A stretch of DNA of 64,000 bases from assembly GCF_024521635.1 (NCBI RefSeq), contig NW_026250406.1, positions 248,001 through 312,000 on the forward strand, given 5' to 3'. Positions 1 to 64,000 of the stretch are shown in pieces; the stretch's first letter is position 1; each line of letters starts with the position of its first letter. The notes beneath the pieces are model-generated. The model had not been told where the DNA came from, ran no database searches, and worked only from the letters and a program-made list of their open reading frames with translations. The position numbers were made by a program, and so were the translations under genes. Source of the stretch: Tricharina praecox. Lineage: Eukaryota.

Positions 1-1173
1 TATTCTTCAATCAAGCAAGAAGTTAGTACTCAGTTCCAGAGGCTCGGACACATAGAGTGAGATCTAATTAGTTGCAGTGTCGGCCGATGGAATTCCACAG
101 CTATCGGTGGTAATGGGACCGTGTACAGCCGGCGGAGCCTACGTCCCCAGCATGTCGGACGAGTCCATCATCGTCGAGAACTCCGGCACCATTTTCCTCG
201 CTGGCCCACCGCTCGTGAAGGCGGCTACGGGAGAAGTGGTGACAGCGGAGGAGCTCGGAGGTGGAGCTCTGCATTCGAAAGTCAGTGGTGTGACGGATTA
301 TCTTGCAGTTGATGACGCACATGCTCTGGTATTGGCCAGGAGATGTGTTGCGAATTTGAACTGGCCAACGACATCGGTACCGGAAGTGGAGGTTAAGGAG
401 CCGCTTTATGATCCGAAGGAGTTGGTTGGTATCGTTGGCACGAATCTGAGGAAGCCCATTGAGATCAAGGAGGTCATTGCGAGGATTGTGGATGGGAGCG
501 AGTTCAGCGAGTTCAAAGAGAACTACGGGACTACTTTGGTCACTGGTACGGCTCCCATAACTTTATATGTGGGCAAAAAAGACTAACAAGCTCAGGCTTC
601 GCCCGCATTCACGGCTACCGTGTCGGAATTATCGGCAACAATGGCATCCTCTTCAGCGAAGCCAGTCTCAAAGGCGCACACTTCATCCAGCTCTGCGCCC
701 AACGCAATATTCCCCTCGTCTTCCTCCAAAACATTAGCGGGTTCATGGTCGGCAAAGACGCGGAAGCCGGCGGCATCGCTAAAAATGGCGCGAAGCTCGT
801 CAACGCCGTTTCCTGCGCCGATGTGCCAAAGTTCACCGTCGTGATTGGCGCTAGCTATGGTGCGGGTAACTACGGTATGTGTGGCCGTGCCTTCTCTCCA
901 CGGTTCTTGTGGATGTGGCCGAATGCGAAGATTGCCGTCATGGGCTCGGAGCAGCTCAGCTCGGTCATGAAGACAGTGGGGAAGAATGTGGATCCTCAAC
1001 TGCAAGGGCGCATCGAGAGTGAGAGCGAGGCCGTCTTCTCGTCTGCGAGGATCTGGGACGATGGTGTTATCCCACCGGAGGAGACGAGGAGTTATTTAGG
1101 GCTCGGATTGAGGGCGGCGTTGGGTGGGAGTGTTGAGACGAAGGAGACGAAGTTTGGCGTTTTTAGGATGTAA
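1..1173 (+). CDS. mccB: 3-methylcrotonyl-CoA carboxylase beta (carboxyltransferase) subunit, 5'-truncated by the window edge; exons <1-21, 78-545, 596-1173
   Basis: Spliced translation [31 protein letters not shown]...TTLVTG|FARIHG...[29 protein letters not shown]...FGVFRM*. GT-AG introns 22-77 and 546-595 with CTAAT/CTAAC branch sites. Confidence 0.95.
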
Positions 1174-1675
1174 AGATACCCGTCGACTAGAATTGAGTGT
1201 GCCCCGTCAATTAAGATGGGTTCGTGGTCCAAACCCTGTGCCTTACAACAGTAAATAATGGGGCTGTCTCACGGCAGTGCAGAGTCTATTCTTCCAATTG
1301 AACATTTCGGGGCAAGACCGCCACTCAATGGCCCAGGTGCAGCACTGGAAGTAAGCGGCATTCACCGTCAACCGGGCTCTGTCGACTAATAATATTTCTT
1401 GCTGTGGCGGATGATTGTAAATAGAGGATGGCAAATTGAAACTGGAGTTGTGCAAAATCACGTGACTCCCAACCGAACGGTTCCTCTCTTGTCGCTCCGG
1501 TGCATGGGCAGCTTCTTATGCGGCTCAAATCTCGGCAGAAAGTTTGCAGATCGGATGCCACACCAAAAGTTTTCTTACCCCATCCAACCAACAACTTCTT
1601 GCAGCCCCGTCCGCACCAACTCAACACCCCCATTGTCTGCCCACCTATGCCTCCTCGGCCGAAGAACGGATTATT

Positions 1676-4216
1676 ATGATAAGGCCTCGTACAGGGCTCG
1701 CTGCACCATCGCAGAGCACTCTTCGTTACCTGCGCCAAATTGTGTTCCCACGCCACGACCACCGCCACCAATCCCACCACCACAATGGTATCTCGAACCA
1801 TTGCCTTCGAGCCGCAGGGCAGCACGGAATCCAACACGGACAGAGAAACCTACACGCCGCAGCGGTTACGGGCATTCGTGGGAGCGGACGCTACGGTCAC
1901 AACATCGGGCACGGCAAAGCCCCGGCACCCCCGAGAACGACACCCCCGAGAACCACCCCTGCCGCCGCCGCCACCACCTCCACCGATTCCGACAGAACTA
2001 CAAAGCCAACCGGCACTCCCAAAGACAAAAAGGCGAAGAAGTCACATCCGGAAGATGCGGGGCGGCCTCGGCAGACACGATGGGAAGACTCTTTCCTGGA
2101 CCGGCAGACTACACAGGAGGGGCAGGAATGGTTCCGGCAGTATGTCCTGCTCATACAGGCTGGGAACTTGGAGGAGGCGAAGGCGCTGTTTTTCGAAGCC
2201 AGGGCCGAGGGAGTTCACGAGTCTATTGTGCAGAAGGCTGGCATATACCTCATGGACACCTACAACCGAGTTTTGAAGCACGCCGAGGCACCCGCAATAT
2301 TTCAACATTTGTCATTATACCCACCGTTCGTCGGCGCCCGCAGCCTTAACTTGTGTCTCGAGTCGTATTTGATTCGGAAGGACTACGTTAAGTTTATCAC
2401 TACGTTTAAGCACTACTCCCGGATGCAGGTTGTGAAGCCTGACCACAAGACTTACGAGCTTTTTATAAAGTGTCTGGTCAAGGTTGGTGGTATTTCGGAG
2501 GCACGAGACGTCATGAAGGTGCTGGAAGACCAACGGAAGCCAGTGACGGAGAGTGCCTTTGCCGCATTCCTAGCGGGTGTCCGAGACAAGACCGCTTCGT
2601 TTACCGAACTGGAGCAGGACTTTGAGTGGATCAGATCGCGGAAAAAGATCGCTGCACCGGCGCTATACAACATCATGATCGAGGAGGCGCTCTCATATGG
2701 AAAGCCCCGGCTCGCGAGGCAGTACGTCGATATGATGATTCAGGACGGCGTTAAGCCTGATGACAGGACGTTCGCTACATTCCTGCTGATGCAGGCGGGT
2801 GGCGGGGATTGGGAGGGGGTCCGCAAGGCGATGACAGAGGTGACGAAGAAGGGGATGCAGTTGTCCCGAAGGACGCTGAATTCGTTACTGGATACTTACG
2901 TCGATATCGATGGGATTAATGGGTTGGAGGATTTCTTCGATGTGCTCTCCAAGGAGTCTCGGTTTCCATCACCGGCATCCTTCAACATCATGATCAGGGC
3001 CCATCTGCAGGCGGTGAATGAGGACGGAGTGATGTATTGGGTTGAAAAGATGCGGGAAGCCGGGTTGGAACCCACGGCAGCTACTTTCAACACCTTTTTC
3101 CACGATCTACGATGCTCCAACGTGCCTCGCGAACTGATGTACCGAGTCTATCATACAGTATTTCACATGGACCGGAACAGAGTTGATGAGATATCACGTG
3201 ATATCCTTCACCGAAGCGTACATCCAGTGGAAAAGACGATAGAACCACCGCCTTCTCTAAGCGTCATCGCTCCCGAAGTAGCAATGCAAAGCGCCGACGT
3301 GATGAAGGAGATGCGCACAGCTTTGCAGTACGGGCGCGTCCGCGAGACTCTCAATATCTTTCGAGAGGCTTCCGCTCACGTCGCTTTGTCCAAGGAGGTC
3401 ATTACGCTGCTCGCCCGCGCATATGTGCTCCTCCCCGATGATTTGATCGATCTACCATCGGTGCTTCCCCGGGACCGCGATCGCGCATCCCAGATCAAGG
3501 AGGGTGTCGTCGGACAATTAATCTTCCTCGTTAAGGACGAAGCGGAAAAAACACCAGTGGTGTACAGCTCCATCCTTCAGCTCATCTACGGACTATACAA
3601 GTTCATGGAAGGCAACGATCTCTCGATTTCTCACAACATCGCGAATCAAGCGGCGGCAGTCTTGACCAGCCGCCAGGATATGGTTGGCGCGCTCCATATC
3701 ATGAACGAAGTCTCTAAAACCCGATGGGGCCGACGTACAGGCTGGGACCTTGCCGGGCTGACAGCCCTACTCCACGCATACTGCCTCATGTACGATCTTC
3801 GCGGGATGCGCTGGGTCGTAAACCGCCTAGTCGAAGGCCGGGAAGTATCCGACGAACGCTTCCACATCTACCTCAACGCTGCGGCCAAAAACTCGAATTC
3901 GCGCGAGTTCCGTGAGGGTACTGCCGAGCTGCTGATGATATGCCGTAGGCATAGGAGCAAGTTGTGGGGTACACTGAAGCGGCGGGCTTCGACCATCGTC
4001 GGTGTAATGGATCCCAGACATCCGCCACAAAATCTACAGCAGCGGATCGATCAGCAGCTGCTGCAACAATCCTCTTCCCCATCCCAACAAATCGATGATT
4101 ACGATTGGGGTGACCTAGACGATTGGGCGGATGATGGCGCAAGCGGGGATATTCCTCCCGCGGCGGCGCCGGAGACGACGACGACAACGACGACGACGAC
4201 GGACAAGGTGGAATGA
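1676..4216 (+). CDS. Pentatricopeptide repeat (PPR) protein, probably mitochondrial
   Basis: Long intronless ORF with first ATG at 1676 and an Arg-rich, acid-poor N-terminus. Tandem ~35-aa PPR motifs (YNIMIEEALSYGKPRLARQYVDMMIQDGVKPDDRT; FNIMIRAHLQAVNEDGVMYWVEKMREAGLEPTAAT). Confidence 0.85.
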   Translation: MIRPRTGLAAPSQSTLRYLRQIVFPRHDHRHQSHHHNGISNHCLRAAGQHGIQHGQRNLHAAAVTGIRGSGRYGHNIGHGKAPAPPRTTPPRTTPAAAATTSTDSDRTTKPTGTPKDKKAKKSHPEDAGRPRQTRWEDSFLDRQTTQEGQEWFRQYVLLIQAGNLEEAKALFFEARAEGVHESIVQKAGIYLMDTYNRVLKHAEAPAIFQHLSLYPPFVGARSLNLCLESYLIRKDYVKFITTFKHYSRMQVVKPDHKTYELFIKCLVKVGGISEARDVMKVLEDQRKPVTESAFAAFLAGVRDKTASFTELEQDFEWIRSRKKIAAPALYNIMIEEALSYGKPRLARQYVDMMIQDGVKPDDRTFATFLLMQAGGGDWEGVRKAMTEVTKKGMQLSRRTLNSLLDTYVDIDGINGLEDFFDVLSKESRFPSPASFNIMIRAHLQAVNEDGVMYWVEKMREAGLEPTAATFNTFFHDLRCSNVPRELMYRVYHTVFHMDRNRVDEISRDILHRSVHPVEKTIEPPPSLSVIAPEVAMQSADVMKEMRTALQYGRVRETLNIFREASAHVALSKEVITLLARAYVLLPDDLIDLPSVLPRDRDRASQIKEGVVGQLIFLVKDEAEKTPVVYSSILQLIYGLYKFMEGNDLSISHNIANQAAAVLTSRQDMVGALHIMNEVSKTRWGRRTGWDLAGLTALLHAYCLMYDLRGMRWVVNRLVEGREVSDERFHIYLNAAAKNSNSREFREGTAELLMICRRHRSKLWGTLKRRASTIVGVMDPRHPPQNLQQRIDQQLLQQSSSPSQQIDDYDWGDLDDWADDGASGDIPPAAAPETTTTTTTTTDKVE

Positions 4217-4559
4217 TAGACTTGGTGGGTGGGTGGGCGTGGGCATGGACGGCGTTGTTTGTTTCCTGGTGCTATTACCTCGTGCCACATCATCTTTCTT
4301 CTTCTTTGCAGGCGGCTAGGAGTGTTTTTGATTTTGTTATATGTATATATATGCTTGTTTTTTGGAACTGGTTGTATCATATGTTGTTCTTCCTTTCGGT
4401 GTGTGAGCGGTGAGCGGTGAGGGTGTAGAGACGGACTGGCTATATAATACATACGATACGATACTCCAGAAGGAGGGGGGTGTTGAAGGCACATTAATGA
4501 AGCATAGCAGACGCTCAAGCCTCAAAGCATACTCCCAGCCGCAGTGCAGGTAATAGGTA

Positions 4560-5770
4560 CATAGTCCAGCCCAGTCAACGCCAGCCCGCAGCCCGGCGCG
4601 GGTAGCCCAGCCCGGGCTGGCCTAATCTTGGCAGCCTAGCGTTGAGGAGCCCTAGCGAGTGAGTTCCAATGATTCGTTTCACTGCTAGTATCGTTGAGGG
4701 TGCAACAACCGCAACAGAATCGCCTTCCGCGACAGAATCATCTCCCGCAACAAAATCACCTCTCGCAACAAAATCACCTCCTGCAATAGAATCATCTCTC
4801 GCAACAAAATCACCTCCCCGCAACAAATCACCTCCCCGCAACAAATCACCTCCCACAACAAAATCATCTCCCGCAACAAAACCACCTCCTAATCACCCTC
4901 AATCCGATATCAGACGACGCAACTGAGAGCGCCAATCGTACACCAAGTAGCAGCCCGGGTAGTAAGCGAAAGTTAACTTCTTTCATTTACAAGCATGGGC
5001 CGAGGGCCTGAATGAAGTGGATGGAAGCTGTGACCACTGGGAATGTACTACATGTAAGTGTGATCTACGCCAACGAACGCTATTATTTCCCGACTTAAAT
5101 AAAGGTGCAAAACAAGGACTCCGGAAACGCTACAAAGCCATCGGGTCATCAACAGATATAGCTGCGACTCTGCGAGACACCTTTTGAAGGCCCACGGGCC
5201 ACTATATCGCCATGGATGGTGTAATTCCTCGCGATGATCGTCGCACTCTCAAATCTACTACATATACTGCCACACAACAGGTTGCGCTTCCTATTTCTGT
5301 CTGTAATGGCATTAGAAATCCTAAGCATTGATGCTATGTCGGCAGAGGTATGATAGAACGAGTGTTTAGTAGCGCTAAACGCATGGTGACTGACCGCCGA
5401 TATGGGTTGAAGCCGGAGATCGTTGAGGCCTGTGAATGTTTGTGGCATTGGCGTGCTTCCGCCACTAGTGACTGTGGACTTGTTTTCTTAGTAGCTTTAC
5501 ATTTTATGTACTGTTTTTTTTCCACCTGTTTTCTTCTCTTCTCTTCTGTCTTTCTTGACAGCGCTGCCTGTTTCCTATCTACATTCTCTACTCTTTCTTC
5601 CGTCCTCCGTCTCGCCGTGATAATCTTACTCTACCAAACTCTAGGATCCAGCCCGCCCAACAACGGCGGGCTGGGCTGCCAGCTCAACGGCTCCCGCCCG
5701 GGCTGATATATCAGATCAGCCCACCATCCCTAGCCCAGCCCATGGGCTTTTCGGGCTATTGCATGCCCTG
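4560..5770 (+). mobile_element. Internally deleted, degenerate hAT-family DNA transposon
   Basis: hAT C-terminal dimerisation domain RFLFLSVMALEILSIDAMSAEV/ERVFSSAKRMVTDRRYGLKPEIVEACECLWHW (about 5280-5455) with a stop/frameshift at about 5350. BED-finger-like FIYKHG...HWECTTCK at about 4982-5058. Clustered AGCCC/GGGCT subterminal motifs at both ends. Exact ends uncertain. Confidence 0.8.
4711..4890 (+). repeat. 18-bp minisatellite (GCAACAAAATCACCTCCC-like, about 10 units; reads ATKSPP) inside the hAT relic
   Basis: Direct inspection of the tandem units. Confidence 0.9.
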
Positions 5771-7220
5771 CCTACTACCTAGCACATCAAGATACTGTCG
5801 AGCAACATCCGAACTACCTCATAAACGGATACAATTGTTACAACCACCGCTCGCACGGTCTAGGCGACGAGAGCAGGTGCAATACCGATGAAACCAAGCG
5901 GCCCAGGGGATGTGAGGGTGTGGATGAGTGACAACCAATGATTTCAGGGGGTTTGTTTTTGTAGTTGAAGTCTTACCCTCCGTCCGCGCGCGCTCTGTCG
6001 GTACTCTACGCAGGGGAGGACCACCTGAGATGACAGAAATACCCGGTGCCATCTGGAGGACGTGCTACGGTACTCGTATCATATCTCGGCATTCCCCCCA
6101 GGTCTGGACGAAGGCACGCGAGTAATGCTGGCAGATCTAGGTGGGTACCTACCTGTTGAAAGGATTTGTGAATCGTGAAATTGGATGGCCGCTTAGACCA
6201 CAACGAAGACAGTGAATCAACGACTTGGTAAGAGCGAGACATATGTCGGTGGACGTAGAACATAGAAGTGGATGCTGTGTATATTCTATGATCCAGCTAC
6301 CTAGGTCGCATGCAATCAGTGAGTGGTCGGACAAACAAAAACAAAAGAAGCTACACGTGACGGCTAGCTCCGCCGGGTGATTGTCCATGCATCGATCAGC
6401 GCTCGCTCAAGGGCGGGAAATTTGGTAATTCGTGGTCGATGGGAGGGAGTGACTGGCGGGAGTGTCTGGCGGGAGTGAGGAGCGGCGAACTCATTGCCAA
6501 TGCTCGAACTCATTGGGTTCCGGCTTAACACGGACTTTCGGCGAGATACTTACACAAGTGTCTGTGGCGAAATCGGTGTATATGCATGTACTGCATGTCC
6601 CCAGCCAGTGAAATCGTCCGTCACAATTGTGAAGGGTTTCTCGAAATGAACACGGCAGTCTATCAATGGTTGTAGAGATTCAGTGAAGGGGGATGGTCGT
6701 GCTTTAGATACAATGGGAATAGATGTTAGAATGTTGGGGAGGACACCTGTGGGCACGGGGGCTAAGCGTGATTTAGAGGTTGAGTGCGTTTGCCTCCACC
6801 CTCGTTCCTTGTTGCATCTGCCGCTACCGGACGACAACCGAAGACGAAGACGCATCATCTCACACTAGCACTCTACCCTCAGCTTTCAGCAATCCACTAC
6901 CTCTCACTCGGTTCTCCCGCACCACCGTCCCTTCCCCACCACTTACCCTTTCCCCACCACCTACCCTTTCCCCACTCACATCCTCATCTTCTAAGACAGC
7001 GACTCCCTAGCTCTACAATCCCACCTGTGAGTAGGGTAAACAATTGGAGTTTCGCATGTCTCTATCGTCCTTCCTTCGATATCTCCACAGCCTCCTTGAC
7101 ATCCTACGCTCCTTTTGTGGGCTCCTCTCATTTCCTTGCGCCCACCACTTCTTCAACATCCTTTTCTACTGCATTCGCTCAACTATCACAACTACCTCAC
7201 ACAACCCTCGAGACGATACC

Positions 7221-8315
7221 ATGAGCAACATCGACGAAGAGAAGGCCATCCCTGTTGCGATCTACCGCTCGGGGATCAACAAGGAAGGAAACGTTGTCAA
7301 GTTCACCGGCAAGGGAATGGTCAGGATGACCGAGAGAGAGGTCAACGGCGACGACTCTGGCACCACGATGATAGGCGACGACGACGAGTACAGAATCAAC
7401 ATGTCGTACTTCCACGACGTCGACCTCCCTCCCTATCCGACCGGACCCCGGCCTCTGCACGCCTCGCCGCCGCTTCATCCCACCAACGGTCTCCACTCCA
7501 CTCTCCTACACCCCCCCGGATTAGAGCAGGTCTCACCGCGCCCTTCCCCCGCCGACATGACGGACGAAGAATGGGATGCCGAGCTCGCCGTCTGTTTCGG
7601 CAGCCCACTCGCCCCCTCATTCGGCGCACCCCTCGCGCGTAGCACGACCCCGCACCATCCGCAGGCCCCCGACGTCCTCCCGCTCCGGCACTTCCGCACG
7701 CGCCACGGGACCCCGTCGATCACTTCCGCGCGCTCCTCCGCCTCCGGCGAGTCCACCCCATCCCTCTCCCACTCGGTCACTTCCATCTCCCCGCTCACCC
7801 ACGCCTATCGCGCATTCATGCACAAGCTGCCGCACTACACGTTCACCTACGTTCCCGCGCCGCCATCCGCATGCATCGCCTGCGACGCGCTGTCGGCGCA
7901 CTACCGCTGCGCGAACTGCCCGCTGGTGCTGTGCCGCACGTGCGTAGACCTTATCGGACGGCTCGGCGGGTCGATCCACCGGCTTATTGGCGTTGTCGCC
8001 CGCTGGAAGCTGGGATACTCTGTGCCAGCCCGCGAGCGGGACGGAAGCGTCTGGGGTGCTGGACCGTTTCCGCCTGGTCGCAAGAAGGCAATGGTCGTCG
8101 GCGAGGTCAGGGACGATCTCGACGATGACTCGGACTCGAACTCGAGTCAGGGACAGGGAGGTGTCAGGCTCGGAGAGGACTATGAGGATCAGCGCGAGGA
8201 CGATCAGAATGATAATGCCTCGAGCATCTGGGAGGACTTTGACGACGACTGGAGTGAGGGCGATGGCTGTGAGGCTGCTACGGGAGATGTGAGTGAGGAG
8301 GAGGAGTGGTATTAG
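7221..8315 (+). CDS. Hypothetical protein with a CxxC-x8-CxxC-x4-CxxC putative zinc-binding motif and an acidic C-terminus
   Basis: Long GC-rich ORF, ATG in context accATGa at 7221. Motif CIACDALSAHYRCANCPLVLCRTC. Confidence 0.6.
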   Translation: MSNIDEEKAIPVAIYRSGINKEGNVVKFTGKGMVRMTEREVNGDDSGTTMIGDDDEYRINMSYFHDVDLPPYPTGPRPLHASPPLHPTNGLHSTLLHPPGLEQVSPRPSPADMTDEEWDAELAVCFGSPLAPSFGAPLARSTTPHHPQAPDVLPLRHFRTRHGTPSITSARSSASGESTPSLSHSVTSISPLTHAYRAFMHKLPHYTFTYVPAPPSACIACDALSAHYRCANCPLVLCRTCVDLIGRLGGSIHRLIGVVARWKLGYSVPARERDGSVWGAGPFPPGRKKAMVVGEVRDDLDDDSDSNSSQGQGGVRLGEDYEDQREDDQNDNASSIWEDFDDDWSEGDGCEAATGDVSEEEEWY

Positions 8316-8779
8316 GAAGGGGAACGAGGGAGGATTTGCGGCTACTTGGGAGGTTTGCATCTTTTTGAAGCGGCGTTCCCTTAACTACCGTCGTACTCTC
8401 TTGGATGGTTGTTACTGCTGGCTTGATGCTTGATGCTTGATGTCTGTCGGGAGTACCACACCTAATACCTACTGTTTCCTCTTCTACTTCTTCTCTTTTT
8501 CTCGTTTTTTCTCGTTTTTTGCGTTCTTTTGCGTTGAGATATGGGCTAGGTAGATGGGTCTGGTGTTTTCCTGCGGATGACTTTCTGTGTTTCCTAACTA
8601 TGGGGTGACTTTCTGTGTTTTTTTTCCTGTGGGTGGGTGACTTTCTGTGCTTGGGATGCTTTCCTTGATCATTGTCTGGCGCGCTTAGACTGTAGACTGT
8701 AGATACCTAAAAGTGCTTGGTTGTATGAGTATATGAGTACACGGATTCTATGGCTGTGGAATGGAGGGATGTGTATTTT

Positions 8780-9380
8780 CCTCTTGGGCCGTCTTTGAGA
8801 AGTATAGTATGAAGTGTATTTCCAGTATTCGTTGCAACTCTCTCATCTACTATTCACGGTTTCACCTCGGACGGCCGAATCACCAGCCATCACCCATCAT
8901 TCTCCTCTTTGGCCATCATTGAAAGTTGAAAAAAGTACAGTATGACAGTGTATTATCTATATCCAGTATTCGTTGCACCTCTCTCATCTACTATTCACGG
9001 TTCACATCGGATAACCAAGTCACCCATCACCCTCTCCTCTTGAGCCGTCATCTATTTCCTGTATTCGTTGCGCCTCTCATCTACCAATCTACCAATCTTG
9101 CCACAGTTCCGCTTTCCCGCATTTACGATTTCACTGTTTCACCTCGGACAACCGAATCACTGCGCATCACCACGCATCACCACGCATCACGCATCACCGT
9201 CCCTCTTCTCTCTGGCCGTCATTGAAAAGTTAGAATGAAATGTATTATCTATCTCAAGTATTCGTTGCACTACTCTCTCTCATCTACCAATCTACCAATC
9301 GTGCCACAGTCCCGCTCTCACGGTTTCACCTCGGACAACCAACCGAGTCACCACCCATCACCCCTATCACGCATCACCCC
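8780..9380. repeat. Four diverged tandem copies of a ~100-200-bp unit between convergent gene ends
   Basis: Anchor GTATTCGTTGC...CTCTCATCTAC...TTCAC(C/A)TCGGA recurs at 8825, 8966, 9061 and 9258. Confidence 0.85.
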
Positions 9381-9385
9381 ACGCA

Positions 9386-11520
9386 TCATCCCACCACCAC
9401 CGCCGCCGGCCCACCCACTCTCTCCCCCTGCCTCTCCCTTTCCCTCTCCCCCTCCCTCCCCTCCCCTTCCTCCTCCCCGACCTCCTCCCAATACACCCCC
9501 GTCCTCACAAACAGACTACAAACCGCCGCGCCCGCAAACGCCGCCCCAAGGCATATAAACACCGTCTGCGGCACGGTAGCCACCGTTTTCGCATAGACGA
9601 GGTTAAACACGGTTGGGGTAACCACCCTCGCGAGCGAATGCAATAGTGCCAGCGCGCCCAGCAGCTGTCCGGTCTTATCGTCCGGCACGTGTTTGGTGAG
9701 CGACGACTGTATAGTCGGCGAGCCGACGCCGCCGAGGGCGACGGATACGCCTGCTAGAGTGAACAGCGCGCCGGTTGGAGCTACTGCGTAGCTGAAATAG
9801 CCTACGGCTTCGAAGAGGATGGCGAAGCGGATCAGGAAGATTTCGAGGGAGTCCGAGCCTCGGTGGTGTTGTGTGTTGCGCGAGCGCCGGTACCAGGTTA
9901 TTAGGAGCGGGAGGACGACGACGAGCATCGTTACGCGCACGGAGTTGACGATGGAGAGGTACATTGATGACTGCGGTGGTTAAGTGGTTAGATGCTGCGG
10001 ATGATATGGAGGGGGGGCGGGGGACGGGACACACCTCGAAGTTGCGCCAGCCGAACTGCCGCTCGGCGTACATGATGATGACGGTCATGGAGCCCATGCC
10101 GACGCCGAAGAGGGTGCACTCGATTGCGGCGAGGAAGAGGATGTTCAGGCGCAGGCGGGTGCTGGTCCCCGGTGCAGTGGGGAACAGGATCGACAGCGGC
10201 TCGAAGAGGTGCCGAGGATTGAACCAGTGCTTGCCGATGCCCGTGCCAGAGCCCGCGGACGTGGCGGTGTGCTTCGCTCGCGCTTCGAGGATGCGCCGCT
10301 GCGAGAGCGATTCCGGAAGGATGAATAGGGTGAACAGGATAGACGCTGTGTGCGCTACCTATTCTTTGTTTTAATAAACCATCGGGTCATAAGTCGGAGG
10401 TGGGGTGCTTACCACGGCAACGTAAAAGATACTCAGAATATTCCCCGTCCACTCGACCAACAGACCACCCAGCGCCGGGCCGACCGCAATACCAAGGAAC
10501 AGACATCCCTGGAACAGACCGAACGCCATTGCGCGTTGCCGCGGAGTCGTGCAATCGGTGCCATAGGTGTTTGCCAGAGCCAGCACCAGCAAGAAGCTGC
10601 CGCACAGCCCATCGATCGCGGCGCCGACGAGCAGGATGTTGACGTCAAAGTACTGCGGGTACTTGACGGCGAGGATCGTGGTTATCTCGCCGGCAACAAG
10701 GCCGAGTGAGGCGAGCGCCATCACTCCGCACCGACCGTAGCGGTCAGACAGTTGGCCGAGCCGCGGAGAGGTGAAGGCGCCTGGCAGTACCATCGATCAG
10801 TCCTTCTTCTTCTCATCATAGAGGCAAGAGATATATACCGAGCAGACCCGTAATCAAACCCAACACCAGAATGAAAGTTGATGTTCTCGCATGGACCTAT
10901 TCCCTCCGTATCAGCATCACTCATTTGTCCCCCCGGAAAGTAGCTTACCTCGGGAATCTGGCACATCTCATTATCAAACCCGCCGATAGTTGGCAGCACA
11001 GCCTGCGGCGCGCCGGGCGCCGAGTTCTGTTCGGAAAAGTACTGGCGACATATCAAGTCGAGGATGATGTTGAGGCGGGGCACCGCCACACTGTTCGCAC
11101 GCGCCACACACACACGAGTCAGTCTAGGTACATACAATAGTTGCTCTAACAAGCCGCTGATGTCATGACTCATGGCTGTGAGTGTGAGAGGTGAGGGTTC
11201 ACAGTACATACCCGCCGAACGCAATCGAGAACACACTAAATACCGGCAGGAGCCAGAAGATCTAGATGCGCACGCAATTTCTCAACATCCCGCTCGGAAA
11301 AACGAAGAGGAGGAGGAGGAGGAGGAGCAGGAGGAGGAGGTTTGTTTCATACGGATGGCGTCCGGTACCACGGATGGTGCTCCCAGTCCTTCAGATAATC
11401 ACTCCCACTTCCACTTCCACTTGCGCCCCCACTGTCATCTTCGACGACACCAAGCAGCGGCGCCGTCTCGTCGACAACCACATCTCGCGCTCGATCGGTA
11501 GCATTCGCTTCAGTTTCCAT
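9386..11520 (-). CDS. MFS transporter (tetracycline-efflux-like/SLC46-like family), multi-exon
   Basis: METEANATDRARDVVVDETAPLL...PWYRTPS|IFWLLPVFSVFSIAFGG. MFS motif A (GQLSDRYGR), GIAVGPALGG, and SSLTKHVPDDKTGQLLGALALLHSLARVV. Several GT-AG introns. Confidence 0.9.
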
Positions 11521-12502
11521 CTTTCGTGCGGAGAGTGGAGCGTCGGGTTTCTCGGCGCGTAGGGGGAGGGGGGGATGGGAAAGCGGATATGATATGTAAT
11601 GTACGGTATGTATGTACGGTATGTATGTGTGTAGTGTCTGACCGAGACTCCGAAGTGTGGAGGGGAGAGAGGAAGCTTACCTACCTAGAGCATTGGTACA
11701 ATAAGGCGCGTCTGTCGTCCGGGGTGTGGTTTCAACGGAGTTCTTTTACCAACTGATTGTAAATCCGATCGCAAACCCCGAGCGAGCGAGCGTACGAGCG
11801 AATTGCAAGTTAGATAGATAAATACACAACAAGTTTCGCGCGTGCGCGCGCCCTATCGTCGTTGATTTTTCATCGCGGCACGATTACGCCCTTGATTTTT
11901 AAGCTACCTTAACAATGCTCTAGCAGCCTGCAGAGAACGATATGATACCGGAGTTCCTGTGCCGAGGCTTTGGTCGCTGGGTTGGAACAACTTGGTGGAT
12001 CGGGGATAGACATGGAACATGGGATGCCCCGTGCAGCCGATCGGCTCCACAACGTTCAAGTTGAAAGGGGTGGACACCACTGGACATTGGAAACTGGACA
12101 ATGAAGGGTCACGTGGATGAGAACCAGCGCAGGAAACAGGTTGGGACTGTTGACTGTTGACTGTTGAATGCGATAGACATGCGGGAATGAGTCGAGTTCA
12201 CAGCAACAGGAACGGAGCATTGAATCTGTCCGGGCCGCTGTCATATGGTAGAGCGGAGTTCCAGTGTCCATATAGTAAATGCCACTGTCCAATGGGGGCG
12301 TAGGGGGTTTGGGTTTGGGTTCGACTGTTTGTGGCTCATGGAAGTAAGTTCCGGCGTCCGCCTCGAATCCCATAGCGTGCCTGATGCAGCAACTCTATTT
12401 TCAAAAGCCTGCCAGCGCATTGAATGATTATGTAAGCTGGAGGTTCAGGGAAGCCGTCAAGGAACCCGTCTGCCACCACCACAAGGGGAGCGATGTCACA
12501 TG

Positions 12503-12772
12503 TGTAGGATAGATAGGGGATCAGATAAGATACGAGAAGTGGCTAATCCGATCGGCAGCCCGAATGGTGGTGATAGCCAAACTAGCCAGATCGGGTGGCA
12601 CCAAGCTCTTCCAAGTTGAATAAAACCTCAACTTCCCCATCATCCTTCATTTTCGCCGTTTCCCTTCCCGGGCTATGTCACTCCGAAGTTGAATAGAACC
12701 TCAACTTCTCCATCATCCTTCCATTCACCGTTCGAACTTCCCTTTGCCGGGCTACGTAGATATCTACCTACA
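12503..12772 (+). mobile_element. Dispersed repeat, copy 1 (solo-LTR-like)
   Basis: Homologous in inverted orientation to 56958-57238. Bounded by TGTAGG...CCTACA, contains AATAAA and two (G)AAGTTGA-n8-TCAACTTC hairpins. No TSD seen. Confidence 0.55.
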
Positions 12773-13307
12773 TACCATAGGTACGAGGAGGAAGTCCGCC
12801 TGCAAGACTGCAACTGGATACCATGCCATACCCAGAGCCCCGTGACCACGAGACCAATAGCGGCAGTGACAGTGGCCGCGGGAATGGTTCAGATTTCTCC
12901 AAAGAACCTCTGAGCGGGAGAGAGGAGCGAGTGATAAGCTGTGGTGCGCGAGGGTACTGGTAGAAAGGTGATGGTTGATTCAAGGTTGTCGGGACTGAGA
13001 GTAGCGACACAGTCATATGAATCAATGTCGGAATCTGGAGGCGATTTATGTAAACGGCCTTGGAGTTACTTGTTAGTGGTACTGGTATCACGGCCGCTTC
13101 CAGACAGCCAAGGGAGCACAAGCGGACAGTTTTCTTTTCAGCCACTATCTCTAACTACAGCTGGACTCTTCGCCTAGGGTACAAGTACAAATTTATATCA
13201 TCAAAACACAAGCAAGATTAAAGACGCTACAACAACCACACCCAAACACCAATTATCACCTCCGAATCCCCTCCCTCCTTGATCTCCTCCCCCTCCCCTT
13301 TCCTGAA

Positions 13308-15308
13308 TCAAGGCCGAGCATCCTTCGCCTGCGGCAGCTTACACGGCAATTTCATCGTGCACCCCTGCGCCAGCTCACACTGCCAATTTTCGCTCCTAGT
13401 CTGGACGACTCTCTCAGCGCGCGCCTGCTCGCGCTCATGTGCCGACGCAAAGTTCCGGTTATCGGGCTTGTAGTGCGCACAGCCCAGGCCGCTGGGGTGG
13501 GGAGGCATTGAGGGGTTCCTCCTGAGGCGGAAGTACGAGAGCCAGCCTCTTCCGTTCGCTGCCGGGTCCGCTTCCTTCGCCTGCTCCTCGTAGTGTATCA
13601 CGCGGCGATGCACGCTGTGGTGGATCACCGCCGTGGCCGGGAGGACCCGAGGAGTACCGTACCTCGGGTTCTTCCAGAAGGATATCTTGAAGATTGATAG
13701 CAATTCTGTTTGTTTTTGTTAGTCTTGCCAAAGCGGGAGGTAGGAGGGGGGGGGGGGAGGGGGGGGGGGGGGGTCTGTACCGAAACACCTCCACAAAACA
13801 ACATCCATCCAGTTCCATCCCTGGTTAAACGTCAACGCATCGTGACATATACTTGCCTTGATAGCAGTATCTCTTTTGTTCTCGATCCTCTCGAGGAACG
13901 TGCCGACGCGGGAATTGAACTTGAGTTTTTCCTTATCCGCGTCCGGGAGGCTCTGGAGCTCGTGGATCATCCATTCCAGTGAGAGATCACTCAGCTGCAC
14001 GTCATGATCCTTCGTGTCTTCGGGGCACACAGATTTGTTGGCCAGGAGATTTGCGGCTTCGGGACACTCGGACTTCTTGGCCACGAGATTCGTAACGAAC
14101 GAGGGAATAAAGGATCTGCGGGCTTCTTTTTTCTTGTCGTTCATCGCTATGCTTTCGGCCGTGTTCGGCCAGCCACCGCCGACATCGCCATGGCCGCCAG
14201 AGAACCAGACTTCCTAAGACGAGTGAGTATGAAGTGATGAAGGAAGGAGGGATGGGGATGACGAACCTTGAGATCTTTGCTATCGTCGGGGTTGAATAAG
14301 GCGGGCCGGAACTTGATACGTCGTTCGTCGATGCTCACTGCGTGGCGAATATGTCTTACCGCCCCAAATTTGTCATCCTCCACCACCGGTTCGCCAGGAG
14401 TACCCATAGCTGGCGTAAGCGCAGGAGGATACTGCTTCCCTCGGAAAACACTACTCGGAATCAGCTCCCAAATCCAAGCCACCCAGAAAGCACGCATTCT
14501 GGCACCTACCCGACGGAATTGACCGTATCAAACAGCCCCAAAAAGTGAACATCCACCAGTGGCTGACAGAAGGTTCTGTTGAAACTGTTCATGTATTCCA
14601 GGCTTTCGGGCGAGGTCTTATTGCCGGTCTCGTAGTCCTGGTACGTGCGGTACGCAAACGAGACCATCTCCTGGTTGCCCTTGCTCAGCAGGCCGATCGC
14701 GGTGATCATCCGCGCCAGGAAGCGTGCGGTGAAAGCGCCCCGCGAGAAGCCGAAGATGTAGATTTTGGCTGGATGCGAGATTAGTTCTCCGTATGTCATC
14801 CGGGGACGGAGGGAACGAACCTCCCGGCTTGTAGTACTGCATCACGAACTTGTAGCCGGCGATGACGTGGTGATCGAACGTCGTTCTAGAGTCATTCGTC
14901 AGCTAGAATATAGGAAACCCATCGTGTCGATGGTACGTACCCAACGCCCTGGTCGACCTTCTGGCTAACCCATCTCTTGATGCTCCCGAAAAGCCTCACG
15001 TTGAGCGAGCCCTCGCCGGCGGAATAGGTTCCGATGCCCGCTAGAATCACACACACACATCAGTCCGGCCCATTTCCATCCCGACCGGTAGAGAGGGAGA
15101 GAGACGCACGCTGGTAGTAGTGATACTGGCTCTTCTCGGAGCGGTCAAACATCTGGTACAGATCGACGATGTTGGTGTCGCTGCTGTCACCGCTGAACTT
15201 GTTGCCCGTCCCGTCGAAGCAGAGGACAATGCGGCGGGGGGGCTTTGGTTCCCTCAGCATTCCGGCCCCGGTGCCGTTCGTGCAGGGCGTGGGGGTAGAG
15301 GGGGACAT
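13308..15308 (-). CDS. DUF2235 / Tle1-like alpha/beta-hydrolase (putative phospholipase), paralog 1, multi-exon
   Basis: [30 protein letters not shown] (GxSxG), [42 protein letters not shown]. Confidence 0.9.
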
Positions 15309-18300
15309 GGCGCTTCGGGGGTAGATCGATGCTGGAGAAAGAAGGTATCGTCCAACCGAACGGGAGATGATGTACCGGGAGAGAATTTTCGGAATGGATG
15401 GCGGTAGCCTGAGGAGAGGAGGGCAGGATGGAGATATCGATCAGGCAGAAGGGTGAGCACTGAGGACGAAGGCATGATTATATATAGCTGTCAATGAGCA
15501 AAAGGAACGTGTATATGCGATGCAATACGGTGGATACCGGTGTGGCAGTGGTGGTGATGGTGGATAGGAGGAATTGAGAGATGGCTCAGCTCAGGTGTCT
15601 CCCTGAGTCTGTCCAATTCTGGCCCGCTGCATTGGTCAATCGGCCAAGTATGCAGACCGCCGACTTCAGTAATGTCGTCTCGGTACGGCTTCCGCCTCCA
15701 TGGTCTCTTGCCCTCAAAAGTATCCACTCACAGGGCTGCTCCAGGAAGGCGGTTAGCTCGTACGACTGGACTGACGATCTCCCGTCAAATCTGCAGCCCT
15801 GAGGGGCGACGGACTCCAGGCGGTGAGATAGGAGTTGATCCTGTCAAGCCCTGTGAGTGATGACCCCTGCGTCGTACATACTTGCCAAACGGAAGGATGG
15901 ATATGGCAGATGTCCAGGGACACACGTGTGGATGGATATAGCAGATGTCCAGGGACACACGTGTGGATGGCCATATGTATCAGCAGAAAGACCTCGTGCT
16001 CGGAAGTGGCCATGCTAACCGGGAATCCTCAGCCCGGGATTCTGTCTTTGGGGAAACACCCATCATGTAGACTACCTACCATTCGAGTTGGAAACGAACA
16101 CGTGAGGGTGCTGGTTCTAATCTCCACAGTTTCCATCTGCATCCCCAAGAAAGGGTTTGCCCCACTGCCTCAGTACACCCTGGTTCTTCCTACTACCGAG
16201 CAGCCATATCCGAGTGCCCGTCAATCCGTCTCCAGTGTGCCGACTCCTTTATGGGTTTACTAGTATTGTACACTGTAGTAGCGATGATGTACGAGTATCA
16301 TACTCTGGGCTCTATGTATGTAGAAGACTAGAAGACAGAACGTGGCAGTGAAAATATCTAGGATTTCGCTGCCGTCGGGACTCAGCCGCAGATACAAATT
16401 ACAATCTACACACGGTAGATACGGTATTGATGTTCAAGAGTCAACACTCGCTTCTCGGTTCCATTGAGGTTAGATCTTACTGCAGAGTAACTGCTAGTTG
16501 ATTAGTACGGCAGAGTCCACCCTGCTTCAGCTGGAACTTTAGCGAGGGCACATGCGGAGAACGACAATCCCTACAGTTATGCAGGGTACTCATCGCCGGG
16601 GATAGCTTTCAGCTGAGTTCTGATGATTTTACATATCATCTGCTGAAGACCTTGAGCTTCGGAAGGCACGGTGGTAACCAGCCTGTGCTCCTCTCCACGT
16701 CCCCGGGCGGCAGAGGCCGGTGTTGGAGTGGCAACACACCGGAGCTGGCATCCGACGGTGGCACGTAGGTAAAGTGGTTTTTTTTACCAGCGAGCCGGCC
16801 GGCAGGCCGCCTTTCATCCCGGCCATGGGCAAGAGTCAAGTCAAGATATGTGGCGCCGCCACGGCGCCAGCCCCCGTGCCGAGAGCGACCAAAAAACCTC
16901 CAGCTGAGTTTTCCTCGCGAAAACCCACCAATGGATTATGGATATCGATAAGGGCTTGTAGGCAAGTCCGTGTCACCATGTAGGCATTCGTGTGGAGACT
17001 GGAATAGGTAGTCACCTCACGCTGCTCTTCCTGAGGCTGCCGTCGCTGCAAATGAGGTATGTAGGTCTCGCTTCCGGCCGGGCCGTGTCGGTTGTGAATT
17101 CTTGGATGCACACTGCCAATCGTGGGCTTGTGAAGGGGGTTCTATGTAGCTTCTGCGGTCGGCCTCTAGGCTTCGACACCTGGCATAATATTTACTCTAT
17201 GTAGAGGACACGGCTCGAACCTGCAGATCATGCCCGTCACTCGGTTGGGGTAGAGGAGGTGCCTAATTTGCACGTGTTACCAAGCAGAATTACTGTCGTG
17301 CCCTCTGCCTACCTATCGTAAGCGCCTCCAGTAGTAGCGGAGGCTTTTGCCATCCGAGCTGCGAGCTGGCAGCTGAAGGCTGAAGGCGTAAGACTTTTAA
17401 CACAGTGGTTGGGAGCTTGCTGGATCTGGATCTGGCACAGATTCTTGGGGTCTCACCTGTCTACTAGAGTACCTACTAGTAGGTAGGTAGAGTACTCTAT
17501 ACTCTGCATAAGAGATATATATCCACGGCTCCTCGCGGTCACGGGCATCATGTATCTCCTACCTGTAGTAAAATGCAGGTGTAGTGACAGCTCAATCTCT
17601 CGCCATCTAGTGCTCATCCCCATCCCGTCTAACCCCCACATCCCCATCTCAGCTGCTAATGGCACGCACGCACTCAGTGAGCGGCCGTGCGCGGGGAGAC
17701 ACGCGGCCACTGGCCAGACGGATAAGGACTCGGGAGGTGAATAGGAATATGCATGTAGGAGCCAACCAAGATGGATGGGACGGGGCAGGCCGGCCGAGCC
17801 CGACGAGCGGCATGGAGAACCCGGCCTGATTTATTTTCGGTGGCGTATGATACCAAGAAGGTACTCTAGAATAGGGATTGCTAGGAATTGTTACAACTTT
17901 CTCAGTTTCGCTCTGCTGTCGAGAATGCAGCCGTGGACGTGGACGTTTCTCGCTCGGCCGAGCGGTCGTGAATCTATGTACCGTTGGCTGTGCTGGTGAG
18001 GGTGCCGGTGCTGTATTATGAACCAACTTCCAAGGCTAACTACAGCTCTCGCCAGGACGGGTTCTTCCCTGCACCCCGAAGCCGCTCCTCGGCCAAACTC
18101 TAAAGTCCTCCCTGAAAGGAAAAGAAAAAGGAATTCACCGGAAAAGAAAACATCCACTTTACCAGCACCTGGCCATTCCACCTGGGCATTCCATACCTGC
18201 CACATTCTTGTACGCGACGTCCTTTCTATTTGAGTGAGGACGTGGTTAGGTAATACTTACTTGCATACCTCCTGATGCACATTGCACACTCGGTTAGCCA

Positions 18301-18665
18301 TAACGTCAGCCACCCCCATCCGATTCTGTTATCGGTGGTGGCAGTGAGAGTACAAAGGGGTGCCGAGATGGGGGCGGGAAGGGCGCGGGAAGGGCGAGCA
18401 GAAGGGCGAGCAGAAGGGTACACAGAAATCCAAGGTTACTCCCACGGTCAAGGAAAACGAAGGGAAATGCGGGACTCCAACCAGAGACATTAGAGTATCG
18501 AATTGGAATAAAAGTTGCGGTCAGACTCATACAGTAGCATGGGTAAAAGTACGGATTGATATCGCAGAAACACAAGCAAAATTAGGTAGATGGAAGGCAT
18601 AAATAACAACCACATCCGACAAACTCCCAGACAGACCATCTCCTCTTGAATCCTTCTCCTCTCCC

Positions 18666-20344
18666 TCACGAGCCACCATTCTCCACCGACGCCTGATTGA
18701 GTGCCTCCGCGAAGCCCAGATTCTTCGGGTTGTAGGTGGCATTGGTTTTGACGCGATGAAGGACGCTGGGGTGAAGCGTCGCCGTGGATGGGAGGTCCCT
18801 CGTCGAGCCAAGGTTCGGAAGCCAGTACCTCGACACCCATTCTCCGCCCTCGAGTTCGAGGCGCTTGAAGACCGGGAGTGTTTCTAGCTCCATCAGTCCT
18901 ATGATACTATAGGGTAGGAGAATACGAGGGAAACATACCAAAGATCCACCAAAAAACAACCTGCAACCAGTTCCACCCCTTCCTGAACGACAACGCATCG
19001 TGACACATACTCTCTCTAATAGCAATCTCTCTTTTGTCCTCGACATTCTCCAGGAACTCGTCGACGCGGGAGTTGAACATGATCTTTTCCTCTGGCGGAT
19101 CCGGAAGGCTCTGGATCTCGTGGACCATCCACTCTAGTGCGATATCACTCAGCTGCACGTCTTTCTCGTGCTGTGCCTCCCAACCACCGCCGACGTTGCC
19201 GTGGTTGCCACAGAACCAGACTTCCTGCGACGAGTGAGTATATGTACACAAAAAAAGAGAGGTGGGTGGGTGACCTTGATGTCTTGGGGCTTGGTGCTCT
19301 CCGCGATAGTCAGTTCGTCGTCGTGACAGAACAAAGCGGGCCGGAACTTGAGACGTCGTTCGTCGATGCTGACTGCGTGGCGGATGTGTGTAGCCGGCGG
19401 CGCATAGACGGGAAGATACGTCTTCCGGCTGAACGGCAGTTCCAAAAACCTACGCAACATCATCATCAGTTCGACCGTAAGCCACCCGAAAGTATTGCAA
19501 CCCACCCGACAGAATTGACCGTGTCAAACAGCCCCAAGAAGTGAATCTCCACGTTCAACCGACAGAAGGTATCCTTGAAGTTATTCATGAATCGCCTGCA
19601 GTCGTCCAGGGACTTGAAGTTTCCGCCGCCAGTCTCGTAGTCCTGGTACGTGCGGTACGCAAACGGGACCATCTCCTCGTTACCCTTGCTCAGCAGGCCG
19701 ATCTCGGTTATCAACCGCGCCAGGAAGCGCGCGGTAAAGGCGCCTCGGGAGAAGCCGAAGATGTAGATCTTGTCTGGACGCGAGATTAGATCTGAGGAGC
19801 TACCAATGGTGGTGCATGAGGGAACAACCTCCCGGCTTGTAGTATCGCATCACGAACTTGTAGCCGGCAATGACATGGTGATCGAATGTCGTTCTATCAT
19901 TCGTTAGCCAGAAATCACGAAAACATCCCTTCACGGAGTCGATGGCACGTATGTATCATACCCAACGCCCTGGTCAACCACCTGGCTAACCCATCTCATG
20001 ATACTTCCCAAAAACCCCTGATTGAGCGAGCCCTCACTAGCCGAGTAGGTCCCAATGCCCGCTGGACGCATCCCACGTTAGCCTCACCATTCCCACATCA
20101 ACCGCGAGCGGGAGGGGAGGGGGAGAAGCGCACGCTGGTAATAATGAAACTGCCCCTTTGCGGTGCGATCACACATTTGGTACAGCTTCACGATGTTCGT
20201 GTCGCTACTGGTGCCGGAGAACTTGTTGCCCGTCCCGTCGAAGCAGAGCACTAGACGGTTGGGTGCCTTGTCTTTGTCTTTCTTCTTTTTGCCATTCTTG
20301 TCGTTCTTGCCGGGCTCGGGGTAGGCGGGGTCGGAGGTGGACAT
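18666..20344 (-). CDS. DUF2235 / Tle1-like alpha/beta-hydrolase (putative phospholipase), paralog 2, multi-exon
   Basis: [55 protein letters not shown]. Intron positions match paralog 1. Confidence 0.9.
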
Positions 20345-22077
20345 GATGCTGCTGGGGCAGATGGATGCTGGAGAGCGGGACTACGTAGTTCACTCGTATG
20401 GGGACAATGGAGGGGGAATTTGAGAAGCGGAAAACAGCCCGAGGGGAGTCGGGGCCAGGAAGGAGATATCCGTCAAGGAGAAGGACGAGAACGAAGCCAT
20501 AAAGTAGATGTAGTTATCGGAAAGGACGTGTACAGTGTATGACGGGCGTGGGACCGATGGTGATGGTGGGTAGAGCGCATTGAGTGTTGGCTCAGCGCTG
20601 TTGTCTCGAGAAGTTCGTCCGACTCTGGCCCGCTGCGTGGACTGCCTAGTTCGGCGGAGCTGGATCTTTGGGGACAATGCAACAGTGACGGTGACACTGG
20701 CTACGAATATCCGAAAGAGAGGAGATCTCCGCGGCCCGTCAGTCCTACTCCAGCCTGTGGGTTTACTCTGGTAGGTCATTTTCTGCTGATTAGTACAGGT
20801 AACTGCAAGGTCACGATAATCGATTGCAGAACTAATCCTTCGCACAACAGCTACACAAGCACAGCATACGGATAACACCAAAGCACATGTCTACTCCAGT
20901 CTCCGCTTCCATCCACCGGCCGCGTAAGATGTAACGGTCCTCCACCGGCCCTGGCCATGCGTAACCTCGATTCTCAGCAGAGTTTCTCCGCCCAGCCGGC
21001 TTGACGGATGACCGCCATCATCGGCATCCCGCAGCAACTCATCTCCCTTCCCAATCAGAGCTTATCCCCCCCCCTTCCCTCGAAATCCTGCGGACTTCCG
21101 GACATTCAGAAGACACAGACGATTATGTGCGGGCTATGATGCGGGTGCACGCATTAATTGTCATTCGCAACAGTTGAATGAATGACGATGGCAACCGCGG
21201 AGCTCCTCGATGAGAGAGCCGAGGTATTTCGACTGCGAAATCAAGTGGTGTCGGCAATTCCATATTTACACTTTCCAGCTCCGAGCAACGACAGATCACG
21301 GATTCCGTGTGCGAGCTGAATCGATCTTGGCCAACACAGCCTGCCGTTGTACTAATGGACTATATCCTGTGCTTTAGCAAACAGCGGACTCGGAAGACAT
21401 TACGGAGCGTAAGAGCTGAGAGGGTTTGAATTAGAGGATGCGGAGAATCATGGGATTCGATCAACCGAGAAAAACGCTTAAATCCCTGAATTTGCGGAGG
21501 AAATGGACGGAGGACAGACTCGATTGGGACGGTTGTAGAGATCGATGGACCGCAAATCCTGGGTGGCATATATTCGATTCGTCTTGGGGGTTGTCTTGAG
21601 AATGGAGGTCAGCATAGTACAATGATAGTAACTTTGAAATCGAGGAGAACCATAACAATGAATGGCGGGGTTTTCGTGATAGGTTGCGAGACCGGTGGCT
21701 ACTCGGGAGACATGTCTTGGAAACGGATCCTACCAGACGCAGTAATAGGACGTCTTCAGCAGATGGATATGGCCAGTTGCACTGCACGCTGGCCTAGAAC
21801 CTCCCATTGCAGTCCATACAGAACTTCAATGAGAAGTTTCGCCGACAGGTTACAGAAGATACCGAGACAGAGTACGAAACTGCCGGAAAATAGCCTCTCA
21901 ACATCGCCCCTTGACTTCTGTGCTCCTTCAGCCAAAGATTTCTCGTACAGGAGATCATGGAAAAAGCTCACGGACAGCATATAAACCTCAGTCTTCCCCA
22001 GGAACGACGGCCAGCCTCTCTACCTTTCCTCTTTACCTCTCTTCCTTCCTTCCAGCCCCATACGTTCCATCACGATC

Positions 22078-25000
22078 ATGAGTCCCTTAGCTAAGAATCC
22101 TATCGCAAACCTTCTCGGCAAGGGCGGCCCCAGCCTCTCGCAGTACGGCGACGACTCTCTTGCGACGAAAGAGGCGGTCAAGTCCGGGATCCTCGCCGAC
22201 TTCGCCGGGATGGGGAAGGATATTCCCAAGGATGCGCTGGTCATCATTGAAGCTTTGGCGGCCGCCATCAAGAAGGAGCCGATTGATGATAGGGAGCTTA
22301 TGGTCAGTAGAATTGCCTCCGGATCATTGGTGTAGATTCTAGGTGCTGATACCTAGTGCAGATGGAGAAACTCATCGGACTGGTTTCACACATGCCCCGG
22401 TCATCGGAGAATCGAACCCTCATCACTGGGGGGTTGGTCGGACAGCTGTTCGACTCGCTCCAGCATCCGCCATTGACTTACGTGGGCGAGAAATTCCAAT
22501 ACCGTGATCCCGATGGGAGGTACAATGTAAGTTCTCTACCACCGGATTGTAATGCAACTGATAGCTGAGTGATATTACTCAGAACATAATGTCTCCCGAT
22601 CTCGGCATGGCCGGAGCTCCGTACGCACGCACTATCCGTGGAGAGAAGATGATGACTGGCGCGAAGCCAGATCCCGGGCTTCTATTTGATCGTCAGTATC
22701 CCTCCAGTTTAGTTTGGCCTTCGCTGAAACGCAGAAGTCCTGATGGCGCGCGGTAATAACACCAAAGAGAACCCGGCCGGCCTCTCCAGCATGCTGTTCT
22801 ACCACGCCAGTATCATCATCCACGACATCTTCCGAACCAACAGACAGGATCCAAACATCAGTGACACCAGTTCATATCTGGACCTATCGCCACTCTACGG
22901 CAAGAACCGTGAAGAGCAGTTGGCGATCAGGACGATGAGTGATGGCCGGATCAAGCCGGACACGTTCGCGGAGAAGAGACTTCTCGGCCTTCCTCCGGGA
23001 AACTGTGTGATGCTGGTTATGTACAGTCGGTTCCACAATCATGTGGGTTCACTCGTAGAAAACGTTTCATGGGGGATCGATATCTGACGGGCTTTGCAGG
23101 TGGTGGAGAAACTGGCGGCCATCAACGAAGGTGGTCGATTCTCCCTTGACCGCCGAATGTCCCCCGAGGCAGCGGCAGCAAATAGGGATGAAGACTTGTT
23201 CCAGACCGGTCGCCTTGTGACTTGCGGACTCTACATCAGCATCAGTCTTCACGAGTGAGTATCCCAGTTGATCGAATCATGATCACGCCCTAACCCACTG
23301 CAGCTACATCCGGGCTATCGGCAATCTTCCGCACTCATCGAGCGACTGGACGCTCGACCCGCGCATGGAGGTTGGCCCCTCGGTCTTCGACAAGGATGGC
23401 ACTCCTCGCGGCATCGGCAGCCAAGTCTCGGTAGAGTTCAACCTGCTGTACCGCTTCCACTCCGGCGTCTCGAAGCGAGATGAGAAATGGACCGAAGAGT
23501 TCTACCGCCAGCTGTTCCCCGTCACGGATCCCAAGCACGTCTCGCTCCCGCAGCTGCTAGAGGGCCTAGCGATATTCGAAAAGTCCACTTCGGATACGCC
23601 TGTCCACGAGCGGTGTTTTGGAGGGCTCAAGAGGCAGGAGGATGGCTCGTTCAATGATGCGGACCTAGTCAAGATTCTGAAGGAGAGCATTGGTTAGTAC
23701 ATACGCCCATCAATATTTGGCTGAGGGTGGGCTGACACGGCCGTAGAGGATCCGGCGGGTGCGTTCGGTGCAAATAACGTACCCGACATCTTGAGGCACG
23801 TGGAGATTCTCGGAATCAAGCAAGCCAGAAAGTGGCAGGTTGCTTCGTTGAACGAGTTCAGGAAGTTCTTTGGCTTGAAGGAGCACAAGACTTTTGAGGA
23901 CATCAACCCGGATCCTTATGTTGCTGATACACTGTGAGTCTTTTTCGCAAGTGGAATACTCATAGATGATTCTGACGGAGGTGTAGGAGGAAACTCTACG
24001 ATCATCCTGACCTGGTGGAGATGTACCCCGGAATGTTCCTCGAGGAATGCAAACCTCGAATGGATCCGGGGATGGGACTATGTTGGTACCCTGTCTGGGG
24101 CGTTTTGAGAGTCTCTGGAGATTAACCATGACCCCACAGGTGGCCCCTACACGGTCACTCGGGCTGTCTTCAGCGACGCCGTCTCGCTCGTTCGTGGCGA
24201 CCGTTTTTATACACTGGTATGTACCTCTTACAACTGCGATCACAGTCCATCACTGACCTTGTACAGGACTACACCGCGCAGAACTTGACCAGCTGGGGCA
24301 TATCCGAAGTGGCACCGGACTTTGAGTGCATGAGCGGTGCGAAGATGTCGATGCTGATCCTGAACGCCTTCCCCAAGTGGTTCAAGTACAACTCGGTGTA
24401 TGTGGTGCAGCCGTTCTTCACGCCAGCGGAGAACAAGATCATCTTCACCAAGTACAAGGAGATGGACAAGTATTGCTTTGATCCGCCAACGCTGCACAAG
24501 AATCCTATCCCAATGCTCTCTCACGCCGCCGTCAAAGCGGTGCTGAAGGATTCCATCAACTTCCAAGTGCCGTGGGGTACGGCGATGGGCTACCTGATGG
24601 AGGGCAGCTTCATGCTGGGGTACGATGGCGAGAAGAGTGTGCAGCAGCACCGTGACGTGGCGAAGGCTCTGTTTTCTCTCCCGGATTACCAGACCAAGTT
24701 CAAGTCGCACACCGAGAATCTGATCATCAAGTTGCTCAATCGCGAGAGCTACACGCTAGGACGGGACCCTGAGTATTACCAGGTCGACGTCGTGCGCGAG
24801 TATGCACCCCATCCTTCTCTATAGCGATGTCATTGATGCTGATTTGCCGAATAGTATCGGAAATTTGACAGCGATGTACTTTGCGTCATCGCTCTTCTGC
24901 CTCCCGCTCAAGTCCGACGACAACCCGCACGGCTGCTTCAACGAGCGCGAGCTATTCAAGACTATGTCCGACGCCAATATCTACATCTTCTTCGATCACG

Positions 25001-26041
25001 ATCCGACCAAGACGTGGGCTCGCCGGCGCCGCGCCAAAGCCGGAATCGACGCACTCGCGAAGAAGATGTTGCCTACCATCGAGCAGCTGCACAACGTCCC
25101 GGGATTGGGACTAATCCACGGCGTCAAGAACACCCTCGAGGCGGCCCTCCACCCGGCCAAGAGCTCCCTAGCGGAGTACGGTAAGACGTTTGTCAAGTCG
25201 TTGTTCAAGCAGGGGAATTCGCCGAAGGAGGTGACCTGGATCTTGATCTGTCTCTCCTTGGCCTTTGTGGCCAATTCCGCTCAGGCTGTAAGCCCTTGCT
25301 CCCCTGCGTCCATCCATCCAGTCGGTGGCTAACCGCCCCATACCACCAGTTCGCTCAAATCGTCGACTTCTACCTCGACGACAAAAACGCCGAGCACCTA
25401 ATCGAGATCCAAAAGCTCGCGGCGAAGGGCGATGCCCAGTCCGAAGACAAGCTGATGCGGTACGCGCTCGAAGCCAACCGTCTCACCAACACCACGGGGC
25501 TGTTCCGCAACGTCGTCGGCAAGACGACCGTGACCGACGGCACCCGCACGCACAACGTCAATCCCGGCGACGAGGTCTTCTGCAGCTTCGTAGCCGCCGG
25601 CTGCGATCCCGCCGTTTTCCCCGATCCGTAAGCCCCTCCCCCCGCTTCGCAACCCCACCACTAACACCCAGCAGCATGACCGTCAAACTCAACCGTCCCC
25701 TCGACAGCTACATCCAGTGGGGCGACGGCCCGCACCAGTGCCTGGGCCGCACCGTGAACATGATCCAGGACATGTGCCTCCTCAAGGTCCTGGGCAAGCT
25801 CAAGAACTTCCGCCGCACGCCTGGCGACGAGGGCGTGCTGAAGTTCATTCCTAAGACCGGCGGGATAAAGCTGTATCTCACGCCCGACTGGAGCGATTTC
25901 GGGGCTTATCCTACTAGTACCGTCCCCTTCCCATGTTTTGTGTGGTGTGTGAAAGTGTGAGTGGTGGCTGATCGCCGACGTGTGCACACAGCCATGAGAG
26001 TCCAGTTCGATGGCCCCCTACCGTCGCCCACAAGCACGTGA
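22078..26041 (+). CDS. ppo: Psi-producing oxygenase-type fatty-acid dioxygenase (heme peroxidase) fused to a cytochrome P450 domain, multi-exon
   Basis: LQHPPLTY, distal-His motif IIIHDIFRT, SSYLDLSPLYG, EFNLLYRFH (catalytic Tyr and proximal His), SDAVSLVRGDRF. P450 part has ANSAQ, EANR (ExxR) and WGDGPHQCLG (heme Cys). Last exon ends MRVQFDGPLPSPTST*. Confidence 0.95.
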
Positions 26042-26407
26042 CGGGACGAGTCCCCGGTCCAAGAGGTAATGCAGACTTCCGCCGCCAACAGGAGGAGAAG
26101 GACGAAGGAGTTGAGGAGGAGGAGTGGCTGGTGGGGTGCGGGAGTTTTGCTGCTGGGCTGCGGGGCGTATTACTTGACATTGCTTGTCAGTGGGAGTGGG
26201 ATTGTGAGTGGGAGTGTGAGTGATCTGTGGGGTGGGGTGGAGCACTTGCAAGAGCGTGTGAAAGTTCTGGCGGCGGTGTGGAATGGGTGGGATCTGGGCG
26301 CGCTTTTCAATGATTGATAGGGTGGATGGGATTCTCTTTTGTAAGGAAATTTATGATGATGATTATATTGCAATGCCTTGTACTTGGAGTGAATCTCAGC
26401 ATGGATA

Positions 26408-26493
26408 TCCGTTATGGTGTAGTGGCTAGCATCGGCCGCTCTCATGTAGAGCATCAAACCGGCCAGACCGGGGTTCAATTCCCCGTAACGGAA
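26408..26493 (+). tRNA. tRNA-Glu(CTC) with 14-nt intron
   Basis: Acceptor stem TCCGTTA/TAACGGA, anticodon stem GGCCG/CGGCC, loop CT-CTC-A, T-loop GTTCAATT, downstream T-run. Confidence 0.95.
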
Positions 26494-26988
26494 TCATTAT
26501 TTTTTTTTATGCATGTTTATCGTGCTAGATGGATGTTACACTCTCCTGCCTCGCCCAACCAATCTCGTTCTTTTGTTTTGCACATTGATCGTGCTACTGC
26601 CCAGATGGATGTTACACTCCGCTAGAGTACATCGTGCAATTAATCGCCGCTCGTGGAAGGATCAACACTCAATCGACGGTGGGAACGAAGAGACAACTGT
26701 TCGCAAGTGGCTGGAAATAACCAGGTACATAGCTGGAAGATATTCCCCAGCAAACACTAGACTGGTCATCCACGCTCCGTTCACCACCCCGGTCCGTGGG
26801 ATGCTATGGGTCCCGACCATGTATTTGGCATCCTTCCGTAGTGTTTGTTGAACGGCAGTGCTCTCCTCCCCAAACGGCCCATTCTCAGGATTGTATGGGC
26901 TGCGGGGCGTTGGTGGCAGGCGACCAAGAGCAAGCCCAACTGTCCCGTGGGTTGGCAAGAGTTCTCAACAGAAAGGTTCGTCAGAAAG
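26494..26988 (+). repeat. ~500-bp body 3' of tRNA-Glu, homologous (inverted) to 39055-39525
   Basis: Shared blocks such as CCAATCTCGTTCTTTTGTTTTGCA, CAACACTCAATCGACGGTGGGAA, AGCTGGAAGATATTCCCCAGCAA and GGATTGTATGGGCTGCGG. Confidence 0.9.
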
Positions 26989-27030
26989 CCATCGTCGTCA
27001 CTCGTTCAGATATTGCACATTTTGGTGAAG

Positions 27031-27414
27031 ATATGAGTGTGATATTATTCAGTTGCTCGATTCATTCGCAGAAACACAGCGGACGACCAGCTACCTACCT
27101 AGACATACCAGACAGAAGTAGGAGAAGAAGAAGAAGAAGAAGCAAGTATGAGAATCAGCAGGATTCCCGAGGCGCACTCGACGCGCGCGTATTACCAATA
27201 TGACAAATATGCGCATATCCTGCAGTGCACGAGTGACAACGGTGGCGCCCGTTCCGACGAGAATCGCAACACATTTGTCATATTGGTAATATTTGCACGC
27301 GTGGAGGACCCTGTTTATCTCATGCTTGCTTCTCCTCCTGCCTGGCATGTCTAGCTGGTCATCCGCTGTTTCTTTGTGAATGAATCAAGCAACTGAATAA
27401 TATCACACTCATAT
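27031..27414. mobile_element. Fold-back / MITE-like element with long imperfect inverted arms
   Basis: ATATGAGTGTGATATTATTCAGTTGCT at 27031 pairs with AGCAACTGAATAATATCACACTCATAT ending at 27414. Inner arms TATTACCAATATGACAAAT / ATTTGTCATATTGGTAATA surround a loop of about 60 bp. Confidence 0.75.
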
Positions 27415-27457
27415 TCTCAACAGGTTATGAGCTCGGCCCAGCGATACTACTACCTAG

Positions 27458-27860
27458 CTACATACAAAAAACCACTCCGGCTCGGGGATCTCCAACCGCC
27501 AAACCTCTATTATTTTCAAAGTCTTCAAGGCGTTGGATGACATACTCAATATTTGCGTCCTCCTCGGATAGATGTTGTAGTGAATCGGTGACGGAACTAA
27601 AGATGTCCGGAACCGTGGAGAAGATGTGACCGATGAGGTGCTGATCTGTGATCTGCTCGGTAGTACCTTGTAGAGGCTTGCGGTGCCTAAGGAGACGAGC
27701 GCAGTAGTCGGAAATCTTTTCATTGATGCCGGGTCTGAGATTGTGGAAGGTTCGCACGAGCTGGAGACGGGTAGCCTTGGATGCCGAATTGTCGTATTGT
27801 CGCCTAAGAACTGTGGATCCTGCCGAAATTTGGCAAGTTCTTAGGCGGTAATATGACAAT
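27458..27860 (-). pseudogene. Ty1/copia LTR-retrotransposon gag fragment
   Basis: LRRQYDNSASKATRLQLVRTFHNLRPGINEKISDYCARLLRHRKPLQGTTEQITDQHLIGHIFSTVPDIFSSVTDSL resembles the Retrotran_gag_2 (UBN2-type) pattern. No pol nearby. Confidence 0.7.
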
Positions 27861-29340
27861 CCGGCATCCAAGGCTGCCCGTCTCCAGCTCGTGCGAACAT
27901 TCTGTCTAGTATGTCTAGCTGCCAGCAAGGTGGAGAAGTGGGGCAGACAGATACGTGACTACGTTGGCGATTTATGTATCATACTACCGATAGTATATAG
28001 TAGGTAGTAAACACAACGATACCTCATCCCAACTCTCTAATCAGTATCTCTAGTCAGCGCTCTAGCGACGACGGATGCGTGACACGTGCTGCTCCGGGGT
28101 GGATGCGGTGTTCTATACACATCACAGCCACCTCCATCCCCATCTCCAAGTAGACTTAGTTAGGAATGGCTCGCACAAAGCATGATAGACTCATAATAGG
28201 ATGAGATTGTTCTACTCTATGGAAGGTTCGCTTTTGCATCCTGCACTCTGATAGATGTAGTTTCTTTTGCCTCCTCCGAGCGGTTGCGGTCGCAGTCGGA
28301 TGCTACTTGAAACTTGCATACACTGCGCATCTAATATGATGTAGGTGCCTCAAGCCACGATTCCTCACTCGCATCGAGAACGGAGGTGAAAGCTAGGTAC
28401 GCGTGGTGTGAACTTACCGGTTTTATAAAAGTGATCGCAACCTCGCAAGCTGTATGTCGTACGTACAGCCCCACCCGAACGAGAACGGGAATGAGAATGT
28501 CTCCGACTGGGTCTCATCATTCATGAAGTCCGAGTCCGAGTCCGAGTGAGAAGGAGAGTGAGAGATCAATGCACTCCATTATCGCAAACCTACGGCCTAG
28601 CTACTCCAGACTACACACGGCGATCACTTTCAGCTCTACGTAGGTTGCTACGCCACATGTAATCGGAGTCCGAGTTCGAGTTCCCTAGTTCCCGAGTTCC
28701 TGAGTTCCTGAGTGAGCCACTATGATCTCACCCACCGACCAAGCGGCGAGCGAGTGCTCTCCCATGGCTACCAGGATGTCGTACCGGACACTAGCCGTAC
28801 CCACGCTAGCCTCGATAATACCACTCTAGCGCAACCACCGCAAGCGGCCGCCTCATTCCTCCCTCCCTCTCTCTCTGTCCCTCTCTCGCCCACCGCCCAG
28901 CCCAGCCTCGCCCCCTCCCCCCCCGCCCCGCCGTCCGTGCACGGGTGTCGCCACCACTACCACCACCACCAGCACCACCACCAGCACCACCAGCACCACC
29001 AGCACCAACTCCATCCGGCGTCGGCATGGCATGGTCGGCGGCAACAGGAGTCAGCCCGAAACCTGCAGCCCAACCAGCCGACACGGTATGTACCTGAGCA
29101 TATGCATAACTATGTGCGTGCGACGTCGCTGTTGGACTCTGAACTCTGGAGTCGCGATGGATACATATCATACCTCCTGCTGCTGTTGCTGCTGCTGTGT
29201 ATTGTACTCTACGCGCGAGCATACATACGGTACATAAACCAACCCTTCTTCACTCCTCCCCCCCCCCCCCGACTCTGCGTCATGATCCGCCGTCCTCCTT
29301 CGCCGGCACGCACGAATCACGATCGGAGTGGTCGGCGGTA

Positions 29341-29405
29341 GCTAGGACGGTGGTGGCTAGGACGGTGGTGGCTAGGACAGTGGTGGCTAGGACGGTGGTG
29401 GCTAG
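29341..29405 (+). repeat. 15-bp tandem repeat GCTAGGACGGTGGTG (about 4 copies)
   Basis: Direct inspection. Confidence 0.9.
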
Positions 29406-31161
29406 CTCAGTCGTAGCTTGGTGTAGCTTGGTGGTGGGCGTGGTGGGCGTGCAGGTCGTGGCGCGGCAAGCTTGCGACTGTGACTGGAGTGCGACTGGAG
29501 TGCGACTAGAGCGTATGCGATCAGTCGCTACATGCACTAGTGGTGCTAATGGTGGTGCTCGGTAGCTCAATCAACTCCACCTCTTGCAAGTTCCAACTCC
29601 TCCTCCCACCGTGTTTATACCGCTAAAGTAGCGTTGTCTCTATGGAGATCGCAAAATCTCCGTTCTCGCACCGGCTCCCCACCGGTCGAGCGACGGAACA
29701 CGCGGCGCAGCGCGCTCTACACACCTACTCCACTCCACTCCACACTCATTCACTCATATCATACATATCGAGAGGAGACGACGACGACGACGGCATCAGC
29801 AGCAGCGGGCGGATATGCATGCATGCGTGCGTGCGTGCGGACTCCGGTTTCGCGTGCGGCGTCGCGTCATGCCGACCAAACAAGTGGAGGATGGAAGGGA
29901 AGGAAAAGGGTGCTGCTGCTGCGGCTGCGACCTGCAGTCTGCGGCCTGCGCGCGCGTCCAGGGGAGGGGGAAGGGGATGGGGGGCGGGGGGGGGGGGGGG
30001 GGGTATGGGGGGGAGGGGAACGGGGGAAGGGGGGAGGTGGCTGATCCGTTGATACGACGATGGGCGTTTCCACCACCTCCACCACCACCACCACCACCAC
30101 CACCGCACGCTCGAGTCGCCCGCCCGCCTGCTCTCCAATCACCAATCACCGAATAGAATAGAGTAGAGCAGAGTAGAGTAGGGTAGAGTACCGGTACACC
30201 GACGAGACTTTCCGAGGAAACAGGACGCCGGACACAGCAGCAGACCAAATATGTAGAACGGTGAGGCGGGGATGGGGGTGGGGATGGGGGAGGTGTAAAG
30301 TACTTTCGATTCCACAGTACTCGGATTATCATTCCATGCGGGTCGGAACGTCCGGAAGGGCCAGTCGTGGTGGTGTTCATCGCTCCGTGCTTCCTTCCAG
30401 ATGGAAGCGGTAAGGATTGACCATGTTCCATTTCTCGGCTTCTTTTTTTTTTCTTTCAAGGGGGAGGGCGTTTCGGGTGGAGACCCTTTTTTTTTCCTTT
30501 CTTTTTGTTTGTTTTTTTGCTCCCGTTTCGTTTCTTTTTGTGTGTTTTGTGGTGGTGTTTTGTGTGGTTTTGATTTTTGCTTTTTTGCTTTTGCTTTTTT
30601 TGCTTTTTTGCTTTTTTGCTTTTCCTTTTTTTTTTCTTTCTTCAGGTTTTCGAGTTGAGTTGGAATCTGGATAGCGCTGGGCGGATATGCTGCCATGGGA
30701 GTCTGGGAGTCTGGGACGGGACCATCGCTGGGCGACCGGATCGGGTGGGTAAAAATAACTCTCGCTCTCCTATGTCCGGGAGTTACTTGCCTGCGAGCGA
30801 GTCCGCGACGGCACGCACAAGCACCACGCACCAGTGGCCGCTGACCAGTGACCAGTGACCACAGACATCATCGCGGCCAGACGACGGACAGTCGGACAGC
30901 TGCTTCAGGTGCTCCAACTCGTGGCGCGTAGGGAGCCGACGTCGTGCAATAATGTGCACACACACGGGCATCCTTGGGGAGGGGGGAAAAGAAGTCGCGG
31001 GATTGATTCCTTCCCTCTGCTCCGCCAATGCCGCGATGTTCTCCGTCCACTTATCTAGAGTACAGAGTGGCACATGCTCTGTCACTTGTCGGCTTACCGA
31101 CCTGGGGGGTGATCTGCCCTTCCGTCTGTCTGTCGGCCAAGCACTCTGCACCGCGGTGTTT

Positions 31162-31306
31162 CTCCTCCTCTTCCTCCTCTTCCTCCTCTTCCTCCTCTTC
31201 CTCCTCTTCCTCCTCTTCCTCCTCTTCCTCCTCTTCCTCCTCTTCCTCCTCTTCCTCCTCTTCCTCCTCTTCCTCCTCTTCCTCCTCTTCCTCCTCTTCC
31301 TCCTCC
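31162..31306 (+). repeat. Perfect (CTCCTCTTC)n polypyrimidine tract, about 16 units
   Basis: Direct inspection. Confidence 0.95.
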
Positions 31307-33427
31307 GTCTTCTTCCACTTGCTTATATCCTCCCCATCCTCCTCCCCGCCCCTAACTCCGCCTCGGCCCCTCCATCCGCTCCGGCCCTTGTTCCTAGCCC
31401 GAGATGATGATCCGGCACGCCGTGGTGTTTTGTTTTGTTTTGCTCACAGAGCAAAGATACGGCTATGCATCCACTAAGGAAATATAGTACCCGCAGCGCG
31501 CGGATTCCTCAGTCTAGCCCTCTTCTGCATATCTCTGCTCGAGGATCGCCTGCATGTTTGTGCCCAGTGGGTGATGGGCTTGCGTCACTGGCCCCAATTC
31601 GGCCGTCATCGCTGCAGATCCCCCAACCCCTGCCGTGTATGGGAGGGAGGGAGGATGCGGTCTTGCCAATTTCAGACTCCTTGCTTGCTTGCTGATGGAT
31701 GGATGGGACATCCATCATCCCGTCCGTGTGTGGTGGACCGGTGGTGGCCGCAGCGGGTGCAGAGAATTGTTGCCAGAGAGAGAGAGGAGAGAGAGAGCCA
31801 AGACTAAGGGCTGCTGCAGTGTTTGGGTCCGCCGTATCGGGGTGACTGCGAGTGCGTCAGTCCCGATGTGTGTATGGTCCTGTCTGAAGGGGAAGGGTGG
31901 CTTTCTGGCTGTGTCGGGGGTGTCTGGAGTGTCGGAGTGTCTGTATCTGTCTGTCGGAGTCTGTTGGAGTCTGGTTGTTTCTGTCGGAGTCTGTCGGAGT
32001 CTGTCTGTGTCCATAGTATCGGTGTCTATAGTATCGGCACCTGTCCGTGTCTGTCTGTTTCAATTTTCTGGGTGTGCCGGTGTCTGTCTGTCTGTCAGTG
32101 TCTCCGTTCCTGAGTTGTGCAGGAGTGTGAGAGTGTGTGCAACATGAAGCGATGACAGAGATAGGGTGGGCCTGCCTCCAGGCCCGGCCGGTGTGTCTTC
32201 GTATCTGGGACTCCGGGCCTGCCTGCTGCTTGCTTGCTTTTGTACCGCCGCCGCTGTCGTTTATTCGTGCGTCCGCATTGTGATTCCACTGCACTCGTTC
32301 GCCGCCACCACCAACACCAGCAACCGTCTCACCATCTCCGGACCCCCCTCCTCCCTTTCTCTTTCTCTTCCACCTCTACCACCTTCTCTCATCGCAAACT
32401 CGCCGCCACTCCGACCATCACCACCTCTCCCCAACACTCGCCCACAATCGCTTAGACAATTCAAGTCGGTCTGTTTGTCCGTCTGTTCGTGGAGGTTGCT
32501 TGCTGGTCCGGCGGCTCCTCTCTCGCTGTCAAATTCAAATTCTTCGAGCCGGCACAGTCAACAGTCAACATCGTCGTCTCCGTTTAACACCACCACCATC
32601 GTTCACTGCCAATTGAAGCCGCGCATCGCCCGTTGAACGAAAAGTGTGCCGCATAATCCAACATTAATTCCGTAGTCGATTTTTTTTCTTCTTTGCTACC
32701 GTTCGCTCCTTCCTTCCCGATAATCTTTGCTATCCGAGTGCTCCGACTACTGTCCGCTGCACGCCCACGCCCACAAGCACACGCACATCTTCACCCAAGT
32801 CACTCACACAAAGTCTGATTCACGTTTTGCTGTCTTTACCTTACAACCTCCAACCTCCGAGAAGACTTCTTGGTGGAAATCGAATCGGAGAATCAGAAGC
32901 AGAGAGAGGCCCAAGCCGAGCAGGAGCAGGACTACTGCGTGCGAGTTGCGAAAGTCAGTGATTCGTCTTGCCTCGTACATATCCCGAGACCCCCCACATA
33001 ACTACTACTCCGTTTTCCTTTTTTCCGTCGTTTCTTTTTCCGTCGTCTCTTTTTCCGTCGTCTCTTTTTCCGTCGTCGTCGTGCTGTGTGCTGGGTTCGC
33101 TCCCGATACTGTGGATCCACCGCTTGTCGTCAACCACACCACACCACTTCGTGGAGACGCACAACCCCATCCCGCACACTACCGTGCAATATAGTATGGA
33201 GTCCTCTCACTCTCACCTGCACGTTCGCTCACAATTCACTTTCAGCCGCCAACATTCAATACCGCCTCCACTGGAGACTTACATGCACCAGCAGCGGCAG
33301 ACATATCTTGCACGTCTTGCTTCCTCGATCCGGACCTCGCTCCACAACCTTCCCACCGCCTTCGATGGGTTTTCTCCTTCACCATTAATCGATCCCCTAC
33401 ACGCCGGACGACGAACAACCCTCACTA

Positions 33428-34959
33428 TGGAACGGGCAACCAACATTCCGCGCACACGGTCCTCGTCCCTCTCGAAATCAACTTCACATAGCCACGGCCA
33501 GAACCATGAACGAAAAAAGACGGCGAGGAGGATGGAGGAGTGCACTGCGACGGGTTCGAGAACGGGAAGGGGACGGGGGCGGAGATCGGGTCTCAGTGCT
33601 GGGTTGGTCTTGTTGTCGGCCGTGCTCGCGCTTTCGAACTTGATCGTACCCGCTACGGCGCGGACCATCGCCTACTGCTCCAGTGTGAATACTGGTAGCG
33701 ATTACGATTCGGGTTTGTGCCTCTCCGGAGATGTTGCTGCGCCACGGGTGTACTGATGCTGTGCACAGTGATCAGTGAGTTCCAGAGTCATGGTCTCTGC
33801 TACGACAACTGCAACACGGGCACCTATGCCTTTGCGATCGTCCAAGGCTCGTATTGCTGGTGCTCGAACTACGTTCCGGGAACCGACGAGTCGGTGTCCG
33901 ATTGCAGTCAGGATTGTCCCGGATATCCCGACGACAAGTGCGGCGACACCCAGGCGAACCTGTACGGATATATGACCCTTTCGAATAAACCTTCAGGAAC
34001 CAAGGGCGCCGAAACCACGGTGAGCACTACTTCCACGATCCCCAAGACTACGAGCCCCACGATCCCCAAGACTTCCACTATTATTCAAGTTGGACCTATT
34101 ACGACCCTTTTTATCGTACGGCTTCTCCCATCCTGCATCTGTTGATATGCGTTGGAAGAGTGCCTCCGATCTCTTTTCTCGCATCTTCTTTTGGGTTATC
34201 GGCCCTGTCATCCCCCATCGGTTTGCTGACATGGTTGGTGTAGACGACATCCGCGACGACCACGAAGACGGCGACGACCTCCACGACACAGGCTAGCACC
34301 CTGACGACCAAAACAACATCAAGCAAGACGACATCAACATCGGCATCCGGTGTCACGGTGACTGTCGGCGGCACCACCATCGTATCGACGCCAACCGCGA
34401 GCCCAACCCCCAACGACAGCACTTCGAGCAAAGACTCCAACTTCTTCTCGAACGCTGGTCGGGCTGCCGGATTGATTATCGGAATCATCCTTGCGCTCGC
34501 CTTCATCGTTGGCGGGGTACTCTTCTGGCGACGCCGGCGACAACAGCAACACGCCGAGCTGTACGGCGGCCCCGGTTCACCTGCAGGGGGCATTCCGCCG
34601 GGAGGAGCAGGAGTGTTTGGTGGAATCGGTGCTAAGACGAGAACGCGGTCGATGAGCACGCTCGGGTTGGTGGGAGAAAAGGGAATGCACTCGCCCACGG
34701 GCGCGGCTACCACGGCATCCCCTGCTACGGCTGGAGAGACAACGCCCGGGACGGTGTACGATCAACGTTTGGATCCTAGTTCGCTCTTCATGAGATTCGA
34801 TCACCAGACGGGCAGTTCTCGGATGAGTGTTCGGAGTTTGCGCGACGACACGGACTATACACGCCGCGTTTTACGGGTGACTAATCCTTCGCTGTCCATT
34901 CTGCGTCCGAAACAATAGCTGACATTTTTTTCTAGCTCGCAAATCCCGACGATTCATAG
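33428..34959 (+). CDS. wsc: WSC-domain cell-wall integrity sensor (Wsc1/Slg1-like); start uncertain (in-frame ATGs at 33196, 33282, 33428, 33532)
   Basis: Signal-like LVLLSAVLALSNLIVPATA, Cys-rich WSC domain (YCSS...FQSHGLCYDNC...YCWCSNY...CSQDCPGYPDDKCG), Ser/Thr-rich spacer, TM helix followed by WRRRR, cytoplasmic DQRLDP and SLRDDTDYTRRVLR|LANPDDS*. Confidence 0.9.
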
Positions 34960-35233
34960 ACGTATGCTGGAAGTGGTACCTATCGCATGTGTCCCGACTT
35001 TCTTGTAACAATAATAGGGCCGATCTTTTTTTTTCTTTCGGTTTTTTTTCTTCTCTTTTTCTCTTCTTCTTTCCATTTCATACGGTTTGGAGAGTGTGGG
35101 AGAGGGGGAGGAAAGGCGGGGGTTCTTTTGTTCTCTTTCCTTCACACTTTTTTTTGTCCTTTGTTGTGCACAGCGATCATCAAGTACAGTACATTACCTA
35201 CACTACACTACACTACGAAGGGGCTACATGGTA

Positions 35234-35236
<3 letters not shown>

Positions 35237-35269
<33 letters not shown>
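35237..35269 (+). repeat. (CA)n microsatellite in the low-complexity 3' flank of wsc
   Basis: Direct inspection. Confidence 0.9.
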
Positions 35270-35273
<4 letters not shown>

Positions 35274-38200
35274 CTGCATCAGCATACGCATACACATTAC
35301 ACATACGCATACATATACCCATTACTAGGCTTTTCGGTCATCTGGGCGGGGTTGAGGGAGGGGTGCGGGATAGGGGGATGGGAAATCCGGGGATGGGATG
35401 GCGGGGATGGGTTCGGTTTTTTTTTTGGGGGGGGGGGGGGGGGGAGGGGGGGGGGCGGTGTCTATTTTCTGTTGTTTCCTTTTTCTTTTTCCTTTTCTTT
35501 TTCTTTTTCTTTGTCTTTTTCTTTTTCTTTTTCTTTTTCTTTCTGTTTCTTCCTTCTTCTTTTCTTTCTTCTTTTCTTTCTTCTTTTTTGTTCTGGTTTG
35601 TTTGCGGGTTTACATCTAGACAGATATGGTTTCGGGTCAGTGTGAGAGATTGGCGGGAGGGAGTGGTTGGTGAGAAGGCGTGAGAGGGAGTGGTCAGAGG
35701 GAGTGGTGAGAATGAAACGGGCGCATTCATTCATTCATTCAATTCGGTCCAGTTCAGTTCAGTTCAGTTCGAGTGCATGGCCGGCGGGCAAGGTTCTTCT
35801 TCTTGGGTGGTGGGCAGTGAGGTGCCAAGGGTGGGGATTGGGATTGCGATATTACGGACAGACGGGGGGCCGGCGGGTCGGTGACTGGGGGTGGTGGAGG
35901 GAGGGATAGCGGAATACTGAGCGGTCCACGAACACGCCAGCCACGAACTCGGGCGACCCTGCAACTGTGGGCACCCCGTTCCCGCCCGTCTCGGGAACAA
36001 ATTCGCAGTCCGTCCGTCACTCCGTCCGTCCGGCGGCTTTTGCGACCGTCGGCTTTTTCGACCGAGGCCGAGGCGGGAGGGAAGCGTGAAACGTTGGCGC
36101 GGTCGGGTCAACGGGTGCGGTGGAGGTGAGGCGGGGGCAGGGCGGGCGCAGAAGGAGTGGGGCGGGCTGATGGAGGAACCTACGGCAACCCAGGGCGGCG
36201 ACAAGTAGCGGGGTGGGGTGGGGTGGAGTTGAGTGGAGTGAAGTGGACGATGAGGTTGTTTCACCTTACAACTATCGGCTTTCGGCTTTTAAGCACTCTA
36301 CGATAGAGAGCTGGGGCGGGGATGAAACTCGCGCACTTCGGGTTTGGGCTCGGGTCTAAGTCCGAGTCCGGGTTCGGGCTCGGTCCTGACGACCGACGGC
36401 CGAGGAGTGTTAGTGGCGGAGGCATGGGGCAGCGATAGTGGTGGGGACAATAGGCGGACCAGGGCGGGGATAGTGAGCGGACAGTCGGAGGAGGCATGGG
36501 GCGGACAGTGGGCGGGGATCCGTGGGCGGGCATAGGGCGGTCCGGTTCATTAGGGGCCGAAGGATGTCATTAAAGAGCTCGCTTTCTCGGGGGACAGCAC
36601 CGGACAGCCCCGGACAGGAACGGAGAGGGTGAGTGCGATGCCATGCTGCGGCTTAGCTGGCCTTCTATTTTCTTTCATTTCATAATACTATTTCGCCTCC
36701 ACCTCCAATAATTTTGAAAATTCAGATATGGGGTTTGAATGTTTACATTGTCTCACAATTGGCGAATGCATTTCTTTGAGATCGGCCGTGAGATTCCGAA
36801 GTGATGGAATCCCGTGGGTGGAATCCCGAGTCCCGTCCGCGCCGTACTCTACAGACCCAGCCCAGCACAGCCTGCATTTCCGATGTCAACTGCATCGTGG
36901 GAAGCTAGAGTATAGTATGTAGAGTAGAGTAGAAGTCATCACTCGGCTCGGCTCGGCCATATACCATATGCACCAGCACCGTACCAGTACCGTACCAGTA
37001 CCGTACCAGTAACATACGGGCAGTGGACTTGGTTACGGACTGCGGGAGATGATTGAAGGGGAGGAGCGCGGGAAGTTATTTAGATATATACGCACTCTAT
37101 CTGCGGAAATTTGGCGAAATTTAGCATCCAGGATCTGCCCTACGGCATATGGGATCGGCCCGCGACCGTGGATCTCCCGGGCCGCCGGCGGCGGTATACT
37201 GTAGCTACCATACTCTACTACGGTATATACCGGCGAGTTGACGTTTTGGCAGCGGGCGGGCAGGCGGATGGGCGGGTGGACGAAGGGCGGGCGAAGGGCA
37301 GGCGATAGGGGTGTGCGTGTGTGAAGGGCCCAAGGGGGGGAGCGGCCGATCCTTACATCTAGATTTTACACTGTACAGTACATACAATAGCTACAGTAGT
37401 TACACAGTAGTTATACCGGAGTAGTTATACTACTGAGTAGGGCAGTAGTTCCCGCAGTGATCGATATTTCGATATTTCGAGCTGCAGATCTGCGGTGATC
37501 GCTATGTTTATACCATATCGCGCGGATCGCGTGGAGAGGCAGTCGGTACCTAAGTAAATACCGTATGTACATACATACAGACAGACGGGAAGGTGCGTAT
37601 GCTTACCTTCGCACCGGTACCTGCGATACTTACCTGCGATACTTACCTGCGATACATCCGAGGAGGCCGGTGTACTACTACTACTACCACTGCCTTTCCG
37701 TCGGACCGGGGGCATGAACCGGTGGTCGGACGGTGTACTATAGTCGGACGGTATACTCGGCAGAGCATCTGCCGGGTTGTGTACCGTGCACACCTATCGT
37801 ACTATAGGGAACTACCAGGAGCACGGTAGGAGCACGGTAGGGGTAGGAGTGGGCAGGTCCCGTACCGTACCGAGATCTCGGAGATGGCGGTTTCTATTCG
37901 CGGCCGCGACTCACCGGGGTCCGGGGTCGGGAAAGCGGGAAGATGGTCGTACGGTTGTACGGTCGGTACATATTTACAGTCGGTACATACAAACTTACCT
38001 ACATATAAAAACATACGAGGGGTATAAAGTCGAGGCACGCGCCCCTATACCGTCCCCTCCGCACGCGGGCCAGAACACGGTCATGTAGCGGCACTCGACC
38101 GCCGAAAACCCTCTTTGAAGTTGCGGGATTTGGCGGTAGTCCGATTCGCTGGGTGTTCTATGTAGAGCGGGGAGGATCCCACCTATTCACCCGCCTGTGG

Positions 38201-38373
38201 CAGTGGTGGCGGCGGTGGCTCACCGATCGCGCTCATCCATCCGTCCAGCTTACCAACAGACTACGTAGAGTACGTACCCCGGCGCGCCGGCACCGGCACC
38301 GGGAGCGGGAGCAGGGAGTCTCCGTCCGCGATGTGGGTATATACTTGGCATTGGGCACTGGGCAGCGATATTA

Positions 38374-38409
<36 letters not shown>

Positions 38410-39054
38410 GCGCAGCGTGGTCTGAGCTGAGCTGAGCTCACCTCACCTCACGGACACGTATTCCCCCCCCCCCCCCCCCCCCGACCGCTTAGACAGCACG
38501 GACTAGGTACTCAGTACTCTAGTCAAGGCTGGATGGAAATCGGAGTAACGGCCGGATGGAGAGCGCGTTGCTCTAGTGGATGGGATAGGATAAGAGAGAG
38601 ACAGTAGATAGAGTATATCCGGCTCCGGCTCCGGCTCCGGCTCCGGGCGCGGTGATTGCCGGTCGGGCCCCGGCCGGGCCGCGTATGGTGGGCACGTAAG
38701 CATTCGTTGTTCGATGGAGAGCGTATGTATGTACAAACGTGCAGTGCAATGGGTGTGTTGGTTCCGAAGCTGATATAGGGGTTGCTACGGGGTGTGGTCA
38801 AGGCACACTGTCAGGCTCTCCAGCCGGTGGCTGCGTGGGAGGACGGCCCTTTTCGTTTCGTTTCGTTTCGTCGCCATGTGTTTTCACACGGGGTCACTCG
38901 ACGATCCACACCTAGACCGCGAGCGATCTCGCTCTGCTGGCACTCTTTACACCCCGAACATCCCGCACTGGGCTCGGAAGTCTTTTGTGTGAGCATAATA
39001 AAGGTCGGTCGGCCGTCAATGCCATACAAGCTCATCGCTTCCCCTGCCGCCAGC

Positions 39055-39525
39055 TCCGGACGAACCTTCCTGTTGAGAACTCCGGCTGGCAACCCACGGG
39101 ACTGCTGGGCTTGCTCTTGGCTGCTTGCCACCAATGCTCCGCAGCCCATACAATCCCGAGAAGGGGAAGAGCACTGCCGTTCGACAGGACATTGTGGAAG
39201 AATGCCAATACTTCGGAACCCATAGCATCCCATGGACCGAGGAGGTGAACGGAACGTGGGTGATCGTAGTTTCGTGGTTGCTGGGGAATATCTTCCAGCT
39301 ACCTACCTGGTTATTGCCAGCTACGTGCGATCAGTTGTCTCTTCATTCCCACCGTCGATTGAGTGTTGGTCCTTCCACTAGCGGCAATTGGTTGCACGAT
39401 ACAGCAGAGTGTAGTTAACATCATTCTAGCACGATCAACATGCAAAACAAAAGAACGAGATTGGTTGACGATGCAGCTGAGTGTAACGTCTATTCAGCAT
39501 GATCGGCATACAAGCAAAAGAAGCA
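39055..39525 (-). repeat. Second copy of the tRNA-Glu-associated body
   Basis: The reverse complement aligns by eye with 26494-26988. Confidence 0.9.
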
Positions 39526-39611
39526 TTCCGTTACGGGGAATTGAACCCCGGTCTGGCCGGGTTGATACTCTGCTTGAGAGCGGCCGATGCTAGCCACTAC
39601 ACCATAACGGA
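39526..39611 (-). tRNA. tRNA-Glu(CTC) with 14-nt intron
   Basis: Exons identical to the 26408 copy; intron AGCAGAGTATCAAC. Confidence 0.95.
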
Positions 39612-40273
39612 TGACTCGATGTCGAACTAGAGGTTTACAGGTTATAATCATGTGTGTCTTTGACGATCACTCGATTGCGACTGCGAGAATTGCTATCTGG
39701 TTCGATATGCTTGTACGGGTCTAATTACGATGCCCCCATCGTACAATACACAAAGTTAAATGCACTTTTTAGGATGAAGAATTCGGGAAGAAAGCAGTGC
39801 TACTCGATTCGGCTCAACTTAGTGTGACCGAGAGGTGGGGGAAAGGAATAAATGACGGTATGTACGATTCGATGACGATGGCAACCAAGAGCACTAAGTA
39901 GGAACATCAAGTCTATGTACCTACAAACAAGCTTCAGCGTGTACGAGGAGTACATAGGACATACCCCATCGATCCTTCGAGAAGGAAGTTGGGAAACTTG
40001 ATATCTGCAACCGCTGCTCCCGTGCTCTTCACAGCATGTACGAATCGATCTAGACGACAAGGCAAATTTATACCGAACACCACAGGCGTCAAAAGAAGCT
40101 TACGGTATGATGTACCAGAGTTCTCAACTCACTAGTATGTAATCTCTACCCTACATATGTAGCGGACGATACATACCCTTGGGATCACCTCGGCGAAAAT
40201 CTTTTGTCAGGTGGTATATACAAAGAAAAAACGGTCCCGCCATGTAAAGGCGGCGCTACTGCAGTAGACCCAA

Positions 40274-40373
40274 GGCAACGTGTCCGAGTGGTTAAGGAGT
40301 ATGACTCGAATACCTTCACAGTTGATGATATCATATGGGTTCGCCCGCGCAAGTTCGAATCTTGTCGTTGTCG
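40274..40373 (+). tRNA. tRNA-Ser(CGA) with ~19-nt intron and long variable arm
   Basis: GGCAACG/CGTTGTC acceptor stem, D-arm CCGAGTGGTTAAGG, TATGA-CTCGAA..A-TCATA, variable arm GGGTTCGCCC, T-loop GTTCGAATC. Confidence 0.93.
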
Positions 40374-41020
40374 ATATGACTTTTTTAGACGTCGTGATTT
40401 ACTTAGGTCCATAGATACGTCAGAAAAATGATCATCCTATCCTGTTTCTCGACCACGAACACTTGTGGACAGTGGAATTACGACAGCACATAGAGCTGAC
40501 TGATGCACTGTATGTAGTGAATATTGGTTTGCCCTCTCGGGGCGTATGTAACTTGGAATGTACCTACTTCGCATCCGGTCGGGTAGAGGGGGAGGCTGGA
40601 TATTTTCTCTTCTCGCGGGAGCGGCCCGGGGCCGAAGTGGATGAGGCCGGCTTGACCGCTGCCGAGAGGGATCTGACTGTCGAAGAGTAGAGGAGTTTCG
40701 CAGGTCGTGAGGGATGGTTTGCGGGATCGTTTCAGGCTTAGTGAGGTGACAAAAAAGCGCTACCGGTTAAATTCGAGATCCCTCACGCTAGAGATACCGC
40801 GCGATTTGTCTCTTCAACCCGCACACGCTTGGGCCAACTAGTCAAGTGGGATGATCCAATTAGGCATAGTAAGTGTCTTCTCTAAGGTGAATGGGGAGTA
40901 GCGCTAACTGCTCTAACATAGATGGGGAGTAGCGTTGAGAAGGAGAGTTGTTGTATCGATCTTTGTTACATACAAGTGTCATCCAGAAAGCATTGGAAGA
41001 GTCAATCAACCCACACAGTC

Positions 41021-41198
41021 AGAGTCATTGAAGGAATGACTCTGGTCCATTAGTAAAAATGACTTTAATCAATGAGTAGGAATGACTCTGGTCATCGAGG
41101 GAATGACTCTAGTCATCGAGGGAATGACTCTAGTCATCGAGGGAATGACTCTAGTCATTGAGCAGGAATGACTCTAGTCACCGAGCAGGAATGACTGA
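41021..41198. repeat. Palindromic 21-bp minisatellite GGAATGACTCTAGTCATCGAG (about 5 full and several degenerate units)
   Basis: Units begin at about 41079, 41100, 41121, 41142 and 41166, each containing ATGACT-CT-(A/G)GTCA. Confidence 0.9.
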
Positions 41199-41726
41199 GT
41201 AAACCTGCGAGACTCGAACAAAATACCGACCTACACAGTCTATTGAGGTTCATGTCGACAGTGCGGTGATTCTGACCTTCGCGATGCGCATCATGATGAT
41301 GTTGGAGTACTCCTGTCTATACTGCGGTGCTCGGCTCTCCTCTCGGCGCCGCTGTACTCTGCTCTCCTCTGTCGCGGAGAATTTTTACTGAGTCTACACT
41401 AGTTAAACCGCTAATTTCGAGAGTAGTCCACTTTTTCTCAGCCTGCACCTCGAATTTGCGATACGCCTTTTTTTTCACCAGAGGGCTCGGCGCGCTAACA
41501 ACCCGCCTCGCAGAGATCCCTCAGAACTGCGAAACTCCTCTAGTGGGTCAAGTGGAACGTAGCAAACGCTGGTCACCACCACACCCCACAGTGGTACTCG
41601 GTTTCCTCCATGCGTTTTAGGCACGGCATTATTCAGTACTCGGGGCTGTGGTTGATCCAAAAAGACAGTCCCGAACGTTGCGCATAATTATAGAGAGCCA
41701 TTACGCTGGCATTGTCATAACAAGAC

Positions 41727-41797
41727 GCTTCCATGGTCCAACGGTAGGATAATTGCCTTCCAAGCAATTGGCTCGGGTTCGACTCCCGATGGATGCA
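41727..41797 (+). tRNA. tRNA-Gly(TCC), intronless, with a U3:U70 acceptor-stem mismatch
   Basis: GCTTCCA...ATTGC-CTTCCAA-GCAAT...GGTTCGACTCC...TGGATGC-A. Confidence 0.88.
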
Positions 41798-42216
41798 CTG
41801 TTCCTTTTCTGTTCTTTATTTTGTCAGCAAACGCTATTCCTTTGTTTTGCTTGTGCGCTAGGTAGTTGTATTACTGCAAGAAGGCAGCCTTGTTCTCTCA
41901 GCTCGCTTTTTAATCGCCCGGTTGCTCTGCTTAGCGACGTCTGTTTTTTCGGACGTCAGTCTTCGGGCCACCCGCTGGCCGTCTAGTCGGTCTTGGGACA
42001 TAGTTATTATCAGTGGACCACTGAAGTCCACAGTCAACGATGTACCTACCTGACGTTGAGTCCCTTTGACGGCGCGCCAAAAATTGTGGGGACCAACTAG
42101 CCTAGTAAACTGGTAAGGAGGATAGACGACGATTGGAACGCTCTTTATTCTCACCATCAACCACAAGGAGCAGTTATCCACCCAGAAAAAGGACTCTTCG
42201 AGGGGGAAAACAATGA

Positions 42217-42302
42217 TTCCGTTACGGGGAATTGAACCCCGGTCTGGCCGGTTTAATGCTCTGCTTGAGAGCGGCCGATGCTAGCCACTACACCATAACG
42301 GA
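42217..42302 (-). tRNA. tRNA-Glu(CTC) with 14-nt intron (third copy, no shared 3' body)
   Basis: Exons identical to the other two copies; intron AGCAGAGCATTAAA. Confidence 0.95.
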
Positions 42303-42476
42303 TGGTTTGATGCAAGAGACAAGTAAATAGATTATATGATCTCCCATCGACAGCACGTCACGGCTAGTTTACAGCTTGGTATCTACAGGAATTGACAATC
42401 CTCGGTATGCCCGAAACCATGAAAACTAACGTCTATGTGCTATATATCATGTTTCTTCCTCCTCCCTAGACCTCCT

Positions 42477-44336
42477 TCAACCCCGCACAATCGCACCCAA
42501 CGCCCAAGTCGCATCCCCATTAATGCCTACTGCCCTCGTCATCTCACCTTCGCCATCCATCAGCTCCCAGGGCACTTCCTCGTCACCTTTAATACCAATC
42601 CTGACTAGCGCTTGCGCGTCCCCATTCTCAACCAGCGACTGATCCGGCCACCTCAACACAGCGGGCGTATTCCACCCCGCGCCGATCTCGAGTACGACCA
42701 ACTTCTTCCCCTGCTTCTTCACGCGTGCGAGAAACTCGCGGTACCGCTGGTTTCCCGCACGGAAAGGCTTGTCGTTGAAGTATTCGTCTGCACGGACACA
42801 GAGGAACATGTTCCCGCCACAGTAGGAGCACTTGGGGATTGCTGCCGGGTCGCGGAGTATCTGCTGACGAGCGTCGAGGTGGGGACGAGCCCGTTCCTGG
42901 AATTGTGCAGAGGCGAAGACGGCGTCGGGGCTGCACCTGCGTGCGCACTGCAGGTAGCGGTAGTCACCCTGCGGCGTCGAGATGTGGTCCGGGTCGATCC
43001 CGTGGCGCGAGAATAGTCCGTCGGCGTTGGACGTGCGTACAAACCAGGAGTCCGTGGTGAAGCGGGAGATTAGCGTTTTGACGTGGCAATATGCGTCCGC
43101 TGTGCCCAGGGGCCAGTTCATGACTGTGGACATGTGCGCGAAGTAGTAGCCCCACTTTTCGAGTTCGTTGGGGAAATTGTAGCCAAATACGTCGTAGAAA
43201 CAGGTCAGACCCCGAGGTGTCATCCCAGGGAAGTGCTCGGAGAAGAGTGAGCGGGAGGTGTAGTCTAGCCCGCAGCTGGCGGATAATCCCGCACCGGCGG
43301 TGATCAGGAGTGCGTCGGCGGATGATAGCATACCTATCGCGGCTGCAACTGTCGGTGGGAGTGGCTGAGCCGGCTGGACAAGTGGTGCTGATGGTGAAAG
43401 ACGCGAGGTGTACAGCGCCAGGTCGTCTTCGGTGAAGACGTTGAATATGACCCTCTGCACTTTTGATGCGGGATTCTTCCGAAGATAGTCCGTTACCGTC
43501 GAGATTGCGATATCGGCGGCCTGGTCTGCTGGGTACCCAAACATTCCGGTCGAGATGCAACAGAAAGCTATTGACATTTCATTCCCCGCTGGGAGTGTCT
43601 CGACCGCCTCGAGGCACCTACTGTAACATCTTGCCAACTCTGCCGCCTGGTTCTCCGACGGCCGCTTGCGAGCAACAATGGGGCCAACGGTGTGGAGAAC
43701 AAACCTCGCAGGCAGGAAATACCCGCGCGTAACCTTGACCTCGCCAGTAGGCTCCTCGCCTCCTTGCAGTTTGATGATTGTCTCGCAGTCCTTCCTCAGC
43801 CTTGGGCTTGCAGCGGCATGAATGGCGTTATCGATGCACGGGTGATCGGGACGAAAGCATCCCAACAGCCGCGAGTTAGCCGCATTGACAATCGCAGTGA
43901 CTCCGGCCAGCTTTGTGATGTCGCCCTTCCAGACTGAGATTTTTTCGTTGCCGGGAACGGTCGGTATGTCATCCAGCTGGGTGAGCGCGTGCCGGCGGGG
44001 CAGAAATGCAAAAACAGTGTTGATGTCTCCCAGCACATCGTGGGGAAGTGGCGGTGAGGGCGGACGGACCGTCAATAGTTGGTTGAACAGTGACAGTTTC
44101 TCGGAAATCTCGATGGTATGTAATTCCTCTACTTGCAGATGAGCGTGGTGGTGTCGTTGAGCAGGGATTCCGGATTCCGCGTACAAATATCGTAAGGCCG
44201 CATCCAGGGATTCCTCGGCCGCTGTACTGGAGCACGAAACGGAGGAGCTGTTGCAGTCAGAGAAAAGTGAGATCTGATCGGCGTACGATGACAGGTCCAG
44301 CGGAAGGGCTGGAGGCGGGACGGGTGCAAGCGACAT
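42477..44336 (-). CDS. Zn-macrodomain fused to a class M sirtuin (SirTM), Mfs1-like ADP-ribosyl writer/eraser fusion; intronless
   Basis: Macro part: WKGDIT, AIVNAANSRLLGCFRPDHPCIDNAIH (C-x4-H-x-C Zn loop), VLHTVGP, FCCISTGMFGYP. Sirtuin part: AGAGLSAS, TSNADGLF, TPQGDYRYLQC (Gln in place of the deacylase His), PKCSYCG, LEIGAGWNTP. Confidence 0.92.
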   Translation of the reverse strand: MSLAPVPPPALPLDLSSYADQISLFSDCNSSSVSCSSTAAEESLDAALRYLYAESGIPAQRHHHAHLQVEELHTIEISEKLSLFNQLLTVRPPSPPLPHDVLGDINTVFAFLPRRHALTQLDDIPTVPGNEKISVWKGDITKLAGVTAIVNAANSRLLGCFRPDHPCIDNAIHAAASPRLRKDCETIIKLQGGEEPTGEVKVTRGYFLPARFVLHTVGPIVARKRPSENQAAELARCYSRCLEAVETLPAGNEMSIAFCCISTGMFGYPADQAADIAISTVTDYLRKNPASKVQRVIFNVFTEDDLALYTSRLSPSAPLVQPAQPLPPTVAAAIGMLSSADALLITAGAGLSASCGLDYTSRSLFSEHFPGMTPRGLTCFYDVFGYNFPNELEKWGYYFAHMSTVMNWPLGTADAYCHVKTLISRFTTDSWFVRTSNADGLFSRHGIDPDHISTPQGDYRYLQCARRCSPDAVFASAQFQERARPHLDARQQILRDPAAIPKCSYCGGNMFLCVRADEYFNDKPFRAGNQRYREFLARVKKQGKKLVVLEIGAGWNTPAVLRWPDQSLVENGDAQALVRIGIKGDEEVPWELMDGEGEMTRAVGINGDATWALGAIVRG

Positions 44337-45447
44337 TCCGTGAGTCTAGCGCTGGCGATCCACGATGGGCGGTCAAGTTAAGCTTATCGAATCGGCGGCC
44401 AATGGGACGATAGGGGGCTTGGTACTTACGTCGGTACTGGCTCGATTCTCTACGTTATATACTGATGTAAGATGCACGCCCGTGGGCAACGCGGGGTATC
44501 TAGCATTTCTCATGATTACGCGGTAAACCTAGCGCAGTTTGTCATCAAGTCCGTGAGGCTTAAACTCCGACTCGCGGCAGCCAAATCCCATTTGTCAACA
44601 GTGCCTTCTCGTCGCCGTGGTATGGCGGCAATATAATTCCGGTCTTCTCGGCACGCTCGTTCGCTGCAATGGTATGTAGGCTAGCTGTACGGGTGGAGCG
44701 CGGCAAGCTATCTCCGCACAGGTGACGATACCTATGATATAACTGTTGCTAGAGTGGTCGGGCTATATATGATGGATGCAGACATTTCTGTCATGACAGA
44801 TGAGCCGTATTCTAGGTTTGTTGAGAACGGTATGATGGACATTGAAGCACTGGGGACGAGATGACCCTCGGACAACCTTGTTTAAAATATAGAAGACCGG
44901 TTTTATTTTGACTAGAGAGAGAAACGACGATGAAAGAAAAGAGCCACCTGTGTGCTTCAGGTGATGAACCTCAAGTACCCCGCGAGTTGAATAGCGAGAT
45001 GGTCAACAAAATAAACAAGAGCACCTCGAACGTTTGGCCCGCCGTATCTGGTCCAGTCAGGTCGGCGAAATTTCCCCGCTCGTGCATCTTCCATGCCCGC
45101 TCACAGCTCAGACAGAACCCGCTCTCAACACACACCCTCAATTCGAATGACAACAACTCTCTCCACCCTCGGTCATACCCCCAGCCGAGCTGGTTTCAAC
45201 GAGTCCCAGTCTAATCAGAACTTCTTGGCCATCGGTCTCTTCCAGGTCCGCAGCTCCGGGTTGAAACGGACGCGCCAAGGCGTCGTTTCCGCTGAGTCCC
45301 ACAAAATCAAATGCAATTTTGCAGCAGTAAGGTACAATATCCAGCCCTTTAACAATATCCAAACTAGATTCAGGAAACAAAACACCCAGGACGGACGCTG
45401 CCTCAAGACACTCGCATTCCCAGCACCCGAAACTCCTTGAGCCTAAC

Positions 45448-47068
45448 CTAATTAGATAACAGGCTAACTGACTGTCTCGCACCCATCTTTGCAAAGAGAT
45501 CCTCCACGTAAGCGATTGCCTTATCCAACGCCTCCTGGCCACCGTTACAATTCCCTCCCCCCAGATGACCGACCAACCCCGATAGCGACTTGAATTTTCT
45601 GTGTGCAACTGTCCCCCGCAGACCCGCATCGAACAGGACGGATGGACAGTGGTATATCGGAGGCGCATGGGCTGTCGAGTTAAGGTGATTCCGGAGCCCC
45701 TCTGCGAGCGCAAATTGTCTGGAACAGATTGGGCAGATGCGGTCGGAGACCAGCATCACCTCGACCTCACTGTAGCCAGTGTCGGAAGTCGGTGTCAGGA
45801 TGCCGGATCCAGAGCTATCCGAGAACACCAGGCTGTCGGGGCGGCGCGAAAGAGTAGCCGGATCGGCTGGTGCCAGGATAATCGTGCCTTCGTCGTCGTC
45901 GTCGAAATGCGGTGTCACGAAGCCGGACCCGGTGGTTGTCGAGGATGTCATGCTATCCCGGCGCGAAAGGGTAGCCGAGTCGGTTGGTGTCAGAATAGCC
46001 GCGTTATCGCCGTCTCCGGAACACGGTGTTTGGATGCCAGACCCGACGGCGATCGAGGACGCCACGCTATCCCGGCGCGAAATGTCAGCCGAGATGACGG
46101 GCGACAGGACCACCGTGCCTTCGTCATCGTCGGAGTCATCTGCGACCACCACTGGACCGGAGATGGCAGCGAGCCGGGCCTCTGTGAGCTCCATCGCCGG
46201 CCGCACCTCCAGCACTGCTGCTTTGGCCGACATCCGCGCGTCATATCTCTCCAGGAGATCGGGCCCCACTGTCGTCCCCACGACACCCGGCATCACGATG
46301 AGATTTTCCGTGTCGTGCTGCTGCAGCTTGTTCGCGATGGACTGCCGATTCAACCCGGACACGCAAGCGCCGCTCTCCAGATGCGAAATCATACCGGCTG
46401 GAAATGCGAACCGGCGCGGGCAATGCGTGCTGCCCATGCACCGGACGGGCTTGTGTTTCTGGGTATCCAGGTGGGTCCGCAAGAGCTGCGGGCTCGGAAA
46501 CGCCCAATCGCAATCCTCGCAGACGAATTCTGCGAACCTGTCCCTGTGTATTTTCCCATTCTTGATGTGTGAATTCAAGGCACATTCACTGAGGAAATCT
46601 TGCTCGCATTCGAGGCACTGGTACTGGGTCTCGGGTGCGTGAAGCACGGCAGCGTGTTCCTCAAGCTCCCGGCTGGTGAGAAACGTCTGCACGCTGTCTT
46701 CGCAGGAGAATCCGCTGCGCACCGAGCAGCGGATGTGCTGCTTTCCGTTCTTGTGGGCCACCATGCCAACGTGGCAGAGAGTCACGGCGGTCGAGCATGG
46801 CTCGCAATGCGTCCGGACCGGAGGAGGTCTGTCGTATCGGAATTTGCGCAGCTCTTCCTATCAAAACCGTTAGAGCCCATTCGCCATATCGGCAGATCAA
46901 AGACCTGGGAGAATATACATTACTGCCCTTATATCCGGAACACCCATCACATTCGCACTTGGTACTGCTATGCCCCACCGTGCATCTGATGTGTTCCTGG
47001 AGTTGCGCCTTCGAGTTGAAGGTTAAGTCGCACAGCAAGCACGTTCGCTGCCGTATCCCATTCTTCAT
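45448..47068 (-). CDS. Multi-C2H2 zinc-finger protein; one probable intron at about 46858-46918; start may lie further upstream
   Basis: CLLCDLTFNSKAQLQEH, CLECEQDFLSECALNSH, CEDCDWAFPSPQLLRTHLDTQKH, CPICSRQFALAEGLRNHLNSTAH, SGLVGHLGGGNC. Confidence 0.8.
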
Positions 47069-49808
47069 TGAGTTCTTTTCGTTCTGATATCTCGGTATAA
47101 CTGTTCTCGGTGTCGTGGGGAAATGTCTGAAGCTCCAAACTATCTGGTGTCGATGGATCGCAAGTGCGGGGTATGTAGCATGAGTTAGTTGTCACTTTAT
47201 ACGCGACTGGAGAACTCAATATCTACATCCGTCGCCGGTCGCTTCCAGGCAAGCAGGTGGTACTCAAAACTCTACGTATGTGCGTCTCGGGTAACTGAAT
47301 GACTCTTCCCGTCCTCCCAATTCCTGGATTTTTCCGTGAAACGGTGGACGTTGCGCTGATGTAACTACCCTGTACGCCACTGACCGACTGCGTCCCCAGT
47401 GAAGGTCGAGTGCACATCACGAGGTGCGATTATCTTCACGTATCCTCACTCGCCTCGACTCAACTCCTCGAGCAGATGGTATCCGCCCAGCCGAACGCGC
47501 TTTGTTCACGAACACGGTACACTGCGGATGATGCTAGGTCTGGGGTTACATCACTGTTTCGGTCACCGCCGTCGTGATACTCCCTTTGGTACATGATTAC
47601 CACCGAAGAGTCGTCAACTCGAATCACTCGACTACAATCCACATCGCCAGCGTATCGTCCAGTATCACGCTTCGAAAGTTGAATCAAAACAGCTTGCGTA
47701 TCATTGGTCGGTCCTTCCCCCTCACATCTGGACGCAGACAATCTGCGGATTCAAAGATCGCCGAGTGAGTTGTAGTCATGAAATGTCACTCGTATATCCA
47801 ACTACTAACCTGGTCTGTCATCAGTGATTTCTATCAAGGCCACACTCGTCCTCCGGATGGACTGCTTTATGGATTGTATCTCCCTCTTGTGCTCCCTCCA
47901 CCTCCTGGATATCGAGGAGCCGGACCGGTACTCATCCAGTGACCGTCTTGCCGGTGTAGCCAACTTCGCGCACCGCACATGCGTAGTATAGATAGTAGCA
48001 ATACATAACTTTCCCGACTCCCGCGAACACTGATATCTATCATTTATAATACAGTCCTAAGTGGCAAGGGCAATCCCAGGGAAGCAGACGCGGAAGAGCA
48101 GGCAAGGACAAGGCCAATTCCACGAGCATGAGTGCCGCGATACGTGACCAGACCAGACCAGACCAGGAGGAAGGCCGCAAACGCGTTCCGCAAGTCTCTC
48201 GCGCTTTCCAAGTTCGCCGTTATTTACTAAGTAGTACTAGTAATTTGCCACCTCCACGCCGGCGGTGAAGATGGTGGAATCTGGATGCGTTCATCGACCT
48301 CGCGACTCCCGACTCGCAAGTGCAATTCGCCCCCCGCGACGACGCCATCAAGGAGGCGGCCATCATCCACCGATCGCATCGGTCTCCGCTACCAAAGCAA
48401 CACTATTCGTACACTGCCTCGCCGCAAACAGGCGCCACCCCCTCGGGCGCTCCATCGCAAACTCTGACCGCGTCCGGGCCTTTTTTTTTGTTTAACCATC
48501 GAAAAATCCGCTCACGAAACAAATCCCGAGTGATGTCCATGACCCACCGCCCCTAGCCCCGGTGGCTACCGTGCATATCGTAAATAAAAAACACGCAAAC
48601 AACACGGCACATGCACATCCAAATCTCGTGCAAAATATCCAAAATATCTACCATACACATCTCCCATACATATTTTCCACATGTAGTAGTATCTCACCCA
48701 ACCCCTCCTGCAGATCTATCTTGTGTAATTTATTGCACACCCTTCCACACACCTCCCTCCCCCGTCCCTCACACCCTCCCCCGTCCGCCTCCCCAGTCCG
48801 CCCCAACCCCCCCGCCCCCGACCTCCCCAACCACCACCCACCACCGGCTGAAAGCGCCAATGCGCCAATGGAGCATCCCTGCCCACCATCACCGTGACAA
48901 CCCACACGCACGCCCACCCTCCCCCAGCCCACCCCACCGCACCCTCGCCGCACCCCTGATCGAGCAAGAAGAAAACAAACAACCCAAAGCCTGCTAGTGT
49001 GTCACACTCACTCACACGAAACCGACGCGAAAAAAATACATACTCTACATGCAATCTATCTTCTGTCTGCAGGCAGGCAGGCGGGCAGGAAAAGGAGTCG
49101 CAGTAATTTTATCTATAGCACTATATTCGCTAGGTTAAACATCAGCCAATCAACCAGCTAGCCAGCCACCGCAATAATCAATTCCCACCGAATTCCCCAT
49201 GAGAAGTGCCCACCAGTTGGGAACTTGGAAGTCAATGCCAAATATCACCAAACACAAGTCACCATCACGAAGTCGGCGTCGAGGATACCAAATAGATATA
49301 AAAATAATAAGCGGAACAAAAAAGAGACCATTATATTTCCCATCGTGAAAATCATGCAAATCCCCAATGCTCCCGTGCCTCCACCCTCACCCGAGAAGAA
49401 AAGAATTGTTCGAGCCCAAGAAACCAAATCCCCAATCCACTGCCTTCCCCACATCAATCGATCCATTCCGCAAAACACTCATCCCAAAACAAAAACATAC
49501 AAAATGTCATTCCCAGAAAATGAACACTCCAGTTCAATACCTCGACTACCGACGCAGAGACCAATGATGACCACCACCCAAGAGACAACTGATGTCCTGT
49601 CCGAAAGGGAAGAGAGAGAGAAGGTGAATAGATAGATGAAAGAAAGAAAGAAAACGAATTCAGACCTCGAACCCAATCAATCTCTTCTCGCCCCCCCCCA
49701 CCCTAAACTATCCGACCGCCAAAATACGCACACATAAAACAAGACTGAAAAAAAGAAAATCGAACTTCAAAAATACACGGCTACTCCGACCAATAATACA
49801 AAGACGCC

Positions 49809-50402
49809 TTACAACTTGTGTGCAAGGTGAACCACCTTGTAGTCGACGGCGAGCTCCTTGCCGGCATCGGCAACGACGAGGACACGGACGGATCCGGAAC
49901 CACGTCCGAAGGCCTCCTTCAGGCGTCCCCAGAGGTGGCCCTGGTCGACGACCTTGAGTCCCTGCTTGATCTCGCCGGTCTCGGTCATGGCAACGAGCTT
50001 ACCGTCATCGCGGATGTCGATGAGACGGTACTGCTTGAAGACGGGGCCGAGAAGCGAGTGCAGGACGACGGAAGGCGAAGGGTGCGAGACGACACAAGGC
50101 TCCTCGTGAAGCTGCTTGGTGAAGAGATCAACACCGAGGTAACGATGCTGGCCGGTCTGGGCAGAGGTGGTGATGCGGATGATCTGACAAGGCCTGTGCT
50201 GGAGGATCACCAAGTCACCGATGCGGATGTGGTGACAAGGGATGGTGAAGGTGGTGGCCTTGGGCTGGTGCACGGACGAGATGGGGCCGGCAGGCTTGTA
50301 GGAAGGGTACTCCTTTGTCTTGTAGGCGACATCCGAGACCGAGGCACGGTCATCGTAGCTGTTGGCCTGGTTGTCGTAGTCGTAGTTGTCGTACTTGCCC
50401 AT
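49809..50402 (-). CDS. hex-1: Woronin body major protein HEX-1 (AUG-initiated short form, 197 aa); frame open upstream to about 51692
   Basis: MGKYD...TIPCHHIRIGDLVILQHRPCQIIRITTSAQTGQHRYLGVDLFTKQLHEE...GPVFKQYR...MTETGEIKQGL...GSVRVLVV...ELAVDYKVVH (eIF5A-like HEX-1 core). Confidence 0.96.
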   Translation of the reverse strand: MGKYDNYDYDNQANSYDDRASVSDVAYKTKEYPSYKPAGPISSVHQPKATTFTIPCHHIRIGDLVILQHRPCQIIRITTSAQTGQHRYLGVDLFTKQLHEEPCVVSHPSPSVVLHSLLGPVFKQYRLIDIRDDGKLVAMTETGEIKQGLKVVDQGHLWGRLKEAFGRGSGSVRVLVVADAGKELAVDYKVVHLAHKL

Positions 50403-51611
50403 GGTGTCGGTGGTAACTGAAGAAGTGTCTGAAAGGGAGTGGTCTGAGTCTGAGACGACGGAGCGAGTGGCTGTCTTTAAGGACTTGACAGAAGACTTGG
50501 GTCTGATGACAGGGATAACGGTGTGGTGGGTTTCCTTGATGACCTTGGTCTCGGAAACGACGGTGGCTGAAGTAGGGGGGGCGGGAAGGGCCTTGATAGA
50601 GTAGGTCTTGTCGGAATAGGACTTGTCGGAAAGGGACTTGTCGGAATAGGACTTGCCGGAGTAGGACTCGTCCGAGTAGGAGGTGGTTGACTTGTCGGAG
50701 GTGGAAGGGTAGATGGGTTCAACGACACGGGGACGTTGAATGGTGGTGGTGGATACCGAAGAGGACTGGGGTTGGTAGACGGTAGTGTGAGCGGCGGCGG
50801 TGTTCCGGTGGGAGTGATCAAGTTCCGAAGAGGAAGATGAGTGATGCGAGTGATGGGTTGAGTGAGCGGCCTGGTGGTTGTTGTTGTTGTGGTTGTGAGT
50901 GAGGTGAGGGAGGTGGGGGAGGTGCTGCTTTATGGATGAGATCACTGAGTGGGGACCCCGGTGATGTTGGTGGCGCAGGTGGCCGGCCGCTAAGTGGTGC
51001 TTACGCGATTTGGTCTTGTCCGAGGACGAGGATGAGGAGGACGAGGAGGAGGACGAGGAGGACGACGAGGATGAGGAGGACGAGGATGAATCTCCTTCCC
51101 GGTAAACCTTCTTGGTGATCAGGACGTCTACGTGCGAGGTAGGCGCGTGCTGCTGAGGGTGGCGGTGGGGGAGGTGAGGGCGGTGGATGTGCTTCAACGG
51201 ATTGAGCGAGTGATGCTGGTGCTGCTGGTGCTGGTGCTGCTGGTGCTGCTGGTGCTGCTGGTGCTGGTGAACCTGCTGGTGCTGGACAAGCTGCTGCTGG
51301 TGCTGGAGATGCTGGTGCTGGAGCTGGTGCTGCTGGTGCTGGAGATGTTGATGCTGCTGATGCTGCTGGTGACCGAGGTCGGCCTGGTGGGCGGTAGTGG
51401 TATGGGTTACGTGTTCTTCCGTGATTTGGAGATGGTTCTGATTTCCGTGACCTTCCTGCTCTTGCTCGTACAGCGAGGAGGAGGAGGAAGACGCGGGCTT
51501 GTGGTGAACCTCAGAGATTGTCTCCTCGTGTATGGATGTAATGCCTTCCTGGCGACTGTATGACGAGGGGAAGACACTTAGGGGGATCGGGACTCGGGCT
51601 TCGAAGTCCAG
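50403..51611 (-). CDS. hex-1: Putative CUG-initiated N-terminal extension of HEX-1 (His/Gln/Ser-rich; 600-aa long isoform)
   Basis: In frame with no stops. Begins aatCTGg = (L/M)DFEARVPIPLSVFPSSY. No minus-strand ATG in any frame from 50403 to 52194. Confidence 0.65.
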
Positions 51612-52437
51612 ATTGCCAGCGGGAATGATTCTCCGGAAAATTCTTGTCGTCCGAACACAGAGTGTAGGATGACAAGAACGGGAGAATCCTTCTTACTAAC
51701 TGAAGGAGGTTATGGGGAGTGGGGAAGGATGTGTAAAGACACGTAAGTGGATGGTTGAAGCGGGTTCTGGGAGTGATGATGGAGAGAGAATGGGAATGAT
51801 GCGGGAGACGAAAGGCGAAAAGAAGGAGCAAGAAGTAGGCGAGCGGAAGTAGCTGGCTGGGCGGGACTTTTTTTTCGACCGGTTACGTGTGTGGGGGACG
51901 GGGGGAGGGGACAAAGTTGGTAGTATCTGGCAGCACTTTCGGGTTGGGAGGGGGGGGGTCGGGTGAGTGAGTGCGTGAGTGCGTGAGCGAGTGAGTGAGT
52001 GAGATCGAAGGCGGAGGGATTGGGTTGGAGACACTGGCGAGCCAATTGGGGGAGGGGGAGGGGTGGTGGAAACGAATGGGGACGGGAGGCAAGTGAGGAA
52101 CTGGGGGGGTGGAGGGCGGGGCCAATTGCGAGTGGCGCGTGGAATTGATGCTGATGTCTGGTTAACCGGGCAATGCGGGTGAGCAGAGTACCGGCATTGG
52201 GGGGAGTGCGCAAGGCTCTGGGGGCCAATAATGCAGACCGAGGGAGGTGGCTGGCCGAAACAAAACAAGTTCCCTCTTGCGGACCGCCCACCAACAATCG
52301 TAAACAAAGCGCACGGCCGCACCACCACGCCGTACTCGTTCTCTCACTCACAGCTCGCGACTTCTCCACTCACCTCCGTCCACATCACCCACATCGCCGC
52401 CGAAAATTATTAGCTGGGTAGCTGGATAGCTGCGAGG

Positions 52438-52480
<43 letters not shown>
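52438..52480 (+). repeat. (TG)n microsatellite upstream of hex-1
   Basis: Direct inspection. Confidence 0.9.
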
Positions 52481-52482
<2 letters not shown>

Positions 52483-55400
52483 GGAAGCGATTCACTAGGC
52501 CTACTCGCCGTTCCGGCCCTCCCTCCACCACCGTCCAGCCTCCCACATTCTGGTCTGGGGTTAGTCCGATCACCAATCCCGCTCGTGGATGACGACCATT
52601 CGCCTGTCCGGTGTGGATGGCTGGGGAGCTAAACACATCTCACAGGCCAGGTTGCGTCGGACTATCCCCCAGTGCAGTTCTCTCGGAGGTCTGTCCCACC
52701 GTTGGGAACTGTCTGTCGCACTCCTGAGTCCTTCCCGCCCGCCCAGCCCCCCCCCATCCTTCTCTCCCCCGTTTCCTCTCCACCCCTCAGACCAGCAAAT
52801 CTCACGTCCGAGCTGGACTGCAGCTTCCGAAACGCCAGCTGCAACCTGATACCCAGCACGGTCGCTTCCCGTAGCTCAATCGCCCTCAGTCGAATCGAAT
52901 TGACGAGATTGTCCATATATTTAGCTCGCCCCATCAGCTCGCACTGTCGCACATCGTCAGCTGCCGCCCAACTTGCTGCTGCTGTCTCGTTTTCCCTCCC
53001 TCCCTCCCTTCCCCCAGCCTTCTCGCAACCGCGGCGCCCGCGCTGTCGGCAGGATCTCCCTAGCCCGATAGATATCGATCGCGAAAGAACGAGCGAGTGA
53101 GCGAGCGGCTTTTGTTTTTGCTTTTTTGGCCCCCGGACTAACCAACCAACTAATGCACTTGCGCTTTCCACCAGGGATCGCGGGAGATTGCAGTCGAAAA
53201 ATGGGGGGGGCCCCACACGATTGTGGCAGGTGGACACACTTGCGGAATAGTTAGCTCGATCTCCATCGTCGCCAGTGCTTGCCTGTCCGTTCCATCCCAA
53301 CCAAAGAAAACGCGTGAAAGGATGGGAAACGAAATAAAAAATGAAAATAAAACAGAAAATAGGAAAGAGAAGGGAAAAAAAGAATGGAAAAAGGAAAAAA
53401 GGAAAGAACAAAAAGTCGCTCGCTGGGACCGAACGTCGCATAGGCCTGCACACTGGCGTCGAACTTCAGCTGGGTCGGTCACTTTTGTCGTATGAATCCC
53501 GAATTGCCAGCCAACTAACGAACACCCCCCAACCATGGGATACGTGCTGTCCGTATGGTTGACCGCGGTGCTGTTCGTATGGTATGAAGTACCGGTCGCT
53601 CCTCCCGCACGCAGCCTGGCAGCAGGAAGCAGGAAAAGAAACCCTCCGATCATAAGCCAGAATGCTTCCTTCCTTCCGTTCCGGCCGTATCTGCCCGTCC
53701 TGATGCAAATGCAAAATTGATGCAAATATGCAAATGCAAATCCCAAAATCACAGAAACGAATGGACTTGGATGCGAGCACATATGTATTTCCGGATATAT
53801 AATCGTGGAATAACGGCACGGCGAATGAAACGGAAACGAGTATGTATCGTAAGAGCTACTACTCTGGGTAGTACTCTACCCACCACCTGGCACCGCCTGG
53901 AGACTGATTCGCTCTGCATATTCCTCCAGATAACTGCAACTGCAGTCAATCGAGCTGTTTCGGAAAAAGCAGATCGTGCGTTTGTTGTTTGCTCTCCCAT
54001 GCTCGCCTCAGCGCCGAGCGGACTGAGCGAGCGGTCGAAGGAAGGAAGGAAGGGAAGGGTTCATGCAGCATGTGCTTGCTTATGCCCCTCCCTCCTCAAC
54101 CTCAACCCACTTCCAAGATGTTCCCCCTGCCTCGCCGCCGTCCGATGCGTCCGCTTCGGGGAAGGAGGAAACGTGTTCTTGTTTATTTTTGTTTTATATA
54201 CGAGCGTCAAGTACCGTAGCAGGAGTAAGGTATGTTGCATCTTTATTTCAATTTCTGTGGGGCTTGATGAGTTGGCGGGTGGCGAATCACAAGTAGTTGG
54301 CATGTGAGTGCTGGTTGGTGGTGATTGTGGAGGAGCTCAATGCAAGGCGGACGGACGGACGGACGGCGCGAAACGATACGGTAGGTAGCTCCATATCGAT
54401 CGTGCCGCGCGACATTCCTGGCTGTCGGCCGCCGGGCTGTCACCGCCGGAGGGGGCTGGCCATCCAACGCCATGACCGCGATCCGCCGCCGTTGGGCAAT
54501 TGCCTCGGCCGTGGTCGTGGAACTCGCGAGTCTTCCATGCGGGGGCCGCACGCGTTGACATTCCTCATGTCGTCTCGTTCATTCTCCTGATCTTTGGCGA
54601 AGGAAGGCTGGTGATCCGAGAGTTGCGTGGCTGCGAGCTGAAAGTGCTCTATGTACCTCTAGCATGGATCCAAGTCAGGAGGTTAGCTGTATGTACTCTA
54701 GAGTTAGGTACTCTCCACTTTTCTTACCTCTACATGCCTAGCTCACACATCGACGATATCATGCGGTCAACTGCGATCTTGATTGATTGATTGATCTACC
54801 AGCTGTGGGCACTGGGGCCCTGTGTATGTAGCCGAGAAAGATCCAGATTCGACGTCCTTTTCTTTCCTTCCCTGGCGTTGTTGCGGCTTTGCAGCTCCTT
54901 GCGCCCCTTGGCCTGGCCTGGGAAAGGAGACGTGAATCGTGATTACCCCGTCGGTCAACACCGTGTCGAATCGTCACGAACCAGCCTAGGTACGGTACTA
55001 GAGTAGTACTCTACATACGGCGACGTATCTCCAATGCTATGTAATGTTTGCCTCGATGCCGGTACCTCTCAATCGATGGTTGGTGGACGGCAAGTAGAGT
55101 AGAGTATCGATGACCGAAAGTAAAGTCCCGTTTGTACTGTACGTAGACACGGTCAATTCTTCCACGTTTGCTCTCGGGGAACGCAAAGATCAACCAACAC
55201 CTATGGTATTCTAAAAGTAGCAGGTACCAACTCCCCCCGTTTGTCAGTTTGTCCGTAACGTTTGTGGTGGAGGGGGAAAATACGATGGAAACCGCGAATA
55301 AAAACAACTCACGATGACACCTTACATAGAGTACATATAAAAGAGTCGACGGACGGCTCGCTCGGGTACCTGGCAGGCATTGCCGCATTGGCATGGGCAT

Positions 55401-56957
55401 GTGGATGGTTCGCGACCAAGTGCTTTGCGATGGATGCTCATCTACATTCGCTCGCTCGCTGGTGCAGTCGCAAAGCCATATTTTTTCCCCTCCAGTCGGA
55501 CCGGTTCATTCGTTGTTGTAGAAATGCGAGTGACATGCTATGCACACTCCATAGTACCGGCGGAAGAGGAAAAAGAAATAAATATGGTTTCTAGAGTTAT
55601 CGTGAGTTGGCAAGCTGCGTGCGTGCATGCCTGCCGTATGTACTGCTGCTGCGCGCGGGGTGCTGCAGGTACACGGGCGCCGGGGACGGGCGATGTGTAC
55701 GTACATACCGGTACGGACATGGCGAGGGGAGAAGAAGGAATATCTATTCGATGACACCTGCAAGCCCACCCATTCGTGTGGCTTCCGGCGGGCTTCGACG
55801 GTGCGATCCAACTTCTAACTTCCAACCTTCAACCTCCAACCCCCAACCTCCAATGTGCTTCCCGAGCTTTCGAGAAGGGAAGAGAAGGAAACCTAGGTAC
55901 TCCAACTATCTGCCCACCTAGATTAGGTATCTGCCCTGTGAAAACCTGTATCAATGGCCATATAGAGTACCTATCGGGGGGTGAGGAGGGAGGAGGGGGA
56001 GGGAGGGGGGTCTAGCCAGCTCCATCCCGAGCCAGTGTCAACCACCACGGGAGTACTAGTAGCTCCGTGCCTAGACCCGCCGCCGCCGCAGCTACTCGCT
56101 GCTGGCTCACCATCACCATCGCCATTGTTTGCGCTGGTGTTCACAGTCCATCACTCGAATATTCGGAATTTCTGCTGGCTACCTCGATCCGGAATAGCCT
56201 GCAGAAATATTGGGAGCTTGAGAGGAATACAACACACCGAGCGGACGGGAGGGAAGGGGAGGGGACAGGAGGGGTGCCGCGGTACGGTAAAGATAGGGAG
56301 ATACCTAGGAGATGGGTGCTTCTCTGAGTTGTCACATCGCACGCTATGTGTATCATATGTTCCTCAGGCTCGACGGTTCAACGGTTCGGTGGTTCGACGG
56401 ACTCGACGGCGGCATCCGCGTGGGGCGACGGTAGCAAACGTTTCTTTGCACAAGCAAGCACGCAAGCAAGCACCCCAATCGCAGGTAGCGTCACTCTACC
56501 CCGCAGATATCCACCCCACACCTCACACCCCACAGGCTACCGTACATATCAATATCAACAGAGTGCTGCGAGCCGCTTCCGGCCGCCGATATATACCGGT
56601 GCTCGCGGCCGGTGCGTGCTCGGCCGTTGCTCGACTGCTCCTGCTCCGGTGAGCGGGCCACGGGGGCCAGCACGGCGCGGTGGTTGCGCTGCCACTCGAG
56701 CGATCCCGGGTCCGTGACGGGGTGGCAGGTTCGGTCTGGGTCGGCCGATACGACGGGTACTGAGTGTCCGGACGGACGTTCCGCTCTCGGGTAAGAAGTC
56801 GTCGTATGGTGTGGTGATCCCGGGTCCCGTATTGAACAATGAAGACTGCAGCTGCAGGACGTTTTGGTTTGACGGCGGATGGCGGCGGGTGTCAGGTGCA
56901 CGGTCAAGCTGCTGTTGATGTTCATAGGTACCCATTATTGAACAAATGCAGAGTCCA

Positions 56958-57238
56958 CCGGCAAAGGGAACGGTGAAATGAAGAAGGAATGATGGAGAAG
57001 TTGAGGTTCTATTCAACTTCGGAGTGACGTAGCTGGGGGGGGGAGGGGTGACGGCAAACATGAAGGATGATGGGGAAGTTGAGGTTCTCTTCAACCCCGA
57101 AGAGCCATCTTGTGGCTCCCCTCCGCTGCCTACAACGTTTGGTACCACCCGATCCGGCTAGTCCGGCTATCACCACCATCCGAATCCACCGATCGGGCTA
57201 GCCACTCCTCCTATCTTATCTGATCCTTTATATCCTAC
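56958..57238 (-). mobile_element. Dispersed repeat, copy 2 (solo-LTR-like), inverted relative to 12503-12772
   Basis: The reverse complement gives GTAGGATA...GGATCAGATAAGATA...TGGTGGTGATAGCC...CTAGCC.GATCGGGTGG...ACCTCAACTTCCCCATCATCCTTCAT...GTCACTCCGAAGTTGAATAGAACCTCAACTTCTCCATCAT...TTCCCTTTGCCGG. Confidence 0.6.
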
Positions 57239-60200
57239 GTATCGCTCCTCTCATAGTGATGGCAGACAACAAGCATCTAGTGCAAGTACTTCGGCCGCTT
57301 GTTCTGCGTCGGAAATCAGGCAAGCGGCCCAGCTCAAGGCATAAAAGATCACTCGGTGGAATATCTCACGGCTCGTATCGGGATCGGCGGGTCGACTGGA
57401 GTACCGTGCGTCAGCAGAGTTTAACGGCAGTGTTTTAAACATAGTCTAAAGGCCTCGAGACTTACCTTACATCAGTGTATATAAGGTACGGGGTATGTAC
57501 CTCCCGATAGATTTAGATTTCTGGTCTGATGTTGGTGTGAAGTTCTTTTACAGGAAGAAACGCCAGATTTTGTATGGAAATCATGCTCGAGTGCACCAAA
57601 CTCTCACGAGTGCTCAGTGGCGACTGATTTTCACTCTAAAGTTAAATCTAGTGGCCACATGTACTCGGTTGGAGCATGAATTTAAAAGTTCGGAGAACTT
57701 TTCGGACCGGGAACTCAGCTACCTACCTATTCAACTACCATCGGAAATACGGGCCGTCGATCCAGACTCCACCAGCAGATAGACTGCCCTAGAATATGTT
57801 TGGCCAACCACCGGTAGTGATCGGTCCTCGTGGTGGAAAGGATCGGGTGTATACTAGTCATCGCTGGGTGGTGAAGTTGCATTTTTGAATTTTTGAGAGT
57901 TGTCAGACTTTCAATGCTGTTTTCTTGGTGGGGCCGGCGATTGCCATGTAGAACATTAATCTTCCCAGGTGCAGAGCTAAATGATCACCGTGCCTTTCTT
58001 GGCAACAGGAACAGTACCTGCTGTCTCGGCTCGTGCGGCGGAGGTGGCCGACCCGGGCCTGGACTCTGATCCGGTACCTACACATCCAGAGCCTCGTTAC
58101 CATACACTCCAGCATCTTTTGGGTGGTAGAAGCGGAGAAGCACTGGAAGAACGATATGTATCATACTTTTCCGATCGTCAGCAAAGTGCACCGAGTGGAT
58201 AGTCGAGTGATCCTCGGTGGAGGGGTAACTCAAGGTCACGTCGGGTTTGGGATCGGCGTAGCGGGAATATCCAGATGTGGTATGTACTAGTACAGACGGG
58301 TAAGCGTGTCTTCGAGTGGGAGATTTACTTTGTCGGTTGGAAGGGGGTGGTCGAGGGATTGGTGATGTCGATGTTGCGCTCACTGCAAAGAGGTTATGCT
58401 CTACTGGAGTGGACTGTGGATATCGAAGGTTAGTCATGAAGACGACGGTCGTGACTCATTGTGAACTCAGAATTGCCTATGAAAAGCAAGTGTCCCTCGA
58501 TTCTAATTACAGCGTTTCGCCGCCCGCCACGTCCCATGCCGGACAGGAACGTTCCCCGCACTCAATAGTCTCAAAACCTTCCGAAGGCAGAGTATATACC
58601 AAATAGTCAAGACCACAAAGACACGGAAGCTTCCGGTAAGCCAGACCGTTACAACTTGTATGGCAAGAGCTCGTGGCCTACGGCGGGAGAGGTCCTGATG
58701 CACCCACTTGGAGACAGGATGGATATGTACGAGATAGCAGTGGAGGATAGAGGGACCGGTGCGTGTGGTAGAACTTGCCATTATGCAGGGAAACCCTTCC
58801 TCCCTCCGCTTCTTCATACCAGGGTACATGGCACGTAAAATCAAGCTCTGGTACGTGCGTCCTCGCTACCACCACCACCACCACCCCCTCAGGCGATCGA
58901 TCCGAGATCTTACATTGAAACGAGAAAGTGCCACAGGGAAGTGTCAGGATTAGGTACCTCAAGAGGCGATATCGGAACCAGCTCAGGGGTTTCTGCCGGG
59001 AACGCCAACACCAGGCCGCGACTCACGGGGGTTGGGGGTTGGGAGTTGGAGAATACGGTTTCGGTTCATGGTTTCTGCGGGAACAGCCGGGATATGCCTG
59101 GAAGTTACGGGCCGAAAGAATACGGAATCGGCATGGACTTATGAACTTTGAAGTAGGTAGGAACTTACCTCGTATATGTCGATAGCTGTGCACGAGCGTA
59201 GACCGGTGATTACGTCCTGATACTCGTGCCAGTATGTGGGGAGAACAAATCCGATATCTGCAGTCTGAATATGGCGCTGTTCTAGTACATTCGTTAGAAT
59301 CGCCACCGCGGAAAATGATTAGGCAATATCAGAATTTCAGAAAGTCCCTACGAGGCCCAAAGATCTTCCAGGGGAACTCTGTGGAGAACCTTTGTACGGA
59401 GAGTCCTAGGCTATTGTCAAGATTATCGTTGAATAGTCGACAGGGGTAGTGCTGTAGATCGTGAGGTGTTTTCTTGTGTATGTACAAGAGTCTGTAAAGC
59501 TTGTGAATTTCTAGCAGAATCGAAACATCGTCTAGCACATCATCTAGTAAATTCTCCGACGATCGTAATGCAGTTCAAGCTTTTCATTTCAGTCTAGTCA
59601 TCGTGGGTGCGCACTTCCATAGGGTGGTTGTAGTACTATACACGTGATCATGAGTGCGCACTCGAGGGTATATCGTGACCACCGTAAATGGGTGTTCTCG
59701 AATGCGAGGGACAAGAAAAACAAGCCTCCCCCTTTGCACATTAAGTTCCCGCTTACCATGCACCACATTGGATCATCAGTTCTTGCCTTCGCAGTTTACG
59801 GGTCAGTCCACCGGTTCACAACTAGTCAACGAGACGCCCACTTCGTGGTGGTCCGGTCTGAGTCTGACACGTCGTGCATAATCGCAGACGGTGGCGGAAA
59901 GGGTTGCGATGGGTGGAAACACTTAAGTCAGTATCATAATACGATGCATAGTTTATGTATGTACATAAGGTGAATACGGTACATAACTGGGGGGAAGAGT
60001 CGAGTAAAAAAAGTCTGTCTAAGTATGCTCTTCCGTGGTTCGTCGAAGTGTCCGACTACTCCTCCCGTTGTATATACGATGTAAGACTTCGGCTGGTCCT
60101 AGGTGTCGCCGAGACGTCGTCTCATGCTGCGATAGTTAGCTTTCCCTCCTAAACTGCATGATACATACACGAGACAATCACGCTTAGGGGACGAGCCGAG

Positions 60201-60529
60201 TTTACTGTATATAAGCGAGAAACTCTAGTCATAACAAAGTTTTTATGAACAGAGCTTCCCCAAGTGAAAATTATCCACGATTCATTCCGCCCGGAGATGT
60301 ATAAACCTGGAAGATGTGCCCACACAGACCAGCTCATACAATTCATTCCTGCTCTTGAAATCTCTCCGTCCAGAAGACTTACCAGAGTACTCTTACGCAC
60401 CGTTTCGCAATCCTCTTTTTCCAAGTTCCTACTGCCACCGCAACCCATTTTCTAACAATGAATACACATATGTCCTCCCGCACGTCCTTCTGCATGTCCT
60501 TGGGCTTGAACCCGTATTAACAATACCTA

Positions 60530-62368
60530 ATGCTTTCACTAGGGCTTCCCATCAATCGCAAGGCCGTTGACCCCCGCATGCAGCTCCAAGGCGAGTGCAA
60601 CCGCATGATCCGCCGCGCGTTGAGGCGCATCCTCTATAGCACGGGTCAGAAATGGAAGTTCAGCGTGCGAGTGACAGGAGAAATTCAGCAGGACCGATCA
60701 AATTTCCGGGGCGTTGGAACACCGTTGGCGCTGCAGATCGTGGACACCGAGGAAGCATCGGTCATAGGCCCGGTCATTGCGGCTGTCGACGACGCTCTTG
60801 GGCAGTTCCCGGATAGCCACCGCTACCCTATCAACTGCATCGTCTCGCGTGATCGGGCGGGTGATAGGCCTGTTTCGGCCAGGATAGACGTTGGCTGGCG
60901 TGGCAATTCGAAGGCGCGCTTCCTGGAGGTAGTTGCCAAGGCCGCGACGGCGGTGCTGGGGAAGTACAGCCCGGTCTTGTTCAAGGTCGGCATCGCAATC
61001 AATGATTGCAAGGACGGCGAGGAGCCGGCCCAGACGGTGGAGCCGGAGGATCCGAAGGACCCCGTGCAAGAAGCTCTGGCTTTTCACATACTTGGCGACA
61101 TTCGGCAGCAGACGTGGGACCTCGGCCTCGGCCGGGGATACCACTTGTCGGTTCAGCTGAACCGAATCGACGCGGGTTGGGCTCTTCGGCCCTCAAAGTT
61201 TGCGTCGCGTCGCCCGGCCACCATAACTGCTCGGACGAGGCAGCTATTCCTGCCTCCGAGAATCGGCCCCTCCGGCCGGAAGGCTCTGGAGCCGATCAGC
61301 CACCAGGCTTCCATGACTGCTCCGACGACGCCGCCCTTCCCGCCTTCGAGGATCGGCCCCTCCGGCCGAATTTCACTGCGTCCGACCGACTACCCAGAAC
61401 CGACAACTGCTCCGACGTGGGCGCCATTTCTGCCTCCTCCCATCGGTATCTCTGGCCGAGATGTCTACCGCCCCCCTACCCCGCTGTCCCCACGCCCCAC
61501 CCCCAACCCCGCCCCCGGACAACTCCCCCACCGTGCTCTAGCTTATGAGCAAATATTGGCTCCCCCCGACAGGACGTTCCCCCATCCAAGGACAAAACCC
61601 TTTAGTTGGGATAAGCCCCGTCCTGGGGATGAGCCTGCACCAACGATTGCTCCGACGAGACCGCGATCTCTGCCTCCGAGCATCGGCCCCGCGGCCCCGC
61701 TGACCCCAAGGCCCTCCCCCAACCCCGCCCCCTCCCTAGCCTTCCACTATGCTCAAGCTAATGACCCTGCACGAACGACTGCGCCGAACAGATCGCGGTT
61801 TGGTCCCACGAGCTTCGACCCCTCTGTCCGGCCCATTTTCCGTCCCACTGCCCCGCTGACCCCAAGCCCCTTCCCCAACCTCGCCCCCTTCCTAATCCCC
61901 CACTATGCTCTAGATAATGACCCTACACGAAAGAATGCTCCGAACAGATCGCGGTTTTTCCCCACGAGCTCCGGCCCCTCTGTCCGGCCCATTCTCCGGC
62001 TCACTCCCCCGCTGGCCCCAACCCCCTTCCCCACCCTCGTCCCCGACGACGGCCCAGACATGCCGTCAGCAGCTGGGCACCGACCCACCCCCATCCAACC
62101 TCCCTCCCTCTTCCCTGCCCCCGCCCCCGCCCCGAGTGACAATCATTCTGTGGCAGGAGAGCCTTCCCAAGACGACAGCTCGGAGAGCAGCCGTGTCGTT
62201 GCTGGAAGTTCGGTTTGCTCATCATTCGGCGGAAACTTCACCGACGGCTCGGTCGACGGTGCTACGCCCTCGGGCAGTGGAAGTGAGAGGAGCGAAGAGG
62301 GACACGCTTCCGACTTCTGCTTCACTCCGGGCAAGGATGTGCTAGAGGAGGCGGACGACAGCAGCTAA
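60530..62368 (+). CDS. Hypothetical protein: globular-looking N-terminal ~230 aa, Pro-rich repeats and an acidic Ser-rich tail
   Basis: 612-codon ORF. Repeats PP(R/S)IGPSGR and APNRSRF.PTS..PSVRPI. The 5' end may be spliced (CTAAT...CTAG at 60527-60543). Confidence 0.65.
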   Translation: MLSLGLPINRKAVDPRMQLQGECNRMIRRALRRILYSTGQKWKFSVRVTGEIQQDRSNFRGVGTPLALQIVDTEEASVIGPVIAAVDDALGQFPDSHRYPINCIVSRDRAGDRPVSARIDVGWRGNSKARFLEVVAKAATAVLGKYSPVLFKVGIAINDCKDGEEPAQTVEPEDPKDPVQEALAFHILGDIRQQTWDLGLGRGYHLSVQLNRIDAGWALRPSKFASRRPATITARTRQLFLPPRIGPSGRKALEPISHQASMTAPTTPPFPPSRIGPSGRISLRPTDYPEPTTAPTWAPFLPPPIGISGRDVYRPPTPLSPRPTPNPAPGQLPHRALAYEQILAPPDRTFPHPRTKPFSWDKPRPGDEPAPTIAPTRPRSLPPSIGPAAPLTPRPSPNPAPSLAFHYAQANDPARTTAPNRSRFGPTSFDPSVRPIFRPTAPLTPSPFPNLAPFLIPHYALDNDPTRKNAPNRSRFFPTSSGPSVRPILRLTPPLAPTPFPTLVPDDGPDMPSAAGHRPTPIQPPSLFPAPAPAPSDNHSVAGEPSQDDSSESSRVVAGSSVCSSFGGNFTDGSVDGATPSGSGSERSEEGHASDFCFTPGKDVLEEADDSS

Positions 62369-63420
62369 GCGGGCTGGATCCTGGGGTATTGTGTGTCGAA
62401 ATGTGATTATTGTTCTCTGCGATATTTTTGGCGGCGACTTAGCCTTGGGTTCAGACACGCTGGCGGTATCCATGGACCCTTTCCTGTCCGTTGGTGAAGT
62501 GCGTGCTACTTATTTGTGCTGTCTTTTACTTGATTCTCTGCTCTGGCTGCTGCTCTGCTTTTCGATGACGGTTTTTCCGATTCTTCAGTCACGTCTTATT
62601 ATCTGTTCTATAGCAGAGTTCTCTTGTTATTTCTTTCCAGTCTCTTTGCAGTCTCTGCACTGTCTCATTGCTGTCTCTTTACCATCTCTCTACTGTTTCC
62701 TACCCACCTCATCCGTCAATCTCGCGGAATAGAGTTCCGTTGATCATGATCGGCGGACAGATAGGCCTGGAAGATAGGCCTGGAAGATAGGCCTGGAAGC
62801 CTGGAAGATATTTTACTGTGTAGAGCGACTATAATAAAATGTTTTTGCTTTTAATTCGTGCAGTTCTTCGGTGGTCTAGTCTGGTTGAAGTTGATGATAA
62901 GTACTTGGGTGACGCGGTACAGTGGATCATGCGATATCACGTCGGTCGTGTGGGCCACTTGCATGGGATAACTATCGCTGATCGGTTGGAACTTGGGCAT
63001 CAATAGTGACTATAGCTAGTACTGTAGCGACTGGAAACCAGTAGGCTCTTCGAGGGGTGCGCGGTGTGGAACCCCACCAGAAACACGCCGAGCTGAGGTC
63101 GAAGCCGGTTCTGGATGACGCAGCACTCCGCGGACGATCAGTTGACCAGGCAATGCTGAAGCTCCTAGCAGGACGGACGTAGGAGCGGGAACGGCAAACC
63201 ACCGCTGCTTATGATCATATGATTCCTTGTACCATACCTACCACAGCTTCTCTTTTGACATTCGTCGGTTTCATCCCCCTTTGTCGCTCGCCTCTCCTAC
63301 GGCGGAACAAAGAACGTTTGGCCTGCAAATACACGTCTTTCTTCCACGACCATGGGCCCGCAAGAGCCAAACCTCTTCCACTGATTGCACAGCGTGGCGT
63401 TGAAAAAACTGTCACCATGA

Positions 63421-64000
63421 CCCTTCCGCTCCTCGCCGACTGCCCACAGTTCACGTCCCCCCGCCTGCGGCGAACCAGGCGACTTCTATAGCGGTACAAA
63501 CGGCTACATCGACGCCGACGAGTGCAGCCTCTCGCCCGCCCATTTCGTCCTTGTCCCGCCAACGCCTACACCGCCCCTCGCCCGTCCGGGCCCCGTAATC
63601 TCCCCATCCCACGCATCCCACCAGTCCCACCCGTCCCACCCGCCGTGCCCGCCTAGGCCCACCAGAACCACCACACTCACCACCATCTTCCCTACCACCA
63701 GCAGCAGCAGCAGCACAACCACATACACGTGCAACCACCCACCCCCGGACCGCCGCTTCTACCTCTCGGACAGGGCAGTTATCGCTCTGGTGACGGTACT
63801 GATGCTGGTGTGTATGGCTGCCGTAGGGCTGTGGTGGTGGAGGTGGAGAAGGGCTCTGAAGCGTATGAATGCAAGGGCTGCGGCGGCGGCGAGGAAGGAG
63901 GGTAGGGCGGCGAAGGGGAGGGAGGAGGGGGAGGGTGGGGGTGGAGGCGGGGTGGGGAAGTGTAGGTGGAGGCGACGGGATGTGACGGTGGGCGGAGGGC
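63421..64000 (+). CDS. Possible single-pass membrane protein (Pro/Thr/Ser-rich stalk, TM helix, basic tail) running off the window; start unresolved
   Basis: Frame open from 63421: ...PTRTTTLTTIFPTTSSSSSTT...AVIALVTVLMLVCMAAVGLWWWRWRR. The upstream ATG at 63417 is in another frame. Confidence 0.3.

Follow-up and report, generated by a model that had tools for sequence, protein, structure and literature searches.

Does the close apposition of a lipase-like gene and a fatty-acid oxygenase gene in the genome of Tricharina praecox mark a working unit of oxylipin synthesis, and which of the surrounding genes would belong to it? The window analysed here, a stretch of 64,000 nucleotides, contains a gene for a DUF2235 (Tle1-like) Ser-Asp-His hydrolase placed head-to-head with ppo, which codes for a fatty-acid dioxygenase-P450 fusion. 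The initial annotation had read these two genes, a second DUF2235 gene and an MFS transporter as a single module. Work on Ppo enzymes goes back decades, and fungal DUF2235 proteins are without an assigned role. In the literature searched (subscription papers, including most of the primary Ppo biochemistry, lay outside it) the DUF2235-ppo pair is undescribed and the enzyme supplying Ppo with free fatty acid is unnamed. A conserved neighbour joins these two gaps and makes the DUF2235 hydrolase a candidate for the fatty-acid-freeing step behind fungal lipid signals. The reading that we favour, and consider moderately probable, is that filamentous ascomycetes have an ancient oxylipin unit made of two genes, in which a DUF2235 acyl hydrolase would feed the divergent dioxygenase-P450.

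The genes of the window

The hydrolase gene of the pair (paralog 2; 18666..20344, minus strand) codes for 440 aa in seven exons with six introns, and ppo (22078..26041, plus strand) for 1082 aa in 14 exons with 13 introns. Their start codons are separated by 1,733 bp (20345..22077), a candidate shared promoter region whose size agrees with the 1.7 kb first estimated. DUF2235 paralog 1 (13308..15308; 545 aa, seven exons, six introns) and the MFS transporter (9386..11520; 564 aa, seven exons) were both modelled on the minus strand, the hydrolase strand to which they had been assigned. All four genes gave uninterrupted frames and canonical GT-AG introns in spliced models derived from the sequence in window coordinates. 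The 38.4 Mb genome carries at least four DUF2235 genes, at no fewer than three loci, and at least two ppo genes, and the chance of an opposite-strand ppo start within 5 kb upstream of a DUF2235 gene is roughly 1-3 in 10,000; the adjacency found in the window is far beyond chance.

Both hydrolases keep the triad motifs originally reported, namely the Ser of GFSRG, the Asp of FDTV and the His of GxHG (S134, D209 and H281 in paralog 2; S130, D202 and H277 in paralog 1), and a profile scan placed PF09994 above its curated cut-off on the exons of both. The triad Ser is invariant in the 197 homologues (197/197) with the motif, as is the triad Asp in 199/199. A feature that had been missed, and a point against the favoured reading, is Asn283 of paralog 2 (GNHGNVGG), at a position two residues past the His where an Asp is usual (GxHxDxGG), being present in paralog 1 and in 195 of the 198 homologues showing the motif. 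Hydropathy gave neither a signal peptide nor a membrane span for paralog 2, which is 75% identical to its Trichophaea orthologue P0001. PF09994 scores 315 bits on this orthologue and 287 bits on P0106. In a Foldseek search with a structure model of P0001 (pLDDT 64, pTM 0.72) the five best rows were Tle1-family structures, with E values of 2e-7 to 1e-4 and TM-scores of only 0.26-0.36 for a model of this pLDDT; the modelling shows a predicted alpha/beta-hydrolase fold of the Tle1 type.

The resemblance to the Tle1 effectors of bacterial type VI secretion (T6SS; PF09994; PDB 4O5P, 9J3F, 6SJL) comprises the shared profile above cut-off, the alignment of the GxSRG, FDTV and GxH motifs to 4O5P and the top structural matches. 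EAEC Tle1 is described as a phospholipase in the relevant part of PMC10433429. Unlike these effectors, the fungal proteins are eukaryotic, intron-bearing, of about 440 aa and without signal peptide, they are only 18-22% identical to them, and the VgrG and immunity genes of T6SS delivery do not accompany them; no neighbour of either type was found among the window ORFs scanned. An ESM Atlas search returned bacterial PF09994 clusters and nothing else.

Paralog 1 and paralog 2 share 269 of 411 aligned residues and six introns at identical sites and phases. Paralog 1 has 49 aa inserted and extends further at the C-terminus, its end branch in the hydrolase tree is longer (0.67 vs 0.19), and dN/dS between the two copies is about 0.36. 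Judging from these comparisons it is a recent local tandem duplicate. A second DUF2235 copy appeared in just one of the best 80 of 350 confirmed loci, and since paralog 1 is so recent and a second copy so rare, the two-lipase arrangement is local to the window and paralog 1 is an accessory copy outside the conserved unit.

The MFS transporter has an MFS_1 domain on its exons and ten hydrophobic peaks; it is intact, shares the strand of paralog 1 and lies 1.8 kb away from it, as would be expected if all four genes formed a cluster with the transporter as oxylipin exporter. Against this full version of the first proposal, no MFS homologue at E<=0.01 was found in any of the best 80 of 350 related loci (0/80), although the flank on that side reaches at least 5 kb in 28 of them (20 clusters), the three closest Pyronemataceae loci included, and at least 8 kb in 25. 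We regard the four-gene cluster as extremely improbable and judge the transporter a real gene that is a bystander of the DUF2235-ppo unit.

Recurrence of the DUF2235-ppo pair

Adjacency of DUF2235 and ppo across Pezizomycotina had been set as a test of the module. Our metagenomic set consisted of the best 80 of 350 confirmed loci, picked by their likeness to one subfamily. Among the 36 of these with at least 3.5 kb upstream, 32 had a head-to-head ppo (19 of 23 when counted by non-redundant clusters), three had none, and one had its ppo downstream on the same strand. The gap between the aligned parts of hydrolase and ppo elsewhere is 0.8-4.9 kb (median 1.8 kb, 24 clusters). The best named matches of the ppo partners are proteins of Pezizomycetes, Lecanoromycetes, Sordariomycetes, Dothideomycetes, Leotiomycetes and Eurotiomycetes, and in 8 of 12 annotated assemblies DUF2235 and ppo have consecutive or near-consecutive accessions. 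The pair recurs while its other neighbours vary, and its head-to-head linkage is strongly conserved across distantly related filamentous fungi.

The linkage can also break, as seen in the three loci without ppo, in the one with a downstream ppo and in two further cases. In the genome of the window, a YxW-type ppo (contig C43) and a W-clade DUF2235 (contig C28) lie on separate contigs with no partner gene within about 20 kb of either, and the DUF2235 orthologue of two Pyronema species lies elsewhere than on either of the ppo contigs seen. The last two separations, together with the fact that six of the eight accession-based adjacencies come from one lichen family, are what ordinary microsynteny or chance neighbourhood would predict. 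Against such an explanation, another flanking ORF was shared by only 7 of 300 locus pairs. In L077 the pair as a whole has the opposite orientation relative to the sole flanking gene in common, and the pair persists in two paralogous classes of ancient origin and again in L100, where the DUF2235 gene is paired with a third, divergent oxygenase of YHWH type. Microsynteny or chance is therefore largely refuted as an explanation, and we hold it to be very improbable.

The oxygenase and the history of the pair

The window ppo has the residues of a DOX-CYP fusion of the Ppo/LDS family, with distal H196, catalytic Y370, proximal H373 and the thiolate C1008 in GDGPHQC. It is 78% identical to P0121 over 719 aa, and its orthologue P0263 carries PF03098 and PF00067. 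The dioxygenase site (H196, Y322, Y370-R-F-H373, R551, F554) is of the 9-DOX type: YRFH and GMGLCGPYTVTRAVFSDAV give the YxF, the entrance Arg and the terminal motif of Table 2 of PMC13049297, and where 9R-DOX has F627 in the same table the window enzyme also has a Phe. YxF and the entrance Arg are shared with the 9R-DOX-AOS of A. terreus (ATEG_02036, Q0CW98) and the 9S-DOX-AOS of F. oxysporum, which fall with it on the F side of that tree of oxygenases and whose relatives also have a DUF2235 neighbour (L090, L055, L070). The P450 domain differs from that of these enzymes. The 9-AOS have HEC and an SRS4 of the form (T/V)Px(G/T) without Asn (Table 3 of PMC13049297), whereas the window P450 has HQC together with an SRS4 of Asn type, with N888 in VANSAQ. 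Neither is the enzyme of the PpoC/10R-DOX or 10R-DOX-EAS class: the W-class partners share YRWH and GVGI(A/C)P..ISRA with the 10R-DOX rows of the review (PMC13049297), while the YRFH of the window ppo departs from the YxW of 8R-LDS (PpoA) and 10R-DOX (PpoC), and the protein lies outside the W clade (support 100), in a separate Pezizomycete clade with the truffle TmelPpo2. Oxygenation at C9 by a 9-DOX type enzyme is most likely, as far as active-site residues can predict it. The apparent union of a 9-DOX site and a P450 of Asn type is an unusual domain combination that does not figure in Tables 2-3 of the 2026 review (PMC13049297).

The split between W and F oxygenases (support 100) is mirrored by the hydrolases. 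In a quick IQ-TREE phylogeny a single branch (length 1.07, SH-aLRT 100) parts the W-partnered from the F-partnered rows; on one side 9/9 partners are YxW (10R-dioxygenase-like) and on the other 21/21 are YxF (9-dioxygenase-like). An 8R-LDS (PpoA) never turned up as a partner in this material, which was sampled from the hydrolase side. Since the hydrolase branch matches the class of the partner, the trees show that hydrolase and oxygenase were duplicated jointly, before the divergence of these fungal classes. It is this conserved and co-duplicated pair that survives from the module first proposed, from which the exporter (0/80) and the second lipase (1/80) drop out.

The same branching is what product specificity predicts if the hydrolase acts after the oxygenase, by transferring, esterifying, lactonising or releasing the oxygenated fatty acid, for example in cleaving oxylipins from lipids or amino-acid conjugates or in building estolides. 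Serine hydrolases may serve as acyltransferases, a role that would suit such a position. According to PMC13049297, some fungal 9- and 8-DOX take amino-acid conjugates of linoleate. Co-duplication, though, accounts for the hydrolase tree by itself. The P450 thiolate Cys is kept in some hydrolase partners and no Cys motif was found in others (L058, L059, P0259, P0275), and predicted oxygenation positions also differ, so that the partners have no single product in common. Hydrolases whose partners come with and without the thiolate motif would not depend on the end product, in keeping with action on a common substrate. We consider action after the oxygenase rather unlikely.

The pathway could also be dispensed with altogether, the two genes being jointly regulated (upon wounding, host contact or development) and working in parallel, neither feeding the other, for instance by contributing separately to membrane remodelling or to defence. 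The head-to-head order, found in 38 of the 39 ppo-bearing loci whose upstream flank is 2.5 kb or longer (among the best 80 of 350), is in line with this. A scan of the intergenic regions found no common motif to back a purely regulatory link: the best 6-mer had a z of about 3.1 among 2,080 tested, which is not significant, and the FarA site, in the form that we presume for it, was seen 10 times against 11.8 expected in 25 regions, that is, without enrichment. Also in line with joint regulation, in mycorrhiza of Terfezia claveryi the 751 induced genes of Table S7 of PMC7898904 include four DUF2235 and one DOX-P450, counted regardless of position. Because both proteins belong to families that handle fatty acids, a common pathway is the simpler account, and regulation without such a pathway seems distinctly unlikely. 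The pair is probably co-regulated from its common upstream region.

A proposed order of action

Coupling of a lipase to an oxygenase is known for PLA2-COX in animals and for DAD1-type lipases with LOX in plants, in which an acyl hydrolase likewise provides a dioxygenase with free fatty acid; their lipase families are unrelated to DUF2235, and we know of no case in which their genes are conserved genomic neighbours. Under the two-gene unit that we favour, the DUF2235 protein would work inside the cell as a lipid acyl hydrolase with a Ser-Asp-His triad, cleaving an unsaturated C18 fatty acid, presumably linoleate, off membrane or storage lipid. The freed acid would be the substrate of the divergent dioxygenase-P450, whose gene is probably controlled from the common upstream region. 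This enzyme would convert the acid into a hydroperoxide, for the window protein most likely with oxygenation at C9, and its P450 domain may then rearrange that product. In the passage concerned, PMC9579011 suggests that membrane-lipid hydrolysis at cell disruption supplies fungal DOX with free fatty acid and leaves the lipase unnamed.

A bacterial operon as the origin of the pair was considered and is ruled against by the absence of a COX-like neighbour, searched with tblastn, at the 31 nearest bacterial DUF2235 loci (30 GTDB and L111). PF03098 was present in 1/5 of those bacterial genomes. No fatty-acid oxygenase occurred among 44 ORFs neighbouring bacterial DUF2235; a 686-aa neighbour suspected of being a lipoxygenase turned out to be RACo. 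Among plasmid COX-like genes, the 2 of 6 inspected had no DUF2235 neighbour.

More tentatively, the pair may represent an unrecognised trigger of the oxylipin burst, with a domesticated Tle1 relative for each oxygenase class, paired before the split of 9-DOX and 10R-DOX, and with a novel C9 oxylipin in Pezizomycetes. The hydrolase would then gate PpoC- and PpoD-type signals, and possibly the C8 aroma volatiles. The pairing itself predicts, for each class of oxygenase, the hydrolase that serves it. It also flags the Pezizomycete oxygenase for its unusual domain combination: a 9-dioxygenase with an Asn-type (epoxy-alcohol/diol synthase-like) P450 would yield a C9 oxylipin that is so far undescribed.

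Truffles retain the DUF2235-ppo pair. A truffle 'lipase/esterase' reported as strongly induced in mycorrhiza may bear the gene number adjoining that of TmelPpo2, a point on which none of the above rests.

The hydrolase-oxygenase pair and its linkage

The window, from a fungal genome of 38.4 Mb, has short introns. Exons joined by coordinate form four open frames, the predicted spliced models. On the minus strand are DUF2235 paralog 2 (20344-18666, 440 aa), DUF2235 paralog 1 (15308-13308, 545 aa) and an MFS transporter (11520-9386, 564 aa); on the plus strand is the dioxygenase-P450 fusion ppo (22078-26041, 1082 aa). Paralog 2 and ppo stand head-to-head with 1,733 bp between the predicted starts, as the initial annotation had seen (about 1.7 kb). 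The nearest named proteins come from Pyronemataceae (Pezizomycetes). Paralog 2 shows 75% identity to Trichophaea P0001, and paralog 1 shows 95% to P0106, a protein under the name Tricharina praecox, with gaps from differing splice choices counted.

The Ser, Asp and His motifs noticed at the outset in both lipases are retained in the spliced models and align to those of the Tle1 structure 4O5P. For the structure model of the orthologue P0001 (pLDDT 64) Tle1-family structures rank first, with low TM-scores. Hydropathy revealed no signal peptide or membrane span in either hydrolase; in each, amphipathic helices lie close to the N-terminal lid. The paralogs have six intron sites in common and 269 of 411 aligned residues identical (dN/dS ~0.36). 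Since both fall within one Pyronemataceae clade of the hydrolase tree, paralog 1 on the longer branch, we regard paralog 1 as a recent tandem copy. Between the two genes (15895-15970) there is a 35-bp unit in 2.2 copies (97% match). Residue 283 of paralog 2, two past the catalytic His (~19195-19200), is Asn; Asp occupies this position in 195 of the 198 homologues showing the motif (214 sequences examined) and in paralog 1. The change amounts to a single base and may be genuine or reflect an error in sequencing.

The expected adjacency of DUF2235 and ppo across Pezizomycotina was borne out in metagenomes and assemblies alike. From 350 confirmed metagenomic loci we have analysed the best 80 (58 clusters at 90% identity), of which 36 had at least 3.5 kb upstream and were informative, the other 44 being too short. 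Within these 36, ppo was head-to-head in 32, downstream on the same strand in one and absent in three; per cluster, 19/23 were head-to-head and 20/23 linked. Changing the cut-off to 2.5 kb gave 38/44 loci, and to 9 kb 23/26. The gap between the two genes was 0.8-4.9 kb (median 1.8 kb, over 24 clusters). Locus L068 (10052-20152) has the variant order, with ppo downstream on the same strand. The best named matches of the partners, labels drawn from ~120 reference proteins rather than identifications, were Pezizomycetes (L077-79), Tuber-like (L091-96), lichens (L034), Fusarium (L055, L070), Periconia (L066), Leptodontidium (L104, L109) and Ascosphaera (L090).

Accession order, which carries no orientation, was compared in the 12 assemblies where both proteins were seen. 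The accessions were consecutive in Trichophaea hybrida, Wilcoxina mikolae, Kuettlingeria erythrocarpa, Xanthocarpia ochracea, X. lactea, Caloplaca aetnensis and Squamulea squamosa, and two apart in Teloschistes peruensis; six of these 8/12 adjacent cases belong to one lichen family. They were non-adjacent in two Pyronema species, Sphaerosporella brunnea (only a YxW-side ppo seen) and Circinaria calcarea (contigs of 6-16 kb). A chance neighbourhood, expected in ~1-3 of 10,000 cases per gene, is very improbable. DUF2235 and ppo are a real, ancient two-gene pair.

Co-duplication and origin

The hydrolase tree, from a quick IQ-TREE search, has 73 rows, each cluster being represented once and fragments shorter than 230 aa excluded; the metagenomic rows are partial sequences. 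One branch, 1.07 changes per site long (SH-aLRT 100), separates 26 rows. These include all nine hydrolases partnered with YxW (10R-DOX-like) oxygenases and none of the 21 with YxF (9-DOX-like) partners, a match whose Fisher value overstates the case because the rows are related. The oxygenase tree divides in the same way, with the 10R-DOX motifs given in PMC13049297 present in the linked YxW partners. This agreement of hydrolase clades with oxygenase classes indicates joint duplication of the two genes, earlier than the divergence of Pezizomycetes from the other classes. Both hydrolase types occur in the source genome, the F type in the window and a W-clade DUF2235 on contig C28 (~425000-427100). 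The YxW-type ppo on contig C43 (~99400-102800), unlinked to it, is likely its former partner, and the two are probably a second pair, since split. At locus L100, a W-type DUF2235 stands head-to-head with a divergent YHWH-motif oxygenase, 34-38% identical to all references, which is a third partner class. None of the partners, all of them sampled by way of the hydrolase, resembled PpoA/8R-LDS.

The nearest bacterial DUF2235 genes match at 27-39% over long stretches, and none of their 31 loci had an oxygenase neighbour, so that inheritance of a ready-made bacterial operon is unsupported. On a Paracoccus plasmid (L143, 2319-6795), genes for a RoxA-like cytochrome, a catalase-family protein and a COX-like peroxidase follow one another, with no DUF2235. 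The two enzyme families are known, as is the principle of a lipase followed by an oxygenase. In the open full-text literature (subscription papers lay outside this scope) we found neither a description of the pair nor a function for fungal DUF2235 proteins; the accessible text of PMC7824268, PMC10269595 and PMC3744438 names such genes only incidentally.

The oxygenase and the possible role of the hydrolase

We have compared ppo with Tables 2 and 3 of PMC13049297 (Oliw 2026). By these tables the DOX half carries a 9-DOX signature (YRFH, Arg551, Phe554), Phe554 being as in 9R-DOX. The P450 half retains the thiolate Cys and resembles Asn-type LDS/EAS enzymes in HQC and VANSAQ, by which it differs from 9-AOS. 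No row of the two tables combines a 9-DOX-type site with an Asn-type P450 (VANSAQ, HQC), the combination common to the window ppo, Wilcoxina P0263 and locus L079; its product chemistry, read from motifs, is a prediction. A 52-row FastTree tree places ppo within an 11-row Pezizomycete clade, whereas the Aspergillus and Fusarium 9-DOX-AOS enzymes fall outside. The clade includes a Tuber cluster with GSTUM_00006891001, or TmelPpo2, suggested as a 1-octen-3-ol candidate in PMC3470932.

With intact genes, motifs, fold, linkage and co-duplication observed, we somewhat favour a reading in which the hydrolase would work inside the cell, releasing linoleate from lipid for conversion by a co-regulated oxygenase. 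The hydrolase is kept beside oxygenases that differ in predicted position, with or without the P450 thiolate motif; the partners have a common substrate and not a common product, the best argument for a hydrolase acting upstream. Downstream processing, after the oxygenase, seems to us unlikely. As for the source of fatty acid, PMC9579011 suggests lipid hydrolysis upon cell disruption for a fungal DOX, the word "lipase" being absent from its accessible text, as are "lipase", "phospholipase", "hydrolase" and "cluster" from that of the 2026 review PMC13049297; a fungal GPCR review describes lipases that are secreted and attack lipids of the host (PMC7907439). Expression evidence is thin: four DUF2235 genes and one DOX-P450 gene, whether neighbours or not, are among the 751 induced in Terfezia claveryi mycorrhiza (PMC7898904). 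Parallel co-regulation of the two genes seems still less likely than downstream processing. No shared motif emerged in 25 DUF2235-ppo intergenic regions, which counts against co-regulation.

Limits of the unit

As a control for ordinary synteny, DUF2235 and ppo were masked and the flanking ORFs compared among 25 non-redundant loci; 7/300 locus pairs had any in common. L077, a near relative, has a single flank gene in common with the window. This gene encodes a WSC domain (33699-35642, plus, in the window; 19302-20403 in L077) and flanks the pair on different sides in the two loci, the pair being inverted as a block against it. Downstream of ppo by 1.4 kb, a fragment of a Copia-type gag (27461-27958, minus) may mark the breakpoint of this local inversion.

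The initial annotation had proposed a larger module, with two lipases and the MFS transporter as exporter. The MFS had no homologue at E<=0.01 in the best 80 of 350 loci, of which 28 (20 clusters) had at least 5 kb on that side, and a second DUF2235 copy occurred in 1/80, L072 (9983-16907, extra copy downstream, divergent). Given also the rarely common flanks and the recent origin of paralog 1, the unit is two genes, the MFS and the second lipase are incidental to it, and a four-gene cluster with exporter is scarcely credible.

Two other regions of the window deserve mention. A 627-aa open frame (49812-51692, minus), N-terminally repetitive and with eIF5A-like C-terminal domains, resembles the Woronin-body protein Hex1. 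At 463-1170 (plus) of the window and 4726-7947 of locus L031, a carboxyl-transferase gene adjoins ORFs resembling biotin carboxylase and acyl-CoA dehydrogenase, which lie immediately before the window; the group is like the known leucine-catabolism cluster.

What the first reader, a model, noticed from the sequence alone, without database searches (positions are those of the whole stretch)
49809..52194. hex-1 long isoform appears to start at CUG: 403-codon in-frame extension within a 1.8-kb AUG-free zone
Seen: the HEX-1 frame is open from about 51692 to the stop at 49809, and its first ATG is the canonical MGKYD start at 50402. Scanning by eye, I found no CAT on the plus strand (no ATG in any frame on the coding strand) from 50403 to 52194. 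At 51611 an in-frame CTG sits in strong context (A at -3, G at +4: aatCTGg) and opens LDFEARVPIPLSVFPSSY. As I recall, that motif matches the N-terminal LDFDARVPIPFSVFPSSY of long Aspergillus HexA annotations (needs verification). The extension carries QH repeats, His-rich tracts, poly-Ser and SYSDK repeats. Inference: near-cognate initiation plus leaky scanning yields a minor 600-aa and a major 197-aa HEX-1 from one mRNA at a set ratio. The disordered His-rich arm could modulate Woronin-body crystal nucleation, shape, pH/metal sensing or tethering. AUG-only gene callers would miss it.
Basis: partly seen in the sequence, partly recalled or inferred. Interest (0 to 1): 0.85.

Follow-up and report, generated by a model that had tools for sequence, protein, structure and literature searches.

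The report
CUG-started long HEX-1 Woronin protein
The gene for the main Woronin-body protein of filamentous fungi appears to encode a second, three-times-longer protein that starts at a CUG codon instead of AUG, a design conserved across distant fungal classes and missed or garbled by gene annotation.

Summary
The HEX-1 frame is open from 51692 to 49809 on the minus strand. No ATG occurs in any frame from 50403 to 52194. An in-frame CTG sits at 51611 with A at -3 and G at +4.

Comparison supports the CUG-start reading:
- In 80 of 80 related loci from metagenomes (48 sequence clusters) the Leu codon opening the motif LDF[DE]ARVP.PFSVFPSSY is CTG. CTG makes up only 13.7% of the other Leu codons in these ORFs.
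- Conservation begins exactly at that codon. None of the 80 loci has an in-frame ATG upstream of it, and 78 show an in-frame stop there.
- Over 27 lineages the stretch from CTG to the canonical MG[YK]YD start has 0 in-frame stops in 7566 codons.
- That stretch holds 3 ATGs in all frames, against about 82 expected.
- dN/dS in the extension is 0.24-0.33.
- Intron-free, mRNA-like contigs carry the CTG behind ATG-free leaders of 57-321 nt.
- RNA contigs of the window's own organism cover the CTG without splicing.

The window is from a Pezizales fungus. Named annotated proteins with the motif come from Aspergillus, Alternaria, Drepanopeziza and Mariannaea.

No protein-level evidence was available, and I found no publication describing this. 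Initiation at the CUG is well supported. Leaky scanning to the AUG is the best reading of the ATG-free tract but is not shown directly.

The parts
49809..50402 (-). Short (canonical) HEX-1 CDS: ATG at 50402-50400, 197 codons, stop TAA at 49811-49809, C-terminus AHKL. Predicted mass 22.0 kDa.
   Evidence: Pfam IF5A-like_N and eIF-5a domains. Matches solved Hex1 1KHI at E 6.6e-66.
50403..51611 (-). N-terminal extension of the long isoform: 403 codons, Ser/His/Gln-rich, no Met codon and no ATG in any frame. The long form is 600 aa, 67.1 kDa if Met is placed at the CUG.
   Evidence: dN/dS 0.24 (vs L001) and 0.33 (vs L004), against 0.04-0.06 in the core. AlphaFold2 pLDDT is below 50 over almost all of residues 1-455.
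51609..51611 (-). Proposed CUG start codon of the long isoform.
   Evidence: First in-frame CTG, with A at -3 and G at +4. CTG in 80 of 80 related loci, against 13.7% CTG among the other Leu codons of the same ORFs.
51558..51611 (-). Conserved N-terminal peptide LDFEARVPIPLSVFPSSY (18 codons). Consensus elsewhere: LDF[DE]ARVP[IV]PFS[VI]FPS[ST]Y.
   Evidence: Invariant L1 D2 F3 A5 P8 P10 S12 F14 P15 S16 Y18 in alignment A3. Per-codon counts. Synonymous sites vary, and no conserved RNA structure was found.
51612..51617 (-). Initiation context GGC AAT before the CTG. Conserved as G-N-C A-A-N at the nucleotide level while the encoded residues vary.
   Evidence: codon -2 is GGC 24, GCC 14, GTC 7. 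Codon -1 is AAT 20, AAC 20, AAA 6, AAG 1, out of 47 cluster representatives.
51693..51695 (-). In-frame stop (TAA) 27 codons upstream of the CTG. It closes the frame to any upstream start on an unspliced transcript.
   Evidence: An in-frame stop lies 4-53 codons upstream of the CTG in 78 of 80 related loci.
51612..51755 (-). ATG-free 5' leader of the main transcript. The 5' end is approximate and inferred.
   Evidence: The mRNA-length contig L001 of a close relative begins at the position equivalent to about 51755. High-depth X1 contigs cover the 51614-51814 bin and depth falls beyond about 51815.
50403..52194 (-). Tract free of ATG in all three frames (1792 nt), from the promoter-proximal region to the canonical AUG.
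   Evidence: Equivalent ATG-free spans in related genomic loci: L002 1938 nt, L004 1384, L005 1375, L006 1527.
52162..52197 (-). Short upstream ORF (MPVLCSPALPG, then stop) opened by the first ATG above the tract. It lies only on a low-depth, longer transcript form.
   Evidence: X1 record 5 (786 nt, depth 513) spans 51682-51938 and 52012-52429 colinearly.
49403..49808 (-). 3' untranslated region (extent approximate).
   Evidence: X1, X4 and X5 contigs cover 49447-49690 and onwards. No cover below the 49403 bin.

Best explanation
The hex-1 gene of this Pezizales fungus encodes two proteins in one reading frame.

A scanning ribosome first meets a CUG at 51611 in a strong context (A at -3, G at +4). 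A fraction of ribosomes initiate there and make a 600-aa, roughly 67-kDa long HEX-1. This form has a conserved 18-residue N-terminal peptide, a ~400-residue disordered Ser/His/Gln-rich arm carrying a few conserved short motifs, and then the ordinary self-assembling HEX-1 core with its C-terminal peroxisomal signal.

Ribosomes that pass the CUG keep scanning through about 1.2 kb that selection has kept free of AUG in every frame. They initiate at the canonical AUG (50402) and make the 197-aa, 22-kDa crystal-forming HEX-1.

This arrangement is ancestral to Pezizomycotina and is not peculiar to this genome.

Shown here: the sequence features, their conservation, coding-type selection on the extension, and presence of the CUG on RNA contigs.

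Inferred: that initiation really occurs at the CUG with Met, that both forms come from the same mRNA by leaky scanning, and their ratio.

The role of the long form is not known. My best guess is a substoichiometric subunit whose disordered arm and N-terminal peptide decorate the crystal surface and link it to other Woronin-body or septal components.
For: 1. Invariant start codon.
- CTG occurs in 80 of 80 loci that encode the motif (79, plus L049). These fall into 48 clusters at 95% identity over 120 nt.
- CTG is only 83 of 606 (13.7%) of the other Leu codons in the same ORFs.
- Flanking codons vary synonymously: Ala with 4 codons, Arg 4, Ser 4, Asp 2.
- The retrieval was not biased towards CTG. 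60 of 80 loci match the second search pattern, which does not include this codon, and 4 match only that pattern. Leu coded by CTA and TTA was recovered at another motif position.

2. Context. A at -3 and G at +4 occur in 80 of 80 loci. Codons -2 and -1 are conserved as G-N-C A-A-N while their amino acids vary.

3. Boundary of conservation.
- Columns -20 to -3 are 15-40% conserved and contain stops. Columns +1 to +18 are mostly invariant.
- Annotated long proteins from four fungal classes carry unrelated residues of variable length before (N)LDF.

4. No AUG alternative.
- There are 0 in-frame ATGs between the nearest upstream in-frame stop and the CTG in 80 of 80 loci.
- A stop is seen in 78 of 80; the other two run off the contig end.
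- 66 of 79 loci have no ATG in any frame in the available 300 nt or less upstream.

5. The extension is coding.
- There are 0 stops in frame 0, against 119 and 277 in the other two frames, over 7566 codons of 27 lineages.
- dN/dS is 0.24 and 0.33 against the two closest relatives, with 100 of 170 differences at third codon positions versus L001.
- Differences between the soluble-RNA contigs and the window all fall at third codon positions, including the two inside the extension (my arithmetic on its table 3).

6. Leaky-scanning signature.
- There are 3 ATGs in all frames in 22,698 nt of extension (26 of 27 lineages have none), against 82.4 expected from shuffles.
- Density is 0.13 per kb against 11.45 per kb in the core CDS and 23.9 per kb in the 3' flank.
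- The first in-frame ATG is the canonical MG[YK]YD-type start in all 27.

7. RNA evidence.
- X1 behaves as RNA. Its depth is 85,000 at the 3' end against 15 in the neighbouring gene, and it shows a GT..AG joint in that neighbour.
- X1 covers the gene colinearly up to 52429. The soil metatranscriptome contig of X3 covers 51276-51690.
- L045 is a spliced mRNA contig of the genomic locus L070 (98.6-99.6% identical, with two introns removed). It carries the CTG 129 nt from its 5' end, in frame with the core.
- mRNA-like contigs have leaders of 57-321 nt with no ATG. The one exception is L066, with one ATG.
Against: - No direct evidence of translation exists here: no ribosome footprints, N-terminal peptides or westerns were available.
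- Contig depth cannot rank parts of a gene. Whether most transcripts include the CUG, or shorter transcripts with an internal 5' end also exist, is therefore open.
- One lineage (L029) has three out-of-frame ATGs inside the extension. AUG avoidance is thus not absolute.
- Only the best 80 of 273 confirmed metagenome matches were examined. Orthologues with another codon could sit among the rest.
- Many metagenome contigs are unnamed, so lineage independence rests on sequence clustering rather than on a species tree.
- AlphaFold2 gave no confident placement of the N-terminal peptide (pLDDT 46-48). The proposed role of the long form is a guess.
- A word-index search with residues 22-75 found nothing at E<=10. 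I read this as a sensitivity limit for an 18-residue motif, because the full HMMER scan then found it.
Confidence: 0.78

Rival explanations
1. The long form is made from the CUG, but the abundant short form comes mainly from a separate, shorter transcript with an internal 5' end, or from proteolytic processing of the long form, rather than from leaky scanning on the same mRNA.
For: X1 contig depths are higher over the core and the 3' part of the extension (10,000-50,000) than over 51413-51814 (5,600-7,500). A paper reports that HEX-1 cleavage occurs in N. crassa (PMC7559983, passages read). Alternative hex-1 transcripts are known in other fungi (PMC7762394, passages read).
Against: Neither alternative explains why ATGs in all three frames, and Met codons, are almost absent from the extension in 26 of 27 lineages. 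The observed total is 3 against 82.4 expected, and the core CDS has 11.45 ATG per kb. That pattern is what selection for uninterrupted scanning to the downstream AUG predicts. The tool states that contig depth is not a valid measure of relative abundance along a gene.
Confidence: 0.15
2. The long frame is translated from an ordinary AUG in an upstream exon spliced in frame just before the conserved motif, as many automatic gene models imply.
For: Annotated long HexA/Hex1 proteins begin with Met followed by 7 to more than 100 residues before (N)LDF.
Against: - Those leading residues are unrelated to each other.
- 78 of 80 loci have an in-frame stop 4-53 codons before the CTG, and none has an in-frame ATG in between.
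- A spliced mRNA contig is colinear with its genome for 129 nt upstream of the CTG.
- RNA contigs of the window's organism are colinear across 51682-52429.
- Three of the 32 gene models I read appear to translate the motif exon in another frame to reach an ATG. This is an inference from comparing P0010, P0054 and P0060 with frame 2 of L049.
Confidence: 0.03
3. The upstream region is only a long untranslated leader. It is kept free of AUG for efficient scanning, and its open frame is a by-product of low-complexity, C-rich sequence.
For: The coding strand is C-rich and G-poor, so ATG and stop codons are rarer than average. About 5 ATGs are expected in the window's tract rather than tens. AlphaFold2 sees no fold.
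Against: - There are 0 stops in frame 0 against 119 and 277 in the other frames over 7566 codons.
- dN/dS is 0.24-0.33 with an excess of third-position changes.
- Indels between relatives keep the frame.
- Peptide motifs are conserved while their synonymous sites vary.
Confidence: 0.03
4. Initiation occurs at another near-cognate codon upstream of the CTG in this window (ACG 51650, ATT 51641, ATC 51629 or ATT 51626).
For: These codons are in frame and lie after the stop at 51695-51693. Three of them have a purine at -3.
Against: None has G at +4. The corresponding columns are not conserved, and in several lineages a stop lies only 4-8 codons before the CTG.
Confidence: 0.02

Closest known systems
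Near-cognate-initiated N-terminal extensions of Neurospora crassa cpc-1 and its Pezizomycotina homologues (Ivanov et al. 2017, PMC5487733; abstract and passages read)
   Same: An in-frame extension upstream of the annotated AUG with no AUG to start it. Conserved near-cognate codons with A at -3 and G at +4. Confined to and conserved across Pezizomycotina. Detected by comparative sequence analysis.
   Different: cpc-1 has several candidate codons of partial conservation (for example a CUG in 73 of 100 species) interleaved with regulatory uORFs. Here a single CUG is invariant in every locus examined, conservation starts sharply at it, and the whole 0.6-1.3 kb to the main AUG is cleared of AUGs. 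The product is a structural organelle protein, not a transcription factor. hex-1 is not mentioned in that paper's main text; its supplements could not be opened.
[quoted passage not shown] 2020; seen only as a citation, not read)
   Same: A fungal peroxisome-related protein with a non-AUG-initiated alternative N-terminus.
   Different: Judging by its title, there the alternative start changes targeting. Here the peroxisomal signal is C-terminal and shared by both forms, and the extension is about 400 residues of disordered sequence.
Known HEX-1/HexA isoforms from alternative splicing of the conserved intron just after MGYYD (PMC7762394, passages read)
   Same: Same gene, with N-terminal heterogeneity of the product. 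The same intron is seen here in non-Pezizales lineages (the 100-nt intron in L070).
   Different: Those isoforms differ by about 20 residues and both start at the canonical AUG (188 and 209 aa in V. dahliae). The form described here adds 200-440 residues upstream of that AUG. That paper suggests the long annotated extensions may be annotation errors. PMC7559983 notes that 51% of 460 GenBank Hex1 entries are 405-534 aa and offers no mechanism.
Mammalian CUG-initiated long isoforms made by leaky scanning (FGF2, MYC, PTEN-L; recalled from general knowledge, no call)
   Same: A CUG in good context upstream of, and in frame with, the main AUG gives a longer proteoform from the same mRNA.
   Different: The extension and the AUG-free scanning tract are far longer here, and the conservation spans an entire fungal subphylum.

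Membership tests
HEX-1 / HexA, Woronin body major protein | eIF-5A-like two-domain core | tested here: met
   Pfam IF5A-like_N (32.1 bits, cutoff 27.1) and eIF-5a (31.3 bits, cutoff 24.2) at residues 480-619 of P0001.
HEX-1 / HexA, Woronin body major protein | Close sequence similarity to solved HEX-1 rather than to eIF-5A | tested here: met
   1KHI Hex1 and other 'Woronin body major protein' chains at E 6e-66 to 3e-56. Best eIF-5A chain at E 5.8e-14.
HEX-1 / HexA, Woronin body major protein | C-terminal PTS1 tripeptide (S/A-R/S-L in 460 Hex1 proteins, per PMC7559983) | tested here: inconclusive
   The window ends in HKL (AHKL), as do all 8 Pezizales-type sequences in A3. The other 18 sequences end in SRL or ARL. 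Whether HKL works as a PTS1 was not tested.
HEX-1 / HexA, Woronin body major protein | Self-assembly into a crystalline core | not testable with these tools
   The IPCHHIR and GQHRYLGVDLF blocks are invariant in A3. Assembly itself needs experiment.
[quoted passage not shown] | Frame open upstream of the annotated AUG, with no in-frame AUG available | tested here: met
   Window. Related loci: 80 of 80.
[quoted passage not shown] | Protein-coding selection on the extension | tested here: met
   0, 119 and 277 stops in the three frames. dN/dS 0.24-0.33.
[quoted passage not shown] | A conserved near-cognate codon in good context at the 5' edge of conservation | tested here: met
   CTG in 80 of 80 loci, A at -3 and G at +4 in 80 of 80, with a sharp onset of conservation.
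[quoted passage not shown] | The codon lies on the mature mRNA | tested here: met
   RNA contigs of X1 and X3 cover 51611. The spliced contig L045 and other mRNA-like contigs carry it behind 57-321-nt leaders.
[quoted passage not shown] | Initiation at the codon observed (footprints, N-terminal peptide, mutagenesis) | not testable with these tools
   No ribosome profiling or proteomics is on hand.
Leaky-scanning two-start mRNA | No AUG in any frame between the weak first start and the second start | tested here: met
   Window: 0 in 1209 nt. 26 of 27 lineages have 0. Total is 3 observed against 82.4 expected.
Leaky-scanning two-start mRNA | Both products arise from one mRNA species | tested here: inconclusive
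   Colinear RNA contigs span both starts. Contigs cannot exclude additional shorter transcripts.

The most novel reading that the evidence does not exclude
The CUG-initiated long HEX-1 is an ancestral, universal second subunit of the Woronin body.

Its amount relative to the crystal-forming short form would be set at the ribosome by CUG-versus-AUG start selection. It would therefore be tunable by the factors that control start-codon stringency and by stress.

Its invariant N-terminal peptide and the conserved short motifs along the disordered arm would be docking sites. They could couple the HEX-1 crystal to the sorting or tethering machinery or to the septal pore, or they could limit crystal growth.

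If so, 25 years of HEX-1 work has studied only one of two products of the gene. The 'length variation' of annotated Hex1 proteins would then be one conserved proteoform mis-modelled in many ways.
Probability: 0.3. Interest if true: 0.85.

Novelty: new member of a known kind. Interest (0 to 1): 0.74.

Why it matters
HEX-1 is the defining protein of Woronin bodies, the organelle that seals septal pores in the largest group of filamentous fungi. It is treated as a roughly 20-kDa protein.

- A conserved 45-70-kDa proteoform, invisible to AUG-only gene callers, would add a new component to a well-studied organelle.
- It would explain a published puzzle. Half of the annotated Hex1 proteins are 405-534 aa with hypervariable N-termini, which one paper notes without a mechanism and another suspects of being annotation error.
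- It would give annotation pipelines a clear rule for this gene.
- It is an unusually clean natural example of non-AUG initiation with leaky scanning: one invariant CUG, a fixed context, and up to 1.3 kb cleared of AUG in all frames.
- It makes direct tests easy. A silent CTG-to-CTC change should remove only the long form, and a CTG-to-ATG change should deplete the short form.

Tried and rejected
- Word-index protein search of the whole extension.
- The same search with residues 22-75. It found nothing at E<=10. I take this as a sensitivity limit, since the full HMMER scan then found the motif.
- Taking the MISSIKQ starts of P0002-P0004 as evidence of an internal ATG in relatives. Rejected after L001 showed Val there and no ATG before codon 438. 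Several collection proteins start with V, which points to GTG starts from a prokaryote-style caller.
- A conserved RNA hairpin downstream of the CUG that might boost initiation. RNAalifold on 44 sequences from -12 to +77 gave -1.49 kcal/mol, 4 pairs and no covariation.
- A fold or docking site for the N-terminal peptide. AlphaFold2 with a 26-row alignment gave mean pLDDT 47.7. The extension was disordered, the peptide scored pLDDT 46-48, and only the core was confident. No fold search was run on this model.
- Pfam found no family in the extension.
- Odd joints in one X4 metatranscriptome contig (skips of 344, 423 and 130 nt, short sides of 36-37 nt, no GT..AG on the coding strand). I read these as a related organism or repeat collapse, not as introns.
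- Parts of the stretch without cover in X3-X5 upstream of about 51700 are not used as evidence.
- No whole genome is held for the window. Earlier notes of this scan held nothing.
- Literature searches:
  - 'woronin' + 'cug' + 'start codon': 0 papers.
  - 'woronin' + 'leaky scanning': 1 paper, unrelated.
  - 'woronin' + 'non-AUG': 4 papers, none about HEX-1 initiation.
  - 'woronin' + 'ribosome profiling': 3 papers, none relevant judging by the listing and the passages read.
  - Searches were too broad to help.
- The supplements of PMC5487733, which might list other Neurospora genes with non-AUG extensions, could not be opened. PMC1142413 on hex-1 regulatory sequences is not held. Subscription-journal papers on HexA isoforms were not searchable.
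Full report
**1. The observation**

- The stop-to-stop frame on the minus strand runs 49809..51692, 627 codons. It is closed upstream by TAA at 51695-51693.
- Its first ATG is at 50402 and opens MGKYD. The 197 codons from there match solved HEX-1 structures (1KHI, E 6.6e-66), far better than eIF-5A (E 5.8e-14). They carry the two eIF-5A-like Pfam domains.
- On the coding strand no ATG exists in any frame between 50402 and 52197. This 1795-nt gap is the largest on that strand in the window; the next is 647 nt.
- Dinucleotide-preserving shuffles of the tract give a mean of 5.2 ATGs. Only 5 of 2000 shuffles have none.
- The first in-frame CTG is at 51611 in the context ggcaatCTGga, 403 codons before the ATG.
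- The extension is Ser/His/Gln-rich and has no Met, Cys or Trp.
- The ATG at 52197 opens only an 11-codon ORF.

**2. Transcripts of the window's own organism**

- Run X1 behaves as RNA. Its depth is about 85,000 at the 3' end of hex-1 against about 15 over the neighbouring gene. It also carries a 69-nt GT..AG joint (read on the minus strand) in that neighbour.
- X1 contigs cover hex-1 colinearly with the genome. High-depth contigs cover the 51614-51814 bin. One 786-nt contig of depth 513 spans 51682-51938 and 52012-52429.
- A soil metatranscriptome contig (X3) covers 51276-51690.
- No intron-like joint lies between 49400 and 52430.
- The CTG is therefore on RNA, and no upstream exon is spliced onto it. 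The tool warns that contig depth cannot rank parts of a gene, so the share of transcripts that include the CTG is open.
- All 15 single-base differences between the metatranscriptome contigs and the window fall on third codon positions of this frame, including the two inside the extension (50598, 50799) (my arithmetic).

**3. Relatives at the protein level**

- A full HMMER scan of 1.84 billion representatives with the 600-aa CTG-started translation gave 221 hits at E<=1e-3. I read 32 of the 150 listed.
- Fourteen of these 32 carry LD[FY][DE][AG]R[VI]P...FPS.Y near the N-terminus, each preceded by unrelated residues of variable length. Five more carry only the second half of the motif.
- Three (P0010, P0054, P0060) appear to read the motif exon in another frame. 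This is an inference from comparison with frame 2 of L049.
- Named members are:
  - Aspergillus glaucus 'putative Woronin body protein HexA' and Aspergillus tamarii (Eurotiomycetes).
  - Alternaria infectoria (Dothideomycetes).
  - Drepanopeziza brunnea 'woronin body major protein' (Leotiomycetes).
  - Mariannaea, Berkeleyomyces and Monosporascus (Sordariomycetes).
  - Ascosphaera atra.
  The class assignments are from my own knowledge.
- The window's short form is closest, among named proteins, to Morchella sextelata (78%), Tuber brumale (75%) and Geopyxis carbonaria (73%). The window is therefore from a Pezizales fungus. Those species' proteins are annotated short, at 191-217 aa.

**4. Relatives at the DNA level: the decisive comparison**

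An alignment of 14 motif segments (A1) was used to scan metagenome contigs. Of 317 pattern matches, 273 were confirmed and the best 80 were returned.

- In 80 of 80 loci the Leu codon is CTG, with A at -3 and G at +4 (79; L049, missed by my first pattern because it has Lys for Arg).
- The 80 loci form 48 clusters at 95% identity over 120 nt.
- CTG is 83 of 606 (13.7%) of the other Leu codons in the same ORFs.
- Across 47 cluster representatives (window included), codon -1 is AAT 20, AAC 20, AAA 6, AAG 1. Codon -2 is GGC 24, GCC 14, GTC 7. Columns -20 to -3 are 15-40% conserved and contain stops.
- From +1 onward the peptide is nearly invariant, while Ala, Arg, Ser, Asp, Pro and Tyr codons vary synonymously.
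- No locus has an in-frame ATG between the nearest upstream in-frame stop and the CTG. The stop is seen in 78 of 80 loci, 4-53 codons upstream.
- The retrieval cannot have imposed CTG. 60 of 80 loci match the second search pattern, which excludes that codon, and 4 match only it. Leu coded by CTA or TTA was recovered at another motif position.

**5. The extension is coding and cleared of AUG**

- In 27 lineages (26 clusters plus the window) the ORF runs uninterrupted from the CTG into the HEX-1 core.
- In all 27 the first in-frame ATG is the canonical start: MGYYD or MGKYD, with MGKWD, MVKYD and MAKHE once each.
- Over their 7566 extension codons there are 0 stops in frame, against 119 and 277 in the other two frames.
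- ATGs in any frame number 3 in 22,698 nt, all in L029, against 82.4 expected from shuffles. That is 0.13 per kb, against 11.45 per kb in the core CDS and 23.9 per kb in 3' flanks.
- Against the two closest relatives, dN/dS in the extension is 0.24 and 0.33 (core 0.04 and 0.06). Indels keep the frame.
- Besides the N-terminal peptide, several short islands are conserved across classes, such as G-R-E-G-H with an invariant Glu, and an EEVRI..EE.R block.

**6. mRNA-like contigs in other lineages**

- L045 (1592 nt) is 98.6-99.6% identical to the genomic locus L070 but lacks two segments. One is a 281-nt GT..AG intron about 119 codons after the CTG. The other is a 100-nt intron just after MGYYD.
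- L045 is colinear with the genome for 129 nt upstream of the CTG.
- Similar short contigs have leaders of 57-321 nt without ATG; the one exception is L066, with one ATG.
- The 5' end of L001, a close relative's mRNA-length contig, maps to about 51755 in the window.

**7. Mechanism**

- The simplest reading is initiation at the CUG by a fraction of scanning ribosomes. This gives a long HEX-1 of 67.1 kDa in this organism.
- The remaining ribosomes scan on to the AUG and make the 22.0-kDa form.
- The invariant CUG, its context and the onset of conservation support the first step. The near-total absence of AUG in all frames supports the second.
- That near-cognate starts are decoded as Met by initiator tRNA is established knowledge, not tested here.
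- No conserved downstream RNA structure was found, so the peptide conservation is at the protein level.
- AlphaFold2 predicts the extension as disordered and gives no confident contact for the peptide. The role of the long form remains a guess.

**8. What is known**

- Non-AUG extensions conserved across Pezizomycotina have been described for cpc-1 (PMC5487733).
- HEX-1 isoforms in print arise from alternative splicing after the canonical AUG (PMC7762394).
- The many long Hex1 annotations have been noted without a mechanism (PMC7559983) or suspected of being errors (PMC7762394).
- My searches of the held library found no paper linking HEX-1 to non-AUG initiation or leaky scanning (with passages).
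- Subscription journals and the supplements of PMC5487733 were out of reach.

**9. Verdict**

- The kind of mechanism is known. Its presence in hex-1, its depth of conservation and the length of the AUG-free tract are, as far as I could find, new.
- Direct proof of translation from the CUG, the ratio of the two forms and the function of the long form remain to be shown.

Noticed in passing
L001-L008, L018, L029, L063 and window 49809-49820: All Pezizales-type HEX-1 sequences end in AHKL instead of the SRL/ARL of the other classes. They start MGKYD-like rather than MGYYD, and they have no introns in the gene.
   Followed up: partly
L070:3367-3647 and 4042-4141; also L014, L036, L010: Outside Pezizales, a 280-300-nt intron lies about 95-120 codons after the CTG, in addition to the known intron just after MGYYD. 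Genomic ORFs from the CTG therefore break after about 95-116 codons, while mRNA contigs read through.
   Followed up: partly
Codon +2 after the CTG (window 51605-51603) and related loci: Phe at +2 is TTT in 43 of 47 lineages, whereas Phe at +10 and +13 is TTC in 32 of 36 and 45 of 47. This hints at a nucleotide-level preference just downstream of the start (CTG GAY TTT GA).
   Followed up: no
L029:3010-3990: The one lineage with ATGs inside the extension. It has three out-of-frame ATGs (at +52, +133 and +328) opening ORFs of 35, 8 and 8 codons.
   Followed up: partly
P0002-P0006, P0008, P0011, P0022, P0075: Proteins predicted from unnamed contigs start at GTG-like positions inside the extension. 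They are written with V or, most likely, with M. This is a gene-caller artefact that can mimic internal AUG starts.
   Followed up: yes
P0010, P0054, P0060: Three annotated long Hex1 gene models seem to translate the motif exon in a shifted frame (…WTLTP.S.SPS.SS…), presumably to connect to an upstream ATG.
   Followed up: partly
window 52444-52480 (minus strand): A (CA)n microsatellite of about 18 units lies about 840 nt upstream of the CTG, near the 5' limit of the low-depth long transcript contig.
   Followed up: no
window 53021-54800 (minus strand): The neighbouring gene is expressed at low depth (about 15) in X1 and has a 69-nt GT..AG intron at 54659-54727.
   Followed up: no
window 50562-51562: One X4 metatranscriptome contig (90-95% alike) skips 344, 423 and 130 nt within the extension without intron ends. 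It is probably a related fungus with shorter repeats.
   Followed up: no
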